DNA from: Nitrospirota bacterium
Lineage (GTDB): Bacteria > Nitrospirota > Thermodesulfovibrionia > Thermodesulfovibrionales > JdFR-85
DNA: 40,014 nucleotides
Assembly: GCA_013152195.1 (NCBI GenBank)
Contig: JAADGU010000012.1
Location: 1-40,014 of the forward strand
Reading direction: 5' to 3'
Shown: positions 1 through 40,014 of the stretch, piece by piece
Layout: every line of letters begins with the position of its first letter
Position numbering within the stretch: the stretch's first letter is position 1
Notes under the pieces: generated by a model
The model's database searches: none
The model's input: the letters and a program-made list of their open reading frames with translations, nothing else
Told to the model about the DNA's origin: nothing
Program-made: the position numbers and the translations under genes

Positions 1-468
1 ATCCCCTGAGTAGAACTCCCTGCCGTCTTTCTTGTCAGCCACCATGAGGACGCCGATGATTTGTTTTTTGCCGTTCAGCGGGGTGATGAGAAGTGAGTTG
101 CATTTGACCTTGTCCAGTTTTTCTTCGTGGGTATTGTGGTTACATACAGCAATTGCCTTGTTTGAACGAATCGCTCTCCACAGAATATTGTTCCCTTTTT
201 TGAATGTCGTGTCCTCATCCCAGTTGCCGATATATGCCTGTGTATATAATTCTCCGGAATCTTTATCCAGGAACAGTACAACGGCGGTTCGAACACTTAG
301 AGATGATACGGCCTTTTTTAAAAGCAGATAACAGATTCCATCGACACCGAGACCGGTGAATTCTTCGGAGAGTCTGTAGAGGAGGGATAATTCCTCGTAT
401 GTATCGCTTAATTCGGTTACCGTGGCTTTCAGGTCTTCTTTAAGCCTATTTGTTTCCAAGTTGCTCAA
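1..468 (-). CDS. GAF-domain protein, N-terminal part only (gene runs off the left edge); possibly the sensor half of a GAF-PP2C/SpoIIE-type phosphatase
   Basis: Absent from the ORF track because it has no stop in the window. The reverse frame ending at base 1 is open below a TAA at 508-510. It reads LKEDLKATVTELSDTYEELSLLYRLSEEFTGLGVDGICYLLLKKAVSSLSVRTAVVLFLDKDSGELYTQAYIGNWDED...NSLLITPLNGKKQIIGVLMVADKKDGREFYSGD, a coiled-coil lead-in followed by a GAF-like pattern. Only TTG starts are available: 466-468 (GGAG upstream) or 457-459. Both overlap the stop of the receiver gene. Confidence 0.6.
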   Translation of the reverse strand, partial: MSNLETNRLKEDLKATVTELSDTYEELSLLYRLSEEFTGLGVDGICYLLLKKAVSSLSVRTAVVLFLDKDSGELYTQAYIGNWDEDTTFKKGNNILWRAIRSNKAIAVCNHNTHEEKLDKVKCNSLLITPLNGKKQIIGVLMVADKKDGREFYSGD

Positions 469-817
469 GTACCAACTCCAGCAGGATTCGGGGGCTGAAA
501 GGTTTTGTTATGTAGCGGTCAACTCCGCATTTGATTCCCAGCTTTTCATCATCCTCCTGTCCCTTAGCCGTTAACATGAATACCGGTATGTTTGCAAGGT
601 CAGGGTCGGTCTTTATTGTTTTGCAGATGTTTATTCCACTGATCTCCGGCATCATCCAGTCAAGGATGATCAGGTCAGGCATCTCCCTTCGTATTACATC
701 AACAGCGCCTTTGCTCTCTCTGAGAGTAACAACCTCAAGCCCTCCACGTCTCAGCTTGTCCTCGATCATCATCAATATAAAGGGTTCATCATCGATTACC
801 ATCACTTTAGGCATCAT
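446..817 (-). CDS. stand-alone response regulator receiver (CheY-like)
   Basis: 123 aa. Has the acidic pocket VIDDEP, the phospho-acceptor Asp in LIILDWMMPE, then LTAKG and KPF. No output domain. Overlaps the kinase gene by 11 nt. Confidence 0.9.
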   Translation of the reverse strand: MMPKVMVIDDEPFILMMIEDKLRRGGLEVVTLRESKGAVDVIRREMPDLIILDWMMPEISGINICKTIKTDPDLANIPVFMLTAKGQEDDEKLGIKCGVDRYITKPFSPRILLELVLEQLGNK

Positions 818-3800
818 TTAATCTCCTGTAAGGCAGGGTGACAATAACGGTTGTTCCTTTGGTTAATCTGCTCTTGATATCAATACGTCCGTGGTGTATC
901 CGTACGATATCTTTGCACAAGGCAAGCCCGAGCCCGGTACCTTTGGTCCTTTCTCCGTGTGTCCCCCTGTAAAAGCGTTTACTCAGGTTCGCCATGTCGT
1001 TTTCGGGAATCCCCCAACCCGTGTCAGATACTTCCAGTATAACATATTTATCTGAATATCTTACCCTCAGGTTAATATAACAGCCAGGGTCAGAATACTT
1101 TATGGCATTGTCAAGGAGATTGAGAAGGAGTTGCCTTAATTTCTCCCTGTCACCATAGAATTCCTGTCTTTCAGTGTCTATCTCGGTAAACAGGGAAATA
1201 TTCTTTTTTGTGACAGGGGCATCAAGAACGCTTTTTACAGATTCAATAAGTTCGGAAAAGTCTATGTTGCTAAGTTTTATGGTTTCCTTTCCGCTTTCAA
1301 TTTTTGAGATGCTCAGAAGTTCGGAAACCATTTCAGAGAGTCTCATTCCCTCTTCATAAATGGTCAGAAGGTATTTCCGGGCCCGTTCGCTCTCAATATC
1401 TCCATCAATGAGCATTTCAGTTAATCCAACGATTGCCGACAGGGGGGTCCTGAACTCATGGGAGACAGAACGGATAATATCTGTTTTCATCCTGTCTATC
1501 TCTCTTTCACTGGTAACATCCCTGAAGACCTGTACTGCACCGCAAATCCTGTTAGCAGAATCCATGAGAGGAAGTGAGCTTACATGAATTACCTCTCCTT
1601 TTCCTTTTTGCTGAATAAACTCTGCAGATGCCTTTTCTCCCTTGAGAGACTTTACTATAGGGCAGGCATCCCCTTCTGCAGGCGCATTGAATATCTCTGA
1701 GTAGTTCCTTCCGACAAGATTGTTGGCCTGTATCCCCAGAATTCTTTCAGCGGAACGGTTTGCTGATACAATCACTCCTTTGGTATCTACAGTACAGACA
1801 CCTTCTGACATGGTGTTCAGGATCGCTTCAGCCAGACCACGATCGATTCTTCTCTTTTCATAAAGCTGGCTCCTCTCAAGTGCTACTCCAAAAATGCTTG
1901 AAATAATGCGGAGAAAATGTATTTCGTCATCACGGTACCCCCGTGACGTCCTGGCCATGGCAGTAAAGACTCCAAGGACGTTTTCTCCAACTATTACAGG
2001 CATTGACAGTATAGATCTCAGGCCCATGCTCTTGAGTTCTTCAAAGAGGAAACGCGCATCTGTATTTATGTCGTGAATATTTATGTATGTGCCTTTGGCA
2101 GCAGCATAAGTTTCTGTTGAAGGCTCATCCATTTTAAGGGTGTCTGTTTGTGGTTGCATCCCGTCAGAATATCTGAGGGCAAGTGTGTTGCTGTCTCTTT
2201 TTTCCCAGAATAATATCGCATCAGCGGCGAGGAATTCCTTTATCAGAGAGGATGTACAATGGATAACCTCATCCATATCTCTTGCAGATGTGAGTTTCGA
2301 GGATAACTCAAGAAGGTCCCTCTGTTCCTGGAGACGACGGCTTTTCTGTATCTCAAACATTTCTTTCATCTCATCGTAGAGCCTGGTGTTCTCAAGTGCC
2401 AGCCCGGTCATTTCACCAACAGCTTCCAGTAACCGCTCTTCTTCAATGGTAAAGAAGTGCTCCTTAAACTTAAAGAGACAATATACACCGAGCACGCGTT
2501 CCTTCCCTTTTACCGGGACGCAACAGTAGCCCTTTATCTTGGTATCCTTAAACAGGGATTTGGAAATTCTGTTGTCAGAGCTCAGGTTTGATGATGTCAT
2601 TACCTCACCTGTAACAGCAACTCTTCCAGGTATATCATCACCAAGTTTTATCCTGATAGCCGTTGAAGTACATTGTTCACTAACTCCCCTGTGGCAGGAA
2701 CATCTAAGCGTGCGGCTCTTATCATCAATAAGGAATACACAACCCCCGTCCATATCAAGAGCCTCCATGAGCCTGTCAAGCACACTCGAGAAAATCTCCT
2801 CTGCCTTTATGGATTGATTTATGATAGAGGCTATGGAATTCAGGAGGATGAGTTCCCTGTTTCTCCTGCTAATCTCATCCATGTGTCTCACACGCTCTGT
2901 TACGTCTCTCATGATCTCGAGTGCCTCAACGACCTTGCCTTCAGAGTTCCTGATGGGGGAGGCTATGACTTCAACATAGCACTTGTTTCCACCCTCGTCA
3001 TAATGCTCATGTATGGTCCTCCAGGTTCCACCATTGGTAAAGACCCCCTGAATGGGACAGTCCTCACCTTCCATCCAGCAGGGCCTGGAAGAATTATGAG
3101 TGATTTCATGACATTTTTTTTCGGTAATATTATTGCCATACCTGGTACGGGCGGCAACATTGGCCTTCAGTATCCTGTAGTCGTTATTAATAATCAGTAT
3201 CGAGTCTTCAATACTGTTCATTATTGTCTCAAGGTAGTCTCTTGATTCCTTAAGTTCCTTCACCAGCTTGGCCTGCTCCCGGAAGTCCTTTATAATCCCT
3301 ATCTTGCCGACAACCTCGCCATCCCTGACTATGGGAGCCCCGGTTATAAGCACGGGTATCTGAGAGCCATCTTGGGCAGTTATATTGATCTCATAGGTGG
3401 AGTGCTCTCCCCTGTGTCTCTTCAAGTCGAGTTCTTTCTTCATTACCATTGCATTCTCTGTGTCGAAGAAATCATATATTGATGATCCGACAACCTGGCT
3501 GCGTTCATAACCAAAGATTTTTGTAAAGGCCGGGTTGATGTCAATTACTATATCGTTAGTGTCAACTACCCACAGTGCATCCATCATTGTCTTGACATAG
3601 GTGTCCTTGTTTTGTAATTCTTCGGTCTTGGCCCTGAGATTGGTTAACATTTCATTGAATATCATGGTAACCTCGCCGAGTTCATCTGCTGAGAAGACAG
3701 GTATTTCTGTGTCAAGATTTCCACCTTTTACAGCTTCTGCACCATTATAAAGGGCCTTGACGGGTTTAAGAAACCTCCTTGAAAAAAAGATGGAAAGTAT

Positions 3801-4037
3801 AAAGGCAAGAAAAAAGGCATAAAAGGATATGCTCATAAGGTGCGTGAATATCTCTTTAAAAAATTTATCCTCAATAGCACGGGCATCGTTGAGCTTGCCT
3901 TTTTCTATAAGAACCTCCAGGTTTGTGAACATCCCTTTCATATCTTTACGTAGTGAAAAGGAAAGGGGCAGTATGAGGGCAATTGAGAAGATGAGAAAGG
4001 TTATGAGGAACTTATATATGAGCTTTGTCTTAAACAT
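807..4037 (-). CDS. multi-domain sensor histidine kinase (TM-HAMP-PAS-PAS-GAF-GAF-PAS-HisKA-HATPase)
   Basis: 1076 aa. N-terminal TM segments plus a HAMP-like linker (ADELGEVTMIFNEM). H-box SHEFRTPLSAI, N-box LLDNAIKYS, G1 DTGWGIP, G2 GTGLGLALC. The ATG overlaps the upstream stop (TAATG). Confidence 0.92.
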   Translation of the reverse strand: MFKTKLIYKFLITFLIFSIALILPLSFSLRKDMKGMFTNLEVLIEKGKLNDARAIEDKFFKEIFTHLMSISFYAFFLAFILSIFFSRRFLKPVKALYNGAEAVKGGNLDTEIPVFSADELGEVTMIFNEMLTNLRAKTEELQNKDTYVKTMMDALWVVDTNDIVIDINPAFTKIFGYERSQVVGSSIYDFFDTENAMVMKKELDLKRHRGEHSTYEINITAQDGSQIPVLITGAPIVRDGEVVGKIGIIKDFREQAKLVKELKESRDYLETIMNSIEDSILIINNDYRILKANVAARTRYGNNITEKKCHEITHNSSRPCWMEGEDCPIQGVFTNGGTWRTIHEHYDEGGNKCYVEVIASPIRNSEGKVVEALEIMRDVTERVRHMDEISRRNRELILLNSIASIINQSIKAEEIFSSVLDRLMEALDMDGGCVFLIDDKSRTLRCSCHRGVSEQCTSTAIRIKLGDDIPGRVAVTGEVMTSSNLSSDNRISKSLFKDTKIKGYCCVPVKGKERVLGVYCLFKFKEHFFTIEEERLLEAVGEMTGLALENTRLYDEMKEMFEIQKSRRLQEQRDLLELSSKLTSARDMDEVIHCTSSLIKEFLAADAILFWEKRDSNTLALRYSDGMQPQTDTLKMDEPSTETYAAAKGTYINIHDINTDARFLFEELKSMGLRSILSMPVIVGENVLGVFTAMARTSRGYRDDEIHFLRIISSIFGVALERSQLYEKRRIDRGLAEAILNTMSEGVCTVDTKGVIVSANRSAERILGIQANNLVGRNYSEIFNAPAEGDACPIVKSLKGEKASAEFIQQKGKGEVIHVSSLPLMDSANRICGAVQVFRDVTSEREIDRMKTDIIRSVSHEFRTPLSAIVGLTEMLIDGDIESERARKYLLTIYEEGMRLSEMVSELLSISKIESGKETIKLSNIDFSELIESVKSVLDAPVTKKNISLFTEIDTERQEFYGDREKLRQLLLNLLDNAIKYSDPGCYINLRVRYSDKYVILEVSDTGWGIPENDMANLSKRFYRGTHGERTKGTGLGLALCKDIVRIHHGRIDIKSRLTKGTTVIVTLPYRRLNDA

Positions 4038-4993
4038 TATATTAGGTAGAAGAGGAGGAATTGGGCTGTTAGAATGATTATGATCGATAGCACCACGATT
4101 ATGAGAGGTTTAATCCCTTCTTCTGTAATAGATTCGAAATCAACCGACAGGCCGATTGCGGCCAGTGCGGTAGCGAGGGAAAAACGGCTGATGGGTGCAG
4201 AGATATCAGATAGCCAGCCGAGCTTGAAGATGTTTACCGTAATAGCAAGGAGAACAAAAACAACTATAAACCACGGGATATAGATGCGCCTGTCTTTTTT
4301 TCTGGAAAGAAAGACGGTCAGAGTCACAAGGAAGATGAGGAAGGACATCCTGAGGAGTTTATACTTAAGGGCTATTGCTATACTTTCGGTTCCGTATGCG
4401 GATGCTGCTACCTTTATCTGTCCGATCATCGGCAGTGTTGTGCCGGTAATAAAGGTAAATTCCTTTACCCCTACGTCAAAGAAGTTTGCAAATATAGGAT
4501 AGGCTATCATTCCAAAGAGACCGTAGATCATCACAACAATCAGAGAGATGGAAGTCTCTTCACTGTCTGATTCTATCAGGGGAGAGACAATTGCAATTGC
4601 TGATGCCCCGCAGATTGACATGCCCGTGGCAAGTAGTATACGGATATTTTTTCTTAGCCCAAACCATTTTGCTATGAAGTAGACAAGGCTGAACATTGAA
4701 ATAAAGGTGAGAAAAACCAGGGGGGTCATGGCAGGGTCGATATCCCTTATTGAAAGCTGTGTGCCGTATAGGGCTATTCCAACAGGGAGGAATATCTTGA
4801 TTGCGATATTAATGCCGTCATTCAGAAAGTTCCTATCCTCCAGGATGTTGGAGAATAACATTCCAAGGATTATCGAGATTGCCAGGGCATCAAAAGTGGG
4901 ATGAATATAGGAGAGAATGAAGGCAATAACAGCAATAACGAGAGATATTGTCAGACCAGACACTTTCTTTACCATTACCCTTAAACTTACCAT
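4037..4993 (-). CDS. YeiH/UPF0324-family integral membrane protein (putative sulfate-exporter-type transporter)
   Basis: 318 aa and polytopic. The motif LATGMSICGASAIAIVSP matches the G-x-SICG-x-SAI signature I associate with UPF0324. Confidence 0.7.
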   Translation of the reverse strand: MVSLRVMVKKVSGLTISLVIAVIAFILSYIHPTFDALAISIILGMLFSNILEDRNFLNDGINIAIKIFLPVGIALYGTQLSIRDIDPAMTPLVFLTFISMFSLVYFIAKWFGLRKNIRILLATGMSICGASAIAIVSPLIESDSEETSISLIVVMIYGLFGMIAYPIFANFFDVGVKEFTFITGTTLPMIGQIKVAASAYGTESIAIALKYKLLRMSFLIFLVTLTVFLSRKKDRRIYIPWFIVVFVLLAITVNIFKLGWLSDISAPISRFSLATALAAIGLSVDFESITEEGIKPLIIVVLSIIIILTAQFLLFYLI

Positions 4994-5118
4994 AAAGGAT
5001 CTTTTTTTTCAAGCTGACACCGGCAGTGACTCGCCGGTGCCTGTCTCCCTTTTCCGATAGTCCCGTTTTGCCTTGAAGATCAGCAGTAGCCGGAGCCCCA
5101 AATGAGTTATAATATCAG

Positions 5119-6880
5119 ATGCTAAGAGGGTTAATTGTTATAGGGCTTTTGGGTATTCTGGCGGGTGTTTTTTCAGGAGTAGTCTTTCGGAGTCTCTCTG
5201 ACCTGCCAAGTATTGAGGCCCTTGAGGAATATAACCCTAGTGAGGCATCAAAAGTCTATTCCGCTGCTGGTGACGTTATTGCCGAGTATTATGTTGAGAG
5301 GCGTACCTTTGTTCCGTTTTACAGAATACCGGGGTATGTGAAGAACGCATTTGTGGCGATCGAGGACGAGAGGTTTTACAGGCATCATGGTATTGATTTG
5401 ATCGGTATAGCAAGGGCCCTGCTTTATGATATCAAGGCACGCAGGATTGTTCAGGGTGGCAGCACTATAACGCAACAGCTTGCAAAACTGCTCTTTCTCA
5501 AGCCCGAGAGGAATATTTCAAGGAAGATAAAGGAGGCGGCATTATCCATACAGATTGAGAAGAGATATACAAAGGACGAAATCATAGGACTCTATCTGAA
5601 CCAGGCATATTTTGGAACCAAGGCATACGGAATCGAGGCAGCATCCCATACCTATTTTAATAAATCCACAGAAGAGCTGACGCTTTCAGAGGCTGCACTT
5701 CTGGCGGCCCTCCCGCGGGCTCCTTCATATTACTCTCCCTTTAAAAACCCTGAAGAGGCACTGAAGAGACGCAATCTTGTCCTTGGGAAGATGCTGAAAC
5801 TCGGATATATCACTGAGGAGGAGTATGATAAGGCTATAAAAGAAACACTGCCCATCAAGGTTCACAGGAGACGTTACAAGGCCCCGTATTTCATTGAGTA
5901 CCTGAGGGATATACTTGAAGGCAGATATTCGGACAGTCTCTACACGGCCGGATTGAGGATATATTCAACCCTTGACATGCATATGCAGGAGGTTGCAGAG
6001 AAAGCCGTAACCAATGGTGTGCAGAAACTTGACAAGAGGATTGACCCCGGTGTGCAGGCTGCCCTGCTTGCCGTGGACCTGGAGACAGGAGAGGTCAAGG
6101 CCTTGGTGGGGGGGACAGACTTCTGGCAGACACAGTTCAACAGGGCAACTCAGGCATTAAGACAACCCGGTTCTGCATTCAAGCCGTTTGTATATCTGGC
6201 AGCTCTGGAGAAGGGTTTTATCCCTGAAGACACGATTATGGATGCTGAAGTGGGTTATCCCACCCCGGATAACAAGGATGTCTGGTCTCCGCGGAATTAT
6301 GAAAAGCAATACAATGGCGAGGTAACACTCAGGTATGCACTCGCACACAGTCTGAACTCTGCAACGGTATGTCTTGCCGATACGATAGGGATTGGAAATG
6401 TTGTCAGGACAGCAAAGGAGGTAGGAATACGCCGTAAGGTCAAACCCTACCTTTCATCGGCAATCGGGGCATCAGAGGCGACACTTATGGATATGGTCTA
6501 TGGGTATGCAACACTTGCGCAGGGGTACAGGCTGAAACCACTAAGACAGGGTTACCGATCGTGACGGGTTGACCCTGGAGGAGAATTACCCGGGGGCTGA
6601 CAGGGTTATTGATGAAGCAGTGGTGGATGAGATCCGGGATATGCTCCGCTCTGTCATACTTCAGGGTACCGGAAGAATGGCCAGGGTAATCAAACGGCCT
6701 GTTTATGGAAAGACAGGTACTACCAATGACTACACGGATGCATGGTTTGTTGGTTTTGATGACAGGCTGGCCGTGGGAGTATGGGTTGGAAGGGATGACC
6801 ATACCCCTATCGGTGACAAGGAGACAGGGGCAAGGGCAGCCCTTCCGATATGGATAGAGTTTATGAAGAACTACCGCTGA
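5119..6880 (+). pseudogene. class A penicillin-binding protein (transglycosylase/transpeptidase, PBP1A type) interrupted by one frameshift
   Basis: ORF 5119-6564 carries an N-terminal TM anchor, the GT51 motifs EDERFYRHHGID and RIVQGGSTITQQLAK, and the transpeptidase motifs SxxK (GSAFKPF) and SxN (SLNS). The KTG motif (GKTGTTND) lies in ORF 6569-6880 in the +1 frame. The frames can only be joined between 6545 and 6561. Confidence 0.85.
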
Positions 6881-6884
6881 CCCG

Positions 6885-7733
6885 TTAGTTCTTTTCAGAT
6901 TTCTGGTTTGTCGGCCCCCTGAATCTCGGTATTGGCAGGTATTCAACCGAAGGTTGCTGTCTTACGGGCTGCGGATAGAGGCTCATTAACTGGTAGAACT
7001 CTGGGGGGATATTGTTGCTCACATTAAGGCCGAGTGTTTTTGCCTCTTCATAAGTGATGGGGTAATCATGTGTCCACCTGCCTTCTGAAAGGATTGTTGC
7101 AAGTTCTTCGGCCTTGTCAGGAGGATACTTTCCTTCAAGGAGTGAATTGACCTGTTTCTTCAACTGTGCCATCGCCTTTTTCCCGATATCTGCAAGCAGC
7201 CAGGTCCTGTCATCAACCTCTGTGAGAGGTTTTGTCTCAACCAGTTTAACGAGAGATGCTGCAGGATACTCGCCAATCTGGGGGTCAACAGGGCCAAGGA
7301 CTGCATGCTCTCCCATAACTATCTCGTCAGCAGAGAGGGCGATAAGAGTGCCTCCGGACATTGCATAGTGGGGTACAAATACCGTTACCTTTCCACGATG
7401 CCTTTTTATTGCATGTGCAATCTGGTAGGATGCAAGCACAAGTCCTCCGGGTGTATGAAGTACCAGGTCGAGGGGCATCTCGGGGTCAGTCATATGGATG
7501 GCCCTTATCACCTCCTCGGAGTCATTGATGTTGATGTATCTGAAGATGGGAAATCCAAGGAGGCTCATTGTCTCCTGCCTGTGTGCAAGCAGGATTACCC
7601 TTGAAGTGCGTTTCTTCTCGATTTTGGCAATAAGCTTCTGTCTCGATGCCTCAAGGAGCCGCTGTTTAAGGACAGGCTGAAGTGCGGTAAGCATAAAGAA
7701 GAGCCAGAATATGCTGAATATGTCGACGTTCAT
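6885..7733 (-). CDS. membrane-anchored Clp-fold serine protease (SDH / serine dehydrogenase proteinase family)
   Basis: 282 aa. N-terminal TM segment, then ...LVLHTPGGLV...HYAMSGGTLIALSADEIVM..., the pattern I recall for the SDH family of ClpP/SppA-like proteases. Confidence 0.65.
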   Translation of the reverse strand: MNVDIFSIFWLFFMLTALQPVLKQRLLEASRQKLIAKIEKKRTSRVILLAHRQETMSLLGFPIFRYININDSEEVIRAIHMTDPEMPLDLVLHTPGGLVLASYQIAHAIKRHRGKVTVFVPHYAMSGGTLIALSADEIVMGEHAVLGPVDPQIGEYPAASLVKLVETKPLTEVDDRTWLLADIGKKAMAQLKKQVNSLLEGKYPPDKAEELATILSEGRWTHDYPITYEEAKTLGLNVSNNIPPEFYQLMSLYPQPVRQQPSVEYLPIPRFRGPTNQKSEKN

Positions 7734-7752
7734 ATAACCTCCTTTGGGTCTT

Positions 7753-8481
7753 CTATTTATAGAGATTGGAATATATCTCGTCAGGGAAATACCTGCGATA
7801 GGATTGTTTTTTCTTCCTGAAGACGGGCAACAGCACTATGCCTGCAATAAACCCCCCGATATGCGCCCACCACGCTATTCCGCCGCCGGCTTCAGGTGTA
7901 AGCAGGGAGAATGTGCCTGAAAATACCTGTGATGCGAACCAGACACCGAGATACAGGAAGGCCGGTATCTCGATGAAGAACGGCAGAAAGAAGATCGGTA
8001 TCAGCGTAATAACCCGTGCAGTGGGAAACATTACAAGGTAAGCCCCCATTACACCTGCAATTGCACCTGAGGCGCCAATAGCCGGAACGGTTGAGTGCAT
8101 ATCAAAGATAAAGTATGTAATGCTGGCTGCAATACCTGAGAGCAGATAGAATACAAGGAATCTGCCATGGCCCATTCTGTCCTCTACGTTATCGCCAAAG
8201 AGATAGAGCATCCACATGTTACCTATAATATGTATCCAACCACCGTGGAGGAACATGTTTGTTATAAAGGGCCAGTAATCGTCGAGAGGGAGGCCAAACA
8301 GGACTGCCCAGTCCGGGTGGGAATACCTTGCAGGTACTACGCCGAAGAGATAGAATAGTTGCTTGAGGCTGTCTTCTGGAAGGGATATTTCGAAAAGAAA
8401 GACCACGCCGTTTATCAGGATTATCATCCATGTAATATACGGGAAATCCCTGCGCGGTACTGTATCCTTAACCGGAAACAT
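7753..8481 (-). CDS. rhomboid-family intramembrane serine protease
   Basis: 242 aa and multi-TM. Has HGGWIHIIGNMWMLYLFG, the catalytic GASGAIAGVMGAY, and a downstream His in WWAHIGGF. Confidence 0.9.
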   Translation of the reverse strand: MFPVKDTVPRRDFPYITWMIILINGVVFLFEISLPEDSLKQLFYLFGVVPARYSHPDWAVLFGLPLDDYWPFITNMFLHGGWIHIIGNMWMLYLFGDNVEDRMGHGRFLVFYLLSGIAASITYFIFDMHSTVPAIGASGAIAGVMGAYLVMFPTARVITLIPIFFLPFFIEIPAFLYLGVWFASQVFSGTFSLLTPEAGGGIAWWAHIGGFIAGIVLLPVFRKKKQSYRRYFPDEIYSNLYK

Positions 8482-8600
8482 AAAACCCTGACAACCCCCT
8501 GTTCAATGATGCTGGAAATGGATACGGCAATGGCTTTTTAATTATTTATAAATGGCTTTTCAATTTATGATATAAGTATAATATATTTTAACAACAAACG

Positions 8601-9164
8601 GTGAATTTTTCAGGCTGCCGGCCAGGGAGGTTTAAAATATCCCACTTGATTATTGATGGATATAATCTCATCGGAATACAGCACAGGGATCTCGAGTCCG
8701 AGAGGAACGGACTCGTCAAAAGGCTGATTAGATACAGGGGTGTTCTGGGGCATGATATAACCGTAGTCTTTGATGGTCATGGCGGCGTTTCATCAAGGGA
8801 GACGGTAAGGGTCGATGGCGGCGTCAGGATAATATTTTCGAGGATAGCGAAGAAGGCTGATGATGTGATAAAGGAGATGCTTGTCAGGGAGAAGAAGTTC
8901 TTTATTGTGGTCAGCTCGGACAGGGAGGTGGCTGATTTTGCCTGGGCTCAGGGGTCTGTGCCGGTTGGTTCCGCTGATTTCCTCGGAAAGCTCAGCCGTG
9001 CGTTAAGAGAGAAAGAATTTGCAGGTGATGAGGATATGATGGATGAATTAACAGAGAAGATGCTTGGTGATGAAGAAGATGATGAGTGGTCAGTCAGGAA
9101 GGGCTCTTCACACAGACTCTCAAAACGTCAGAAGGCCGTAACGAGGGCCTTGAACAAGTTATAA
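8601..9164 (+). CDS. YacP/Rae1-like NYN-domain (PIN-like) ribonuclease family protein
   Basis: IIDGYNLIG, ITVVFDG and VVSSDREV blocks with an acidic C-terminal tail. The start is uncertain: GTG 8601 has no SD, and TTG 8646 is the alternative. Confidence 0.7.
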   Translation: MNFSGCRPGRFKISHLIIDGYNLIGIQHRDLESERNGLVKRLIRYRGVLGHDITVVFDGHGGVSSRETVRVDGGVRIIFSRIAKKADDVIKEMLVREKKFFIVVSSDREVADFAWAQGSVPVGSADFLGKLSRALREKEFAGDEDMMDELTEKMLGDEEDDEWSVRKGSSHRLSKRQKAVTRALNKL

Positions 9165-10033
9165 TGGGGCTGAATTCCGGCAGGGTGAGGCCTGCAGATG
9201 CCATTACTGTAATCTTTGTCGCGCTCTTTGCCCTGTTGACCGTGATTTATTACGGCTCTATTGAATCTGCCGATAAACTGCTTGTTACATATATCTCGTT
9301 GCTGTTCATTCAATTGATCCTTATCAGGTATGCTCCTGAACGCGGGTTCTGGAAATTATTTCATGACATTGTCTTTCCTGTGATAGCCGTGTTCCTTGCA
9401 TTTGACAGCATGACAGAGCTCGTGCCGGGAGTAAACCCCGGGGATATTGATTACCTGCTCATACGGGCGGACTACTGGTTATTGGGGGGCTACCCCACGG
9501 TCTGGCTTGAAAGGGTGGTGAATCCCTATCTTACAGAGATACTGCAGTTGGCCTATACAAGCTATTATTTTCTTCCGGTTATTCTCGGGATCGTCCTCAG
9601 GATAAAGAAGAAAGAGACCGAGTTCAATGACGGCCTGGTCTTTATTCTCCTCTGCTTTTATCTGTCCTACGTCGGATACGTACTCTTTCCTGCACTTGGT
9701 CCGAGGTATACGATGAACCACCTCCAGTCAATTCCCCTTGAGGGCAAGCTGCTTTTTGAGAAGATATACGGTATACTCAATAGCATTGAAGGCATAAAGA
9801 GGGACGCCTTTCCAAGCGGTCACACAGCAGTAACCCTGGTAGTTCTGCACCTTGCATTCCGTTATGAAAAGAGGCTTTTTTATATCTATCTGCCGATAAC
9901 ACTCCTGCTCTTGTTTGCTACAGTCTATTGCCGGTATCACTATGTTGTGGATGTACTGGGGGGAATTGTACTGTATGTGATAACCATGATATCCGGGCAA
10001 TGGTTTATCAGGTCCTTCCGTAAATTCAGTTAA
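9164..10033 (+). CDS. PAP2-superfamily membrane phosphatase
   Basis: Multi-TM. KRDAFPSGHTAVT and CRYHYVVDVLGG match PAP2 motifs 2 and 3. ATG 9164 overlaps the upstream stop (TAATG). The 9086 start in the ORF track lies inside the upstream gene. Confidence 0.75.
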   Translation: MGLNSGRVRPADAITVIFVALFALLTVIYYGSIESADKLLVTYISLLFIQLILIRYAPERGFWKLFHDIVFPVIAVFLAFDSMTELVPGVNPGDIDYLLIRADYWLLGGYPTVWLERVVNPYLTEILQLAYTSYYFLPVILGIVLRIKKKETEFNDGLVFILLCFYLSYVGYVLFPALGPRYTMNHLQSIPLEGKLLFEKIYGILNSIEGIKRDAFPSGHTAVTLVVLHLAFRYEKRLFYIYLPITLLLLFATVYCRYHYVVDVLGGIVLYVITMISGQWFIRSFRKFS

Positions 10034-10144
10034 TTCCCTAGCCTTGTTTTACATCCTTGACTGGTTCAGGTTAATATATATGTCCGTGTTTATTTGAAGA
10101 TGCACAATTTGTCGTTCAAGTGAGGAGTAAACAAAGTTAACGTA

Positions 10145-10870
10145 ATGGAAGAACGAATTCAAAAGATACTCGCAAAAATGGGCATTGCCTCAAGGCGCAA
10201 GGCGGAAGAACTCATCCTTGAGGGCAGGGTGGTTGTAAACGGAAAGGCAGCTGTTCTCGGGATGAAGGTGGATCCTGAGAGGGACCACATCAGGGTTGAC
10301 GGCAAGCTTTTGCGCGGGTCTGAGCCAAAGGTCTACATCATACTTAACAAACCTCCCGGTGTTCTTACAACCCTTGAAGACCCCGAAGGCAGGCCAACGG
10401 TGCAGCAACTTCTCGGGAGGCTGAAGTTCAGGGTATACCCTGTCGGGAGGCTTGATTTCAATTCAGAGGGATTGCTGCTGCTGACAAATGACGGAGATCT
10501 TGCCTACAGGATAATCCATCCTTCCCACAAGATACCCAAGACGTATCTTGTAAAGATAAAAGGGGTGATAGAGGAGAAAGATATCAGCAAGCTGCGCAAG
10601 GGCATAAGGCTTGATGATGGCATGACTGCACCCGCAAAGATAAAGAGGGTCCGGGCGCCCAGGGCAGAGAAGAACTCATGGCTTGAAGTCACGATTTATG
10701 AAGGCAGGAAGAGGCAGATAAGGAGGATGTTTGAGCGGATGGGGCATACTGTGCTGAAACTCAGGAGGATCAGGATTGATGGTCTTGGTCTTGGGGAGCT
10801 CAGGACAGGACAGTGGAGATATCTGGATGAGGTTGAGGTGAAGAAACTGAAGAAGAGTCTTAAAATGTAA
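10145..10870 (+). CDS. rluB: 23S rRNA pseudouridine synthase, RsuA/RluB family
   Basis: N-terminal S4 domain (RIQKILAKMGIASRRKAEELI) and the catalytic block GRLDFNSEGLLLLTNDGDL. Confidence 0.88.
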   Translation: MEERIQKILAKMGIASRRKAEELILEGRVVVNGKAAVLGMKVDPERDHIRVDGKLLRGSEPKVYIILNKPPGVLTTLEDPEGRPTVQQLLGRLKFRVYPVGRLDFNSEGLLLLTNDGDLAYRIIHPSHKIPKTYLVKIKGVIEEKDISKLRKGIRLDDGMTAPAKIKRVRAPRAEKNSWLEVTIYEGRKRQIRRMFERMGHTVLKLRRIRIDGLGLGELRTGQWRYLDEVEVKKLKKSLKM

Positions 10871-10903
10871 AGTAAAAAGTGGATTCAGAGATGAACGGTT
10901 GTT

Positions 10904-11035
10904 GGAAACGATAAGATAGAGTCTTCACTCATTCTCGATGGACATCGTGTCCATCTCCGAGGGAATTTCACAATTCACCATCCGGGTGAATTTACTGCGA
11001 AATTAAAACCGTTCAGACTCTATCATATCGCTTCC
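10904..11035. repeat. structured intergenic element, copy 1 (21-bp closing stem, two inner stem-loops)
   Basis: Shares the blocks ATAGAGT, TTCACTCATTCTCG, CTCCGAGG, AATTT, TCACCATCCGGGTGA, AAACCGTTCA and ACTCTAT, in the same order, with 22286-22435. The stems are kept by compensatory changes (see findings). Confidence 0.75.
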
Positions 11036-11168
11036 TTCCCTTGCGAGAGACTTTTTGTCGTTGTATTTGCGTAAAACATAACCGGAGTTATGGAGAGCTG
11101 GAGAATTGGATTTTTCATTGCTCCAATACTCCAATGCCCCATTACTCCATAAAGACTCAGGAGGTATC

Positions 11169-12953
11169 ATGTACAGAGACAGGAATTGCGGAGAGGTTGG
11201 AGAGGCTGACATTGGTAAGGAACTTACCCTTTCGGGCTGGGTCTTCAGGAGACGTGACCATGGGGGGCTGATATTTGTTGACCTGAGGGACAGGAGCGGC
11301 CTTGTGCAGGTGGTATTCAGTCCGGACGTCTCTTCAGAGGCCCATGAGTCAGCCCATCTGCTCCGTTCAGAGTTTGTCATAAAGGTGAGGGGTAAGGTGA
11401 GCAGAAGACCTGAGGGTACGGAGAACCCCGATATCCCGACCGGTGCAGTTGAGCTCTATGCTGAGGAGTTGAATATATTGAGCAGGTCCGAGACACTGCC
11501 TTTTGTGCTGGAAGAGGCAGCGGATGTGTCCGAGTCCCTGAGGTTCAAGTACCGCTATCTCGACCTCAGGAGACAGGAGATGCAGGGGAATCTTGTATTC
11601 AGGCACAGGGTTACAAAGCTCATGCGCGACTATCTTGACAGAGAGGGTTTTATCGAGATAGAGACCCCCATGCTTACAAAGTCAACCCCTGAGGGTGCAA
11701 GGGACTATCTGGTGCCGAGCCGTCTCAATCCGGGCCAATTCTACGCCCTGCCGCAGTCCCCTCAACTCTTCAAGCAGATCCTGATGATGTCAGGGCTTGA
11801 AAGGTATTTTCAGGTCGTAAAGTGTTTCAGGGATGAGGACCTGAGGGCGGACCGTCAGCCCGAGTTTACGCAGGTTGATATGGAGATGTCATTTGTTGAG
11901 CCCGATGATGTGATCTCGGCGATTGAAGGGATGTTGTCCCACCTCTTTAAGGAGACCCTTGGGGTTGAGATAGAGACCCCCATGCTGCGTCTCTCTTACA
12001 GGGATGCAATGGAGCGTTTCGGCTCTGACAAGCCTGATCTCAGGTTTGGCCTGGAGCTCAGGGAGATGGGTGACCTTGCCCGGGAGGGAAGCTTTAAGGT
12101 CTTCCTCTCTGCCCTTGACTCAGGCGGCAGGGTAAAGGCCGTGTGCGGCAAGGGGATGGCCGGGCTCTCAAGAAAGGAGATGGACCTGCTGACGGAAGAG
12201 GTGCAGTCCTTTGGAGCAAAGGGGCTGGCATGGATAAAGATTAAAGACGGGTTTGAATCACCCATAGCGAAGTTTTTCCCTGAAAATGTCCTGAAGGAGA
12301 TGGCCCTGAGGCTTGAGGCAGAGGAGGGCGATATAATGCTCTTTGTGGCAGACAGGGAGGACGTGGTGCTTGATGTCCTTGGCAGGCTGAGGCTTGAGAT
12401 AGCAAGGAGGCAGGGCCTTGTCTCTGATGGCTTCAGGTTTCTCTGGGTTGTCGATTACCCACTGCTTGAGTGGGATGATGAAGGCAACAGGTTTCAGGCA
12501 ATGCACCATCCCTTTACATCACCCGCAGATGCCGATATGGAGAGGATGCTTGGAGAGGACATAAATGATGACCGCAATGGGCTGGCTTCTCTCAGGGCAA
12601 AGGCATATGATATAGTGCTTAACGGTAATGAGATCGGTGGCGGCAGTATACGTATTCACAACCCGGAGGTCCAGAGCAGGATGTTTGATGTCCTCGGGAT
12701 ATCAGAGGAAGAGGCAAGGATGAAATTCGGTTTTCTCCTTGATGCCCTTCGCTTTGGCGCTCCTCCTCACGGGGGTATTGCCCTGGGGCTTGACAGGCTT
12801 GTAATGCTCATGGTTGGCGCAAGCTCTATCAGGGACGTTATAGCCTTTCCCAAGACACAGAAGGCCGTCTGCCTGCTCAGCGGGGCCCCCTCACCAGTGG
12901 ATGAGAGGCAGTTAAAAGACCTTCATATCAAGCTGGACGCAGTCGTGGAGTAA
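11169..12953 (+). CDS. aspS: aspartate--tRNA ligase (class IIb)
   Basis: OB-fold N-terminus [24 protein letters not shown]. Has [26 protein letters not shown] and [11 protein letters not shown] 11169 sits just after AGGAGG (11159-11164). Confidence 0.95.
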
Positions 12954-13024
12954 AGCAGTCCTTCTCTTTTTACTTCCGGGATTCTTTCAGCAATTTCCTT
13001 TCGTGGCTCTGAACTATCGTACAC

Positions 13025-13053
13025 TTGATTTTTTTTCAAACATATGTTTTAAT
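13025..13053 (+). promoter_or_regulatory. candidate sigma70 promoter with an embedded 12-bp perfect palindrome (likely TetR operator)
   Basis: TTGATT (13025-13030), 17-nt spacer, TTTAAT (13048-13053). The palindrome AAACATATGTTT at 13038-13049 spans the spacer and -10, 30 nt upstream of the tetR ATG. Confidence 0.45.
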
Positions 13054-13080
13054 TGAACGTATGATTGTCTGGAAGGAATC

Positions 13081-13713
13081 ATGAGCCTGCCCGAGACCAA
13101 AGAGAGAATCCTCGATTCTGCTGAATACCTCTTTGCCCGGAAAGGATTCCACAATACCTCACTCAGGGCCATTACCGGCCGTGCAGCGGTGAACCTGGCG
13201 GCTGTTAATTATCACTTTGGCTCCAAGGAGGCACTCCTTGAGGCTGTTTTCGAAAGGCGGCTCGTGCCGTTGAACAAGGTCCGCCGGAAAAATCTTGAAG
13301 TGGTTCGTGAAACTGCACGTCGTGAGGGGAGACTCCCTGGCGTGGAAGAGTCCCTGCGGGCCTTTATTGAGCCAACGCTTGCCTTTCGTAAATCCGGGAC
13401 AGGGGCGGAAGACTTCATTACACTGGTGGGACGGGCCATGTCCGACCCTGACGATACAGTAAGAAATGTCTTTATACGCCATATTGCACCGTTGTTTTAT
13501 ATGCTCTTTGACATCCTGCGCGAGGCATTGCCGGAGCTCTCTCCGGATATGCTCTTCTGGCGGCTTCAGTTTGCCATTGGTGCCATGGGGCATGCCATCT
13601 GCATGGCAGGAAAAAGTTATTCCTTACCTGAGGGAGTCACGCCTGTCAGTGATGTGGAGTCACTGACAGCCATGCTCCTCGACTTTGTCGTGGCAGGGAT
13701 GGAGAGAGCATGA
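13081..13713 (+). CDS. TetR/AcrR-family transcriptional regulator
   Basis: 210 aa. N-terminal HTH: FARKGFHNTSLRAITGRAAVNLAAVNYHFGSKEAL. First gene of the efflux operon. Confidence 0.9.
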   Translation: MSLPETKERILDSAEYLFARKGFHNTSLRAITGRAAVNLAAVNYHFGSKEALLEAVFERRLVPLNKVRRKNLEVVRETARREGRLPGVEESLRAFIEPTLAFRKSGTGAEDFITLVGRAMSDPDDTVRNVFIRHIAPLFYMLFDILREALPELSPDMLFWRLQFAIGAMGHAICMAGKSYSLPEGVTPVSDVESLTAMLLDFVVAGMERA

Positions 13714-15131
13714 AGGTATGGAGTATAAAGACACCTCTTTTTGTTTTTATAATAATGCTGTCAGCCGGTTGCGCTGTGCACAGCCCCCAGTCTGTATCGC
13801 CCCCGCTCCCTGTTCCGGCATCGTTCAGCGAACAAAACAGCCTTCCGGTGGAGCGCTGGTGGGAAGCCTTTGGGGATGCAGACTTGAATCTCCTCATGGA
13901 GGAGGCCTTTTCAGGTAATCCCGACCTGATGCAGGCATATGAGCGTTTTGAGCAGAGCCGGGCCATATACCGCAGCACCACGGCTGCCCGAAGGCCCTCT
14001 ATTGACCTTCAGGGACAGTGGAGCAGGGAGGATACCCCAAGCTTTTTCGGCAACAACACCGGCAACAGTTATATCCTGTCCCTGGCAGCAGGCTTTGAGC
14101 TGGACCTCTGGCAAAAGCTCAAATCCCGTAGCATGGCTGCCGGTCTTGATATGGAGGCACTCCGTGAAGAGATCAAGACCCTCTACATCAGCCTTTCCGC
14201 CCGGATTGCCGACCTTTATTATCTGGCGGCAGAGCAGCGTGCCCAGCTAAAACTGACGGAACAGACCATTAACTCCTATACAGATATCCTGTCACTGGTT
14301 GAAGGGCGTTACCGGCAGGGGCTGGTACCCGCACTTGATGTTTACCAGGCCCGGCAGAACCTTTTCAGGGTCAGGGCCCGCAGGGCTGTTCTTGAGTCTT
14401 CGCTGAGGGTGACGGAGCACGCCCTCTCTGTTGCCCTGGGCCATTATCCCGACAATAAAACAACGGGTGGTCTGATTGAATTGCCTGAGACTCCTGCAGC
14501 CTTCCCTTCAGGTCTCCCCTCAGAGCTTCTTTCACGGCGTCCTGATGTCCGTGCAGCCTTTTTACGCCTCAAGGCGAGTGACGCCAGGGTGGCGGTGGCT
14601 GTTGCCGAGCGTTTTCCCTCTTTTAACCTGCTTGGCAGTTACGGCACATCAAGCTTTGTTTTCAGTACAGGTGACATTGTCGGGAGTTTCTGGAAGGTCC
14701 TTGTAAACCTGTCACAGCCGTTACTGGATGGTGGCAGGCGCAGCGCAGAGGTGGACCGTTCAAGGGCCGTGTTCCGTGAAAACCTTGCCCACTACCATAA
14801 GGCCGTCTTAAAAGCATTCCAGGAAGTGGAGGATGCCCTGGTAAGGAACCGCACTTCTGAAGAGCGTATCACGCAGTTGCAGGAGCAGGCTGAGGCGGCA
14901 GGGTCGGCACTGCGCCTTTCGCAGGAGCGCTATATGCAGGGTCTTTCCGGATATCTTCCGGTACTGATTGCCCAGACACTCTATTTTGATACGCAGAGTC
15001 AACTCCTGACGGCCCGCCGCCAGCTTATATCCGACCGTGTCACCCTGGCAAGGGCACTCGGAGGGGAATGGATGGAGCATGAAATACAGGAGCGCTTGAC
15101 CGTCAATAATCATAAAGGAGGGGGCTCATGA
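13710..15131 (+). CDS. efflux outer-membrane factor lipoprotein (NodT/TolC family)
   Basis: Signal peptide with lipobox LSAGC. Two-repeat OMF pattern. ATGA overlaps with both neighbours. Confidence 0.88.
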   Translation: MKVWSIKTPLFVFIIMLSAGCAVHSPQSVSPPLPVPASFSEQNSLPVERWWEAFGDADLNLLMEEAFSGNPDLMQAYERFEQSRAIYRSTTAARRPSIDLQGQWSREDTPSFFGNNTGNSYILSLAAGFELDLWQKLKSRSMAAGLDMEALREEIKTLYISLSARIADLYYLAAEQRAQLKLTEQTINSYTDILSLVEGRYRQGLVPALDVYQARQNLFRVRARRAVLESSLRVTEHALSVALGHYPDNKTTGGLIELPETPAAFPSGLPSELLSRRPDVRAAFLRLKASDARVAVAVAERFPSFNLLGSYGTSSFVFSTGDIVGSFWKVLVNLSQPLLDGGRRSAEVDRSRAVFRENLAHYHKAVLKAFQEVEDALVRNRTSEERITQLQEQAEAAGSALRLSQERYMQGLSGYLPVLIAQTLYFDTQSQLLTARRQLISDRVTLARALGGEWMEHEIQERLTVNNHKGGGS

Positions 15132-16330
15132 GTTTCAGGAGTAAAGTGTTCAGGATAGTTATACCGGTTATTATACTGATAGCAGGCTTTGTTGTCATGC
15201 GGCTGCTGGTGCTGTCCCGCCCTGCTCCTCAGAAGGAGATCAGGAGTAATCCCGGTGCCCTGGTTGAGGTCCTGACGGTCAGCAGGAAGGACCATCAGGT
15301 TCAGGTCATTGGAACGGGTACTGTGCAGGCGAGGAGGGAGGCAAGTATCACTCCCCGTGTGAGCGGCCGGATTACGTATATTGCCCCTGCATTTATTGCC
15401 GGAGGTTTTTTTTCCAGTGGAGACCTCCTATTTGAGATAGAGGCTGTTGACTACCAATTGGCTGTAGTCCGTGCCCGGGCTGTTCAGGCGCAGGCCGAAC
15501 TCGAGCTTGCCAAGGTGGAGAGCAGTGCCCTGATTGCCCGCCGGGAGTGGGAAGGACTGGCAACGGATAGTCTGGCAACGAATAAGAACGAAAAACCCAA
15601 TCCCCTGGTCCTCTACGAGCCTCAGATAAAGAAGGCCCGGGCTGATGTGGCAGCGGCCGGGGCTGTTTTAAAGCAGGCTGAACTTGATCTGCAGCGTACC
15701 CGCATATATGCACCTTTTGATTGCCGGGTTCGCTCTGAAGGGGTTGAGGCAGGACAGTATGTGCGTGCCGGCAGCAGTGTTGCTGTGGTGGCCGGGACAG
15801 AAACGGCCGAGATTGTTGTTCCCCTTTCCCTGGAGGATTTGCAGTGGTTGCGTATCCCCCGGCAGGGTTCTGAAGCTAAGGGTTCTCCTGCTAAAGTGAG
15901 AATCAGTGTTGGGAAAAAATCCTTCAGCTGGCAGGGCCGGGTGGTCCGTTCACTGGGGGAGGTTGATCCCAAAGGGCGTATGGCGCGGGTTGTGGTGGCT
16001 GTGGATGATCCCTATTACCTGAAAACCCGGAGAAATAATGATGAGCCTGACCTGGAGATGGGCATGTTTGTGGAGGTCACATTCTCCGGTGAGATACTGA
16101 CCGGTGTAGTTCCCGTTCCGGCAAGTGCCCTTCGCGAAAATAATACAGTCTGGGTTGTAAACAAAGAGGACAGACTCAATATCCGGCCGGTGACTGTGGT
16201 GCGGCGGGAGCAGCAGAGAGTGATTATCAGTGATGGTCTGAAGGAGGGGGAACGTCTGGTACTCACAAGCATTTCGGGGGCGGCTGAGGGTATGAAACTG
16301 CGGCTCCTGGATGAGGGGGAAGGACGATGA
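15128..16330 (+). CDS. RND efflux periplasmic adaptor (membrane fusion protein)
   Basis: N-terminal TM segment, coiled-coil hairpin (AQAELELAK ... AELDLQRTRIYAPFDCRV) and a C-terminal beta domain. Confidence 0.88.
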   Translation: MSFRSKVFRIVIPVIILIAGFVVMRLLVLSRPAPQKEIRSNPGALVEVLTVSRKDHQVQVIGTGTVQARREASITPRVSGRITYIAPAFIAGGFFSSGDLLFEIEAVDYQLAVVRARAVQAQAELELAKVESSALIARREWEGLATDSLATNKNEKPNPLVLYEPQIKKARADVAAAGAVLKQAELDLQRTRIYAPFDCRVRSEGVEAGQYVRAGSSVAVVAGTETAEIVVPLSLEDLQWLRIPRQGSEAKGSPAKVRISVGKKSFSWQGRVVRSLGEVDPKGRMARVVVAVDDPYYLKTRRNNDEPDLEMGMFVEVTFSGEILTGVVPVPASALRENNTVWVVNKEDRLNIRPVTVVRREQQRVIISDGLKEGERLVLTSISGAAEGMKLRLLDEGEGR

Positions 16331-19300
16331 GAGGAGCAGTCAAGTGGATGGCCAGCAATCATGTGGCCGCCAACCTGCTCATGATAATCCTGGTGGCCGG
16401 TGGTCTGATCAGGATATCTTCGATTAAACAGGAGGTCTTTCCGGAGATCAGCCTGGACACCATTCAGGTCACCGTGACTTATCCCGGTGCCGGACCCGAG
16501 GAGGTGGAAGAGGGGATACTTCTTCAGATTGAAGAGAACCTTACGGGTGTGGAGGGGATAAAGGAGATCAGGTCTGTGGCCAAGGAGGGTGTTGGTACGG
16601 TCAGGGCCGAGCTTTTGCCAGGGGAAGACCCTGATCTGAAGCTTCAGGAGATAAAGAGCGAGGTGGACCGGATTATCACCTTTCCGGTGGATGCCGAGAA
16701 ACCAGTGATTACCAAGCTCCTTAACCGCTTTGAGGTGATCTCGGTCGTGGTCTACGGTGATGCCTCGGACAGGGCTCTGAGGGAGCAGGCCGAGATTATC
16801 CGTGAAGAACTGCTTGCCCATCCGGAGATTACCCAGGTTGAACTCAGTGGTGTGCGGCCTTACGAGATTGCGGTTGAGATACCGGAGGAAAATCTTCGGC
16901 GCTACAATGTAACGATGGAGCAGGTGGCTCAACAGGTGAGACTGGCCTCCATTGACCTGCCGGGAGGTACTGTCAGGACCCGGGGCTCCGAGATCCTTCT
17001 GCGCACAAAGGGCCGCCGGCATTTCGGGCCTGAATATGCTGATATAACCGTGCTCACGAGGCCGGATGGCACGAGGGTAAGGCTTGGAGATATAGCAGAA
17101 GTAAAGGATGCCTTTGCCGATACCGGGATGTTTGCCAGGTTTGACGGTAAACCCGCAGCCATGGTGAAGGTTTTTCGGGTAGGGGATCAGAAACCGATCA
17201 GGATCTCCGGGGTTGTAAAGAAGTATGTGGAGCAGAAGAGAGGCTCCCTGCCGGATTCATTGAAGATTGCCCCCTGGAACGACACCTCGGAGCTCCTTCA
17301 CAGCCGCATGAATCTGCTGGAAAAAAACGCCTTTCTCGGTCTGACCCTGGTGATTATTATTCTCGGGCTCTTTCTCGAGATCCGGCTGGCCCTTTGGGTT
17401 ATGCTCGGCATTCCCATATCCTTTCTCGGAGCTTTGCTCCTCTTTCCTTACCTGGACGTATCCATAAACATGATATCCCTGTTTGCCTTTATCCTGGCAC
17501 TGGGAATCCTGGTGGATGATGCCATCATAGTAGGAGAAAATATCTATGAGCAGCGTCAGAAGGGAAAACCCTATCTTCAGGCAGCGATAGATGGTGCCCT
17601 TGAAGTGGCTGTTCCTGTAACGTTTTCGGTCCTGACCACTGTAGCGGCCTTTCTTCCCCTGGTCTTTGTCAGCGGCATGATGGGGAAGTTTATCAGGGTT
17701 ATTCCGCTTGTGGTGATCTCTCTGATGCTCCTGTCACTTATAGAATCCCTTTTTGTGCTGCCTGCCCATCTGGCCATGGGAGGGCCGCGTCCGGTGTCGC
17801 GCGGCCTGATCGGTGCTATCGACCGGGTTCGTACCGGTTTTGGCAGGAAGCTTGACAGGTTTATAGCCGGTCCATACCAGCGTTTCCTGAGTCTCTGTCT
17901 GAGAAACCGTTATACCACTGTGGCGGCAGGTATTGCCGTCCTGCTGTTAACCGTGGGGATTGTCAAGGGGGGAATTCTGAAGTTTCATTTCATGCCTGTT
18001 GTGGACGGTGATGTGATTACCGTTTCTCTGAAGATGCCTCCCGGAACACCTGTGGAGGAAACAGCGAGGGTGCAGAAATTCCTTGAAGAGAAGGCCATGG
18101 AGGTGGTGGCTGAGTATGACAGGCAACGTCCCGGGGGCGATTCCATCCTGCGGGATGTATATGCCGTGGTGGGAGGTACCATGATTGAGGCAGGGAATGT
18201 GGGGTCGAGTGTTGATTCGAGGACCCATCTCTCTGATATGGCCCTTTTTCTGAAACAGAGCGAGGAGCGGGGCATTCCGGCAGTGGAGATTGCAAACCGT
18301 TGGCGCGCAAAGGTGGGTGAGGTCCCGGGTGTGGAATCGATTGTTTTTACGTCCAATGTTGTTCGGATGGGCGCCAATATAGACATACAGCTTGCCCACG
18401 AGGATTTTGGTGTGCTTGACCTTGCCTCGGAGCGGATTAAGGAGGCCCTGGCCCAATACCCGGGTGTCGGGGATATAGAGGATAATTATTTTAAGGGGAA
18501 ACGGGAACTCAAGTTCCGCCTTACCCCTGAGGCCCGAACCCTCGGGGTTACGGAGGAGGACCTGGGCCGGCAGATCCGGGGGGCCTTTTACGGGGCCGAG
18601 GCCCTGAGATTCCAGCGGGGGCGCAATGAGGTCAAGGTCATTGTCCGATACCCTGAAGAGGATCGAAAGAGCCTTTGGGACCTGAAATCAATGAGGATCC
18701 GTACTCCGGATGGAGGGGAGCTTCCCCTGATCAGGGCTGCCTATATTATGGAGGGACGGGGTTTTAGTGAAATCAACCGTACAGACAGGAAACGGGTAAT
18801 CAATGTCACGGCAAGCGTGGATGACAAGACAGCCAATGCCGAGGAGATACTCTCTGATCTCAAACAGGGCATTCTCAGCAGGCTGGCCAATGATTATCCG
18901 GGCCTGACCTTTGATATGGGAGGAGAAGAAAAGGAGCGGATAGAATCCATGGGGAGTATGGTTCAGGGGTTTATGCTTGCCCTGCTCGGCATGTATGCCC
19001 TGCTTGCCATCCCTTTTAAAAGTTACAGCCAGCCCCTGCTGATAATGGCTGCTATTCCTCGGTATGGTGGGCGCTGTTGCCGGGCATCTGATAATGGGGT
19101 TCAAGCTGAGCATCCTCAGCATATTTGGTATAGTTGCCCTCTCCGGGGTTGTTGTTAATGATTCACTCCTTCTGATTGACAAGGTGAACAGGAACCGTCA
19201 GGAAGGTGCTGAACTCTTTCAGGCCGTGATTGATGGCTGCAAGCGCCGGTTCCGGCCGATCCTCCTGACGTCTCTAACAACATTTTTCGGACTGATGCCC

Positions 19301-19513
19301 ATGATACTGGAGACGAGCGTACAGGCCCAGTTCCTCATCCCCATGGCGATCAGCCTTGCTTTCGGGATACTCTTTGCTACAGGGATTACCCTGCTGCTTA
19401 TCCCCTCTCTTTATCTTGTCCTGGAAGATGTGCATAAACTCTTCAGGCTGCGCTCCATTCATACAGCTTCCCGCAATGAAATTGAAGAGAGTGAAGGTGC
19501 TCCCCGGTCATAA
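16327..19513 (+). pseudogene. RND efflux permease (AcrB/HAE1-like) interrupted by one frameshift near its C-terminal TM bundle
   Basis: ORF 16327-19158 is a typical RND permease up to ...PLLIMAAIP. The conserved continuation LGMVGAVAGHLIMGFKLSILSIFGIVALSGVVVNDSLLLID... is in the +1 frame (ORF 19064-19513). Confidence 0.85.
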
Positions 19514-20785
19514 TTCATCTGCGCCGGGAATTGTAACCCTGTTGCAAGGATTTTTCCCTCTCGTAAACCTGTATACCCTGTTGCGGCCCCCGTTTTTTGC
19601 GCAATACAGGGCCCGGTCCGCTGCTTTTATCAGTTCGTCTTTTGTATCAGCGTCTTCCGGAAAGGAGGCTATACCGATACTTATGGTTAGTGAGACGGTT
19701 TTACCCTCTACGAAAAAGGGGTGGCTTGCCACTGAAGAGCGCAGCCTTTCCGCCACCAGTTCAGCCTGCTTCAATGGCGTATCAGGGAGAATTACAGTGA
19801 ATTCCTCTCCCCCGTACCTGGCAGGGATATCTACACTACGGACGAGATTCCTGATAAGTCTTCCAATTGTTCTCAGGGCCTCATCCCCTGACATGTGACC
19901 GTAGGTATCATTAAAGCGTTTGAAGTGGTCGATGTCTGTCATGAGGAGAGAAAGCGTTTTTGTGTATCTCTTTGCCCTCAGAAACTCATGTTCAAGACGG
20001 TTGTGGAATTCCCTGTAGTTGTATAGTCCGGTAAGGCCGTCATGGGTGGCAAGTTCCTGTACTTTCTCATAAAGTCTGGCCTTTTCGATACGCAGTCCGA
20101 GGTAGTTCCCTATTGACGAGAAGATGCTAACATCTGAGGCGAGATGCAGATAACCAGGGGGGACAAAATACAGATAAATGAGACCCAAAACCTTGTCCCC
20201 GGACTTCAGCGGAATGCTGACATGGGCATGGTCCTCCTCCTTGCAGGCCGGGAGCATTCCTCCGTGATGTATTTCAGCCCGGCAGTAAGGGATTATATCG
20301 ACTTCCCCGGACTGTGCAGCCAGACCGCATATGCACTTGCCCAGGGGTATCCTTCCCCTGCAGCCCAGGGCTTCAGGGGAGATCCCTGAGGATGTGAAGT
20401 GAACGAGTTCTTCAGTTGCCTCATCAGTAAGGAATATGCCCCCGCTTATTTTTACCTCCCTGCCCACAGCCTTTTCCAGGGATTCCAGGGATCCGATGAT
20501 GGCTTTAAGGCTGTACTTAAGGATGTCCTTGATGCTGAGGTGTTTGCTTGCTACTGCAATAATTTCGTTAAAGGCCTTCAGTTCCCTTATCTCCAGGCCC
20601 TTCTTCAGGATCACCTCTGACCTTTTGGAGAGTTCGTTGAGGAGTCTTTCCTGTTCCCTGATGCTGGATAGCAACAGCTTTTCGTTTATTTCTGTCAGTC
20701 TTTTAACTTTCTCGAGCTCGAGCTTCAGGGAGTTGATTTCCCGGTCTTTTTTTGTCAGGTCGTTATCTTTTTCGTGATCTTTCAT
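19508..20785 (-). CDS. coiled-coil/GAF/GGDEF diguanylate cyclase
   Basis: Active site RYGGEEF, with an RxxD I-site (RSVD) five residues upstream. GAF-like block in the middle. I prefer ATG 20783-20785, which lies after the V4R stop, over the track start 20869, which would overlap V4R by 65 nt. Confidence 0.88.
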   Translation of the reverse strand: MKDHEKDNDLTKKDREINSLKLELEKVKRLTEINEKLLLSSIREQERLLNELSKRSEVILKKGLEIRELKAFNEIIAVASKHLSIKDILKYSLKAIIGSLESLEKAVGREVKISGGIFLTDEATEELVHFTSSGISPEALGCRGRIPLGKCICGLAAQSGEVDIIPYCRAEIHHGGMLPACKEEDHAHVSIPLKSGDKVLGLIYLYFVPPGYLHLASDVSIFSSIGNYLGLRIEKARLYEKVQELATHDGLTGLYNYREFHNRLEHEFLRAKRYTKTLSLLMTDIDHFKRFNDTYGHMSGDEALRTIGRLIRNLVRSVDIPARYGGEEFTVILPDTPLKQAELVAERLRSSVASHPFFVEGKTVSLTISIGIASFPEDADTKDELIKAADRALYCAKNGGRNRVYRFTRGKNPCNRVTIPGADEL

Positions 20786-20804
20786 GGAATCCTGACAGTC
20801 AGAT

Positions 20805-21260
20805 TCATAACAGATGGATCTGGAATTCGCAGTAATCAAAGCCTGATGTATGGCTTTTGGTCTGAACACCCTTTGTGGGCCTTTTCAGTACCCTCTCCAT
20901 GGCTCCCGCAATAATTCCCCCTTCAAAATGGCAGATCATCTTACCAATATCGGGCAGGCCGGAGCAGGTTATGCATTCATCGAGTCTGATAACAATCCTG
21001 TCGTCAGATGATTCCACAACCGTCAGAATGCCGATCTTCAGCTTCTTAAGGAGCGTGCCAAGCTCATCGACCGTGTTTACCTCAAGCTCAACACCGAGTT
21101 CTTTCCCGGCCAGATACAGGGTATAACCCGAGCCTTCACCCAGGATGCTATACATTCCGATTATTCTCAGCAGCCGAAATACCTCAACCGGAACCTCATC
21201 GCCAAGAGTTGGCCTTTTTGTTTTGCTGATATCCTCAAGCTTCACTTTTTTAATGTTCAT
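20805..21260 (-). CDS. V4R-domain (4-vinyl reductase-like) small-molecule-binding protein
   Basis: 151 aa. ...RLDECITCSGLPDIGKMICHFEGGIIAGAMERV... is the typical V4R Cys/Gly pattern. Confidence 0.7.
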   Translation of the reverse strand: MNIKKVKLEDISKTKRPTLGDEVPVEVFRLLRIIGMYSILGEGSGYTLYLAGKELGVELEVNTVDELGTLLKKLKIGILTVVESSDDRIVIRLDECITCSGLPDIGKMICHFEGGIIAGAMERVLKRPTKGVQTKSHTSGFDYCEFQIHLL

Positions 21261-21292
21261 TGTTCACCTTCTGTTTCTGAGTTTAAGTTGCC

Positions 21293-22183
21293 TTAACTTG
21301 TCTTTCCAACCAACACCGGGCATTGACTGTGGCTGATTATCCTTCTTGATACGCTGCCCAGCATTCCCTTTATTCCCGTCAGACCTCTGCAACCGACAGC
21401 AATCAGGTCCACTCCAAATACACCTGCTGCGTTGAGTATCTCTATTGAGGGGTCCCCAATCTTTGTAATCCCCTCAATCTTATTGAATTTCTTGCTCAGG
21501 TATGGCCGGGCTTTCTCAATAATCCTGGATGATTCTTCAAACTCCAATGTCCTGGCCTTGGCTACTTCTTCTTTGATCTTATCATTTATTTCCATAATAA
21601 ACCTTTCCGGTATATCAGAGATGGCTGAACGGAGTACATTTATGATGATTACTTCGGCATCATCAGGGAACGGGATCGAGGCAAGAAATGCAGCAGTTGC
21701 ATGAGCTGAGTCAGAACCGTCTGTGGCAAAGAGAACCCTCATCCTGTCAGGTATCTCCCGAAGTGGAGGTTTGGTTACAAGGACAGGCTTTGGTGAGTTG
21801 ATTGCAACCGACCTGGTTACACTCCCGATGAAGAGCGATTTGACACCCTTTATTCCACGTGCGCCCATGACTATCAGGTCGACATCGGAAGCCACTGCTG
21901 CTTCGATAATTGCCTTGTCAGGGAAACCTTCGACAAGGGCCGTACTGATTCTTGCTTCTGCAGGTTTTAAAATATCGACCGCTGAATCGAGTATTTGCGG
22001 GGCAATCTTTTCTTTAAAATATTTAAGACTTATATAATAGGATTCCCTGTCATCATGATAGGGGCCCCAGCTTAATACATGGAGGACGATAATCTCATCA
22101 TCTGACGATAAGTTGAGTCTGGATAAGAATCCTGCCGCACCTTCTGAACATGCCGACCCGTCTGTGGCAAGCAATATCTTCAT
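21293..22183 (-). CDS. tandem universal stress protein (2 x UspA domains)
   Basis: Two repeats, each ending in an ATP-binding-type motif: MGARGIKGVKSLFIGSVT and VGCRGLTGIKGMLGSVS. Confidence 0.88.
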   Translation of the reverse strand: MKILLATDGSACSEGAAGFLSRLNLSSDDEIIVLHVLSWGPYHDDRESYYISLKYFKEKIAPQILDSAVDILKPAEARISTALVEGFPDKAIIEAAVASDVDLIVMGARGIKGVKSLFIGSVTRSVAINSPKPVLVTKPPLREIPDRMRVLFATDGSDSAHATAAFLASIPFPDDAEVIIINVLRSAISDIPERFIMEINDKIKEEVAKARTLEFEESSRIIEKARPYLSKKFNKIEGITKIGDPSIEILNAAGVFGVDLIAVGCRGLTGIKGMLGSVSRRIISHSQCPVLVGKTS

Positions 22184-22216
22184 CTTTCCCTCCTCCTGAC
22201 TTGTTTATCTATTTCA

Positions 22217-22245
22217 ATCATAGCACACACTTTGGCTGATGACAA
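22217..22245 (-). promoter_or_regulatory. candidate sigma70 promoter of the usp-V4R-GGDEF operon
   Basis: On the minus strand: TTGTCA (22245-22240), 17-nt spacer, TATGAT (22222-22217). It lies about 35 nt upstream of the usp ATG, which has a GGAGGAGGG SD. Confidence 0.45.
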
Positions 22246-22285
22246 GAAGCGCATGGCTATATATATGTCGTTGCAAGGCTATATA

Positions 22286-22435
22286 GCTGGAAAGGGAGAC
22301 GGGTATAGAGTTTTCACTCATTCTCGTTCCGGCGTCCGGCCGGGACTCCGAGGAATTTATCACGTCTCACCATCCGGGTGAGACAAAAGTGATAATTGAA
22401 ACCGTTCAAACTCTATACCCGTCTCCCTTTCCAGC
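22286..22435. repeat. structured intergenic element, copy 2 (perfect 28-bp closing stem)
   Basis: 22286-22313 is the exact reverse complement of 22408-22435. The interior is collinear with copy 1 and has the same conserved blocks. Confidence 0.8.
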
Positions 22436-22675
22436 AGTTGAGATGTTTTCTATCGACAACCCCGGGGATAGAGTGAAAAGGTTTTTAAACATGATCCCCT
22501 TGTATGTCTGTTTCCTGTGAAGCATTAAGCTATTGAAAATCAAGGGATATGGTATCATTATACTCCTCGCTATATTTCGTTTCTGCTTGCCGGGGCAGGG
22601 TTATTGAACCGGCAAACAAATAAACAGTTTCAAGCGGGTTAAAAGTTTCTTGTACAAACAGAAAAAACGATATAT

Positions 22676-22700
22676 GTCATTCTGAATTTATTTCAGAATC
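22676..22700. repeat. GTCATTC...GAATC-type hairpin
   Basis: GTCATTCTGAATTTATTTCAGAATC: 8-bp stem (22679-22686 with 22692-22699) and a 5-nt loop, 40 nt upstream of mnmA. Confidence 0.5.
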
Positions 22701-22739
22701 TCTATTGTCTGGTTACACCATAGAAAGAGGGTAAGGAAA

Positions 22740-23795
22740 ATGGCAAAGGTAGTGGTTGGAATGAGCGGAGGAGTGGATTCCTCTGTTACGGCATATTTGC
22801 TCAAAGAGCAGGGCCATGAAGTAGCAGGGATCAGCTTTATGCTGTGGGAGGCCCGGGAGAGGACGGACTTCAGGACGTGTTGTTCCCTTGAGGCAATAAA
22901 CGGGGCGGCTGAGACGGCAAAGGCACTCGGAATTACTCACAGGGTGATTGATGTCAGGGGGGATTTTATAGATAAGGTCATAGAGCCGTTTGTCGATGGT
23001 TATCTGCACGGAATAACACCAAATCCCTGTGTGCTCTGTAATCTCCATATCAAGTTCCCTTATCTTCTGAAAGAGGCCGAGAGAATCGGCGCTGAATTTA
23101 TTTCCACCGGGCATTATGCAAGGGTGGAGAGGGTTGACGGGCATTGTCTCCTGAAAAAAGGGGTTGATCCGGTCAAGGACCAGACGTATTTTCTTTATGT
23201 GCTGAACCGGGACACCCTGTCCAGGCTGCTCTTCCCCCTGGGACTTTACACAAAAGAGAGTGTGAGGGAGATTGCAAGGGGACTGAAACTCCCTGCTGCG
23301 CAAAGACCCGAGAGTGTGGAGATATGCTTTATCCCGGAAGGTGACTATCCGTCTTTTATCAGCAATCTCGTTCCCGAAGCAGTAAAACCAGGCCCGGTTA
23401 TAGGGCCTGAAGGCAATGTGCTGGGTACGCATAAGGGGATATTTAATTATACCGTGGGACAGAGGCGGGGGCTTAATATCTCTTCTGCCGAACCACTCTA
23501 TGTGATAAAGATAGACCCTGAAAACAATGCAATTCATGTGGGGTCAAGGGAGATGGCATTTAAAAGGGAGATGAAGGTGGGGGATTTGAACTGGATTGCT
23601 CCGCCTGTTAACAGGGTAACGGCAAAGATCCGCTCCATGATGAGGGATGAGGCAGCAGTGCTCTTAATGGAAGAGAGCGGGGATATGGTAAAACTGGTCT
23701 TTGACGAACCCCAGTGGGCTCCTGCCCCCGGGCAGAATGCCGTCTTTTACAGAGGTGATGTGGTGCTTGGCGGAGGAATCATTCAGCGGGATTAA
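22740..23795 (+). CDS. mnmA: tRNA-specific 2-thiouridylase
   Basis: PP-loop VVVGMSGGVDSSV, NPCVLCN, GHYAR and VKDQTYFL. 351 aa. Confidence 0.95.
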   Translation: MAKVVVGMSGGVDSSVTAYLLKEQGHEVAGISFMLWEARERTDFRTCCSLEAINGAAETAKALGITHRVIDVRGDFIDKVIEPFVDGYLHGITPNPCVLCNLHIKFPYLLKEAERIGAEFISTGHYARVERVDGHCLLKKGVDPVKDQTYFLYVLNRDTLSRLLFPLGLYTKESVREIARGLKLPAAQRPESVEICFIPEGDYPSFISNLVPEAVKPGPVIGPEGNVLGTHKGIFNYTVGQRRGLNISSAEPLYVIKIDPENNAIHVGSREMAFKREMKVGDLNWIAPPVNRVTAKIRSMMRDEAAVLLMEESGDMVKLVFDEPQWAPAPGQNAVFYRGDVVLGGGIIQRD

Positions 23796-23801
23796 ATAGA
23801 A

Positions 23802-23938
23802 TCTGTGTATAAACATCACAATTGAGCCGTCATTCCCGCAGTCTGTTGAGCGGGAATCCAGTCTTTGCAGTGAGTTCTGGATACCCCGAACGTTTTCGGG
23901 ACATGACTAAAATAAAAAAACATTAGTTTATACACAGA
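23802..23938. repeat. nested palindromic element between convergent mnmA and crp (13-bp outer inverted repeat enclosing three hairpins)
   Basis: TCTGTGTATAAAC (23802-23814) pairs with GTTTATACACAGA (23926-23938). Inner hairpins: 23832-23857 (8 bp, ATTCCCGC/GCGGGAAT), 23858-23880 (4 bp; a fifth pair would need T23857, which closes the first hairpin) and 23885-23900 (6 bp). Confidence 0.7.
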
Positions 23939-23954
23939 CATTAAATAAGTGCAC

Positions 23955-24665
23955 TTAATCTGTAAGCTCATCAATATCTTCAAACAGCTTGGGAGATAAC
24001 ATAAACAGATCCCCGTTTTCAGTTATAAGATTACCTGACACGAGCCTTTTTATAACTTTCGAGATGGATTCCCTTGATGCCCCGATTCTCTCTGCAATTT
24101 CCTTATGTGTTCGTTTCTTGATCAGGTAGAAGCCGTTTTTTTTCTTCTTCCCCTCGTCTTTTATAAGCTTCTTGAATAACTTGACCAATCTTTGATGGAC
24201 AGCAAGGAAGGCAAGACTTTCCTCCCTTTCGGTTGCATTTCTCAGTCTCTGCACAAGAGACTTCAGAAGATCGATTGCAATCTCGGGGTCCTCTTTAATT
24301 GCATCAAGAAACCTGTTTCTCTCTAAAACTGCAAAGATTGAATCCTCTTCTGCTGTGACTGAAGCAGAACGCGGATTACCATCAATAAGGCTCATTTCCC
24401 CAAAAAAATCACCCGGGTTGAGATCTGTCAGTACAAACTCGTCTCCCTCCTCGCTCAACAGGGTTACTTTGACCTTGCCCTCAAGAATTATGTACATATC
24501 GGTGCTCTTGTCAGTCTGATAAAATACCGTTTCTCCTGCACGAAAAGTATGAATGGTAAAGTCATTAATTATCTGCTCCACACGTTTATCCGAAAGATTT
24601 CTGAATGCAGGAATTTCCTTCAGGAACTTCCCGACAAGAAGCTTGTCCTTTTCTTTTAAGATCAT
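23955..24665 (-). CDS. Crp/Fnr-family cyclic-nucleotide-binding transcriptional regulator
   Basis: cNMP-binding barrel (FFGEMSLIDGNPRSASVTA) and a C-terminal HTH (THKEIAERIGASRESISKVIKRL). Confidence 0.9.
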   Translation of the reverse strand: MILKEKDKLLVGKFLKEIPAFRNLSDKRVEQIINDFTIHTFRAGETVFYQTDKSTDMYIILEGKVKVTLLSEEGDEFVLTDLNPGDFFGEMSLIDGNPRSASVTAEEDSIFAVLERNRFLDAIKEDPEIAIDLLKSLVQRLRNATEREESLAFLAVHQRLVKLFKKLIKDEGKKKKNGFYLIKKRTHKEIAERIGASRESISKVIKRLVSGNLITENGDLFMLSPKLFEDIDELTD

Positions 24666-24773
24666 GGATTATACCTGCAGTTTTTTATTTGTATATACCC
24701 GAACCCGGAGATAAACAGTTTTTGGATGTGATATGTTTATGGTTTTTTATCACTGGACCCCGGTATTACAAGG

Positions 24774-24824
24774 GTTATGTAATGATAACAGCTTCTTGAC
24801 ATCAGAAAACCAATATGATACCTT
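24774..24824 (+). promoter_or_regulatory. 5-N6-5 dyad next to a candidate promoter for the cyclase gene
   Basis: GTTAT-gtaatg-ATAAC at 24774-24789. Then TTGACA (24796-24801), 17-nt spacer, TACCTT (24819-24824). The dyad has Crp/Fnr-type geometry but not the canonical sequence. Confidence 0.3.
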
Positions 24825-25017
24825 ACATTCTAAATATATATCCACTTTTTTTCTGTTATTTATCAGAGTTTGTTGGATATACACATAGGATTCAGGCATA
24901 TATGCTTTCATGGGTTTATTCCAGGATTTTTAAAAATCAATCTGGATAAATATAGTATATCATATCAGCTCTTCATCTATACGGTTTACTGTTGTCAGAA
25001 CAACAGAATAAATATAA

Positions 25018-27276
25018 ATGTCTAAATTACTGAAATCAGTTGTCCTGGGATTGGTTGTGGGTTTACTGGGCATTATCCTTAGCCTGAGCTCTTTTGGCCA
25101 TGAACTTGAAGAAAATCTTGGCCTTGGTCTGCTCTTTAAGCTGAGAGGGAAAAGGGATGCCCCTTCAGATGTTATAGTTGTCAATATTGACAGGGCATCT
25201 TCTGACAGGATGAACCTGCCGAAACGTCCCGTTGAATGGCCCCGTGCACTCCATGCCAGGCTTATAGATAATTTGCTCAGAGAAGGAGCGGAAGTTATAG
25301 TCTTTGATGTGACATTTGACAAAGAGAGCGATCCGGTAAATGACCGTATCTTTGCACAGGCAGTCCGCAAGGCCCGCAATGTTGTATTCTGTGAGTTTCT
25401 CAAGAAAGAGGTTGTTCCCTTTGGCGAACTGGATGGATATCATTCCGGAAAACTGGATATTGAAGAGTTGGTTCCGCCAATTCCCCTCCTTGCAGAGAAT
25501 GCTGCCGCTGTGGCACCTTTCCCTTTGCCCAAACTGCCCTTTCGTGTCAACCAGTACTGGACATTCAAGACATCTGCCGGCGATACCCCGACTTTACCGG
25601 TTGCAGCATTTCAGATCTATGGATTTCAGGTCTACAACGAATTTATTGAGCTGCTGAAAAAAAACTATACAGGTGAGAAAGATATACTCTCCATTCAGAA
25701 GGATGAACTTGTAGGTTCCGGCAGGGTTGTTGAATTCATGATGACTCTCAGGGATATTTTTCGTAAGGATCCAGCAATGGCAGACAGGATGTTTGCAGAG
25801 TTAAAAAACTCGAAAACATTTGCAGCAGACATGCGCAAGAGGCAGATTCTGACATCCCTGATAGAAATGTACCAGGCCCCGGACAGCCAGTACCTCAACT
25901 TTTACGGTCCTTCCAGTACCATTACAACTGTGCCGTATCATCAGGTGCTTTATATGAGTAACGATCTGGATACCGGCACAAGGGAGATTGATTTCAGGGG
26001 TAAAGTCGTATTTGTAGGACAGGCAGAGACCCAGCCATACCTGCAGAAAGACGGTTTTTATACTGTTTTTAGCACTGCTGATGGTTTGGACCTTAATGGT
26101 GTCGAGATTGCAGCCACAGCATTTGCAAATATTCTTGAGGGTCTGCATGTCACACCCCTCAGGATGCCTTCGCTTCTTGGCTTGATCCTGATTTTCGGAT
26201 TGTTCCTGGGATTGACTGCCTTTCTCCTCCCCTCCATCCCGGCGATTATGATCATAACCGGCATTAATGCATTATATCTTTACTTTGCTCTTTATCAGTT
26301 CAGGATGGAGGGGGGCTGGTACCCCCTTGTGGTGCCATGCCTGTTACAGTCACCTGCATCTTTTTTTGGTGCTGTTATCTGGAAGTATGTTGATACAGGC
26401 AGGGAACGGCAAAAAATAAGAAAGGCCTTCAGCTACTACCTGCCTGAAGATATTGTTGATACGTTAATAACGAATATCGGCGATGTCAGGGCAAGTACCC
26501 AGATTGTAAACGGGACATGTCTGTATACCGATCTGGAGCAGTATACTGCGCTGTCTGAAACAATGGAACCGGAAGAGCTGAGCAGTTTCGTCAAGCAATA
26601 TTATGAGACTATTTTTGGTCCGGTAAAACGATATGGTGGTGTTATTTCCAATGTCGTTGCTGATTCAATGCTGGCATTATGGGTCTCCGCTCTGCCAGAT
26701 GATCCGCAAAGGAAGAAAGCCTGTCTTGCAGCACTTGATTTGGCAGAGGCTGTTAAAGTGTTTAATCAATCCTCCAGTGATGTAAAAATATCAACGAGGA
26801 TAGGCTTGAATTTCGGCCGTTTTCTGCTCGGAAATATCGGTGCCATTGATCATTACGAGTACCGTCCTATTGGTGATATCGTTAACACGACGGCACGGAT
26901 AGAGGGTCTGAATAAACACCTGGGCACATATTTGCTGGCCTCGGAAGAGACAGTTGAAGGCGTCGGAGGGATTCTTATGAGAGAACTGGGTGTTTTTCTT
27001 TTGTACGGGAAGGCAAAACCAGTAAGGGTATTTGAATTGATATGCCGTACCGATAAAATGACAGAAGCTCAGCAGGAGCTGTGTTTAAGCTTTGCTGAAG
27101 CCCTTGATGCCTTCAGAAATCAGATGTGGGAAGATGCTGCAGAAAGGTTTAATGATATAATAAGAAAATACGGAAAAGACGGCCCGTCTCAATACTATCT
27201 GAACTTAATTCATAGTTGCAGGGAAAATCCTCCTGGAAAATCATGGGATGGTGTTATTTGTGTGGAAAAAAAATAG
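25018..27276 (+). CDS. CHASE2 sensor-domain class III nucleotidyl (adenylate/guanylate) cyclase
   Basis: 752 aa. N-terminal TM segment, a large extracytoplasmic CHASE2-like region (VVVNIDRAS..., VFDVTFD), a TM cluster around residues 385-450, and a cyclase domain (CLYTDLEQYTALSE ... VADSMLALW ... GDIVNTTARIEG). Confidence 0.85.
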   Translation: MSKLLKSVVLGLVVGLLGIILSLSSFGHELEENLGLGLLFKLRGKRDAPSDVIVVNIDRASSDRMNLPKRPVEWPRALHARLIDNLLREGAEVIVFDVTFDKESDPVNDRIFAQAVRKARNVVFCEFLKKEVVPFGELDGYHSGKLDIEELVPPIPLLAENAAAVAPFPLPKLPFRVNQYWTFKTSAGDTPTLPVAAFQIYGFQVYNEFIELLKKNYTGEKDILSIQKDELVGSGRVVEFMMTLRDIFRKDPAMADRMFAELKNSKTFAADMRKRQILTSLIEMYQAPDSQYLNFYGPSSTITTVPYHQVLYMSNDLDTGTREIDFRGKVVFVGQAETQPYLQKDGFYTVFSTADGLDLNGVEIAATAFANILEGLHVTPLRMPSLLGLILIFGLFLGLTAFLLPSIPAIMIITGINALYLYFALYQFRMEGGWYPLVVPCLLQSPASFFGAVIWKYVDTGRERQKIRKAFSYYLPEDIVDTLITNIGDVRASTQIVNGTCLYTDLEQYTALSETMEPEELSSFVKQYYETIFGPVKRYGGVISNVVADSMLALWVSALPDDPQRKKACLAALDLAEAVKVFNQSSSDVKISTRIGLNFGRFLLGNIGAIDHYEYRPIGDIVNTTARIEGLNKHLGTYLLASEETVEGVGGILMRELGVFLLYGKAKPVRVFELICRTDKMTEAQQELCLSFAEALDAFRNQMWEDAAERFNDIIRKYGKDGPSQYYLNLIHSCRENPPGKSWDGVICVEKK

Positions 27277-27385
27277 ATACAGTGTGTAATATAAGAGTAT
27301 TGGTTAATCGTTTCTGCGATGCAAAAGTTACAGTGAGGTCTTTTCCTCGAGTTTTAAAATGTTCCTTTTTAAGGAGGATATTTAT

Positions 27386-30300
27386 TTGAGACCGATTTTG
27401 CCCCGTCTTCTTATTTTGTTAACTCTTCTTTTTTTACTCCCGGTAATTATTCCCTCACATGCCATGGCTGCAGAGAAATGTGAGGTGTTGGTAGCAAAGG
27501 TGGTTTCTGTTCAGGGCATAGCTGAAGTCAGGAGAGCAGGGGGGATAGAGTGGAAACCCATTAGATTGAACAACACGTTTTGTCCCGGGGATATGATCCG
27601 TCTTAAGGAAGACAGCCGGGCATCCATTGTTCTGAGCAATGAAACCATTATCCGGCTTGACCAGAATACGACTATAACGTTCAGTGGGATTGAGAAGAAA
27701 GAGACCTCCCTGCTTGACCTTATAAAAGGGGCCGTTCATTTCCTGAGCCGTGTTCCCAGAACTCTCAAGGTTATCACCCCTTATGTGAATGCTTCAGTAG
27801 AGGGTACGGAATTCCTGGTTAGAGTAGACAAGGGTAAAACCTTCCTGTCGGTCTTTGAAGGGAAGGTCCTGGCCTCAAACAGTTCAGGAAGTCTGGTGTT
27901 GACAGGTGGCCAGTCGGCCGTTGCAGAAGAGGGGAGGGCTCCGGTACTGAAAGTTGCTGTTAATCCCAGGGATGCAGTACAATGGGCGCTCTATTACCCT
28001 CCTATTGTGGAGTATCCCGAGAAAATAACTGAAGACGAAAGGAATCCGTTGTACCTGACTTACCGGGCTTCGTTGATGCTTTCTGTAGGCCGTGTTGAAG
28101 AGGCACGCAGATATATCGAGCGGGCATTGTCTCTGGAGCCTGAAAACAGTCAGGCCATTGCACTTCAGTCTGTTATTTCTGTTGTGCAGAATGACAAGGA
28201 ACGTGCCCTTGTCCTTGCACAGAAGGCTGTTAATGCCGATCCCTCATCAGCTGCAGCACTTATCGCCCTTTCTTATGCACAGCAGGCAAACTTCGATCTT
28301 AAGGGGGCTCTGAAAAGCCTCCGGAAGGCAGTGGAGACTGAACCTGAAAACAGTCTTGCCTGGGCACGTCTGTCAGAGATGTGGCTGTCTTTCGGATATC
28401 TTGACAAGTCTCTTGAGGCAGCACATAAAGCCGTTGAGTTGAACCCAAACCTGTCACGTACGCAAACAGTCCTTGGCTTCGCATACCTTGCACAGGTTAT
28501 GATTCAGGAGGCCAGGGATGTTTTTGAAAAGGCTATTGAACTGGACCAGGCTGATCCGCTTGCGCGTCTTGGTCTGGGACTGGCAAAAATCCGTCAGGGG
28601 TATCTGAAGGAAGGACGCAGGGAAATTGAGATTGCCGTAAGCCTGGATCCAAACCAGTCTATTATCAGGAGCTATCTCGGGAAGGCATACTATGAAGAAA
28701 AGCGGGAGAAGCTCTCAAAAGACCAGTACGGTGTAGCGAGGGAACTCGACCCCCTTGATCCCACCCCTTTCTTCTACGATGCGATTCTGAAACAGAGCAT
28801 TAATCGTCCGGTAGAGGCACTACATGATATGCAGGAAGCAATAGAGCTGAATGATAACCGGGCTGTATACCGTTCCAGGCTTCTGCTTGATGATGACCTT
28901 GCAGCACGCAGTGCAAGTATTGCCCGCATTTACAGTGACCTCGGGTTTCAGCGGCTTGCCCTTGTGGAGGGATGGAAATCGGTTAATACGGATCCAAAGA
29001 ACTACTCAGCACACAGGTTGCTGGCCGATACATATGCCTCACAGCCACGCCACGAGATAGCACGGGTCAGCGAACTCCTCCAGTCTCAACTGCTTCAACC
29101 TCTCAACATAACCCCGGTTCAACCACGGCTTGCTGAGAGCAATCTGTTTGTTTTTGATCGGGCCGGTCCGGGAGACCTGTCATTTAATGAATTTAATCCC
29201 CTTTTCAACCGGAACCGGTTAGCATTGCAGTTAAGTGGAGTTTACGGTGGAAATGCTACCTTCGGTGATGAAATTGTTGCATCAGGTGTATATGACAGGT
29301 TTTCCTTAAGCACGGGACAGTTCCATTACGAGACAGATGGATTCAGGAGAAATAATGATCTTCGGGAGGATATCTATAATATATTTGCCCAGTACAATAT
29401 CTCCTACAAGACAAGCATCCAGGCTGAATTCCGCTACAAGAAAAAGGAAAACGGGGACCTGTCACTCAACTTTGATCCTGATGCATTTTTTTCTTCCGGA
29501 AGAGAGGAGGAGGAGGGCACGTCAATACGTTTGGGTTTTCATCACAGTTTTACGCCAAACTCGGAAATAATAGCATCTGCTATCCATAAAAGTGCTGAAT
29601 ATGATTACTTTGTTTCCACTTCTGATCCTGTTGCCGGAGCACCAACGACAACGGAAGTCACACTTAACGCTAAAGATAGGGGCTACCTTTGGGAAATCCA
29701 GCACCTTTATAATGCAGAGCTGACACACATTATTAGTGGTTTAGGTTTCTTCAGCTCTGATGCTGAGAATAAAACAACGACTACTATCAAGATGCCCCCA
29801 CTTCCGGCGATCTCGCCTCCTGCAACATTTGAGCAGACCGATGTGCGCCACAGCAACCTTTATGTCTATTCACATATCAACTACCCCGATGCTGTAGTGT
29901 GGACCATCGGAGGAAGCGCTGATTTTTTTGATAACGAAACGATTGATAGAACCCAGTTTAATCCAAAGATTGGTATGACCTGGACCCTTCCGACCAACAC
30001 GACCCTCCGGGGTGCTGTCTTCAGGACATTAAAGAGACAGCTCATTTCGAACCAGACGATTGAGCCAACCCAGGTGGCAGGGTTCAATCAGTTTTTTGAT
30101 GACGCCAATGGAACGGATGCCTGGAGATATGGTGTTGCGATAGATCAGAAGTTCACCCGGAATATTTTTAGTGGCGCAGAGTTCTCCAGGCGTAAAATGG
30201 ATGTACCGTTTAAGATGCTGACAATCCTGCCACCTCCCTCCGAACCTGTTACTGAAAATAAAGTGGCGGATTGGGAAGAAGACATAGTTCGCGTTTATCT

Positions 30301-30715
30301 GTATCTGACACCTGCAAACTGGTTGGCAATCAGTGGCGAATACCAATATGAAGACTTCAAAAGAGACCTGGAATATTTCGGTCCTGAAGATATAGAACGT
30401 TTAAAAACCCGGAGATTGCCCTTGAGTCTCTCTTTTTTCGGTTCCAATGGCCTGACAACCGTAATTACAACAACTTACGTGGATCAGAAAGGGAAGTTTG
30501 TTAATCCCGTTAGCCTGGTATTATTTGAAGACAGTGACCGGTTCTGGGTTGTTGATGCGTCCATCAGATATCGATTACCTAAACGCTATGGTATAGTTTC
30601 AGTCGAAGCACGAAACCTGTTCAATGAAACATTCAAGTTCCAGGATACCGATTCTACAAATCCATCCATTTATCCGGAGCGATTAATACTGGCTAAAGTT
30701 ACATTGGCATTTTGA
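27386..30715 (+). CDS. secreted FecR-domain / multi-TPR / C-terminal beta-barrel-like fusion protein
   Basis: TTG 27386 lies 8 nt after AAGGAGG and gives the signal peptide (M)RPILPRLLILLTLLFLLPVIIPSHAMA/AEK. The track ATG 27359 has no SD. FecR blocks: GDMIRLKEDSRASIVLSNETIIRLDQNTTITF and VITPYVNASVEGTEFLV. About 8-10 TPRs follow. The last ~500 aa are rich in alternating beta patterns and end RLILAKVTLAF with a terminal aromatic residue. Confidence 0.8.
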   Translation: MRPILPRLLILLTLLFLLPVIIPSHAMAAEKCEVLVAKVVSVQGIAEVRRAGGIEWKPIRLNNTFCPGDMIRLKEDSRASIVLSNETIIRLDQNTTITFSGIEKKETSLLDLIKGAVHFLSRVPRTLKVITPYVNASVEGTEFLVRVDKGKTFLSVFEGKVLASNSSGSLVLTGGQSAVAEEGRAPVLKVAVNPRDAVQWALYYPPIVEYPEKITEDERNPLYLTYRASLMLSVGRVEEARRYIERALSLEPENSQAIALQSVISVVQNDKERALVLAQKAVNADPSSAAALIALSYAQQANFDLKGALKSLRKAVETEPENSLAWARLSEMWLSFGYLDKSLEAAHKAVELNPNLSRTQTVLGFAYLAQVMIQEARDVFEKAIELDQADPLARLGLGLAKIRQGYLKEGRREIEIAVSLDPNQSIIRSYLGKAYYEEKREKLSKDQYGVARELDPLDPTPFFYDAILKQSINRPVEALHDMQEAIELNDNRAVYRSRLLLDDDLAARSASIARIYSDLGFQRLALVEGWKSVNTDPKNYSAHRLLADTYASQPRHEIARVSELLQSQLLQPLNITPVQPRLAESNLFVFDRAGPGDLSFNEFNPLFNRNRLALQLSGVYGGNATFGDEIVASGVYDRFSLSTGQFHYETDGFRRNNDLREDIYNIFAQYNISYKTSIQAEFRYKKKENGDLSLNFDPDAFFSSGREEEEGTSIRLGFHHSFTPNSEIIASAIHKSAEYDYFVSTSDPVAGAPTTTEVTLNAKDRGYLWEIQHLYNAELTHIISGLGFFSSDAENKTTTTIKMPPLPAISPPATFEQTDVRHSNLYVYSHINYPDAVVWTIGGSADFFDNETIDRTQFNPKIGMTWTLPTNTTLRGAVFRTLKRQLISNQTIEPTQVAGFNQFFDDANGTDAWRYGVAIDQKFTRNIFSGAEFSRRKMDVPFKMLTILPPPSEPVTENKVADWEEDIVRVYLYLTPANWLAISGEYQYEDFKRDLEYFGPEDIERLKTRRLPLSLSFFGSNGLTTVITTTYVDQKGKFVNPVSLVLFEDSDRFWVVDASIRYRLPKRYGIVSVEARNLFNETFKFQDTDSTNPSIYPERLILAKVTLAF

Positions 30716-30797
30716 TCCAATTTTGATAAGCCGTGGAGTTTTTCAGTTGCAGGGTTCTTGAGAACCTGAATATTATTTCCATCAGAGGAGGTGTGTA

Positions 30798-31013
30798 ATG
30801 CCGAAGGTAGTCATGAGATTAGCAGTAATGGATAACGGAACGATTAAAGTAGAAAAAGGTGACATGGGAGTACCGGAGAAATTGACCAAACCTGCATTCA
30901 GGAAGAGCCTTCACGGAAAAAAGATGAAGAATGCTGAAAGCATCATGGTTCTTCAGAGCAATCCTTGCACCTGGGTGAATGCCCTTGGTACATGGTATTA
31001 CATCTGCTGGTAG
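30798..31013 (+). CDS. 71-aa hypothetical protein with a basic N-terminal part and a Cys/Trp-rich C-terminal tail
   Basis: GAGGAGG (30785-30791) lies 6 nt before the ATG, and an intrinsic terminator lies 57 nt after the stop. The sequence ends ...SNPCTWVNALGTWYYICW. I recognise no family. Confidence 0.6.
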   Translation: MPKVVMRLAVMDNGTIKVEKGDMGVPEKLTKPAFRKSLHGKKMKNAESIMVLQSNPCTWVNALGTWYYICW

Positions 31014-31070
31014 CAATAAGTCAGATATCGATTATCCTTTTTTATAGTAATACTTGTCCAGTAAGTGGAG

Positions 31071-31097
31071 AAACCGGCCGAAAGGCCGGTTTTTTTT
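31071..31097 (+). terminator. rho-independent terminator
   Basis: AAACCGGCC-GAAA-GGCCGGTTT followed by a T-run: 9-bp GC-rich stem, GNRA-type loop, 8 T. Confidence 0.85.
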
Positions 31098-31226
31098 GAC
31101 ACATGACGCCATCGGTTCCAGTTATCTGAGTACCTTCCCTCAATTATCCTTCTTTAAGTTAATGAATGCTTCTGCCAATGTGAATTTTACCTTTACTCCT
31201 CCTGAAGATAATGTTAAATTTATTTC

Positions 31227-31559
31227 ATGAAGGAAGACATAAAAGAAAATTGCTGGGAGTTCATGAGATGCGGGAGAGAACCCGGGGGAGTGCATGCAGA
31301 AGAACTTGGGGTCTGTCCGGTTACCACAGAAGTCTCTGCAGATGGTTTAAATGGTGGTGTCAATGGGGGAAGGGTCTGTTGGGTTATTGAAGACAATTGT
31401 TGTCGCGATGCACTTGAAAAGATTGGCAGGAGTAAGAAATCTTCCTGTATGAGATGTGAATTTCATATTCGTGTTAAATCTGAAGAAAGTATTCTGGATC
31501 TGTGTAACACAATCGGAAAGTATCTGACTGAAATTCATCCTGTTGAAGCCCTTTATTAG
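31227..31559 (+). CDS. stand-alone Cys-rich 'two-CW'-type domain protein
   Basis: 110 aa: NCWEFMRCGREPGG...LGVCPV...NGGVNGGRVCWVIEDNCC...SSCMRCEF. This matches my recollection of the two-CW domain, which is usually N-terminal in larger signalling proteins. No clear SD. Confidence 0.6.
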   Translation: MKEDIKENCWEFMRCGREPGGVHAEELGVCPVTTEVSADGLNGGVNGGRVCWVIEDNCCRDALEKIGRSKKSSCMRCEFHIRVKSEESILDLCNTIGKYLTEIHPVEALY

Positions 31560-31699
31560 ATCAAGAAGCGGATGAGTTTCTGTTCGTTCTGACTGCATTT
31601 CATGAATCTGCCTGAATTTGGAAGTCCTGTATCCAGCTTTTAACTATTCCATGTTACAGAAAGCTGCTGGTCCCCGGAGGGTGAAAAGTATCCCTATTC

Positions 31700-31708
31700 T
31701 GGTATAAT
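31700..31708 (+). promoter_or_regulatory. extended -10 promoter element upstream of the aminotransferase gene
   Basis: TGgTATAAT, about 75 nt upstream of ATG 31782. No good -35. Confidence 0.35.
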
Positions 31709-31781
31709 AATCTTTTTTTGGATACATATTCCGGGATTGCGGGTTAAACCCGTGATGCGCAATTCAAATTAAGGAGGTACG

Positions 31782-32951
31782 ATGTCTATCAGAGTTGAAC
31801 TTGCTAACAGGATAAAGAATCTTCCGCCATATCTCTTTGCGCGGATCGACAGCATGAAGACAGAGGCAAAGAACAGGGGGGTGGACCTTATAGATATGAG
31901 TATTGGTGACCCTGATATGCCGACGCCGCAACATATTGTGGAGGCTATGAAGGTTGCCGTTGAAAAGCCGGAGCATCACAAGTACCCGTCTTATGACGGG
32001 ATGCCATCCTATAGAGAGGCTGTGTCGAGGTGGTATAGCCGGAGGTTCAACATTACCCTTGATCCTGCGCAGGAAGTCCTTTCCCTTATTGGTTCAAAGG
32101 AAGGTATAGGTCATATACCGCTTGCCTTTGTAAATCCAGGGGATGTTGTGCTCTGTCCCTCTCCCGGGTATCCTGTTTACTCGATAGCAACACTTTTTGC
32201 AGGTGGAGAGCCTTACTTTATGCCCCTGGTAGAGGAAAACGGATTTCTTCCAGACTTTTCGTCCATACCGGAAGAGGTTTTTAAGAGGACAAAGATTATG
32301 TTCCTTAACTACCCCAACAACCCTACCAGTGCCACTGCAGACAAGGACTTCTTCAGTGAGGCCATTGCTCTGGCATATAAATACAACATTATCATCTGTC
32401 ACGATGCCGCTTACTCCGAGATTTACTATGACAACAGGATGCCCGTAAGCTTTATGGAGGTCGAGGGTGCAAAAGAAGTGGGGATAGAGTTCCACTCCCT
32501 CTCCAAGACCTATAATATGACAGGATGGAGAATAGGGTTTGCCGTGGGCAACAGTGGAGTAATTGCAGGGCTTGGCAAGATAAAGACCAATCTGGACTCC
32601 GGTGTCTTTCAGGCAATACAGGAGGCATCCATAGTTGCCCTTGATACGGATGATAATCTGCTGTCATCAATAAGGGCAACTTATCAGGCAAGGAGGGATG
32701 TGCTTTTTGGGGGCCTCACGGAGATGGGGTTGAATGTAATCAGGCCTGATGCCACCTTCTACCTCTGGGCCAGGGTGCCTCAGGGGTTTACATCAGAGGA
32801 GTTTGTTGTGCATCTCCTTGACAGGACAGGGGTTCTCGGCACTCCTGGTAATGGCTTTGGTGATCCAGGGGCGGGATATATCAGGTTTGCCCTTACCGTG
32901 TCTGTAGAAAGGATTGGAGAAGCGGTTGAACGGATAAAAAAGGTGATATGA
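31782..32951 (+). CDS. dapL: class I PLP aminotransferase, LL-diaminopimelate aminotransferase-like
   Basis: N-terminus RIKNLPPYLFARIDSMK...DLIDMSIGDPDMPTP, NYPNNPT, and PLP-Lys in SLSKTYNMTGWRIG. AAGGAGG SD. The substrate assignment rests on family resemblance only. Confidence 0.7.
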   Translation: MSIRVELANRIKNLPPYLFARIDSMKTEAKNRGVDLIDMSIGDPDMPTPQHIVEAMKVAVEKPEHHKYPSYDGMPSYREAVSRWYSRRFNITLDPAQEVLSLIGSKEGIGHIPLAFVNPGDVVLCPSPGYPVYSIATLFAGGEPYFMPLVEENGFLPDFSSIPEEVFKRTKIMFLNYPNNPTSATADKDFFSEAIALAYKYNIIICHDAAYSEIYYDNRMPVSFMEVEGAKEVGIEFHSLSKTYNMTGWRIGFAVGNSGVIAGLGKIKTNLDSGVFQAIQEASIVALDTDDNLLSSIRATYQARRDVLFGGLTEMGLNVIRPDATFYLWARVPQGFTSEEFVVHLLDRTGVLGTPGNGFGDPGAGYIRFALTVSVERIGEAVERIKKVI

Positions 32952-33058
32952 CCTGAGTTGTTAGCCACCCCAAAATAGTAATGAGAGATGGCAAGGGACA
33001 GGTTTTCTCTCAGCCTTTCTGATTCATGACTTGATAAATCGCTCAATTTAGGTATGAT

Positions 33059-33511
33059 ATGACCACCATTTACATAGGCATCGGATCAAACCTCGGGGAC
33101 CGTGAAGGAAATTGTCTTAAGGCCCTGGAAGAACTGGAAAAGAGTGGGATAAAGGTTACGAAAAGGTCTTTCCTGTACGAGACAGAGCCCTGGGGAGTAA
33201 AAGATCAGCCAGGATTCATAAATATGGCTGTAGAGGCAGATACGGACCTGACACCTGGAGAAGTTTTAAGGGTATTTAAGGCGATAGAGAAGAAGCTTGG
33301 CAGGAGAGAAGCCCCAAGGTGGGGGCCAAGGATAGTTGACCTTGATATCCTGCTCTATGATGACCTGGTTGTAAATGAAACCAACCTCAGAATCCCCCAT
33401 CCACATATGCACGAGAGGGATTTTGTCCTAAAACCCCTTTCAGAAATAGCCCCCGAGGTAATACATCCTTTATTGAAGAAGACGGTCAGGGAGATGTTGT
33501 CAGAGGTTTAG
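33059..33511 (+). CDS. folK: 2-amino-4-hydroxy-6-hydroxymethyldihydropteridine diphosphokinase (HPPK)
   Basis: IYIGIGSNLGDR, YETEPWG, RWGPRIVDLDILLY and IPHPHMHERDFVL. Confidence 0.92.
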   Translation: MTTIYIGIGSNLGDREGNCLKALEELEKSGIKVTKRSFLYETEPWGVKDQPGFINMAVEADTDLTPGEVLRVFKAIEKKLGRREAPRWGPRIVDLDILLYDDLVVNETNLRIPHPHMHERDFVLKPLSEIAPEVIHPLLKKTVREMLSEV

Positions 33512-33547
33512 GCAGTCAAGGGACTTGGTGGCAGGTGCTGGCTGTAA

Positions 33548-33694
33548 GGCATGACATGGCCGAATTTCAGAAAAATTTCCGGGGTCTGACGGTCGATTGC
33601 TTCCGCGTTGATAAAAACATTGCCCACAGTATCAGGTTATCATTCTGGCTTAAAGGACTATTCAAAGTTTTCTGAAGTTCGGTTATGTCATGCC
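33548..33694. repeat. 147-nt element bounded by a 27-bp imperfect inverted repeat
   Basis: GGCATGACATGGCCGAATTTCAGAAAA (33548-33574) matches the reverse complement of 33668-33694 at 24 of 27 positions. The right arm covers the hisH stop codon and last two codons. Confidence 0.7.
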
Positions 33695-34302
33695 CTCCTT
33701 ACGAATTCACCAAACCCCTTCAAGACACTGAGCCCGAGTTGCTGACTCTTTTCAGGGTGAAACTGGGTGGCAATGATATTGTCTTTCCAGATCATGGAGG
33801 TGAACTCTATCCCGTACATGGTGGTGCCTGCAATGACCTCGTCCTTGTCCGGGGCCACATAGTAGGAGTGAACAAAGTAGAAGTAGCTCTCATCCGCTAT
33901 TCCGTCAAATACAGGAGGGATTCTCCTTAATTTGACAGTATTCCACCCCATATGGGGTATCTTCAGACCCATCTGGGGGAACCTGACCACCTTGCCTTTA
34001 ATTACACCGAGTCCCCTGCAAAGGCCAAATTCCATGGATTCAGTAAAGAGTATCTGCAGACCAAGGCAGATGCCAAGATATGGCTTGCCTTTCTCTATTG
34101 ACCTGAGCACAGGGGCAAGCAGGTTCAGATTGTCAAGATTCCTCATACAGTCACGGAATGCCCCGACTCCGGGGAGCACTACTGCTGAAGCGTCTTCAAT
34201 ATCAAGGGGGCTGGATGTAACCGTTGCATCTATCCCGACTTTCAGAAAGGCCTTTTCAACACTGCGGAGATTTCCCATTCCATAATCAACTATTACAATC
34301 AA
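33688..34302 (-). CDS. hisH: imidazole glycerol phosphate synthase, glutamine amidotransferase subunit
   Basis: IVIVDYGMGNLRSV, catalytic Cys in GICLGLQ, HSY and FHPEKS. TTG start immediately after the upstream stop. Confidence 0.92.
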   Translation of the reverse strand: MIVIVDYGMGNLRSVEKAFLKVGIDATVTSSPLDIEDASAVVLPGVGAFRDCMRNLDNLNLLAPVLRSIEKGKPYLGICLGLQILFTESMEFGLCRGLGVIKGKVVRFPQMGLKIPHMGWNTVKLRRIPPVFDGIADESYFYFVHSYYVAPDKDEVIAGTTMYGIEFTSMIWKDNIIATQFHPEKSQQLGLSVLKGFGEFVRRA

Positions 34303-34626
34303 TTAGCCCTGTTCCTCCTCTTTATCCTCCTCAACGATGCCACCCCTGAGCCCGTCATGGGAGAAGACAGCAATGGTTTCTGTCATGCCGTTGTCAGGAA
34401 GGCACATGAAACGGTATGAAGCTATCTTTCCATAGTTTTCCTTCATGTGTTCCCAGCCCCTGACAAACAAGGAACATTCATCATTAAAGCATATCCAGAG
34501 GTAACTTACCCCCCATCCAAACCCCTCCCCAAGACTATACGGGGGTGGCACTGTTTTGGTCATCTTATGCTTGCAGTGCGGACAGGTCGGGGCCTCTTTT
34601 ATCTTGTATTCTTCAGTTGAAAACAT
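34303..34626 (-). CDS. hypothetical zinc-ribbon protein with an acidic tail
   Basis: 107 aa. CPHC ... CFNDEC (four Cys), a W/G-rich core (GEGFGWGVSYLW) and a C-terminal EEDKEEEQG. AGGAGG SD 6 nt upstream of the ATG. Confidence 0.6.
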   Translation of the reverse strand: MFSTEEYKIKEAPTCPHCKHKMTKTVPPPYSLGEGFGWGVSYLWICFNDECSLFVRGWEHMKENYGKIASYRFMCLPDNGMTETIAVFSHDGLRGGIVEEDKEEEQG

Positions 34627-34835
34627 AGAAACCTCCTAAAAATATTTTTTGTATTATGACATATTCTGACAGAACAATGCTTTTGGACATCTGAAGCCGA
34701 CAGGTCTTTTCCTTATTTTACACAGGGGACCGGATTGAAAGTTGCTTTTTCCCATATGAAATACAGATTTCTCTGTGCCTTTGTGCCTCTGTGGTTTATT
34801 CTGTTCTTCTTGTTTTCCGCAATCTCCCGAAGGGT

Positions 34836-36008
34836 CTATGATTTCAGCATTTTCATTACATCAATGAGTGAAAGACCTGTTTTTTCTGCAATCCTGCGGC
34901 AGTCCTCGTATTCAGGGACTGCTTTTCTGTAACCATCGGTGTCGACAACCTTGAATCTTACCGGTCCAAACTCTGTATCCATCTCTTTTATCTCCCTCTC
35001 AAGGTATATCCTTTCCGTTTCATGGAAACGTATTCCGAGGGTCGGTGTTTCTTCAAACATAATGTTAACGAGTCTTTCCCTTGTGGCAGGATAGGCGATT
35101 ACCTGCAGCAAAATTCCCGGCCTGCTTTTTTTCATTATCACAGTGTTTAGGAAGACATCAAGGGCTCCTTCCTTGAAAAGTCTCTCCATGAGGTATTCAT
35201 AGACCTGAGGGTTCATGTCATCGATGTTGGTCTCAATCACTGTTACCAGTTCACTCGATCCCCTTTTATGATGACCCTTGTGGGGTTTTATTGTCTTGTT
35301 CCCGATAAATACCCTGAGTATATTGGGTTGTTCTTTCAGGATATGCCCGCCTGCACCGGTCCCGGTGCTGTCAATTGTCATTTCCGGAAAGTGACCAAAG
35401 GATGTGGCTGTTTCTGTAATTATGGCAGCACCAGTCGGAGTGGTCAGCTCCTTCTGTATGCCTGTAGAGAAGACAGGTTTGCCCTTCAGGAGCTGAACAG
35501 TGGCAGGTGCGGGGACAGGCAAGAGGCCATGTTCGCTTGAAACGGTCCCTCCTCCAAGGTTCAGAGGGGAAGATACGACCTCTTTTATGCCAAGGATCTT
35601 CAGGCACAGGAGTGTTCCGATAATGTCTACTATACAGTCTGTTGCAGAGAGCTCGTGGAGATGAAGGTCTTTCAGTCTCCCGCCGTGAACCCTTCTCTCT
35701 GCCTGAAACAGCCTCCTGAATATTCTGAGTCCGCTTTTTTTAATGTTTGGGGGTAGATCTGAATCTTCAATTATGGTTGAGATATCATCAAAGCTACGTG
35801 TTGGCTCGTCTTTTTTGACAACAACTTCAATCTTTGTTGCTGAAATACCTCCACGCTTCACCTTCCGTCTTCGTATATCATAAGTGACCAGGTCCATGGC
35901 ATTCAGCCCCTCCCTGAGCTTATCAAGAGGGGCTCCTGCATCCACAAGGGCTCCAAGAGACATATCTCCGCTTATTCCCGAAAAACAATCAAAGTAGGCA
36001 ATTCTCAC
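34836..36008 (-). CDS. larC: nickel-pincer cofactor nickel insertion protein LarC (DUF111/UPF0272)
   Basis: MRIAYFDCFSGISGDMSLGALVDAGAP... and the family-typical length. GTG start with GGAGG upstream. Confidence 0.85.
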   Translation of the reverse strand: MRIAYFDCFSGISGDMSLGALVDAGAPLDKLREGLNAMDLVTYDIRRRKVKRGGISATKIEVVVKKDEPTRSFDDISTIIEDSDLPPNIKKSGLRIFRRLFQAERRVHGGRLKDLHLHELSATDCIVDIIGTLLCLKILGIKEVVSSPLNLGGGTVSSEHGLLPVPAPATVQLLKGKPVFSTGIQKELTTPTGAAIITETATSFGHFPEMTIDSTGTGAGGHILKEQPNILRVFIGNKTIKPHKGHHKRGSSELVTVIETNIDDMNPQVYEYLMERLFKEGALDVFLNTVIMKKSRPGILLQVIAYPATRERLVNIMFEETPTLGIRFHETERIYLEREIKEMDTEFGPVRFKVVDTDGYRKAVPEYEDCRRIAEKTGLSLIDVMKMLKS

Positions 36009-36224
36009 GAAACCTCCGGATAAAAAACTATTTTACCTCATGGCTGTAAAAAAATGCATGAGGTCCGGCCTGCCAGAAAAAAACAGGCGTAACCTGTCTT
36101 TCTGTCGCAGTTTTTTTCAATGTTGCGAAGTTGCTACTCAAAGTTATTGACATATAAGGATAATTATTGATACCCTATGATTAGGGGTCTAACATAATGA
36201 TATCATGGTTCACGGTAGGATATA

Positions 36225-38705
36225 ATGACAGATAAGGCCGAGGTATTCAGAGAAGCTCAGAGATTTCTTTCAAAGGGTCAGATAGATAAAGCTATCTATG
36301 CATGGCGGGAGTATGTCGGCCAGCATCCTGACGGCAATATTTATAATACCATAGGGGACCTCTGTCTTAAGAGTGGAAATCGTTCACAGGCAATTGAATA
36401 CTTCCATAAGGCTGCTGAATATTTCAGGGATGAAGGATTTGTAACCAAGTCACTGGCCCTCTATAAAAAAATTCTTAATATTGATTCCCTTGACCCCAAG
36501 GCATTGTTGTTTATTGGCAGACTGAATGAGGAAAAAGGTCTGATTACCGATGCCATCAAATATTATCTTGCCTCTATTGATGCCTATATCAAGCATGGAA
36601 TAAGGGATGAACTCATCCCCATATGTGAAAGAATAATTAATCTTGCCCCTTCCAACCTCTCCTTGAGGGTAAAACTTGCGGAATATCTTCAGAAAGAGGG
36701 TTATGTTGAAGAAGCAGCCAGAGAATATCTGGATGTAGGAAGGATATCTGAAGAAAAGGGTGATGTTGCTAAGGCAAGGGAATACTATGAGAGGTCGTTT
36801 GAGCTCTATCCACGACAGGAAACTATCTATAAACGCATGGCTGATTTTTATATTTCCCAGGGGCTTATGGAGAATGCAAGAGAACTCCTCGGCAAGGGGA
36901 TAGAACTGTATCCTGACAATATTCAGATACAGCTGCGTTACTCTGAGCTTCTTCTGAAGGAGGGAGACCTTGCAACTGCAAAGGATATGCTCCTCAATAT
37001 TCTCTCCACGTATCCCATAGAGTCAGGTGACGAGATTGCTATTGAGGCAAGCAGGCTTCTTGGAGATCTCTATCTTGAGGAGGGTCAGAAAGAACTTGCC
37101 TGGCGTAGTTATAAAACGGTGCTGGATGATTATATCGGAAGAGGGCTGTATGAAGAGGCTGTAAGGTTTCTGAAGAAATTCAGGGATACGGCGCCACTTG
37201 AGTGTTCGGAAAAGCTTGTCGAGGTTTACAATGAACTCGGGAAAGAGGATGCCCTCTTTGATGAACTACTAACGCTTGCTGAGATACAATCAGGTCAGGG
37301 AGCTTTAGAGGATGCGTTTACCTCTTACATAGAAGCAAGGAAGATCAGGCCTGATTCAGAAGCCGTAATCTCCAGAATAGCGGAACTGGAGGAGAAACTT
37401 GGCATTACTTTTCCGTCTGAGAAAGAAGAGAAGGCAACCGACGAGAAACTTGTTGATGTGGATATCTTTTTAAGATATGGCCTGATGGATGAGGCTGTGG
37501 ATGTTCTGGAAAAACTTAAGGTTGAAGAGCCTGAGAATCTGGAAGTTCATAAAAGGTTGAAGGATATCTATCTTGAGATGAATGATAAAGAGGGGGTCGT
37601 GACAGAATGTCTTATTATCGCCAAGATACATGAAAAAGAGGGGCGGATGGAACAAAGGGAGCAAGCGCTCAAGGAGGCTTTTGAGATAGACCCGGAGGAT
37701 CCGAGGCTGTTGGAACTCTCCAGTGCCACAGAGGAAGTTAGCGCTTCACCGTCTCCTGATTCCACGTTCGAGGAGTCAGGGATCCTAACGTTCGAAGATG
37801 AGTCCGAAGTGCCGGAAGGAGGGACTGAGACGGCAGATGTCTATGAGACTTCTGTGAGGCCACCATCTATTGAGGATTTTAAAGACGACCTGTCAGAGGC
37901 AGAGTTTTATATGCGTCAGGGTTTATACCAGGAAGCCCTTTCATCATACACCAGGGTACTTGAGATTTTTCCTGACAATAAAGAGTTACTGGCAAAGGTC
38001 TCGGATATCAAGAACAGGCTTTCTACAGTTGAGACCTCAATTTCAATAAAGCCTGAGGATGATAAGGCTGGTTTTTCAGAAGACATGCCCGCTGATTTTT
38101 CAGAGGAGATACCCCTTGATATTGCATCTGAAACCGGGCCTGTTACAGGTGGAGTTATTACTGAAGAACCTGTTGAGGAGGAGGTGCCTGAACCGAGCCT
38201 TGATAGCGAAGTGCTTGAGATATTTGAAGAATTCAAACGAGGGGTTTCTGAGGAACTTGAGGAGGAGGATTCGGAGACTCACTATAATCTCGGTATAGCT
38301 TATAAGGAGATGGGACTTATTGATGATGCCATAAAAGAATTCCAGACTGCAAGGAGGGATCCGAGCAGAAAGGTTCAGGCTGCAAGCATGCTCGGACTCT
38401 GTTTTATGGAGAAGAAACTCTATTCCCTGGCCATTGATGCCTTGCGGGAGGCGATAGATAATATAGCGGAGAGGGACGGGGCTTATTGGAGTACAAAGTT
38501 TGAACTTGCAGAGGCATATGAGAAAAATGATGAGATTGAACAGGCCCTGAATCTGTATGTCGAGATTTACGGATGGGATTCGAAGTTCAGAAACGTTGGC
38601 GAGAAGATAACTGTTTTGAAAGAAAAGTTGGGCGTTGATGAATCTGAGGCTGCAGTAATTGAGGATACCTTCAAGCAGGGAAAAGACAGGATTTCATACT
38701 TGTAA
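36225..38705 (+). CDS. large cytoplasmic TPR-repeat protein with an acidic central linker
   Basis: 826 aa with no signal peptide. TPR-like repeats over residues ~1-500 and ~690-800. A Glu/Asp/Ser/Pro-rich low-complexity region lies between them. Confidence 0.75.
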   Translation: MTDKAEVFREAQRFLSKGQIDKAIYAWREYVGQHPDGNIYNTIGDLCLKSGNRSQAIEYFHKAAEYFRDEGFVTKSLALYKKILNIDSLDPKALLFIGRLNEEKGLITDAIKYYLASIDAYIKHGIRDELIPICERIINLAPSNLSLRVKLAEYLQKEGYVEEAAREYLDVGRISEEKGDVAKAREYYERSFELYPRQETIYKRMADFYISQGLMENARELLGKGIELYPDNIQIQLRYSELLLKEGDLATAKDMLLNILSTYPIESGDEIAIEASRLLGDLYLEEGQKELAWRSYKTVLDDYIGRGLYEEAVRFLKKFRDTAPLECSEKLVEVYNELGKEDALFDELLTLAEIQSGQGALEDAFTSYIEARKIRPDSEAVISRIAELEEKLGITFPSEKEEKATDEKLVDVDIFLRYGLMDEAVDVLEKLKVEEPENLEVHKRLKDIYLEMNDKEGVVTECLIIAKIHEKEGRMEQREQALKEAFEIDPEDPRLLELSSATEEVSASPSPDSTFEESGILTFEDESEVPEGGTETADVYETSVRPPSIEDFKDDLSEAEFYMRQGLYQEALSSYTRVLEIFPDNKELLAKVSDIKNRLSTVETSISIKPEDDKAGFSEDMPADFSEEIPLDIASETGPVTGGVITEEPVEEEVPEPSLDSEVLEIFEEFKRGVSEELEEEDSETHYNLGIAYKEMGLIDDAIKEFQTARRDPSRKVQAASMLGLCFMEKKLYSLAIDALREAIDNIAERDGAYWSTKFELAEAYEKNDEIEQALNLYVEIYGWDSKFRNVGEKITVLKEKLGVDESEAAVIEDTFKQGKDRISYL

Positions 38706-38782
38706 TTGGTGCCAATCGGGGTGTATTATTATAATACAAATCCTGATTGTATTAAGGTAAAGCCTCCAGGGAAATAACATAT

Positions 38783-39597
38783 ATGGATTATCTTAAATAC
38801 TATAAGCTGAAAGAGCATCCCTTCTCGAATGTTGTGGACAACAAGTTTTACTATAACAGTGTCCAGCATTCCGATGCCCTTACCAAGTTGAAATATGCGA
38901 TGGAGAGCAAGAAAGGGCTTGCAGTGGTTATAGGATCGGGACAGGAAAGACCACACTTGCAAGAAGATTGCTTGAGGAACTCGACGAGGAACACTTTGAG
39001 GCAACCCTGCTTGTGGTGATTCATTCTGCTGTCAGTTCAGACTGGTTGCTCAAAAAGTTTGCAATACAGTTTGGAGTTGAAAAGGTGAAAGAAGATAAGG
39101 TGGAGGTGCTCGGTCAGATATACAGGCGTCTTCTGGAGATCAACGAGTCAGGAAGAAAAGCTGTAGTCCTGATTGATGAGGTGCAGATGTTGAATTCCGG
39201 GGAGATAATGGAGGAATTCAGGGGATTGCTGAATATGGAGATGGCTGATGGCAAGATGGCGAATTTTGTCTTTTTTGGTCTCCCGGAGCTTGAAGATGTG
39301 CTTGCCCTGGACGAACCCCTGCAACAGAGGGTTGCTATGAGGATAAGACTTCACTCCCTTTCTGAAAACAACACTATCGATTACATCCGTTACAGGCTGC
39401 ATGTTGCTGGCTCTGATGACATATTCACTGATGAGGCTCTATCGAGAGTCTATTATTTCTCGAGGGGAATCCCGAGACTTATCAACACGATCTGTGACAA
39501 TGCGCTCCTTGAAGGTTATTTAATGAAGAGAGAAAAAATTGATGAAGGTATTATGGATACCGTAGCTGTTGACCTTGGCTTGAAATCCGAGAAATAA
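38783..39597 (+). pseudogene. ExeA/MshM-like AAA (P-loop) ATPase interrupted by a frameshift at the Walker A motif
   Basis: ORF 38783-39019 has the ExeA-type N-terminus (YYKLKEHPFSNVVDNKFYYNSVQHSDALTKLKYAM..GLAVVIG). The P-loop IGTGKTTLARRLL and the rest (VLIDEVQ Walker B, FFGLPEL) are in the -1 frame and continue as ORF 38968-39597. Confidence 0.8.
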
Positions 39598-39657
39598 GCA
39601 ATCAATATCATCTCTGAAGCAGCATTGTAATCATTCCTTAATCTCCGGATCGGTTAT

Positions 39658-40014
39658 TTACTGGTGTAGGGCAGCCTCTATGGCCTCATGTATATCTCCC
39701 ACCCCGGTAACCTGTAGTGATGTCTTGTGTTTTAGCCTTCTCATGTTGCTCTCAGGCATGATTGCCTTTTTAAATCCTATTTTTTCTCCCTCGTTAAGCC
39801 TGGCCTCAGCCTGATTTACCGCCCTTATCTCTCCTGAAAGTCCTGCCTCTCCGAAGACAAACAGGTCGTTGGGCAGGGGGATTTCACGCAGAGAGGATGC
39901 TATGGAGAGGATTATGGGGAGGTCAGTTGCGGGTTCTGCTATCCTGAGGCCTCCCACTACATTTACATAGATGTCTGTGAGTCCGAGATGCAATCCGCCT
40001 ATTTTTTCCAGGAC
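39658..40014 (-). CDS. radA: DNA repair protein RadA, C-terminal Lon-protease-like domain (5' part beyond the right edge)
   Basis: VLEKIGGLHLGLTDIYVNVVGGLRIAEPATDLPIILSIASS...VFGEAGLSGEIRAV. The frame is open to the window edge. Confidence 0.88.
   Translation of the reverse strand, partial: VLEKIGGLHLGLTDIYVNVVGGLRIAEPATDLPIILSIASSLREIPLPNDLFVFGEAGLSGEIRAVNQAEARLNEGEKIGFKKAIMPESNMRRLKHKTSLQVTGVGDIHEAIEAALHQ

Follow-up and report, generated by a model that had tools for sequence, protein, structure and literature searches.

The intergenic element between the gene for an RluB-like pseudouridine synthase (10145-10870, + strand) and aspS (+ strand) quite probably belongs to a previously unannotated family of non-autonomous repeats that are dispersed between the genes of Thermodesulfovibrionia and of related bacteria not yet cultured, and that are probably mobile. 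The family resembles MITEs, REPINs and ERIC elements and is classed here as a new MITE/REPIN-like repeat. The 40,014-nt stretch of Nitrospirota DNA that was analysed (the window) contains this copy, a second one between an Usp-like gene (- strand) and mnmA (+ strand), and a truncated third one, and the family as a whole, as counted by pattern scans and a covariation model, exceeds 200 copies.

From the two longer copies alone, the earlier note had argued for a selected structure and against a decaying repeat. The structure is real, and its stems covary throughout the family. The contrast with a repeat was mistaken, as the element belongs to a multi-copy dispersed repeat family. The next sections describe the window copies, the evidence for the fold and for its dispersal, and the explanations that compete for them.

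The copies in the window

Copy 1 is a complete unit of subfamily A that occupies approximately 10879-11071; the ATG of aspS, by our own reading of the sequence, follows at 11169. The features of the three copies are the following.

10879..10903, + strand: copy 1, left outer arm (family consensus, column conservation and terminal-repeat matches in 20-26 copies)
10904..10924, + strand: copy 1, 5' strand of P1 (19 of 21 paired with 11015-11035; P1 pairs covary across the family)
10924..10937, + strand: copy 1, 5' junction string TTCACTCATTCTCG (family form TTCRCTCATTCTCG)
10933..10962, + strand: copy 1, P2 (base helix CTCG/CGAG, CTC bulge, apical hairpin 10937-10955)
10955-10962, + strand: copy 1, conserved CTCCGAGG at the end of P2 (in essentially all matches)
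10964..11004, + strand: copy 1, long hairpin P3 (lower helix AATTTCAC/GCGAAATT, upper helix ATTCACC/GGTGAAT, loop ATCCG)
11005..11015, + strand: copy 1, 3' junction string AAAACCGTTCA (family form AANCCGYTCA)
11015..11035, + strand: copy 1, 3' strand of P1 (inverted-repeat pairing with 10904-10924)
11036..11071, + strand: copy 1, right outer arm (spacer and degenerate terminal inverted repeat CTTTTTGTCGTTGTATTTGCG, consensus CTTTTTATCGCTGGATCCGGG)
22286..22435, + strand: copy 2, of another subfamily (P1 is a perfect 28-bp helix, 22286-22313 with 22408-22435)
22436..22467, + strand: copy 2, putative right outer arm AGTTGAGATGTTTTCTATCGACAACCCCGGGG (likeness to the subfamily-A right arm, from consensus comparison)
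24698..24763, + strand: third copy, truncated (terminal-repeat scan; BLAST matches to the left arms of L048, L050, L074 and L184)

Every feature that the earlier note had described in the two longer copies is present where it had been placed. The two 21-nt strands that close copy 1 are 90% complementary, the hairpins GATGGACA-tcg-TGTCCATC and AATTCACC-atccg-GGTGAATT can be read in its sequence, and copy 2 consists of the same blocks in the same order (5' junction at 22313-22326, CTCCGAGG at 22346-22353, 3' junction at 22398-22408). The paired changes between the copies were also described correctly, namely TAA/TTA to CTG/CAG beside CACC/GGTG and gagtCt/aGactc to gagtTt/aAactc in the core. What did not survive is their interpretation as compensatory evolution in place, as the differences instead separate two subfamilies of one repeat population, copy 2 having its subfamily mates in L003, L015, L038 and L068.

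The left outer arm of copy 1 consists of a terminal inverted repeat that has degenerated (GGATTCAGAGATGAA, family consensus CCCGGATCCAGCGATAAA) and a spacer, and this arm is conserved in the family (consensus CCAGTGATAAATGGTTGTTGG). The segment 10886-10900, which had been regarded as a separate inverted fragment hinting at mobility, lies inside it. The element itself is probably mobile, as had been suspected, but the fragment cited for this is merely its outer arm. For copy 2, reading the sequence against the family consensus gave no clear left arm. In the third copy, located between a Crp-like gene (- strand) and a CHASE2/cyclase gene (+ strand), both outer arms and the beginning of the P1 5' strand remain, and the core and the P1 3' strand are deleted. 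A covariance model built from other copies detects the sites of copy 1 and copy 2 with E = 1e-27 and 7e-33, respectively.

Size and distribution of the family

A scan of 185,579 species genomes with the exact pattern TTCACTCATTCTC-N55-85-AACCGTTCA returned 82 stretches. One of the 82, from Solirubrobacteraceae, is a chance match in which the rest of the motif is missing. The remaining ones are spread over about 21 assemblies, nearly all of them Nitrospirota/Thermodesulfovibrionia MAGs; a single MAG each of Nitrospinota and Candidatus Giovannonibacteria is also among them. Copies with the exact core are numerous in single MAGs (23 in BTTF01, 13 in CAZXDE01, 12 in QIJG01, 8 in BDTQ01 and 7 in JAADGG01), and contig ends are a frequent location, which is expected of a repeat that breaks assemblies. 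The covariance model, built from 48 copies, recovered all of the real pattern matches and, in the same loci, extra copies that fall outside the exact pattern. A metagenome scan anchored on the 5' junction and CTCCGAGG only gave at least 120 matches; in the first 100 of these at least 120 loci, 111 copies were verified with the model, and on several contigs there were two or three. No copy was detected in the plasmid, phage and viral collections searched.

The earlier note had not recognised a known RNA family in the element, and this stands: the Rfam 15 covariance models gave no match on either strand and no match at gathering score over the whole window, nothing meaningful for both strands of copy 1 and of a minimal copy when the threshold was relaxed to E<=10, and no match over the element in 11 further loci. 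The families covered include the hammerhead, twister, pistol, hatchet, T-box, HEARO and IS605-orfB motifs. One of the loci collected around copies of the repeat carries a ZMP/ZTP riboswitch (L073:47-135, RF01750, 60 bits) that is unrelated to the repeat. Literature searches on Thermodesulfovibrio and Nitrospirota yielded no description of such repeats.

Anatomy and covariation of the unit

Read on the + strand, the unit is P1–TTCRCTCATTCTCG–P2–CTCCGAGG–P3–AANCCGYTCA–P1', a three-way junction; it is about 105-200 bp long and places a conserved branched centre on a long quasi-palindromic stem. P1 (15-28 bp) is variable in sequence, P2 combines the base helix CTCG/CGAG and a CTC bulge with a variable apical hairpin, and P3, which ranges from 20 to more than 60 nt, varies between copies as a set of discrete module types. 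Toward the junction, P1 is extended by a U-A pair, the tandem mismatches U.C/C.U, an R-Y pair and a C-G pair. The R-Y pair (R26-Y117) is A-U in most copies and G-C in 9 of the 10 copies found without pattern bias, which is a clean compensatory switch within a seemingly unpaired junction, and in two copies the tandem mismatch is replaced by Watson-Crick pairs (TGAA for TTCA).

The palindrome usually extends beyond P1. In the Thermodesulfovibrionia subfamilies the unit measures 185-210 bp and has the ends CCCGGATCCAGCGATAAA ... TTTATCGCTGGATCCGGG, with 18-nt terminal inverted repeats CCCGGATCCAGCGATAAA at both ends of subfamily A/B copies; the outer inverted repeats of other lineages are unrelated to these. 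Conservation is reversed in comparison with a textbook MITE, the branched centre being common to lineages whose arms and ends have nothing in common, which suggests that the centre, and not the ends, is what is recognised.

The fold of copy 1 is more stable than expected from shuffled sequences (z = -6.2 on the + strand and -7.6 on the - strand), with none of 200 shuffles equally stable. At the family level, the fold is established by the covariation found in three analyses. Among 104 copies of the genome set, 93% of the cells are paired, against 36-42% for slid partners, and 47 of the 51 pairs show changes on both sides; the corresponding values for the more diverse metagenome set (108 distinct copies) are 91%, 34-45% and 45 of 51. 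An independent run of RNAalifold on a MAFFT alignment found compensatory changes at 35 of 43 pairs. Because the first scan fixed 22 junction bases, the invariance of the junction is partly due to the search pattern. Views free of this bias show limited variation, with a 3' junction AANCCGYTCA and bystander copies that differ at one or two positions, and CTCCGAGG, although outside the first search pattern, is present in essentially all matches. Across the subfamilies, the stems covary and the junction strings stay constant.

Strand asymmetry and orientation

The strand described in the earlier note is not the better folder. With RNA parameters, the complement is the more stable of the two in 171 of the 192 distinct copies and the mean difference is -6.6 kcal/mol; with DNA parameters, the count is 162 of 192. 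P2 and P3 are symmetric, and the asymmetry is due to P1 together with the junction. An A.C mismatch on the written strand is a G.U pair on the complement, and the P1 mismatches of the written strand are A.C rather than G.U by 111:20 in the genomes and 154:37 in the metagenomes. Likewise, the complement has a tandem G.A where the written strand has the invariant UC/UC, and this tandem stands in a YGAR context, which favours sheared G.A pairs. A background mutational skew is an unlikely source of the wobble asymmetry, which runs against the G-rich skew of the coding strand and is confined to P1. As an alternative, G.T-specific repair acting on a hairpin of the written strand may lie behind the asymmetry.

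Between co-directional genes, the written strand is co-oriented with the genes in 58 of 71 copies (82%) and opposite in 13, and the bias is significant in both sets (p = 5e-4 and 7e-5). Because the written strand is mostly co-oriented with the flanking genes, the better-folding strand is usually absent from host transcripts. Local GC skew tracks the coding strand, and biases of replication and of transcription are not separable by it.

Genomic context

The copies occupy unrelated intergenic sites next to ordinary housekeeping genes. They are strictly intergenic and often start no more than tens of bases past the upstream stop codon; convergent gene pairs outnumber divergent pairs as sites (34 vs 19), and some copies lie between the genes of apparent operons, e.g., in L076. 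At many subfamily-A copies (e.g., L010, L067, L079, L001, L046 and L053) the upstream ORF often stops at a TAA or TGA inside the left end GTGATAAA, so that the host gene takes its final codons and its stop from the repeat.

When the ORFs lying up to 2.5-4 kb from about 200 copies were clustered, only housekeeping clusters came out, with no recurrent partner and no transposase; the window contains no transposase, and in about 1.4 Mb of loci around copies no adjacent transposase was found, nor any gene framed by the ends of the element. Genes enclosed between paired copies are housekeeping genes as well. Since no autonomous partner or transposase was found, the case for mobility rests on the distribution of the copies and on the indel differences described below.

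Gain, decay and exchange of modules

Closely related genomes differ in the presence of the element. L174 and L173 are separated by a 172-nt indel that contains it, with flanks that are 98% identical, and the element is present in L031 and L095 but absent in L038 and L024, respectively. The first of these comparisons also speaks, as one clean case, against the idea that the core inserts into pre-existing host hairpins, because L173 lacks a hairpin at the empty site, and the 172 nt inserted in L174 include a P1 of their own.

The site between rluB and aspS was traced in relatives by a homology search from the RluB of the window, for which there was no exact-protein match. The element is present at this site in L083 (97% RluB identity), and in genomes with 82-84% RluB identity only fragments are found, such as 12 nt that match the P1 3' strand in L084 and outer arms with a degenerate 5' junction in L086. 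Between the window and L083, divergence amounts to 6.8% for P1 plus core, 6.2% for the adjacent intergenic DNA, 10.3% for third codon positions of rluB and 24% for the outer arms; the orthologous copy has thus changed about as fast as the intergenic DNA beside it. Compared with the inferred ancestor GGAAGCGATATGATAGAGTC, both lineages have acquired uncompensated mismatches in P1. Truncated copies occur as well, among them the third one of the window.

Copies at orthologous sites differ by swapped whole modules (L010/L079 and L048/L050). A perfect 18-nt palindrome, TCCCGAAGTACTTCGGGA, stands in place of the 5' half of P3 and breaks this helix in L079 compared with L010 and in L050 compared with L048. 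The same replacement of the 5' half of P3 by TCCCGAAGTACTTCGGGA was noted in L050, L051, L072 and L079 (L079:852-942), and also in L048, L054 and L061, and the palindrome forms the P2 apical hairpin of L075 and L066; it behaves as a module that moves among copies. In two other copies (L063:5184-5275 and L074:181-273) the loops are reverse-complemented with unchanged stems, P3 having TGGAT for ATCCA and P2 AGGAC for GTCCT, which bears the signature of a DNA-level inversion between stem arms. Module swaps and flipped loops are recombination events at the DNA level between or within copies.

The short strings shared by the flanks of one and the same copy (e.g., TTGAA, GATAA, ATAA) are longer than those of shuffled pairs (3.62 vs 2.97, p<0.0005), although the boundaries are uncertain and AT-rich flanks inflate the chance similarity. 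This is a weak sign of target duplications some 3-5 bp in length, and such duplications would fit a DDE cut-and-paste enzyme and not a single-strand Y1/HUH enzyme.

Comparison with known mobile elements

With MITEs the family shares the many dispersed copies, the short non-coding unit and, in subfamilies A/B, common terminal inverted repeats (CCCGGATCCAGCGATAAA), other lineages having different inverted ends; it differs in that no parent insertion sequence with the same ends occurs in the approximately 1.4 Mb of loci. REPINs, which depend on RAYT tyrosine transposases, are also short, non-autonomous, multi-copy and intergenic, fold over their entire length into a long hairpin as ssDNA or RNA, and persist as populations of evolving subfamilies whose mobilising gene is unlinked. 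Compensatory changes in the hairpin are frequent in this non-autonomous mobile DNA (PMC3116915). However, REPINs have conserved ends (two inverted REP units of 20-40 bp; 16-mers) and a variable spacer, opposite to the conserved centre and variable arms described here. Moreover, no tag of the GTAG/CGTC type was noticed by eye in the element, and its subfamilies have terminal inverted repeats and possible target duplications. The pattern of conservation, as read from the compared copies, is therefore the reverse of that of a classical MITE or REPIN, and this counts against the explanation that is otherwise the best.

ERIC/IRU of enterobacteria, Correia/NEMIS of Neisseria and BOX/RUP of pneumococci are imperfect palindromes of 100-200 bp with inverted ends, modular interiors and a transcribed intergenic location, and orientation-dependent effects on flanking mRNAs have been reported for them. 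They have no sequence similarity to the element and belong to a different phylum; the element has no known parent insertion sequence, and its three-way-junction core is shared by lineages with unrelated ends. Two reviews deal with this class of bacterial MITEs that fold as RNA (PMC2229807, PMC3184786).

Recognition of hairpins on a folded single strand in place of duplex ends, as in the palindrome elements derived from IS200/IS605, would explain the covarying stems, the strand asymmetry and an orientation bias. IS200/IS605 elements themselves lack terminal inverted repeats and target duplication, insert beside a fixed tetra- or pentanucleotide and have two similar hairpins, unlike the element, which has inverted ends, dissimilar P2 and P3, and a better-folding strand that is antisense to its neighbours. 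Single-strand transposition of this type is biased toward the lagging-strand template, and an antisense better-folding strand does not fit such a bias. Integron attC sites offer another parallel, since their structure rather than their sequence is kept and a single folded strand is the substrate; longer attC sites can also have a branched centre. In contrast to attC, the stem of the element ends without RYYYAAC/GTTRRRY core sites, there are no cassette arrays, and the neighbours are housekeeping genes in both orientations.

Several other classes were considered and rejected. A manual comparison of the complement junction with the hammerhead core shows an extra nucleotide, an A for C3, and position 14 engaged in the covarying Watson-Crick pair. 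An intrinsic terminator would need a U-tract directly behind its stem, yet 5 or more T among the 8 nt that follow the extended stem were found in only 5% of the 180 copies. A retron ncRNA is not supported by the flanking genes (rluB/aspS and usp/mnmA), with no adjacent reverse transcriptase and no recurrent neighbour.

Origin of the fold and alternative explanations

The dispersed mobile-repeat explanation can be put into steps. An enzyme whose gene lies elsewhere in the genome would recognise a folded single strand, ssDNA or RNA and most likely the complement of the written strand. Propagation would depend on this recognition, and only copies that keep the fold would go on multiplying. As proposed, this last point would account for covariation without any host function at a single locus. 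The host would tolerate mainly insertions downstream of genes with the strongly folding strand outside its transcripts, whereas insertions that place a very stable hairpin in operon transcripts would be removed by selection. The orientation bias could, instead, reflect an RNA function at the host level. A bolder proposal, unlikely but with some weight, is that the three-way junction, with the tandem G.A of the complement and the covarying R-Y pair, may be the recognition or catalytic module of an undescribed structure-dependent mobile element, defined by its centre and mobilised by an enzyme that is not linked to it and has folded ssDNA as its substrate, or else a new ribozyme or other RNA in a retro-type cycle; the junction module is common to Nitrospirota, a Nitrospinota MAG and a MAG of the candidate phyla radiation.

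In another explanation, the element might be a cis-acting RNA module that benefits the host from 3' UTRs and intercistronic regions, acting on the co-transcribed strand as a stabiliser, a processing site or a protein platform, as proposed for REP/ERIC. The gene orientation of 82% of the copies between co-directional genes, the strictly intergenic position often tens of bases from the upstream stop codon, the preference for convergent over divergent sites (34 vs 19), the copies in apparent operons (L076) and the conservation of the junction nucleotides in distant lineages all agree with it. However, of the two strands the co-transcribed one folds less well in 171 of 192 copies, its P1 has A.C mismatches and the tandem U.C/C.U, and the stem has no U-tract behind it (the 5% given above); furthermore, the orthologous copy decays without compensation and distant relatives hold remnants only, near-identical genomes differ in the presence of the element, and P3 is broken by module replacement in several copies. 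Such a module is distinctly improbable. A further explanation sees in the copies a family of genes for small RNAs, or else for an RNA of a catalytic or retro-mobile type, that are expressed from the complement, with G.U pairs in P1 and a tandem of sheared G.A pairs on the junction side. The stability difference (171 of 192), the wobble asymmetry (154 vs 37), the change of UC/UC to GA/GA in a YGAR context and the covarying R-Y junction pair would follow from it, but folding as ssDNA gives the same asymmetry (162 of 192 with DNA parameters). A scan in and beside the window copies found no sigma-70-like promoter and no terminator, no linked reverse transcriptase or other gene was found, and the Rfam ribozyme and RNA families give no match even at E<=10, all of which makes this RNA very unlikely.

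The position of both window copies upstream of tRNA-related genes on the same strand would be expected of a leader or riboswitch of aspS and mnmA. This hypothesis has practically no chance of being correct and is refuted by the distribution of the copies, hundreds of which lie beside unrelated genes, many of them between convergent genes or downstream of genes; in addition, neither a T-box nor any other Rfam family matches, and relatives at 82-84% RluB identity have an aspS upstream region without the element. If the dispersed mobile-repeat explanation is right, the copy between rluB and aspS is a passenger and not a regulator of aspS.

Other repeats in the window

The window contains further repeats. 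Between the convergent folK and a glutamine amidotransferase gene lies a different inverted repeat (33548-33694), with 31-nt arms that are 87% complementary and 85 nt apart; its arm mismatches are G.T on the + strand, and an 81%-identical homologue (L082:2417-2559) adjoins a copy of the main element, so that it probably represents a second repeat family. An inverted-repeat region downstream of mnmA (23781-23959), with 34-nt arms that are 71% complementary, has BLAST homologues in L095, L096, L143 and L197, one of which adjoins a copy of the main element, and is probably another repeat family. Finally, the coding sequence of aspS contains an exact 20-nt direct repeat, GAGATAGAGACCCCCATGCT, at 11655-11674 and 11967-11986, 312 nt apart.

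Significance

If the classification is true, a well-supported structured interspersed repeat family is added for a phylum in which apparently none has been described. Seen as two copies alone, such a repeat can be mistaken for a riboswitch or a small RNA, and it breaks MAG assemblies, as the many copies at contig ends indicate. Its anatomy, with a constant branched centre, arms that are free in sequence but paired, a strand asymmetry and a strong orientation bias, would make it a good test case for the recognition of folded strands by mobile-DNA enzymes, and also for covariation that arises from selection on the element and not on the host.

Follow-up and report, generated by a model that had tools for sequence, protein, structure and literature searches.

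The element located 5' of mnmA in the window, by which we mean the whole 40,014-nt stretch of Nitrospirota DNA that was analysed, was most probably a member of a high-copy family of non-autonomous, structured MITEs of ~195 bp. It is called copy 2 here, and the second element of the window, 5' of aspS, is called copy 1. MITEs are small (under ~400 bp), carry terminal inverted repeats (TIRs) and short target duplications, contain no transposase, reach high copy numbers and form a long stem-loop (Delihas 2011, PMC3184786). All of these features were found family-wide. The repeat was previously undescribed. As a structured MITE it is new, and it is unusual for its conserved three-way-junction core. 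A literature search for a Thermodesulfovibrio/Nitrospirota repeat returned nothing relevant, and no paper on this repeat was found.

Structure of the two copies in the window

Copy 2 was located in the 556-nt spacer (22184-22739) between usp on the minus strand and mnmA on the plus strand, ~305 nt 5' of mnmA. The gene identities, the spacer length and this distance had all been given correctly in an earlier note on this DNA. The perfect 28-bp closing stem described there was also confirmed. Its arms, 22286-22313 (GCTGGAAAGGGAGACGGGTATAGAGTTT) and 22408-22435, are 28 nt each, 100% complementary and separated by 94 nt, and they formed the strongest inverted repeat of the 40-kb window. The 150-nt unit of copy 2 gave a predicted fold of -90.2 kcal/mol, compared to -39.9 +/- 4.0 for dinucleotide shuffles (z = -12.7; 0/200). 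The arms enclose a ~110-nt core that was common to copy 1 (10916-11024), which lies between an rluB-like pseudouridine synthase gene and aspS. The features of both copies are listed in Table 1.

Table 1. Coordinates of the two copies and their parts in the window
Feature	Coordinates	Strand	Basis
Copy 2, approximate full unit (subfamily B)	22266..22458		Homology with L015, L050, L017 and L121 reaching ~20 nt 5' and ~25 nt 3' of P1
P1 5' arm (inner inverted repeat, 28 nt)	22286..22313	+	100% complementary to 22408-22435; P1 covariation family-wide
Junction strand J1/2	22314..22320	+	Part of the conserved TTCAC-TCATTCTCG block running into the P2 base; near-invariant in 58-75 copies
P2 hairpin	22321..22354	+	Fold; base CTCG/CGAG invariant, upper stem variable with covarying pairs
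P3 long hairpin (variable arm)	22357..22395	+	Fold; 6/6 modelled pairs covary
Junction strand J3/1, AATTGAAACCGTTCA block	22396..22407	+	AAACCGTTCA near-invariant
P1 3' arm	22408..22435	+	Complementarity, fold
Small downstream hairpin TCTATC...GATAGA	22449..22472	+	Overlaps in part with the likely 3' end of the copy 2 unit
Copy 1, full unit (subfamily A)	10877..11071		Degenerate outer inverted repeat AGTGGATTCAG...TTGTATTTGCG; homology with the better-preserved L125 ortholog

What the two copies had in common was the junction strands and 9 bp at the inner end of the stem, and the earlier statement that only the inner ATAGAGTyT/ArACTCTAT part of the stem is shared was right in this respect. In the case of copy 1, P1 was formed by 10905-10924 with 11015-11034 and contained mismatches. 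Its covariance-model match covered 10900-11039 with 136 bits, and the L125 ortholog carried the outer repeat ACCGAATCCAG...CTGGATGTGGG. Compensatory changes between copies 1 and 2 were found in 7 of 35 predicted pairs, affecting P1, P2 and P3 alike.

The outer ends of copy 2 (TGTCG...CGACA) were uncertain, and its length fitted the 192-204 bp units of other subfamilies. No clear outer TIR or target duplication was definable for copy 2 or for its subfamily B, the outer repeat of which was weak. The downstream hairpin at 22449-22472 covaried in the orthologous L121 copy (TCAGTC...GACTGA) and was not common to the other subfamily-B copies. An inverted fragment of the element's end had been reported in this region. 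The match itself was present, in that GAGTGAAAA (22471-22479) and TTTTCACTC (22311-22319) are reverse complements of each other. However, 179 of 2000 shuffles also gave 9 nt or more of inverted identity between the element and the 120 nt on either side of it, and the fragment was thus attributed to chance.

A consensus scan predicted a usp promoter at 22245-22217 on the minus strand. On the mnmA side, 3' of copy 2, there was a promoter-like box (TTGAAA-N17-CATTAT, 22533-22561) that was kept in relatives. Because of these predicted positions, copy 2 appears to sit between two divergent promoters, in neither leader. No terminators were predicted around copy 2, and an intrinsic-terminator role was dropped for this reason.

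Family size and distribution

Loci were collected by scanning one genome per GTDB species for a pattern of three short cores, one from each conserved strand (TCATTCTCG...CCGAGG...AACCGTT). At least 109 loci matched the three-block pattern, and ~60 true copies were present among the matches listed. These came from Nitrospirae/Nitrospirota, Thermodesulfovibrio(nia) or unclassified MAGs and from one contig labelled Caldisericaceae. The remaining pattern matches were in unrelated taxa, carried no closing stem and reflected chance.

A covariance model, R1, was built from 58 copies. It detected 75 copies in 428 kb of Nitrospirota/Thermodesulfovibrionia MAG loci, which were taken from the matches listed. 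The earlier note had called for a genome-wide copy count and had regarded a total of two copies as weakening its readings; the family proved to be far larger than that. Tandem pairs occurred at L019 and L106, and one MAG held at least 16 copies. Fourteen of the 75 copies lay within 200 nt of a contig end, which is typical of an assembly-breaking repeat. When the copy that had brought each locus in was discounted, the density was ~1 copy per 36 kb. Together with the two copies in the 40-kb contig, this would put the number per genome between some tens and about a hundred. Exactly two copies were found in the window itself with R1 and filters off, scoring 141 and 136 bits on the plus strand and 25 and 21 bits on the minus strand. 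As far as seen, the family is confined to the Nitrospirota class Thermodesulfovibrionia.

Searches for relatives of the repeat were negative. Rfam 15 gave no match in the window at gathering thresholds. Under permissive settings, the only matches of copy 2, of a full-length copy and of a divergent one were to miRNA hairpins; they scored far below threshold and were spurious. The Rfam models without a match on either strand included hammerhead, twister, twister-sister, pistol, hatchet, HDV-like and HEARO/omega RNAs, group II intron domains, T-box and 5S. A two-block pattern gave 11 matches in viral contigs, all of them chance, and the plasmid and phage collections contained no match to the repeat.

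Covariation and the conserved junction

P1 was ~20 bp in nearly all 75 copies (range roughly 13-30), which meant that the long stem was a feature of the family. The longest P1, 24-28 bp, was found in subfamily B, to which copy 2 belongs (L015, L017, L050, L121). The outer part of the copy 2 stem had been described as unique to this copy. This was correct within the window for the outer 19 bp, but the same stem recurs in L015, L017, L050 and the orthologous L121 copy.

The pairing was conserved while the sequence changed. The model-based alignment had 93.1% of its cells paired, with changes on both sides in 32 of 36 modelled pairs; double-sided changes were found at 20/20 modelled pairs of P1. 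The covariation score was 0.654, compared to 0.191 for shuffles (0/500 reached it) and at most 0.116 for slid partners. The length and sequence of P3 varied widely among subfamilies. The junction strands TTCAC-TCATTCTCG, CTCCGAGG and AAACCGTTCA were near-invariant, which was partly ascertainment, yet they were conserved in the 11 copies found by the covariance model only. Two compensatory double substitutions separated the window copy from its L121 ortholog, in which P2 had been swapped for a different hairpin.

Subfamilies A (the copy 1 type) and C had a second, outer inverted repeat, ..CCnAAATCCAGCGATAAA../..TTTATCGCTGGATTTnGG.., beyond P1. This outer repeat was degenerate in copy 1, and none was convincing in copy 2. 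The full-length unit L072:5040-5275 showed an outer stem of ~25 bp, a P1 of 21 bp and then the three-way junction, with a predicted fold of -112 kcal/mol (z = -14). The architecture of a unit was thus outer TIRs, a short asymmetric internal loop, a P1 of 20-28 bp and the conserved three-way junction, from which two variable hairpins extend. Each strand of the full unit, taken singly, was predicted to fold as an almost fully paired rod, and the interior was wholly accounted for by helices.

Near-invariant unpaired nucleotides together with covarying helices across genus-level divergence are unexpected in an ordinary MITE and point to an added function, for which a plain MITE model does not account. 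That P1 pairs perfectly and that P2 and P3 covary would be consistent with selection on a folded single strand, and intra-element correction of the inverted repeat may have helped P1 pairing. The first of two readings in the earlier note had been an RNA whose long P1 helix is under selection. The pairing part held, as shown by P1 and by the compensatory changes in L121; the strand that had been assumed did not, nor did a dedicated RNA gene or a leader for tRNA-related genes.

These observations also bear on the alternative that the repeat is primarily a functional structured RNA whose dispersal is secondary. It could be a multi-copy sRNA gene, or it could act in cis within mRNAs, for example as a site for RNase III or other processing, as a stabiliser or as a three-way junction that binds protein. 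The junction strands would be the active part, and selection would keep the helices paired locus by locus. We considered this alternative, which overlaps with the MITE interpretation, as possible but on balance rather unlikely. The near-invariant junction strands in the midst of covarying helices argue for it, as do the compensatory substitutions that arose in situ in orthologous copies. However, DNA-level correction can also keep inverted repeats paired, many copies are decaying (copy 1 has P1 mismatches, L121 is rearranged, and L126 and L128 are relics), and Rfam gave no match on either strand.

Other resemblances of the element were tried and dropped. CsrA-type GGA loops were not universal in the divergent clade, and the sigma-28 or extended -10 promoters considered for the outer repeat had no consistent -35. 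In the case of hammerhead-like, 5S-like and tRNA T-loop resemblances, the motifs did not fit and no model matched. An integron attC site, which has R''/R' core sites (RYYYAAC/GTTRRRY) at cassette boundaries in an array beside intI, was rejected because the junction GTTCA(A/G)AC has C at the first R position of GTTRRRY, and because the copies lie between conserved housekeeping genes, without cassette arrays.

Termini, target duplications and insertion sites

Full-length units began and ended with CCnAAATCCAG...CTGGATTTnGG and were 192-204 bp long when anchored by this end motif. Direct repeats of at least 4 bp were found directly outside both ends in 7 of 10 copies, compared to 17.8% of mismatched-partner controls (p = 4e-4). 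With 5 bp or more as the limit, it was 4 of 10 copies, compared to 6.7% of controls (p = 0.003). The repeats were 4-6 bp long and AT-rich (CTTAAG, TTTAG, TCAAA, ATAAA, TTAA, AAGT and TTAA).

Comparison of the filled site L062 with the empty site L051, whose flanks were ~90% identical, showed 237 nt inserted directly after a stop codon, outer stems included, with AAATAC at both junctions. In the empty site, the stop codon was followed directly by the ribosome-binding site of the next gene, and there was no palindrome. This was the only filled/empty pair with base-level junctions, and the sequence of the L051 site differed by 3 nt from the predicted target. The earlier note had asked whether empty sites and target-site duplications exist, and both were found: L051 and L123 were empty, and the direct repeats flanked 7 of 10 copies.

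The second reading of the earlier note did not hold. It pictured a ~110-nt element with short terminal inverted repeats that targets the loops of existing palindromes; in the window these repeats would be 9 bp, and the palindromes could be terminators or REP-like hairpins. It had in its favour that the stem outside the 9-bp common core differs between the window copies and is paired in both. However, the outer stems were homologous within a subfamily across genomes and loci, and P1 was ~20 bp throughout the family. The site in L051 lacked a palindrome, and the entire 237 nt, with the outer stems, was the insertion. Hairpin targeting of the class C group II intron type found no matching intron model. 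We regard this reading as very improbable.

Orthologous sites gave information about the age of the insertions. At the usp-mnmA site, the 91% relative L121 had an orthologous, rearranged copy and the 85% relative L122 had a different sequence. The 80% relative L123 was empty, with ~30 nt between blocks that flank ~300 nt in the window. At the rluB-aspS site, the 97% relative L125 had an intact copy (135 bits). Relics were found in relatives of 82-84%: L128 retained the outer arms together with a CTTCGCTCACTCTCC remnant, and L126 retained ATCGCTTCCTTC. In the distant relative L036 the two genes were adjacent, with no element. From intact, relic and absent sites it follows that insertions can be old, vertically inherited and decaying by internal deletion.

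A source of transposition was not found near the copies. The 176 proteins encoded next to copies, and ~0.5 Mb of loci, included no transposase with matching ends. A search of 516 kb for 'autonomous' copies split by a large insert in a variable arm gave only one truncated copy, and stray outer-repeat motifs away from copies occurred at the chance rate only. Two inverted copies at L064 were tried as a composite transposon; the enclosed genes were for glycogen metabolism, and there was no transposase. In the earlier note, clear TIRs with target duplications and a cognate transposase had been taken as the mark of an ordinary MITE. The TIRs and target duplications were present, but no cognate transposase was found in these loci.

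Gene context and orientation

The copies were intergenic. They often followed a stop codon immediately and separated genes that lie side by side in relatives. In the case of 48 copies, the downstream proteins were assigned to 79 Pfam families, none of which occurred more than twice. A Pfam scan of a further 128 neighbour proteins gave ordinary housekeeping families, and no recurrent transposase, RT or integrase/recombinase was seen among the neighbours. The downstream gene was co-oriented with the plus strand of the model in 49 of 64 cases. Between co-oriented genes, 32 sense placements were found against 11 antisense ones, a 3:1 bias. Divergent spacers held 11 copies and convergent spacers 2.

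The position of both window copies 5' of tRNA-related genes (aspS, mnmA), on the same strand, could fit a riboswitch or leader RNA for such genes. The earlier note had allowed that this location may be coincidence, and the heterogeneous downstream genes bore this out. Close relatives have aspS and mnmA without the element in front of them, and the conserved promoter-like box of mnmA lies 3' of copy 2. Copies were also placed antisense, in the 11 cases given above, and directly after stop codons. The element is thus not a regulator of tRNA-related genes, and the riboswitch explanation was given practically no credence.

The orientation data are relevant to the functional-RNA alternative as well. 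The 3:1 bias and the 11 divergent against 2 convergent spacers are in line with it. However, no promoter or terminator was consistent among the copies, and copy 2 seems to be outside both neighbouring transcripts.

Strand asymmetry

The two strands were not equivalent. Mismatches in P1 were 85 A.C, 25 G.U and 33 other, an A.C:G.U ratio of ~3:1. In 62 of 71 copies the complementary (minus) strand had the more stable predicted fold (p = 4e-11), the mean difference being 5.3 kcal/mol. When P1 alone was compared, the minus strand was more stable in 57 copies and the plus strand in 12. This bias was present in every context class, and no flip was observed in copies antisense to their neighbours. 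Private single-step changes showed the same trend, with 28 A.C, 8 G.U and 10 other (p = 0.001). On the plus strand, private changes were G>A in 17 cases and T>C in 11, compared to C>T in 3 and A>G in 5. Read on the minus strand, the sequence of the conserved junction contains tandem G.A/A.G mismatches, which are a common RNA motif.

A function carried by one strand only would belong to the minus strand, the complement of mnmA and aspS. A need for the minus strand to fold may explain why G.U is tolerated there. Alternatively, the minus strand may be preferentially deaminated, being often single-stranded or non-template. The mismatch spectrum would point to the strand complementary to mnmA/aspS as the folding or the non-template strand.

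A functional RNA would be consistent with the better folding of one strand, with the private changes and with the tandem mismatches in the minus-strand junction. However, the minus-strand preference conflicts with the gene-orientation bias, in that the strand that folds better is antisense to the majority of the neighbouring genes. The two orientation signals thus disagree with each other.

Mobilisation as single-stranded DNA was also weighed. Here, an HUH (Y1) enzyme would act in trans, as for REPINs and RAYTs or for PATEs derived from IS200/IS605, and the hairpins would be recognition structures on one strand. Compensatory helices and a strand-specific mismatch spectrum fit strand-specific recognition of this kind, and hairpin-preserving evolution is reported for REPINs (PMC3116915). 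REPINs and the Nitrospirota repeat are alike in several points, both being high-copy intergenic hairpin repeats that persist vertically and undergo hairpin-preserving substitutions; mobilisation in trans, as in REPINs, would be a further one. However, such systems have neither target duplications nor unit-spanning TIRs, and the element has both. REPINs differ further in being REP doublets with a GTAG-type head and a RAYT gene, none of which was seen in the Nitrospirota repeat; no REP-like GTAG motif and no Y1 transposase gene lay near any copy. In addition, the better-folding strand would mostly be the template strand of the neighbours, not the lagging-strand template expected from gene-strand bias. 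This explanation was considered quite improbable.

Proposed mechanism and comparison with known elements

In the preferred interpretation as a MITE, the outer repeats would be recognised by a DDE transposase that acts in trans. A likeness to IS1380-family elements such as ISEcp1 is seen in the ends of the repeat (CCTAAATTCAG...) and in the length of its duplications. The inverted repeats of ISEcp1 are IRL CCTAGATTCTACGT and IRR ACGTGGAATTTAGG, and its duplications are 4-5 bp (PMC7864471). The reverse complement of IRR agreed with the element termini at 7-11 of 14 positions. It was 11 of 14 for rc(IRR) CCTAAATTCCACGT against the Nitrospirota terminus CCTAAATTCAGCGA, and both ends begin with CC. 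Direct repeats of 4-5 bp, often AT-rich, are a further likeness. In contrast to IS1380, the Nitrospirota repeat has no transposase gene, and the similarity is confined to about 10-14 bp. An IS1380-type transposase with these ends was not found in the sequence examined. The resemblance may serve as a lead, coming as it does from a post-hoc comparison of short sequences.

The closest described analogue is bcr1 of the Bacillus cereus group, which is ~155 bp long, has 5-bp direct repeats and shows compensatory changes that maintain a closing stem and two stem-loops (PMC3184786). Its fold was called 'cruciform-like', stability is lost in some copies, and transcription was shown (Okstad 2004 and Klevan 2007, summarised in Delihas 2011, PMC3184786). 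Both repeats are non-autonomous and intergenic, of ~150-200 bp, with direct repeats of ~5 bp and an uneven distribution among related strains. Both have the closing stem with two stem-loops, the compensatory changes and the copies that lose stability. They belong to different phyla, with no sequence relationship known. Unlike bcr1, the Nitrospirota repeat has an outer inverted repeat that makes a rod of ~45 bp, a near-invariant junction and strand-asymmetric mismatches.

Correia/NEMIS, ERIC, RUP and Nezha are similar to the Nitrospirota repeat in that all are small, with TIRs and short target duplications, without a transposase and in high copy. All are intergenic, often inside transcription units, and fold into a long stem-loop (PMC3184786). 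However, the interior of classical MITEs is generally without a conserved multi-helix junction that covaries across subfamilies. In the case of the Nitrospirota repeat, the TIRs vary by subfamily and the core junction is the most conserved part.

The conserved junction nucleotides would most likely form a putative binding or structural module serving the element. The 3:1 orientation bias and the mismatch asymmetry are not predicted by a double-strand cut-and-paste model, and they stay unexplained by it. It is conceivable, although we judge it unlikely, that the three-way-junction core is a functional module on the minus strand which rides in a MITE and is under purifying selection at individual loci. 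Such a module could be a new protein-binding or catalytic RNA, or a single-stranded DNA recognition structure. It would account for the invariant junction, the helix covariation, the minus-strand mismatch spectrum and the orientation bias.

Significance

Thermodesulfovibrionia is a class of mostly uncultured thermophilic sulfate reducers. The present analysis adds to it a repeat family with a covariance model, termini and a target duplication. The repeat accounts for many contig breaks in these MAGs and lengthens intergenic spacers inside otherwise compact operons. It will also yield false 'riboswitch' or 'sRNA' calls in comparative screens. After bcr1 of Bacillus, it is the second clear case of a MITE interior that behaves as a selected structured nucleic acid, and it is set apart by its unusually conserved junction and its strand-specific substitution pattern. 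If the core is active, ~100 copies per genome within transcription units could shape mRNA processing and expression genome-wide.

Rearranged copies of the element

The unequal outer arms were exchanged and inverted in three element copies from related genomes (L019, L052 and L089), and the orientation of the conserved core was normal. The short arm was CCAAATCCAGCGATAAAG, and the long arm was ..CTTACAGCTGGATTTGG. Thus, the core appeared to be flipped with respect to the outer arms. Such a flip is expected when recombination takes place across P1, the inverted repeat of 20 bp.

The ortholog of copy 2 in L121, the 91% relative, also differed internally. Its P2 hairpin was wholly different, with GACAGACATCCTGTCTGTC vs GTTCCGGCGTCCGGCCGGGAC in copy 2, and a new perfect palindrome, TCCCGAAGTACTTCGGGA, was located in place of the P3 5' arm. 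These differences suggested module exchange or conversion among element copies.

Positions of the features in the window and in loci of related genomes
Sequence	Positions	Feature
Window	11655-11674 and 11967-11986	Perfect direct repeat GAGATAGAGACCCCCATGCT, 20 nt, 312 nt apart
Window	13456-13483 / 13717-13744	Imperfect inverted repeat, 28 nt, 82%, arms separated by 233 nt
Window	22251-22285	Direct repeat GCATGGCTATATA / GCAAGGCTATATA, 22-nt spacing
Window	22533-22561	mnmA promoter-like box
Window	23781-23814 / 23926-23959	Imperfect inverted repeat, 34 nt, 71%, arms separated by 111 nt
L019	913-1056	Element copy, arms exchanged
L052	106-249	Element copy, arms exchanged
L089	51-194	Element copy, arms exchanged
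L064	1-370 and 4590-4970	Segment of ~350 bp, two inverted copies, 93-99% identity
L079	4087-4260	Hairpin-rich sequence, ~175 nt
L110	7380-7560 and 7704-7830 (minus strand)	Tandem TTTAGAATTTAGG-like units
L121	9656-9795	Ortholog of copy 2
L122	9715-9925	Palindrome-rich sequence, ~215 nt

Repeats beside the element in related genomes and other repeats in the window

The duplicated segment in L064 consisted of the element plus flanks of ~110 nt on the upstream side and ~100 nt on the downstream side. One copy was located at the 5' side of each of two convergent glycogen-metabolism gene groups, and the common upstream part carried a promoter-like stretch, TTGACT...TAATAAT. In L110, minisatellite-like repetition of units resembling TTTAGAATTTAGG, the motif at which the inverted repeat of the element ends, was observed in the flanks of the element copy. 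The enlarged spacer that contains the element in L079 also had other hairpin-rich sequence (e.g. GTCATTCCGAACTCGTTTCGGAATTTCGGGAAATACCGAAG) upstream of the element, and this sequence may represent a second, distinct repeat family.

The perfect direct repeat of the window was located in the aspS coding region. One of the two imperfect inverted repeats, that with 34-nt arms, was located in the mnmA-crp spacer. Neither matched the element model, a covariance model built from 58 copies.

The usp-mnmA site and the mnmA promoter-like box

A direct repeat was located directly 5' of the stem of copy 2, and the L121 ortholog had only its second unit. At the copy-2 position in L122, the 85% relative, unrelated sequence rich in palindromes (e.g. 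CACGTGACACGTG and CCGAGGCCCTCGG) was found, which gave no match to the element model. This sequence may represent an element copy in decay or an insertion of another kind. The -35-like hexamer of the mnmA promoter-like box, TTGAAA, was located in sequence missing from L123, the 80% relative with the empty site, and the -10 region, TGGTATCATTAT, was kept in all relatives. On this comparison, the insertion may have contributed part of the present predicted mnmA promoter.

Follow-up and report, generated by a model that had tools for sequence, protein, structure and literature searches.

In the alphaproteobacterial symbiont S. meliloti, the CHASE2 cyclases CyaK and CyaD1/D2 depend on the protein NsrA to perceive their signals, and they act via cAMP and Clr (PMC7529298, PMC13001267). 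In Campylobacterota, gene clusters have been described which encode a FecR-domain outer-membrane protein, a TPR protein and a CHASE2 cyclase (PMC9239204), and in Burkholderia a FecR protein and a CHASE2 kinase are encoded in one operon (PMC5192318). The FecR domain is also known from the Fec system, where it contacts a TonB-dependent transporter (TBDT) (PMC5498481). The genes considered here are located within a 40,014-nt stretch of Nitrospirota DNA (referred to below as the window), and the results presented below indicate that they quite probably encode a module like NsrA/CyaK/Clr, which signals across the envelope by means of a cyclic nucleotide. This module is a widespread bacterial system rather than an orphan cluster, and its sole part which is apparently undescribed is a small Cys/Trp-tailed protein encoded downstream of the receptor gene.

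Gene organization of the locus

When the ORFs and the distances between them were re-measured, the five genes described in the first-pass annotation were found at the positions given there (Table 1), with intergenic gaps of 82 nt (cyclase/barrel), 82 nt (barrel/mini-protein) and 213 nt (mini-protein/two-CW). Matches in Pfam and NCBIfam likewise agree with the domain content proposed earlier for the Crp, cyclase, FecR-TPR-barrel and two-CW proteins. The cyclase, barrel and mini-protein genes form one transcription unit, which is closed by the intrinsic terminator.

Table 1. Features of the signalling module and of the divergent spacer, with positions in the window
Feature	Position	Strand	Remarks
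Crp/Clr-type cNMP-dependent transcription factor	23955-24665	-	236 aa
AT-rich divergent spacer crp/cyclase	24666-25017		352 bp, GC 31%
Dyad GTTAT-N6-ATAAC	24774-24789		proposed earlier as candidate autoregulatory site; probably not functional
Conserved block 1	24793-24825	+	TTGACA (24796-24801), 17-nt spacer, TGa-TACCTT (24816-24824); contains ATATGATA; candidate extended -10 promoter facing cyclase
Conserved block 2, ATATAGTATATCATATC	24950-24966		includes -10 TATAGT of promoter scan (24951-24956, +) and inverted copy of ATATGATA
Perfect 7-N4-7 palindrome CTGTTGT-CAGA-ACAACAG (= TGTT-N8-AACA)	24989-25006		13 nt upstream of cyclase ATG
CHASE2 class III nucleotidyl cyclase, CyaK/CyaD-type homologue	25018-27276	+	752 aa
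NsrA-type FecR-TPR-barrel outer-membrane receptor	27359-30715	+	1118 aa; by residue: signal peptide; FecR beta-sandwich ~46-198; TPR solenoid ~230-445; conserved helical linker 448-618; 22-strand TBDT-like barrel 620-1117
Small hairpin GGGTTCTTGAGAACC between barrel and mini-protein genes	30752-30767	+	terminator scan; poor T-tail
Cys/Trp-tailed mini-protein	30798-31013	+	71 aa
Strong intrinsic terminator CCGGCC-GAAA-GGCCGG + T8	31074-31097	+	terminator scan
Stand-alone two-CW-domain protein	31227-31559	+	110 aa, 9 Cys

The outer-membrane receptor and the cyclase

The 1118-aa receptor gives collinear BLASTP matches to S. meliloti NsrA over the FecR and TPR regions (E 6e-20) and over the barrel (E 8e-8), the FecR and TPR layout of the two proteins in Pfam is the same, and a tblastn search of plasmids with the receptor led to a pSymB gene which is annotated as nsrA and adjoins cyaK. 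As judged from these sequence comparisons, the receptor is a full-length homologue of NsrA. Its own Pfam matches are to FecR (2e-16), to numerous TPR families and, weakly, to an outer-membrane barrel. The AlphaFold analysis proposed in the first-pass annotation was carried out on this protein, and the FecR sandwich, the TPR region and a barrel of 22 strands were recovered in the AF2 model, in which the confidence of the barrel is moderate (pLDDT 72, pTM 0.48) and residues 448-618 are not included. The best Foldseek matches of the modelled barrel are FptA, FpvA, FhuA and FecA (E ~1e-16), and its fold matches those of siderophore, cobalamin and copper TBDTs; the barrel is thus predicted to have the 22-stranded TBDT fold. 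Due to this predicted fold, the protein would carry the partner with which FecR domains usually work, fused to its own FecR domain. The TPR and barrel regions were earlier likened to BcsC, PgaA and PelB, but a barrel of this kind is not supported, as the predicted structure is TBDT-like and not that of a 16-18-strand exporter, and the gene context also lends the comparison no support.

The cyclase matches CHASE2 (1e-28) and Guanylate_cyc (6e-10) in Pfam and S. meliloti CyaK in BLASTP (E 8e-25), and its hydropathy profile has a single N-terminal TM segment and a TM cluster at residues 378-455. The possibility that its catalytic domain is dead, as raised in the first-pass annotation, was also looked at. 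Its metal-binding residues D505 and D549 and transition-state residues N623 and R627 are all present and are kept in 68-70 of 71 family members, and a domain whose catalytic residues appear intact in this way does not seem to be a dead one. The substrate pair is the unusual N545/E614 in place of K/D, and as this combination matches neither the ATP- nor the GTP-specific cyclases, it should not be assumed that the product is cAMP.

Distribution of the module and the mini-protein family

Full-length relatives of the receptor are present in at least 587 species genomes. A homologue of the CHASE2 cyclase is encoded within 8 kb of the barrel gene in 66 of 80 sampled loci, usually immediately upstream of it (this position, on the same strand, was seen in 50 of the 69 loci that could be scored), and in 10 of the 80 a nearby cyclase is missing. 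Collinearity extends over the whole 20 kb in close relatives and, due to this, synteny in these genomes is uninformative. Four loci at ~57% identity have unrelated flanks, and the cyclase, the barrel gene and a small ORF are kept in all of them.

The mini-protein is basic (pI 9.6) and is characterized by an N-terminal hairpin motif 'h.h.hD..G.h.V' and a C-terminal motif 'SNPCxWVxxGGxWYWxCW'. Its gene carries a coding signature, as the differences from its orthologues are mostly at codon position 3 (6/8/33 over the three positions in comparison with L002). The strong SD and the separate terminator noted earlier for this gene are both present, the SD being GGAGG 7 nt before the ATG, and weak Rfam sRNA matches at the terminator represent only its hairpin. 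The hairpin GGGTTCTTGAGAACC is possibly a processing site or a weak element resembling a terminator. The mini-protein is not covered by any family in Pfam or NCBIfam. A profile HMM built from a 5-sequence seed had 48 matches among 13,950 ORFs. In 42 of these a barrel gene lies immediately upstream, and the other 6 are located no more than 5 kb from one; family members found by sequence alone also sit downstream of barrel genes. These matches indicate that the mini-protein belongs to a family of small proteins which lacks annotation, and that its gene recurs as the third of the module. Among the accessory genes it is the best conserved, ranking behind only the cyclase and barrel genes, a significance that the first-pass annotation had underestimated.

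The Crp-type regulator and the two-CW protein

The Crp protein of the window matches cNMP_binding (8e-26) and HTH_Crp_2 in Pfam, and over its full length it matches E. coli CAP (~1e-25) and PDB entry 7pza (E 1e-21), which we take to be S. meliloti Clr. Its phosphate-binding cassette FGE...RSA, and with it the cNMP pocket, is intact by sequence, and its score is below the CRP equivalog cutoff (114.6 versus 266 bits). In the Nitrospirota lineage this protein is likely the output of the module. In L001-L003, L010 and L011, which are close relatives, its gene likewise adjoins the module; of the 80 sampled loci, ~12 encode a Crp-type regulator within 8 kb. It is absent upstream in L004, where the barrel is 65% identical, and from most distant loci, and hence it may also serve other cyclases. 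Proteins that bind cNMP are encoded within 8 kb in 30 of 89 loci, many of them directly adjoining the module, and these are either Crp-type regulators or proteins with cNMP domains fused to a sigma54 activator, patatin, glutaminase, SulP, DUF294, BTAD or kinase. The adjacency of Crp is lineage-specific and not general, and elsewhere other cNMP-binding effectors stand in for it.

The two-CW protein corresponds to NF045718 (91.1 bits, cutoff 35), and its gene, which has no obvious SD, lies beyond the terminator. It is kept beside the module in L001-L004, L010 and L011, inclusive of L004 with its differing flanks, and was found in none of the remaining sampled loci. The neighbourhood comparison called for in the first-pass annotation has given a divided result: the barrel gene co-occurs with the CHASE2 cyclase and the mini-protein across genomes and the synteny of these three genes is wide, whereas the linkage of Crp is lineage-specific and that of the two-CW gene is confined to a close Nitrospirota clade. 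The two-CW protein, earlier counted with the other genes, is a lineage-specific neighbour whose link to the module is uncertain.

Conserved elements in the divergent spacer

No Rfam family matches the 352-bp spacer, and its alignment with four orthologous spacers reveals two invariant blocks within an otherwise ~60%-identical region. The core of block 1 (TTGACA and ATATGATAC) is invariant in 5 of 5 aligned spacers, as are ~24 of the 33 positions of the whole block. Its hexamers, read directly from the sequence, suggest a candidate extended -10 promoter directed towards the cyclase, which was given no score in a simple promoter scan because the -10 hexamer is weak. Block 2 is mostly conserved over the five spacers, with an invariant core TCATATC, and here the scan reported a promoter-like TTTAAA-16-TATAGT. 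There are 4 copies of ATATGATA in the 40-kb window, 2 of which, in opposite orientations, are in this spacer.

The GTTAT-N6-ATAAC dyad, proposed earlier as a candidate autoregulatory site, and the adjacent TTGACA both exist. However, the expected number of perfect 5-N6-5 dyads in a shuffled spacer is 0.63 (P(>=1) = 0.47), so that the dyad is at chance level, and it is missing at the aligned position in the spacers of L001, L002, L010 and L011; it is probably non-functional. The pattern TGTT-N8-AACA, which is that of the palindromic Clr box of S. meliloti (PMC5498481), occurs once in the window, as the palindrome preceding the cyclase, and this is a candidate Crp site or mRNA hairpin. It is not kept as a palindrome in the aligned spacers of relatives, and dyads with 7-bp arms are not rare in shuffled spacers (P = 0.39).

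Alternative interpretations

The first-pass annotation regarded these genes as lacking their usual partners, and indeed the scanned ORFs of the window, and the called genes of collinear loci covering its flanks, include no ECF sigma factor, no TonB/ExbBD, no separate TonB-dependent receptor and no polysaccharide synthase. Together with weak NCBIfam matches of the receptor to PgaA and PrsT, this could suggest that a FecR sensor and a TPR/barrel exporter, stripped of their normal partners, were recruited to a cyclase and make up an orphan cluster of a novel type. However, the usual partner of this family is the CHASE2 cyclase itself, and relatives of the receptor are not mostly found beside ECF sigma or polysaccharide synthase genes. 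Further, the PgaA and PrsT matches cover the TPR region alone (for PgaA, 23.6 bits, where the cutoff is 366.65), the receptor is homologous to NsrA, its predicted barrel is TBDT-like and not that of an exporter, and the arrangement is already in the literature (PMC7529298, PMC13001267, PMC9239204, PMC5192318), which makes an orphan cluster extremely improbable. That the barrel is chiefly a TonB-dependent nutrient importer, with the cyclase reporting substrate occupancy in a Fec-like surface signalling where cNMP replaces the ECF sigma output, is also unlikely. Its resemblance to transporters of siderophores, cobalamin and copper, the calling of PF00593 in many relatives and the contact of FecR with a TBDT in the Fec system (PMC5498481) would agree with this. 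However, the Plug domain (PF07715) is absent from the Pfam matches of the receptor at E<=0.01, a family-specific conserved helical segment fills the plug position, TonB/ExbBD was not found in the window, as noted, and the four ~57%-identity loci have no conserved gene for a periplasmic binding protein or an ABC importer beside the module.

It could also be supposed that the mini-protein is processed into a peptide signal with a disulfide loop, which the cell makes itself and senses through the barrel/CHASE2 system in an autocrine or quorum-type loop. The mini-protein ends in a hairpin rich in Trp and Tyr, which a conserved Cys pair flanks, its gene has the strongest SD of the operon and its own terminator, it is basic like the protein known as the NsrA ligand in S. 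meliloti (PMC7529298), and signal peptides (in about nine members) or lipoboxes occur in some of the family. However, the window copy has neither a signal peptide nor any other export signal, conserved genes for a protease, an exporter or a modifying enzyme are lacking beside it, the whole 70-aa sequence and not the tail alone is conserved as a small domain, and the existence of tandem two-domain versions (P0147) is more in keeping with a folded protein that binds a partner than with a pheromone; we therefore give little credence to a peptide signal. It is conceivable, although rather doubtful, that the five genes do not belong to a single system, the cyclase, barrel and mini-protein being a unit and Crp and the two-CW protein unrelated neighbours which local collinearity has kept together in a narrow clade. 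The uninformative collinearity of close relatives, the lack of Crp upstream in L004 and the position of the two-CW gene past a strong terminator, with its restricted occurrence, are in accordance with such a separation, but genes for Crp-type or other cNMP-binding proteins repeatedly adjoin the module in many unrelated lineages, and the two-CW gene stays next to the mini-protein gene in L004 despite the changed flanks.

Proposed mechanism and comparison with known systems

In an NsrA/CyaK/Clr-type module, which is our preferred interpretation, the secreted receptor would insert its 22-strand TBDT-like barrel into the outer membrane, with the FecR and TPR domains facing the periplasm. On perceiving a surface or periplasmic cue, it would signal to the class III cyclase in the inner membrane, whose CHASE2 domain faces the periplasm, a direction of signal flow suggested by analogy with S. 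meliloti genetics, and the cyclase would then produce a cyclic nucleotide in the cytoplasm. In the Nitrospirota lineage the divergently encoded Crp-type regulator would read this nucleotide, and elsewhere module-adjacent cNMP-binding effectors would do so. The mini-protein, co-transcribed after the barrel gene, may be a conserved accessory component, which most likely binds an extracytoplasmic part, either barrel/FecR/TPR or CHASE2. The S. meliloti nsrA-cyaK locus, unlike the window module, is without a mini-protein gene, and hence the mini-protein is not essential everywhere for such systems. The route from an envelope signal via a CHASE2 cyclase and cNMP to a Crp-type regulator, inclusive of an outer-membrane protein, as envisaged in the first-pass annotation, is supported by homology, by wide synteny and by its match to NsrA/CyaK/Clr of S. 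meliloti, with which the window module shares a homologous receptor and cyclase and a Crp-type output, the proteins being 25-28% identical.

Domain structure and homology of the cluster proteins

The cluster in the window is a trans-envelope cNMP signalling system of the NsrA/CHASE2-cyclase/Crp kind in its commonest genomic form; as such it belongs, as an ordinary example, to a type of system already known, and it is no orphan. The reference for this kind is the NsrA/CyaK/Clr system of S. meliloti, consisting of an outer-membrane receptor, a CHASE2 cyclase and a Crp-type regulator. The five ORFs of the cluster were recovered at the same coordinates as in the first-pass annotation (see the table below), and its domain calls also hold, viz. 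cNMP_binding plus HTH_Crp_2 in the Crp regulator, CHASE2 plus a class III cyclase domain in the cyclase, and FecR and TPR domains together with a weak match to an OMP barrel in the 1118-aa FecR-TPR-barrel protein (the barrel protein). The gaps between the genes are 82, 82 and 213 nt, and the GC content of the divergent crp-cyclase spacer (352 bp) is 31%. The gene for the 71-aa Cys/Trp-tailed protein (the mini-protein) has a Shine-Dalgarno sequence (GGAGG) 7 nt ahead of its ATG and a strong terminator downstream, and the gene for the two-CW protein lies beyond this terminator, without an obvious Shine-Dalgarno sequence.

The remaining genes of the window are housekeeping genes and genes for unrelated signalling. 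A large HAMP-PAS-GAF histidine kinase is also encoded in the window, and genes for GAF-GGDEF, V4R/DUF2507 and tandem-Usp proteins, assigned by collinearity with the relative's locus L001, are found just upstream of the module (i.e. the cyclase, the barrel protein and their associated genes); because of the presence of these genes, the neighbourhood of the module is signalling-rich. Neither an ECF sigma factor nor a TonB system, a separate TonB-dependent receptor or a polysaccharide synthase turned up in the window and the collinear loci. The relatives of the window place its host in an uncultured Nitrospirota lineage, and hydrothermal-vent metagenomes are the source of some of the closest relatives.

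Positions of the features in the window and in the sampled loci of relatives (L numbers)
Feature	Position	Strand or direction	Remark
HAMP-PAS-GAF histidine kinase	807-4037	-	
Further signalling-gene ORFs	19508-20869, 20805-21260, 21293-22183	-	collinearity with L001
Crp regulator	23955-24665	-	
Spacer	24666-25017		
Dyad GTTAT-N6-ATAAC	24774-24789		
Conserved block 1, TTGACA-N17-(TGa)TACCTT	24796-24824	faces cyclase	spacer alignment
ATATGATA	24813-24820	+	within a phylogenetically conserved block
Conserved block 2, ATATAGTATATCATATC	24950-66		spacer alignment
ATATGATA	24958-24965	-	within a phylogenetically conserved block
Perfect palindrome containing TGTT-N8-AACA	24989-25006 (pattern 24990-25005)		sole copy in 40-kb window
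CHASE2 cyclase	25018-27276	+	
Barrel protein	27359-30715	+	
N-terminal region of barrel protein (database copy starts at V43)	27359-27487		
Residues 448-618 of barrel protein	28700-29210		
Mini-protein	30798-31013	+	
Terminator	31074-31097		
Two-CW protein	31227-31559	+	
Duplicated mini genes	L019:11444-11695 + 13412-13765; L057:11394-11690 + 11712-12083; L094:985-1206 + 1256-1813		
Slot-filling Cys-rich proteins	L021:4020-4892, L024:11295-12188, L031:11394-12218, L053:11426-12502, L032:6229-7714		
HAMP-PAS-GGDEF-EAL proteins	L054:12319-14961, L070:10279-12876		
Tandem FecR-TPR-barrel genes	L076:4407-7736 and 7914-11270		
Gene divergent from nsrA	L009:6229-6774		pSymB

The barrel protein begins with a signal peptide (hydrophobic segment at residues 8-39, ending AMA-AE), which is followed by the FecR domain (Pfam 2e-16, residues 80-170; a beta-sandwich at 46-198 in the AF2 model), by TPR families at residues 220-560 (Pfam; AF2 TPR solenoid at 230-445) and by a predicted 22-strand barrel at residues 620-1117 (AF2). 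In a Foldseek search the predicted barrel matched the TonB-dependent transporters (TBDTs) FptA, FpvA, FhuA and FecA with E ~1e-16 over ~560 aligned columns, and Plug or STN Pfam families were absent among the matches of the protein at E<=0.01. Residues 448-618, located between the TPRs and the barrel, are helical with AF2 pLDDT <50; few parts of the barrel family are as conserved in sequence as this segment, which has many invariant columns and may serve in place of a plug or bind a partner. The database copy of this protein (P0001, 1076 aa) begins at V43, so its signal peptide is missing, and the 1118-aa reading with the N-terminal hydrophobic segment fits the homologues, which are 1080-1150 aa long.

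In a tblastn search against plasmids, S. meliloti pSymB was matched at the gene annotated nsrA, directly upstream of cyaK. By BLASTP, residues 17-498 of the barrel protein align with residues 9-506 of NsrA (1200 aa) with E 6e-20, collinearly over the signal peptide, FecR and TPR regions, and in the C-terminal barrel residues 776-1096 align with 884-1183 (E 8e-8). The Pfam layout of NsrA is that of the window protein, and its barrel has been described as aa 600-1200 (PMC7529298). The first-pass annotation had compared the barrel protein with the exporters BcsC, PgaA and PelB, with which it shares a periplasmic TPR region ahead of a C-terminal outer-membrane barrel. However, its predicted 22-strand barrel is TBDT-like, no synthase genes were found next to it, and the PgaA model TIGR03939 scored 23.6 bits against a cutoff of 366.65. 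The exporter analogy is therefore rejected on the fold search and the gene context. Further, it will be incorrect to regard a TonB-dependent receptor as the missing partner of FecR, as a predicted TBDT-type barrel is fused to FecR in the same protein.

Distribution of the receptor and cyclase pair

The barrel-protein family comprises >5,600 proteins at E<=1e-10, and full-length relatives are present in at least 587 species-level genomes from Nitrospirota, Desulfobacterota, Gammaproteobacteria, Rokubacteria, Brocadia, Binatia, Spirochaetes and other groups. Close relatives are collinear with the window over 20 kb, due to which synteny in them is uninformative. The cyclase, the barrel gene and a small ORF are, in addition, kept in 4/4 loci of ~57% identity that have unrelated flanks. 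A CHASE2-cyclase homologue is found within 8 kb of the barrel gene in 66 of the 80 sampled genome loci, with 4 more loci ending short upstream, and the order seen in the window, cyclase then barrel, is present in 50 of the 69 scorable loci. A nearby cyclase or other CHASE2 partner (kinase, GGDEF) was absent among the flanking large ORFs of 10 barrel loci. The neighbourhood conservation about which the first-pass annotation had asked is thus widespread, and its description of the cluster as lacking the usual partners puts the matter wrongly, because the pairing of CHASE2 sensors with FecR proteins is established in the literature. In two loci without a cyclase (L054 and L070), HAMP-PAS-GGDEF-EAL proteins are encoded within ~1 kb after the barrel gene, a hint that a variant of the module with c-di-GMP as its output may exist. 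Another locus (L076) carries tandem FecR-TPR-barrel genes, with no cyclase in the available flank.

Catalytic and substrate positions of the cyclase

The window cyclase has its CHASE2 domain at residues 19-397 and its Guanylate_cyc domain at 499-631, with TM-like segments at residues 1-30 and 378-455, and it matches CyaK in BLASTP with E 8e-25. Its catalytic domain was aligned to solved class III cyclases (CyaB 3r5g; 2w01) and to 70 module cyclases. The metal-binding D505/D549 and the transition-state N623/R627 are kept in the window protein, as they are in 68-70 of the 71 members of the family; because of their retention, it is not a dead enzyme, a case which the first-pass annotation had considered. 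The substrate positions are N545/E614 and not the ATP-specifying Lys...Asp pair. Across the family (D/N)...E is seen in 48 of 71 members, whereas CyaK has the canonical ATP pair K...D; in a minority subtype, referred to as 'barrel ... cyclase', where the cyclase lies ~1 kb downstream of the barrel gene, the pair is E...A, which is GTP-like in look. Mycobacterial cyclases with non-canonical substrate pairs can still produce cAMP. In view of this precedent and the non-canonical N545/E614, the sequence alone does not fix the nucleotide product of the window cyclase. That the substrate pair is non-canonical throughout the family has no precedent in the accessible literature.

A small-protein family encoded after the barrel gene

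The differences between the mini gene and its orthologues are concentrated at codon position 3 (6/8/33 by position against the relative's locus L002), and hence the mini-protein is the product of a real gene. Small ORFs after barrel genes in distant loci share two features with it, a hairpin 'h.h.hD..G.h.V' at the N-terminus and the motif '...SNPCxWVxxGGxWYWxCW' at the C-terminus. An HMM was built from five seeds and run iteratively on the complete set of 13,950 ORFs from 89 loci; its 48 matches span 37 of the 80 sampled loci, with more members recognisable by eye. In 42 cases the match directly follows a barrel gene, downstream and on the same strand, and the remaining 6 are within 5 kb of one. 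When 1.84 billion proteins were searched exhaustively with a profile, 19 cluster representatives were identified at E<=1e-3, and on all four informative contigs (4/4) from the look-ups that followed, a barrel C-terminus is encoded directly upstream of the mini gene, one of them showing the order cNMP-kinase, CHASE2 cyclase, barrel, mini. A word-indexed profile search retrieved 13 proteins. As the short and divergent sequence limits such searches, the size of the family is better judged from synteny. Neither Pfam-A nor NCBIfam has a curated family that matches the mini-protein, even with the threshold relaxed to E<=1, and no fold match emerged from its AF2 model (pLDDT just 66; best Foldseek match E 0.37). 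About nine members of the family have signal peptides or lipoboxes; the window mini-protein is without an export signal and is basic (pI 9.6). The mini gene is duplicated in some loci (L019, L057 and L094), and one protein of L094 (P0147) combines a signal peptide with two tandem mini domains.

Modules of the 'barrel ... cyclase' subtype have, in the position behind the barrel gene, genes for secreted Cys-rich proteins of 200-360 aa, for which there is no Pfam family. Two of these (in L021 and L024) end in '...HTWYFISGRY(I/V)WR', i.e. the mini motif.

We conclude that the mini-protein recurs as an accessory component in the main subtype of the module, and this conserved small-protein family is new relative to the accessible literature. 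A RiPP or peptide-pheromone precursor, which was considered for the mini-protein, is unlikely since neighbouring maturation or export enzymes are not conserved; further, a RiPP-type variable core is contradicted by the C-terminal 'core' being the most conserved part of the protein. A more far-reaching interpretation goes beyond the accessory role and is a joint one, viz. that the mini-protein would be an integral third subunit of the major NsrA/CHASE2 subtype, acting as a co-receptor, a FecR/TPR-CHASE2 adaptor or a cognate ligand, and that the module cyclases with the (D/N)...E pair may make a product other than cAMP. Taken as a whole we hold this to be rather unlikely. If it is true, the mini family would for the first time open a biochemical route to what is sensed by CHASE2 domains.

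The two-CW protein matches NF045718 with 91.1 bits (cutoff 35) over residues 7-85. Its gene is found with the module in no group other than the close Nitrospirota clade, where one of the loci (L004) has different flanks, and its functional link with the module is possible and weakly suggested.

The Crp regulator and the crp-cyclase spacer

The window Crp aligns over its full length to CAP, with an intact phosphate-binding cassette (FGE...RSA) and a C-terminal Crp-type HTH, and it scores 114.6 bits with NF008732, the E. coli CRP equivalog, against a cutoff of 266. From these sequence comparisons it is predicted to be a member of the Crp family and no ortholog of E. coli CRP. Crp-type genes are found near the module in ~12 of the 80 loci, and in several cases they are divergent from the cyclase, which is also the arrangement in the window; no Crp is present upstream of the module in L004, whose barrel protein is 65% identical. 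Orthology among the module-adjacent Crp proteins is not supported, their E-values (1e-28 to 1e-36) being no better than generic E. coli CRP similarity. A cNMP-binding protein of some kind is encoded within 8 kb in 30 of the 89 loci, in many cases directly adjoining the module, and the cNMP domains near modules are fused to sigma54 activator, patatin, glutaminase, SulP, DUF294, BTAD or kinase domains. The presence of such interchangeable cNMP receptors beside the modules argues that, in the window, Crp and the cyclase beside it would be linked in function.

The dyad GTTAT-N6-ATAAC, proposed earlier as an autoregulatory site, does exist in the spacer. However, 5-N6-5 dyads occur 0.63 times per shuffled spacer (P = 0.47), and the dyad is absent from the four orthologous spacers; its role as a Crp operator is rejected on these two results. 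The alignment with the same four spacers reveals two conserved blocks, each with an invariant core, of which block 1 is read as a candidate extended -10 promoter directed at the cyclase, with a predicted start of transcription near 24831. The 8-mer ATATGATA has 4 copies in the 40-kb window, and 2 of these, in opposite orientations, are in this spacer. The spacer also contains a perfect palindrome whose TGTT-N8-AACA pattern is that of the S. meliloti Clr-box (PMC5498481); this palindrome is not conserved in the spacers of the relatives. The operator-pattern search found no TGTGA-N6-TCACA. Blocks 1 and 2 and the palindrome are better candidate targets for Crp binding (EMSA) than the dyad. For the spacer and for the gaps between the genes, a riboswitch or other structured RNA was rejected, as Rfam gave terminator look-alikes alone and no family for the spacer.

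Comparison with known systems

In S. meliloti, the outer-membrane protein NsrA is needed for plant signals to be perceived by the CHASE2 cyclases CyaK and CyaD1/D2, and the cAMP they produce activates the Crp-family regulator Clr (PMC7529298, PMC13001267). Common to this system and the window are a signal peptide-FecR-TPR-barrel protein, an adjacent CHASE2 class III cyclase and a Crp-family regulator, and the window is likened to the logic of the published pathway, in which an outer-membrane receptor acts on an inner-membrane cyclase and the resulting cNMP on a transcription factor (PMC7529298, PMC13001267). The pathway envisaged in the first-pass annotation, from an envelope signal through the cyclase and cNMP to Crp, is judged right on the basis of the NsrA/CyaK homology and of this published pathway. 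However, the proteins of the two systems are only 25-28% identical, the cyclase gene precedes the barrel gene in the window whereas nsrA precedes cyaK, and the substrate positions are N/E in the window but K/D in CyaK. In addition, Crp adjoins the module in the window whereas clr is absent from the examined 14.5-kb nsrA-cyaK stretch, and the mini gene follows the barrel gene in the window while no mini-like ORF was found at nsrA-cyaK. The host of the window, an uncultured Nitrospirota with vent-metagenome relatives, is no plant symbiont, unlike S. meliloti, and therefore its cue must differ from plant uL2. The pSymB gene directly upstream of nsrA and divergent from it (in L009) is annotated DUF5706 and matches Pfam PycTM (E 3e-11), a Pycsar effector domain; a cyclic-pyrimidine-responsive effector domain is here found beside a cyclase-linked receptor. 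On the S. meliloti chromosome the order clr-cyaD1-smc02177-smc02178, which we take to be present, would parallel that of the window. SMc02177 carries a FecR domain and SMc02178 is periplasmic with no sequence clues (PMC5498481).

A cluster described from Campylobacterota, whose type has been noted to have spread horizontally among phyla, encodes a CHASE2 cyclase, a phosphodiesterase, a FecR-domain protein of the outer membrane and a protein with TPRs (PMC9239204). It resembles the window in the clustering of a CHASE2 cyclase with FecR/outer-membrane and TPR functions. By its published description, however, the FecR-OMP and the TPR protein are separate and a phosphodiesterase belongs to the cluster, whereas in the window FecR, TPR and barrel form one polypeptide, and no phosphodiesterase was identified next to the module. 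The Burkholderia 'BiofilmReg' operon consists of a response regulator, a LysM-FecR protein, a CHASE2 histidine kinase and DUF4136 (PMC5192318). Here also a secreted FecR protein and a CHASE2 sensor are followed by a small uncharacterised protein (extracytoplasmic in Burkholderia), but the output is a histidine kinase and response regulator in place of a cyclase and Crp, the FecR protein has LysM in place of TPR and barrel, and DUF4136 is unrelated to the mini family. With Fec signalling the window shares a TBDT-type barrel and a periplasmic FecR domain that connect a surface signal to an inner-membrane transducer. In contrast to FecA/FecR/FecI, however, there is no ECF sigma factor, no anti-sigma domain and no Plug domain match at E<=0.01, the FecR domain is part of the secreted barrel protein instead of being anchored in the inner membrane, and the predicted inner-membrane partner and output are a CHASE2 cyclase and a cyclic nucleotide.

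NsrA/CyaK/Clr of S. meliloti is, to our knowledge, the only genetically dissected CHASE2 case. Among the extracytoplasmic sensor domains of bacteria CHASE2 is a very common one, whose ligands and activation mechanism are still unknown (PMC5192318). The presence of the receptor and CHASE2 cyclase pair in at least 587 species from many phyla changes a rhizobium-specific story into that of a general trans-envelope signalling system, the commonest form of which carries a conserved small protein that has no annotation and, in its cyclase, a substrate pair of non-canonical type, both directly testable.

Follow-up and report, generated by a model that had tools for sequence, protein, structure and literature searches.

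A FecR-TPR-barrel protein encoded beside a CHASE2 cyclase in a vent-type Nitrospirota genome is related to the rhizobial receptor NsrA

The window (the whole stretch of DNA analysed, 40,014 nucleotides from a Nitrospirota genome) encodes a protein, here called the receptor, in which a signal peptide is followed by a FecR-like beta domain, ten helical TPR-type pairs, a conserved linker and a barrel. The locus raises the question of whether this combination is new, as a preliminary description of the same DNA had supposed, and what a FecR head would do on an outer-membrane barrel.

Anatomy of the receptor

The receptor ORF (27359-30715, forward strand) is unbroken over 1118 codons and is a real outer-membrane protein gene. 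Its parts, all on the forward strand, are as follows.

27359..27469, + (residues 1-37): Sec signal peptide, read from the sequence
27491..27958, + (residues 45-200): FecR-like all-beta periplasmic domain, from Pfam PF04773 and the structure model
28046..29095, + (residues 230-579): TPR superhelix of 8 regular repeats and 2 helical pairs, from Pfam TPR families and the model
29096..29215, + (residues 580-619): conserved, mostly extended TPR-to-barrel linker, from the homologue alignment and the model
29216..30715, + (residues 620-1118 and stop codon): predicted 22-strand barrel of the TonB-dependent-transporter type without a plug, from models, Foldseek and VIA-align

A GGAGG motif at 27373-27377 lies 8 nt 5' of an in-frame TTG at 27386, and the start is therefore probably at this TTG, i.e. 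at residue 10, giving a protein of 1109 aa that retains the signal peptide. The gene-caller version (P0003, 1076 aa) begins at V43 and lacks it. The signal peptide comprises a basic n-region, the hydrophobic stretch LLILLTLLFLLPVIIP and the cleavage motif AMA|AE, and residues 14-30 were modelled as a helix of low confidence.

The FecR-like domain was matched by PF04773 at residues 80-170 (E 2e-16) and modelled as an all-beta domain with strands across residues 46-198 (pLDDT around 90); a sequence search of solved structures returned no match for this region. TPR families in Pfam matched residues 231 to ~561, and the model contains 20 helices at residues 230-579, corresponding to the regular TPRs and the two further pairs. 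Across 127 homologues, residues 500-579 were found to be the most conserved stretch of the receptor (top-residue frequency 0.77-0.87), and residues 500-511 within it were modelled with a pLDDT below 50. The linker had a top-residue frequency of 0.65 and zero indels in the same alignment. In structural alignments, read as residue ranges only, the N-terminal plug residues of TonB-dependent transporters are matched by those that precede strand 1 in the receptor; suggestively, the linker may occupy part of the modelled barrel lumen, replacing a plug.

Fold prediction with AF2, using a 68-sequence subset of the 127-sequence alignment, gave a closed barrel of 22 strands at residues 620-1117 in models with pLDDT 89.7 and 90.4 (full-length model: pLDDT 89.7, pTM 0.87). 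The connections from even to odd strands are short (2-5 residues) and those from odd to even strands are longer loops, which indicates the topology of an outer-membrane barrel. Foldseek matched the barrel to FhuE, FpvA and FptA with E 1e-19, with more than 300 matches at E≤0.001, and VIA-align against TonB-dependent transporters (FhuA, FhuE, FpvA, BtuB, PirA, Cir), which share the 22-strand fold, gave Z 20-23.5 and an rmsd of 3-4 Å over 394-479 aligned residues. The receptor further shares with these transporters an NLF(D/N)E motif near the C-terminus and an aromatic last residue (…LILAKVTLAF, with alternating hydrophobic residues), and PF00593 is carried by most of the 120 homologues with Pfam lists. 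In sequence, on the other hand, it is only marginally similar to the solved transporters, which were the only matches of the barrel profile among solved structures (E about 1). It also differs from them in apparently lacking a TonB box and in having no plug: PF07715 gave no match in the receptor at E≤0.01 and was absent from the Pfam lists of the 120 homologues. At the plug's place stand the FecR-TPR module and the linker, with only the ~40 residues of the latter directly ahead of strand 1 in the model. The barrel is thus predicted to be a plug-less one of the TonB-dependent-transporter type. Among the 127 homologues, loops L4-L6 and L8-L10 vary and carry many indels, which would be expected of loops exposed at the surface; L2, L3, L7 and L11 are highly conserved, like the linker and residues 500-579.

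Periplasmic TPRs followed by a C-terminal outer-membrane barrel are also found in BcsC, PgaA, PelB and Slam (DUF560), to which the receptor had been compared in the preliminary description. The comparison holds for the domain order and probably fails for the barrel: those of BcsC and PgaA have 16 strands and that of Slam 14, whereas the receptor has 22, and the matches listed by Foldseek and VIA-align were all TonB-dependent transporters, with the BcsC, PgaA and Slam families absent among them. The PgaA model of NCBIfam matched the TPR part only, with 23.6 bits against a cut-off of 367, and no exopolysaccharide or lipoprotein-cargo genes lie adjacent to the receptor gene. The remaining anatomy had been described correctly. 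The signal peptide is present, the FecR pattern seen in the N-terminal ~180 residues is matched by PF04773, and "~10 TPRs" was a fair count; structure prediction and strand counting returned a closed outer-membrane barrel rather than a soluble beta-sandwich or beta-helix, and the terminal aromatic residue pointed out there belongs to a family consensus, TLAF.

Family size and kinship with NsrA

Among the scored candidates, the same architecture was found in 3,581 clusters at 90% identity. At E<1e-30, 1,130 representatives at 50% identity fall into the receptor's family, which spans at least 510 species from Nitrospirota, Desulfobacterota, Gammaproteobacteria, Rokubacteria, Planctomycetota and others. 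The names given in the sources are generic ("tetratricopeptide repeat protein", "FecR domain-containing protein"). For 28 homologues from different phyla, the mean column identity was 64%.

The nsrA gene of Sinorhizobium meliloti, an annotated gene of pSymB, was found by tblastn and then retrieved. Its product has the signal peptide, FecR domain, TPRs and C-terminal barrel in the same order (1200 aa vs 1118 aa), with Pfam matches to FecR at 66-160 and to TPRs at 378-587. The family profile aligned with NsrA in hhalign with a probability of 99.94% (E 4e-37, 991 columns, query 50-1107 to NsrA 43-1186), the FecR region falling on NsrA 43-201, while the identity between receptor and NsrA is only about 22%. 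The barrel alone aligned with that of NsrA, placed at residues 600-1200 (PMC7529298), with a probability of 97.8% (E 1.2e-12, 388 columns). Judged by these profile alignments, the receptor is a member of the NsrA family, a kind of protein already published. The novelty claimed for a FecR head on a TPR-barrel protein did not survive the end-to-end alignment with NsrA and the finding of more than 3,500 clusters in at least 510 species; the architecture belongs to a well-populated family, though one annotated under generic names only.

In S. meliloti, the perception of a signal through CHASE2 adenylate cyclases depends on NsrA, a receptor of the outer membrane; both NsrA and CyaK are required to perceive "signal 1"/uL2, and overexpression of NsrA leads to higher sensitivity (PMC7529298). 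The pathway is summarised in PMC13001267, and both papers cite the work on NsrA by Garnerone et al. (2018, J Bacteriol 200:e00019-18). Like the receptor gene, nsrA adjoins a gene for a CHASE2 class III cyclase (cyaK), and the pathway (CyaK, CyaD1/D2, Clr) includes a regulator of the Crp family. The two loci differ in that the cyclase gene lies downstream in S. meliloti and upstream in the window, and in that the window's branch has an extra gene for a small Trp/Cys protein downstream. Because the host here is a free-living Nitrospirota known from a vent-type MAG, its cue must differ from the plant or uL2 one that S. meliloti perceives.

The conserved cyclase and other neighbours

The following neighbours enter the argument.

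25018..27276, +: inner-membrane CHASE2 class III nucleotide cyclase, putative counterpart of CyaK, from Pfam and synteny
23955..24665, -: Crp-like regulator that combines a cyclic-nucleotide-binding domain with a Crp-type HTH, from Pfam
30798..31013, +: 71-aa protein with a C-terminal Trp/Cys motif (…SNPCTWVNALGTWYYICW), with a Shine-Dalgarno-like AGGAGG 7 nt ahead of the ATG
31076..31099, +: terminator-like hairpin, GGCCGAAAGGCCGG then eight T, a consensus match only

The cyclase gene ends 82 nt upstream of the receptor ORF, and its product was matched by CHASE2 at residues 19-397 (E 1e-28) and by Guanylate_cyc at residues 499-631. This partner had been overlooked in the preliminary description, which is otherwise upheld in its domain order, closed barrel and probable signalling role and set aside in its claim of novelty. 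In 42 of the 80 related loci, from many phyla, the gene immediately upstream, on the same strand, encodes a full-length homologue of the CHASE2 cyclase; a CHASE2 cyclase was found at most 8 kb away in ~64 of the 80, and 11 have no CHASE2 gene within 8 kb. The host genome itself (78%-complete) holds one receptor gene and one CHASE2 gene. With such a conserved partner, the most likely function of the receptor is signalling.

In the cyclase, the Asp residues that bind metal are conserved, as are the Asn/Arg of the transition state. The substrate-specifying positions, in contrast, are non-canonical, with Asn/Asp and Arg instead of the Lys and Asp/Thr of adenylate cyclases; CyaK has the adenine-specifying Lys where the window's cyclase has Asn, and Ser where the latter has Arg. 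Because these residues are unusual and the Guanylate_cyc score is modest (39 bits), both the product and even the activity are to be taken as predictions only.

A likely reader of the product is the Crp-like regulator, encoded divergently from the cyclase gene (cNMP_binding E 8e-26, and HTH_Crp_2), for which the best NCBIfam match was CRP at 114 bits, under the cut-off. Crp-like genes lie near the receptor gene in 11-24 of the 80 related loci, and other recurrent neighbours able to read a cyclic nucleotide are GAF-sigma54 activators and a glutaminase with a cNMP-binding domain. CRP-type sites (TGTGA-N6-TCACA, at most 2 mismatches) were not enriched in the window and none was found in the Crp-cyclase intergenic region. 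The window contains a single copy of the S. meliloti Clr-box, TGTTN8AACA (PMC5498481), at 24990-25005, shortly ahead of the cyclase start; none of the 58 related cyclase genes has one upstream, and the copy was discarded as regulatory evidence.

Downstream, the gene for the 71-aa protein is probably the third of a cyclase-receptor operon, and the hairpin, as a sequence motif, probably closes this transcription unit. Eight close relatives of 71-72 aa have been called as genes, none with a Pfam domain; the protein itself had no match in Pfam or NCBIfam, and the ESM Atlas was uninformative (scores 0.86-0.89, unnamed clusters). In a local HMM search of 23,227 ORFs from the related loci and the window, members of this family occurred only directly downstream of the receptor gene. 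A gene for a two-CW protein (31227-31559) was rejected as part of the module, being a receptor neighbour only in the window and in its closest relative. We regard it as speculative and rather unlikely that the three genes form one functional unit, in which the Trp/Cys protein would be a co-receptor, a lid or a self-made ligand of the plug-less receptor and the cyclase, with its non-canonical residues, would perhaps make a nucleotide other than cAMP; if true, this would be a trans-envelope mode of cyclic-nucleotide signalling not described so far, and widespread among anaerobic phyla.

Probable signalling across the envelope and its alternatives

The reading that we consider likely is that of an NsrA-family trans-envelope sensor, working with the upstream CHASE2 cyclase and feeding a cyclic-nucleotide switch. 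After Sec export, the 22-strand barrel would insert into the outer membrane, and the FecR-like domain and the TPR rod would remain periplasmic. A cue would be met either in the periplasm or by the barrel's variable loops at the cell surface, and the signal would pass through the conserved, lumen-facing loops and the linker to the last TPRs and the FecR/TPR part. This part would then touch the periplasmic CHASE2 domain directly and alter the activity of the cyclase, whose cyclic nucleotide would be read by the divergently encoded Crp-like regulator. That the receptor would be needed for perception through the cyclase is carried over from the genetics of S. meliloti. FecR-domain proteins are encoded beside CHASE2 sensors elsewhere as well: the Burkholderia "BiofilmReg" operon combines a LysM-FecR protein with a CHASE2 histidine kinase (PMC5192318), and in Campylobacterota CHASE2 cyclases are clustered with a FecR-domain outer-membrane protein (PMC9239204). 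In the former FecR is carried on a LysM protein and the output can be a kinase, and in the latter the TPR part is a separate protein; together they suggest a general FecR-CHASE2 partnership.

The FecA-FecR-FecI and PupR-type anti-sigma systems also use a periplasmic FecR domain (PF04773) and relay a signal to the cytoplasm from a barrel in the outer membrane. Here, by contrast, FecR is fused to the barrel protein instead of belonging to an inner-membrane anti-sigma factor: the receptor has a cleavable signal peptide directly before the FecR domain and neither a cytoplasmic anti-sigma domain nor a transmembrane helix. No ECF sigma gene was found among its annotated neighbours, and the output is a nucleotide cyclase.

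A sensor without an external ligand could be built from the same parts. The receptor would then tie the cyclase to the outer membrane and read spacing, integrity or barrel assembly, in the manner of RcsF or NlpE. The very strong conservation of the periplasmic parts and inward-facing loops across many phyla is more easily explained by an internal partner that is itself conserved than by external ligands that differ, and the family occurs in free-living anaerobes of many habitats. Six surface loops are nevertheless variable and rich in indels, as expected for contact with a ligand or the environment, and NsrA reacts when a protein signal is supplied from outside (PMC7529298); we regard this explanation as improbable. 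More doubtful still is display of the autotransporter kind, in which the barrel would export the FecR-TPR part through its own lumen as a surface adhesin or binding module and the link to the cyclase would be regulatory only. The order of an N-terminal "passenger", a helix, an extended linker and a C-terminal barrel does resemble type V secretion, the barrel lacks a plug, and the linker seems to lie partly where TonB-dependent transporters have theirs. Classical autotransporter barrels, however, have 12 strands and not 22 of the transporter type, and the residues ahead of strand 1 correspond, in the structural alignments, to the part of transporter plugs that is N-terminal and faces the periplasm. 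CHASE2, the conserved partner domain, is periplasmic, conservation is far higher in the FecR/TPR part than in the surface loops, and FecR-domain proteins without barrels likewise pair with CHASE2 sensors (PMC5192318).

We give the least credence to a transport channel, i.e. a plug-less pore mainly for TonB-independent uptake or export with the TPRs as a periplasmic scaffold as in BcsC and PgaA. The fold of the barrel is that of a transporter family and TPR-barrel fusions exist in exopolysaccharide systems, but genes for polysaccharide synthases, ABC transporters, ExbBD or TonB do not recur beside the receptor gene, where the only strongly conserved neighbour encodes a signalling enzyme; in the window, no TonB, ExbBD or ABC uptake genes were found among the annotated neighbours. 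Moreover, the lumen is probably occluded by the linker and by four long loops that are conserved, and nsrA mutants show a signalling phenotype (PMC7529298).

As a discovery, the likely trans-envelope sensor is modest, since proteins of its kind have been published. The analysis assigns to the NsrA family a protein of 1118 aa that had lacked annotation in its vent-type Nitrospirota genome, and it offers places to probe, namely the barrel type, the split between variable and conserved loops, and the conserved and poorly ordered residues 500-513. The pairing of NsrA with a CHASE2 cyclase, studied only in one rhizobium, is thus widespread, in a family that spans at least 510 species.

Architecture and modelled barrel of the receptor

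The receptor gene is an uninterrupted ORF of 1118 codons (27359-30715, + strand), and the combination of a FecR domain, TPRs and a barrel in one polypeptide, noted in the preliminary description, was confirmed by Pfam and structure prediction taken together. In Pfam, residues 80-170 match the FecR domain (E 2e-16), many TPR families match between residues 231 and ~561, and residues 1055-1103 score below threshold against an outer-membrane barrel family. The N-terminus has the features of a Sec signal peptide, with basic residues followed by LLILLTLLFLLPVIIP and AMA|AE. An in-frame TTG at 27386 has GGAGG (27373-27377) 8 nt ahead of it and, rather than the ATG at 27359, is therefore the probable true start (residue 10), giving a protein of 1109 aa that retains the signal peptide. 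The public database gene call begins at V43 (1076 aa) and thereby loses it.

A full-length AlphaFold2 model, built with 68 homologues as input, was confident (mean pLDDT 89.7, pTM 0.87) and divided the receptor as follows:

Residues 46-198: all-beta domain
Residues 230-579: twenty helices, forming 8 regular TPRs and 2 helical pairs
Residues 580-619: mostly extended linker
Residues 620-1117: 22 beta strands

In the model, even-to-odd strand connections span 2-5 residues and odd-to-even connections are longer, which is the usual pattern of an outer-membrane barrel with periplasmic turns and surface loops. A second model covering residues 560-1118 (pLDDT 90.4) was compared to solved structures. 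All matches listed by Foldseek were TonB-dependent transporters (FhuE, FpvA, FptA, FoxA, FhuA and others; best E 1e-19, 302 matches at E<=0.001), and VIA-align superposed 394-479 residues on such transporters with Z 20-23.5 and rmsd 3-4 A. On the strength of these matches, the closed C-terminal barrel proposed from sequence was borne out, and the modelled barrel is of the 22-strand TonB-dependent-transporter type, apparently unlike those of BcsC, PgaA and Slam, which are not among the matches listed. Pfam gave no match to the plug domain PF07715 in the receptor. Of 120 homologues with precomputed domain lists, none shows PF07715 and most show the barrel family PF00593. In the structural alignments (compared as ranges only), the stretch ahead of strand 1 falls opposite residues of the N-terminal plug in the transporters, which suggests that the linker sits in or under the barrel lumen.

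Relationship to NsrA and distribution of the family

The closest known system is found in Sinorhizobium meliloti, where, in a cAMP cascade, signal perception through CHASE2 cyclases requires the outer-membrane receptor NsrA (PMC7529298; PMC13001267, summary). Overproduction of NsrA gave a more sensitive assay in S. meliloti, and its residues 600-1200 are given as the barrel portion (PMC7529298). CHASE2 sensors adjoining FecR-domain envelope proteins have also been described in Campylobacterota (PMC9239204) and Burkholderia (PMC5192318). Using tblastn, the annotated nsrA was located on pSymB with cyaK directly downstream; NsrA comprises a FecR domain (66-160) and TPRs (378-587), and CyaK a CHASE2 and a cyclase domain. 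The family profile aligned to NsrA over 991 columns (query 50-1107, NsrA 43-1186; probability 99.94%, E 4e-37), and the barrel profile alone to NsrA 601-1200 (probability 97.8%, E 1.2e-12). Motifs common to both barrels are NPK.G..W.P....LRAA, T(L/I)xP..(V/I)(A/V)G...NQF and NL(F/L)DE.F. Based on the full-length and barrel-only profile alignments, the receptor is classed as a distant member of the NsrA family (~22% identity to NsrA), with the same kind of partner, a CHASE2 cyclase.

The C-terminal 519 residues retrieved 3,581 clusters at 90% identity among 8,000 scored candidates, nearly all of 1,000-1,200 aa and carrying FecR, TPRs and PF00593, under exclusively generic database names ('tetratricopeptide repeat protein' or 'FecR domain-containing protein'). 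A scan of all 1.84 billion representatives gave 2,607 matches (1,130 with E<1e-30), and at least 510 species encode the family in one-genome-per-species data. Carriers include Nitrospirota, Desulfobacterota, Methylococcaceae and other Gammaproteobacteria, Rokubacteria, Brocadia, Dadabacteria, Binatia and Spirochaetia, as well as the cultured Desulfosarcina alkanivorans PL12. Identity is highest, at 74-86%, in relatives from Nitrospirae/Nitrospirota and hydrothermal-vent assemblies. Of the preliminary interpretation, the barrel stands and a part in signalling is probable; its claim of novelty is refuted by this spread and by the same architecture in NsrA.

The cyclase partner and the gene neighbourhood

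The receptor is flanked by the following features:

23955-24665, - strand: Crp-like regulator with cNMP-binding domain and HTH, divergent from the cyclase
25018-27276, + strand: CHASE2 and class III cyclase gene, ending 82 nt upstream of the receptor
Cyclase residues ~540-625, + strand: non-canonical specificity positions, from comparison with CyaK
30798-31013, + strand: 71-aa ORF with a C-terminal Trp/Cys motif and a strong Shine-Dalgarno sequence (AGGAGG) 7 nt before its ATG
31076-31099, + strand: hairpin and T-run, 3' of the 71-aa ORF

The CHASE2 domain of the cyclase (residues 19-397, E 1e-28, Pfam) has transmembrane segments on either side and is followed by the class III cyclase domain. 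A full-length CHASE2 cyclase lies immediately upstream of the receptor on the same strand in 42 of 80 related loci and elsewhere within 8 kb in ~22 more; none was found within 8 kb in 11, and the remaining 5 contigs were too short to judge. The organism's own genome (1.58 Mb, 78% complete) encodes one receptor and one CHASE2 cyclase. No other neighbour is widely conserved among the 80 loci, the next commonest being GAF-sigma54 activators (16), Crp-like regulators (11-24) and a glutaminase that carries a cNMP-binding domain (4), all of which could be readers of the cyclic nucleotide.

In the cyclase, the two metal-binding Asp residues are conserved, as are the transition-state Asn/Arg. Four residues ahead of the second metal Asp, CyaK has Lys, the cyclase studied here Asn, and the family consensus Asp; seven residues ahead of the catalytic Asn, our cyclase has Arg in place of the Ser of CyaK. 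The residue roles are those established for class III cyclases, the CyaK Lys being the one that specifies adenine. Because Asn/Asp and Arg stand at specificity positions, the product is uncertain and may be other than cAMP. The sole exact match in the window to TGTTN8AACA, the box of the S. meliloti Crp-family regulator Clr, is TGTTGTCAGAACAACA (24990-25005, + strand), a perfect inverted repeat 13 nt upstream of the cyclase start codon that could form a hairpin; no such box was found upstream of 58 related cyclase genes.

The 71-aa protein ends in SNPCTWVNALGTWYYICW and has eight close relatives of 71-72 aa that are called as genes. In ~20 related loci from other phyla, a small ORF directly after the receptor ends like (N/S)P.C-x9-13-C. 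This unnamed small-protein family occurs directly downstream of the receptor in ~25 of 75 related loci, and its HMM matched only at that position among 23,227 ORFs searched. Most members, the 71-aa protein included, have no obvious signal peptide. After the putative operon terminator lies a 110-aa two-CW-domain protein (31227-31559, + strand; NF045718, 91 bits), a neighbourhood common only to the closest relative among the 80 loci.

Other genes in the window are:

807-4037, - strand: HAMP-PAS-GAF histidine kinase
13081-19158, + strand: TetR regulator, outer-membrane factor, membrane-fusion protein and AcrB-type RND pump
19508-20869, - strand: GAF-GGDEF diguanylate cyclase
21293-22183, - strand: tandem universal stress protein
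36225-38705, + strand: TPR protein of 826 aa that faintly matches the C-terminal domain of MtxA

The pump region has a G+C of 0.53-0.56, compared to ~0.45 in its flanks. Its AcrB-like ORF (943 aa) covers profile positions 8-897 of 1021 and is followed by short overlapping ORFs (19064-19898), and may be frameshifted or truncated at its 3' end.

Conservation and a possible signal relay

In the proposed arrangement, the barrel would fix the receptor in the outer membrane, leaving the FecR domain and TPR rod on the periplasmic side, within reach of the CHASE2 domain of the cyclase. Conservation was expressed as top-residue frequency over 127 homologues. Surface loops L4, L5, L6, L8, L9 and L10 are variable and indel-rich (0.05-0.33, gaps up to 75%), and L2, L3, L7 (KRQLISNQTIEPTQVAGFNQFFDD...) and L11 reach 0.57-0.82 with almost no indels. 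The linker is free of indels (0.65), and residues 500-579 show the highest frequency (0.77-0.87). The pattern as a whole fits a signal relay. Nowhere in the receptor is conservation higher than in segment 500-513, though its pLDDT is <50, and this combination would fit a site that becomes ordered upon binding a partner. Contact with CHASE2, the way the signal runs, its cue and the cyclic nucleotide produced belong to the inferred part of this scheme.

Three other readings bear on the same features. The receptor might sense the state of the envelope with no external ligand, which we consider unlikely. Autotransporter-like exposure of the FecR-TPR part at the cell surface appears considerably less plausible, and a barrel acting as a TonB-independent transport pore is the most improbable of the three. 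As a putative outer-membrane partner of a CHASE2 cyclase, the receptor belongs to a known and widespread kind of protein whose mechanism is little explored.
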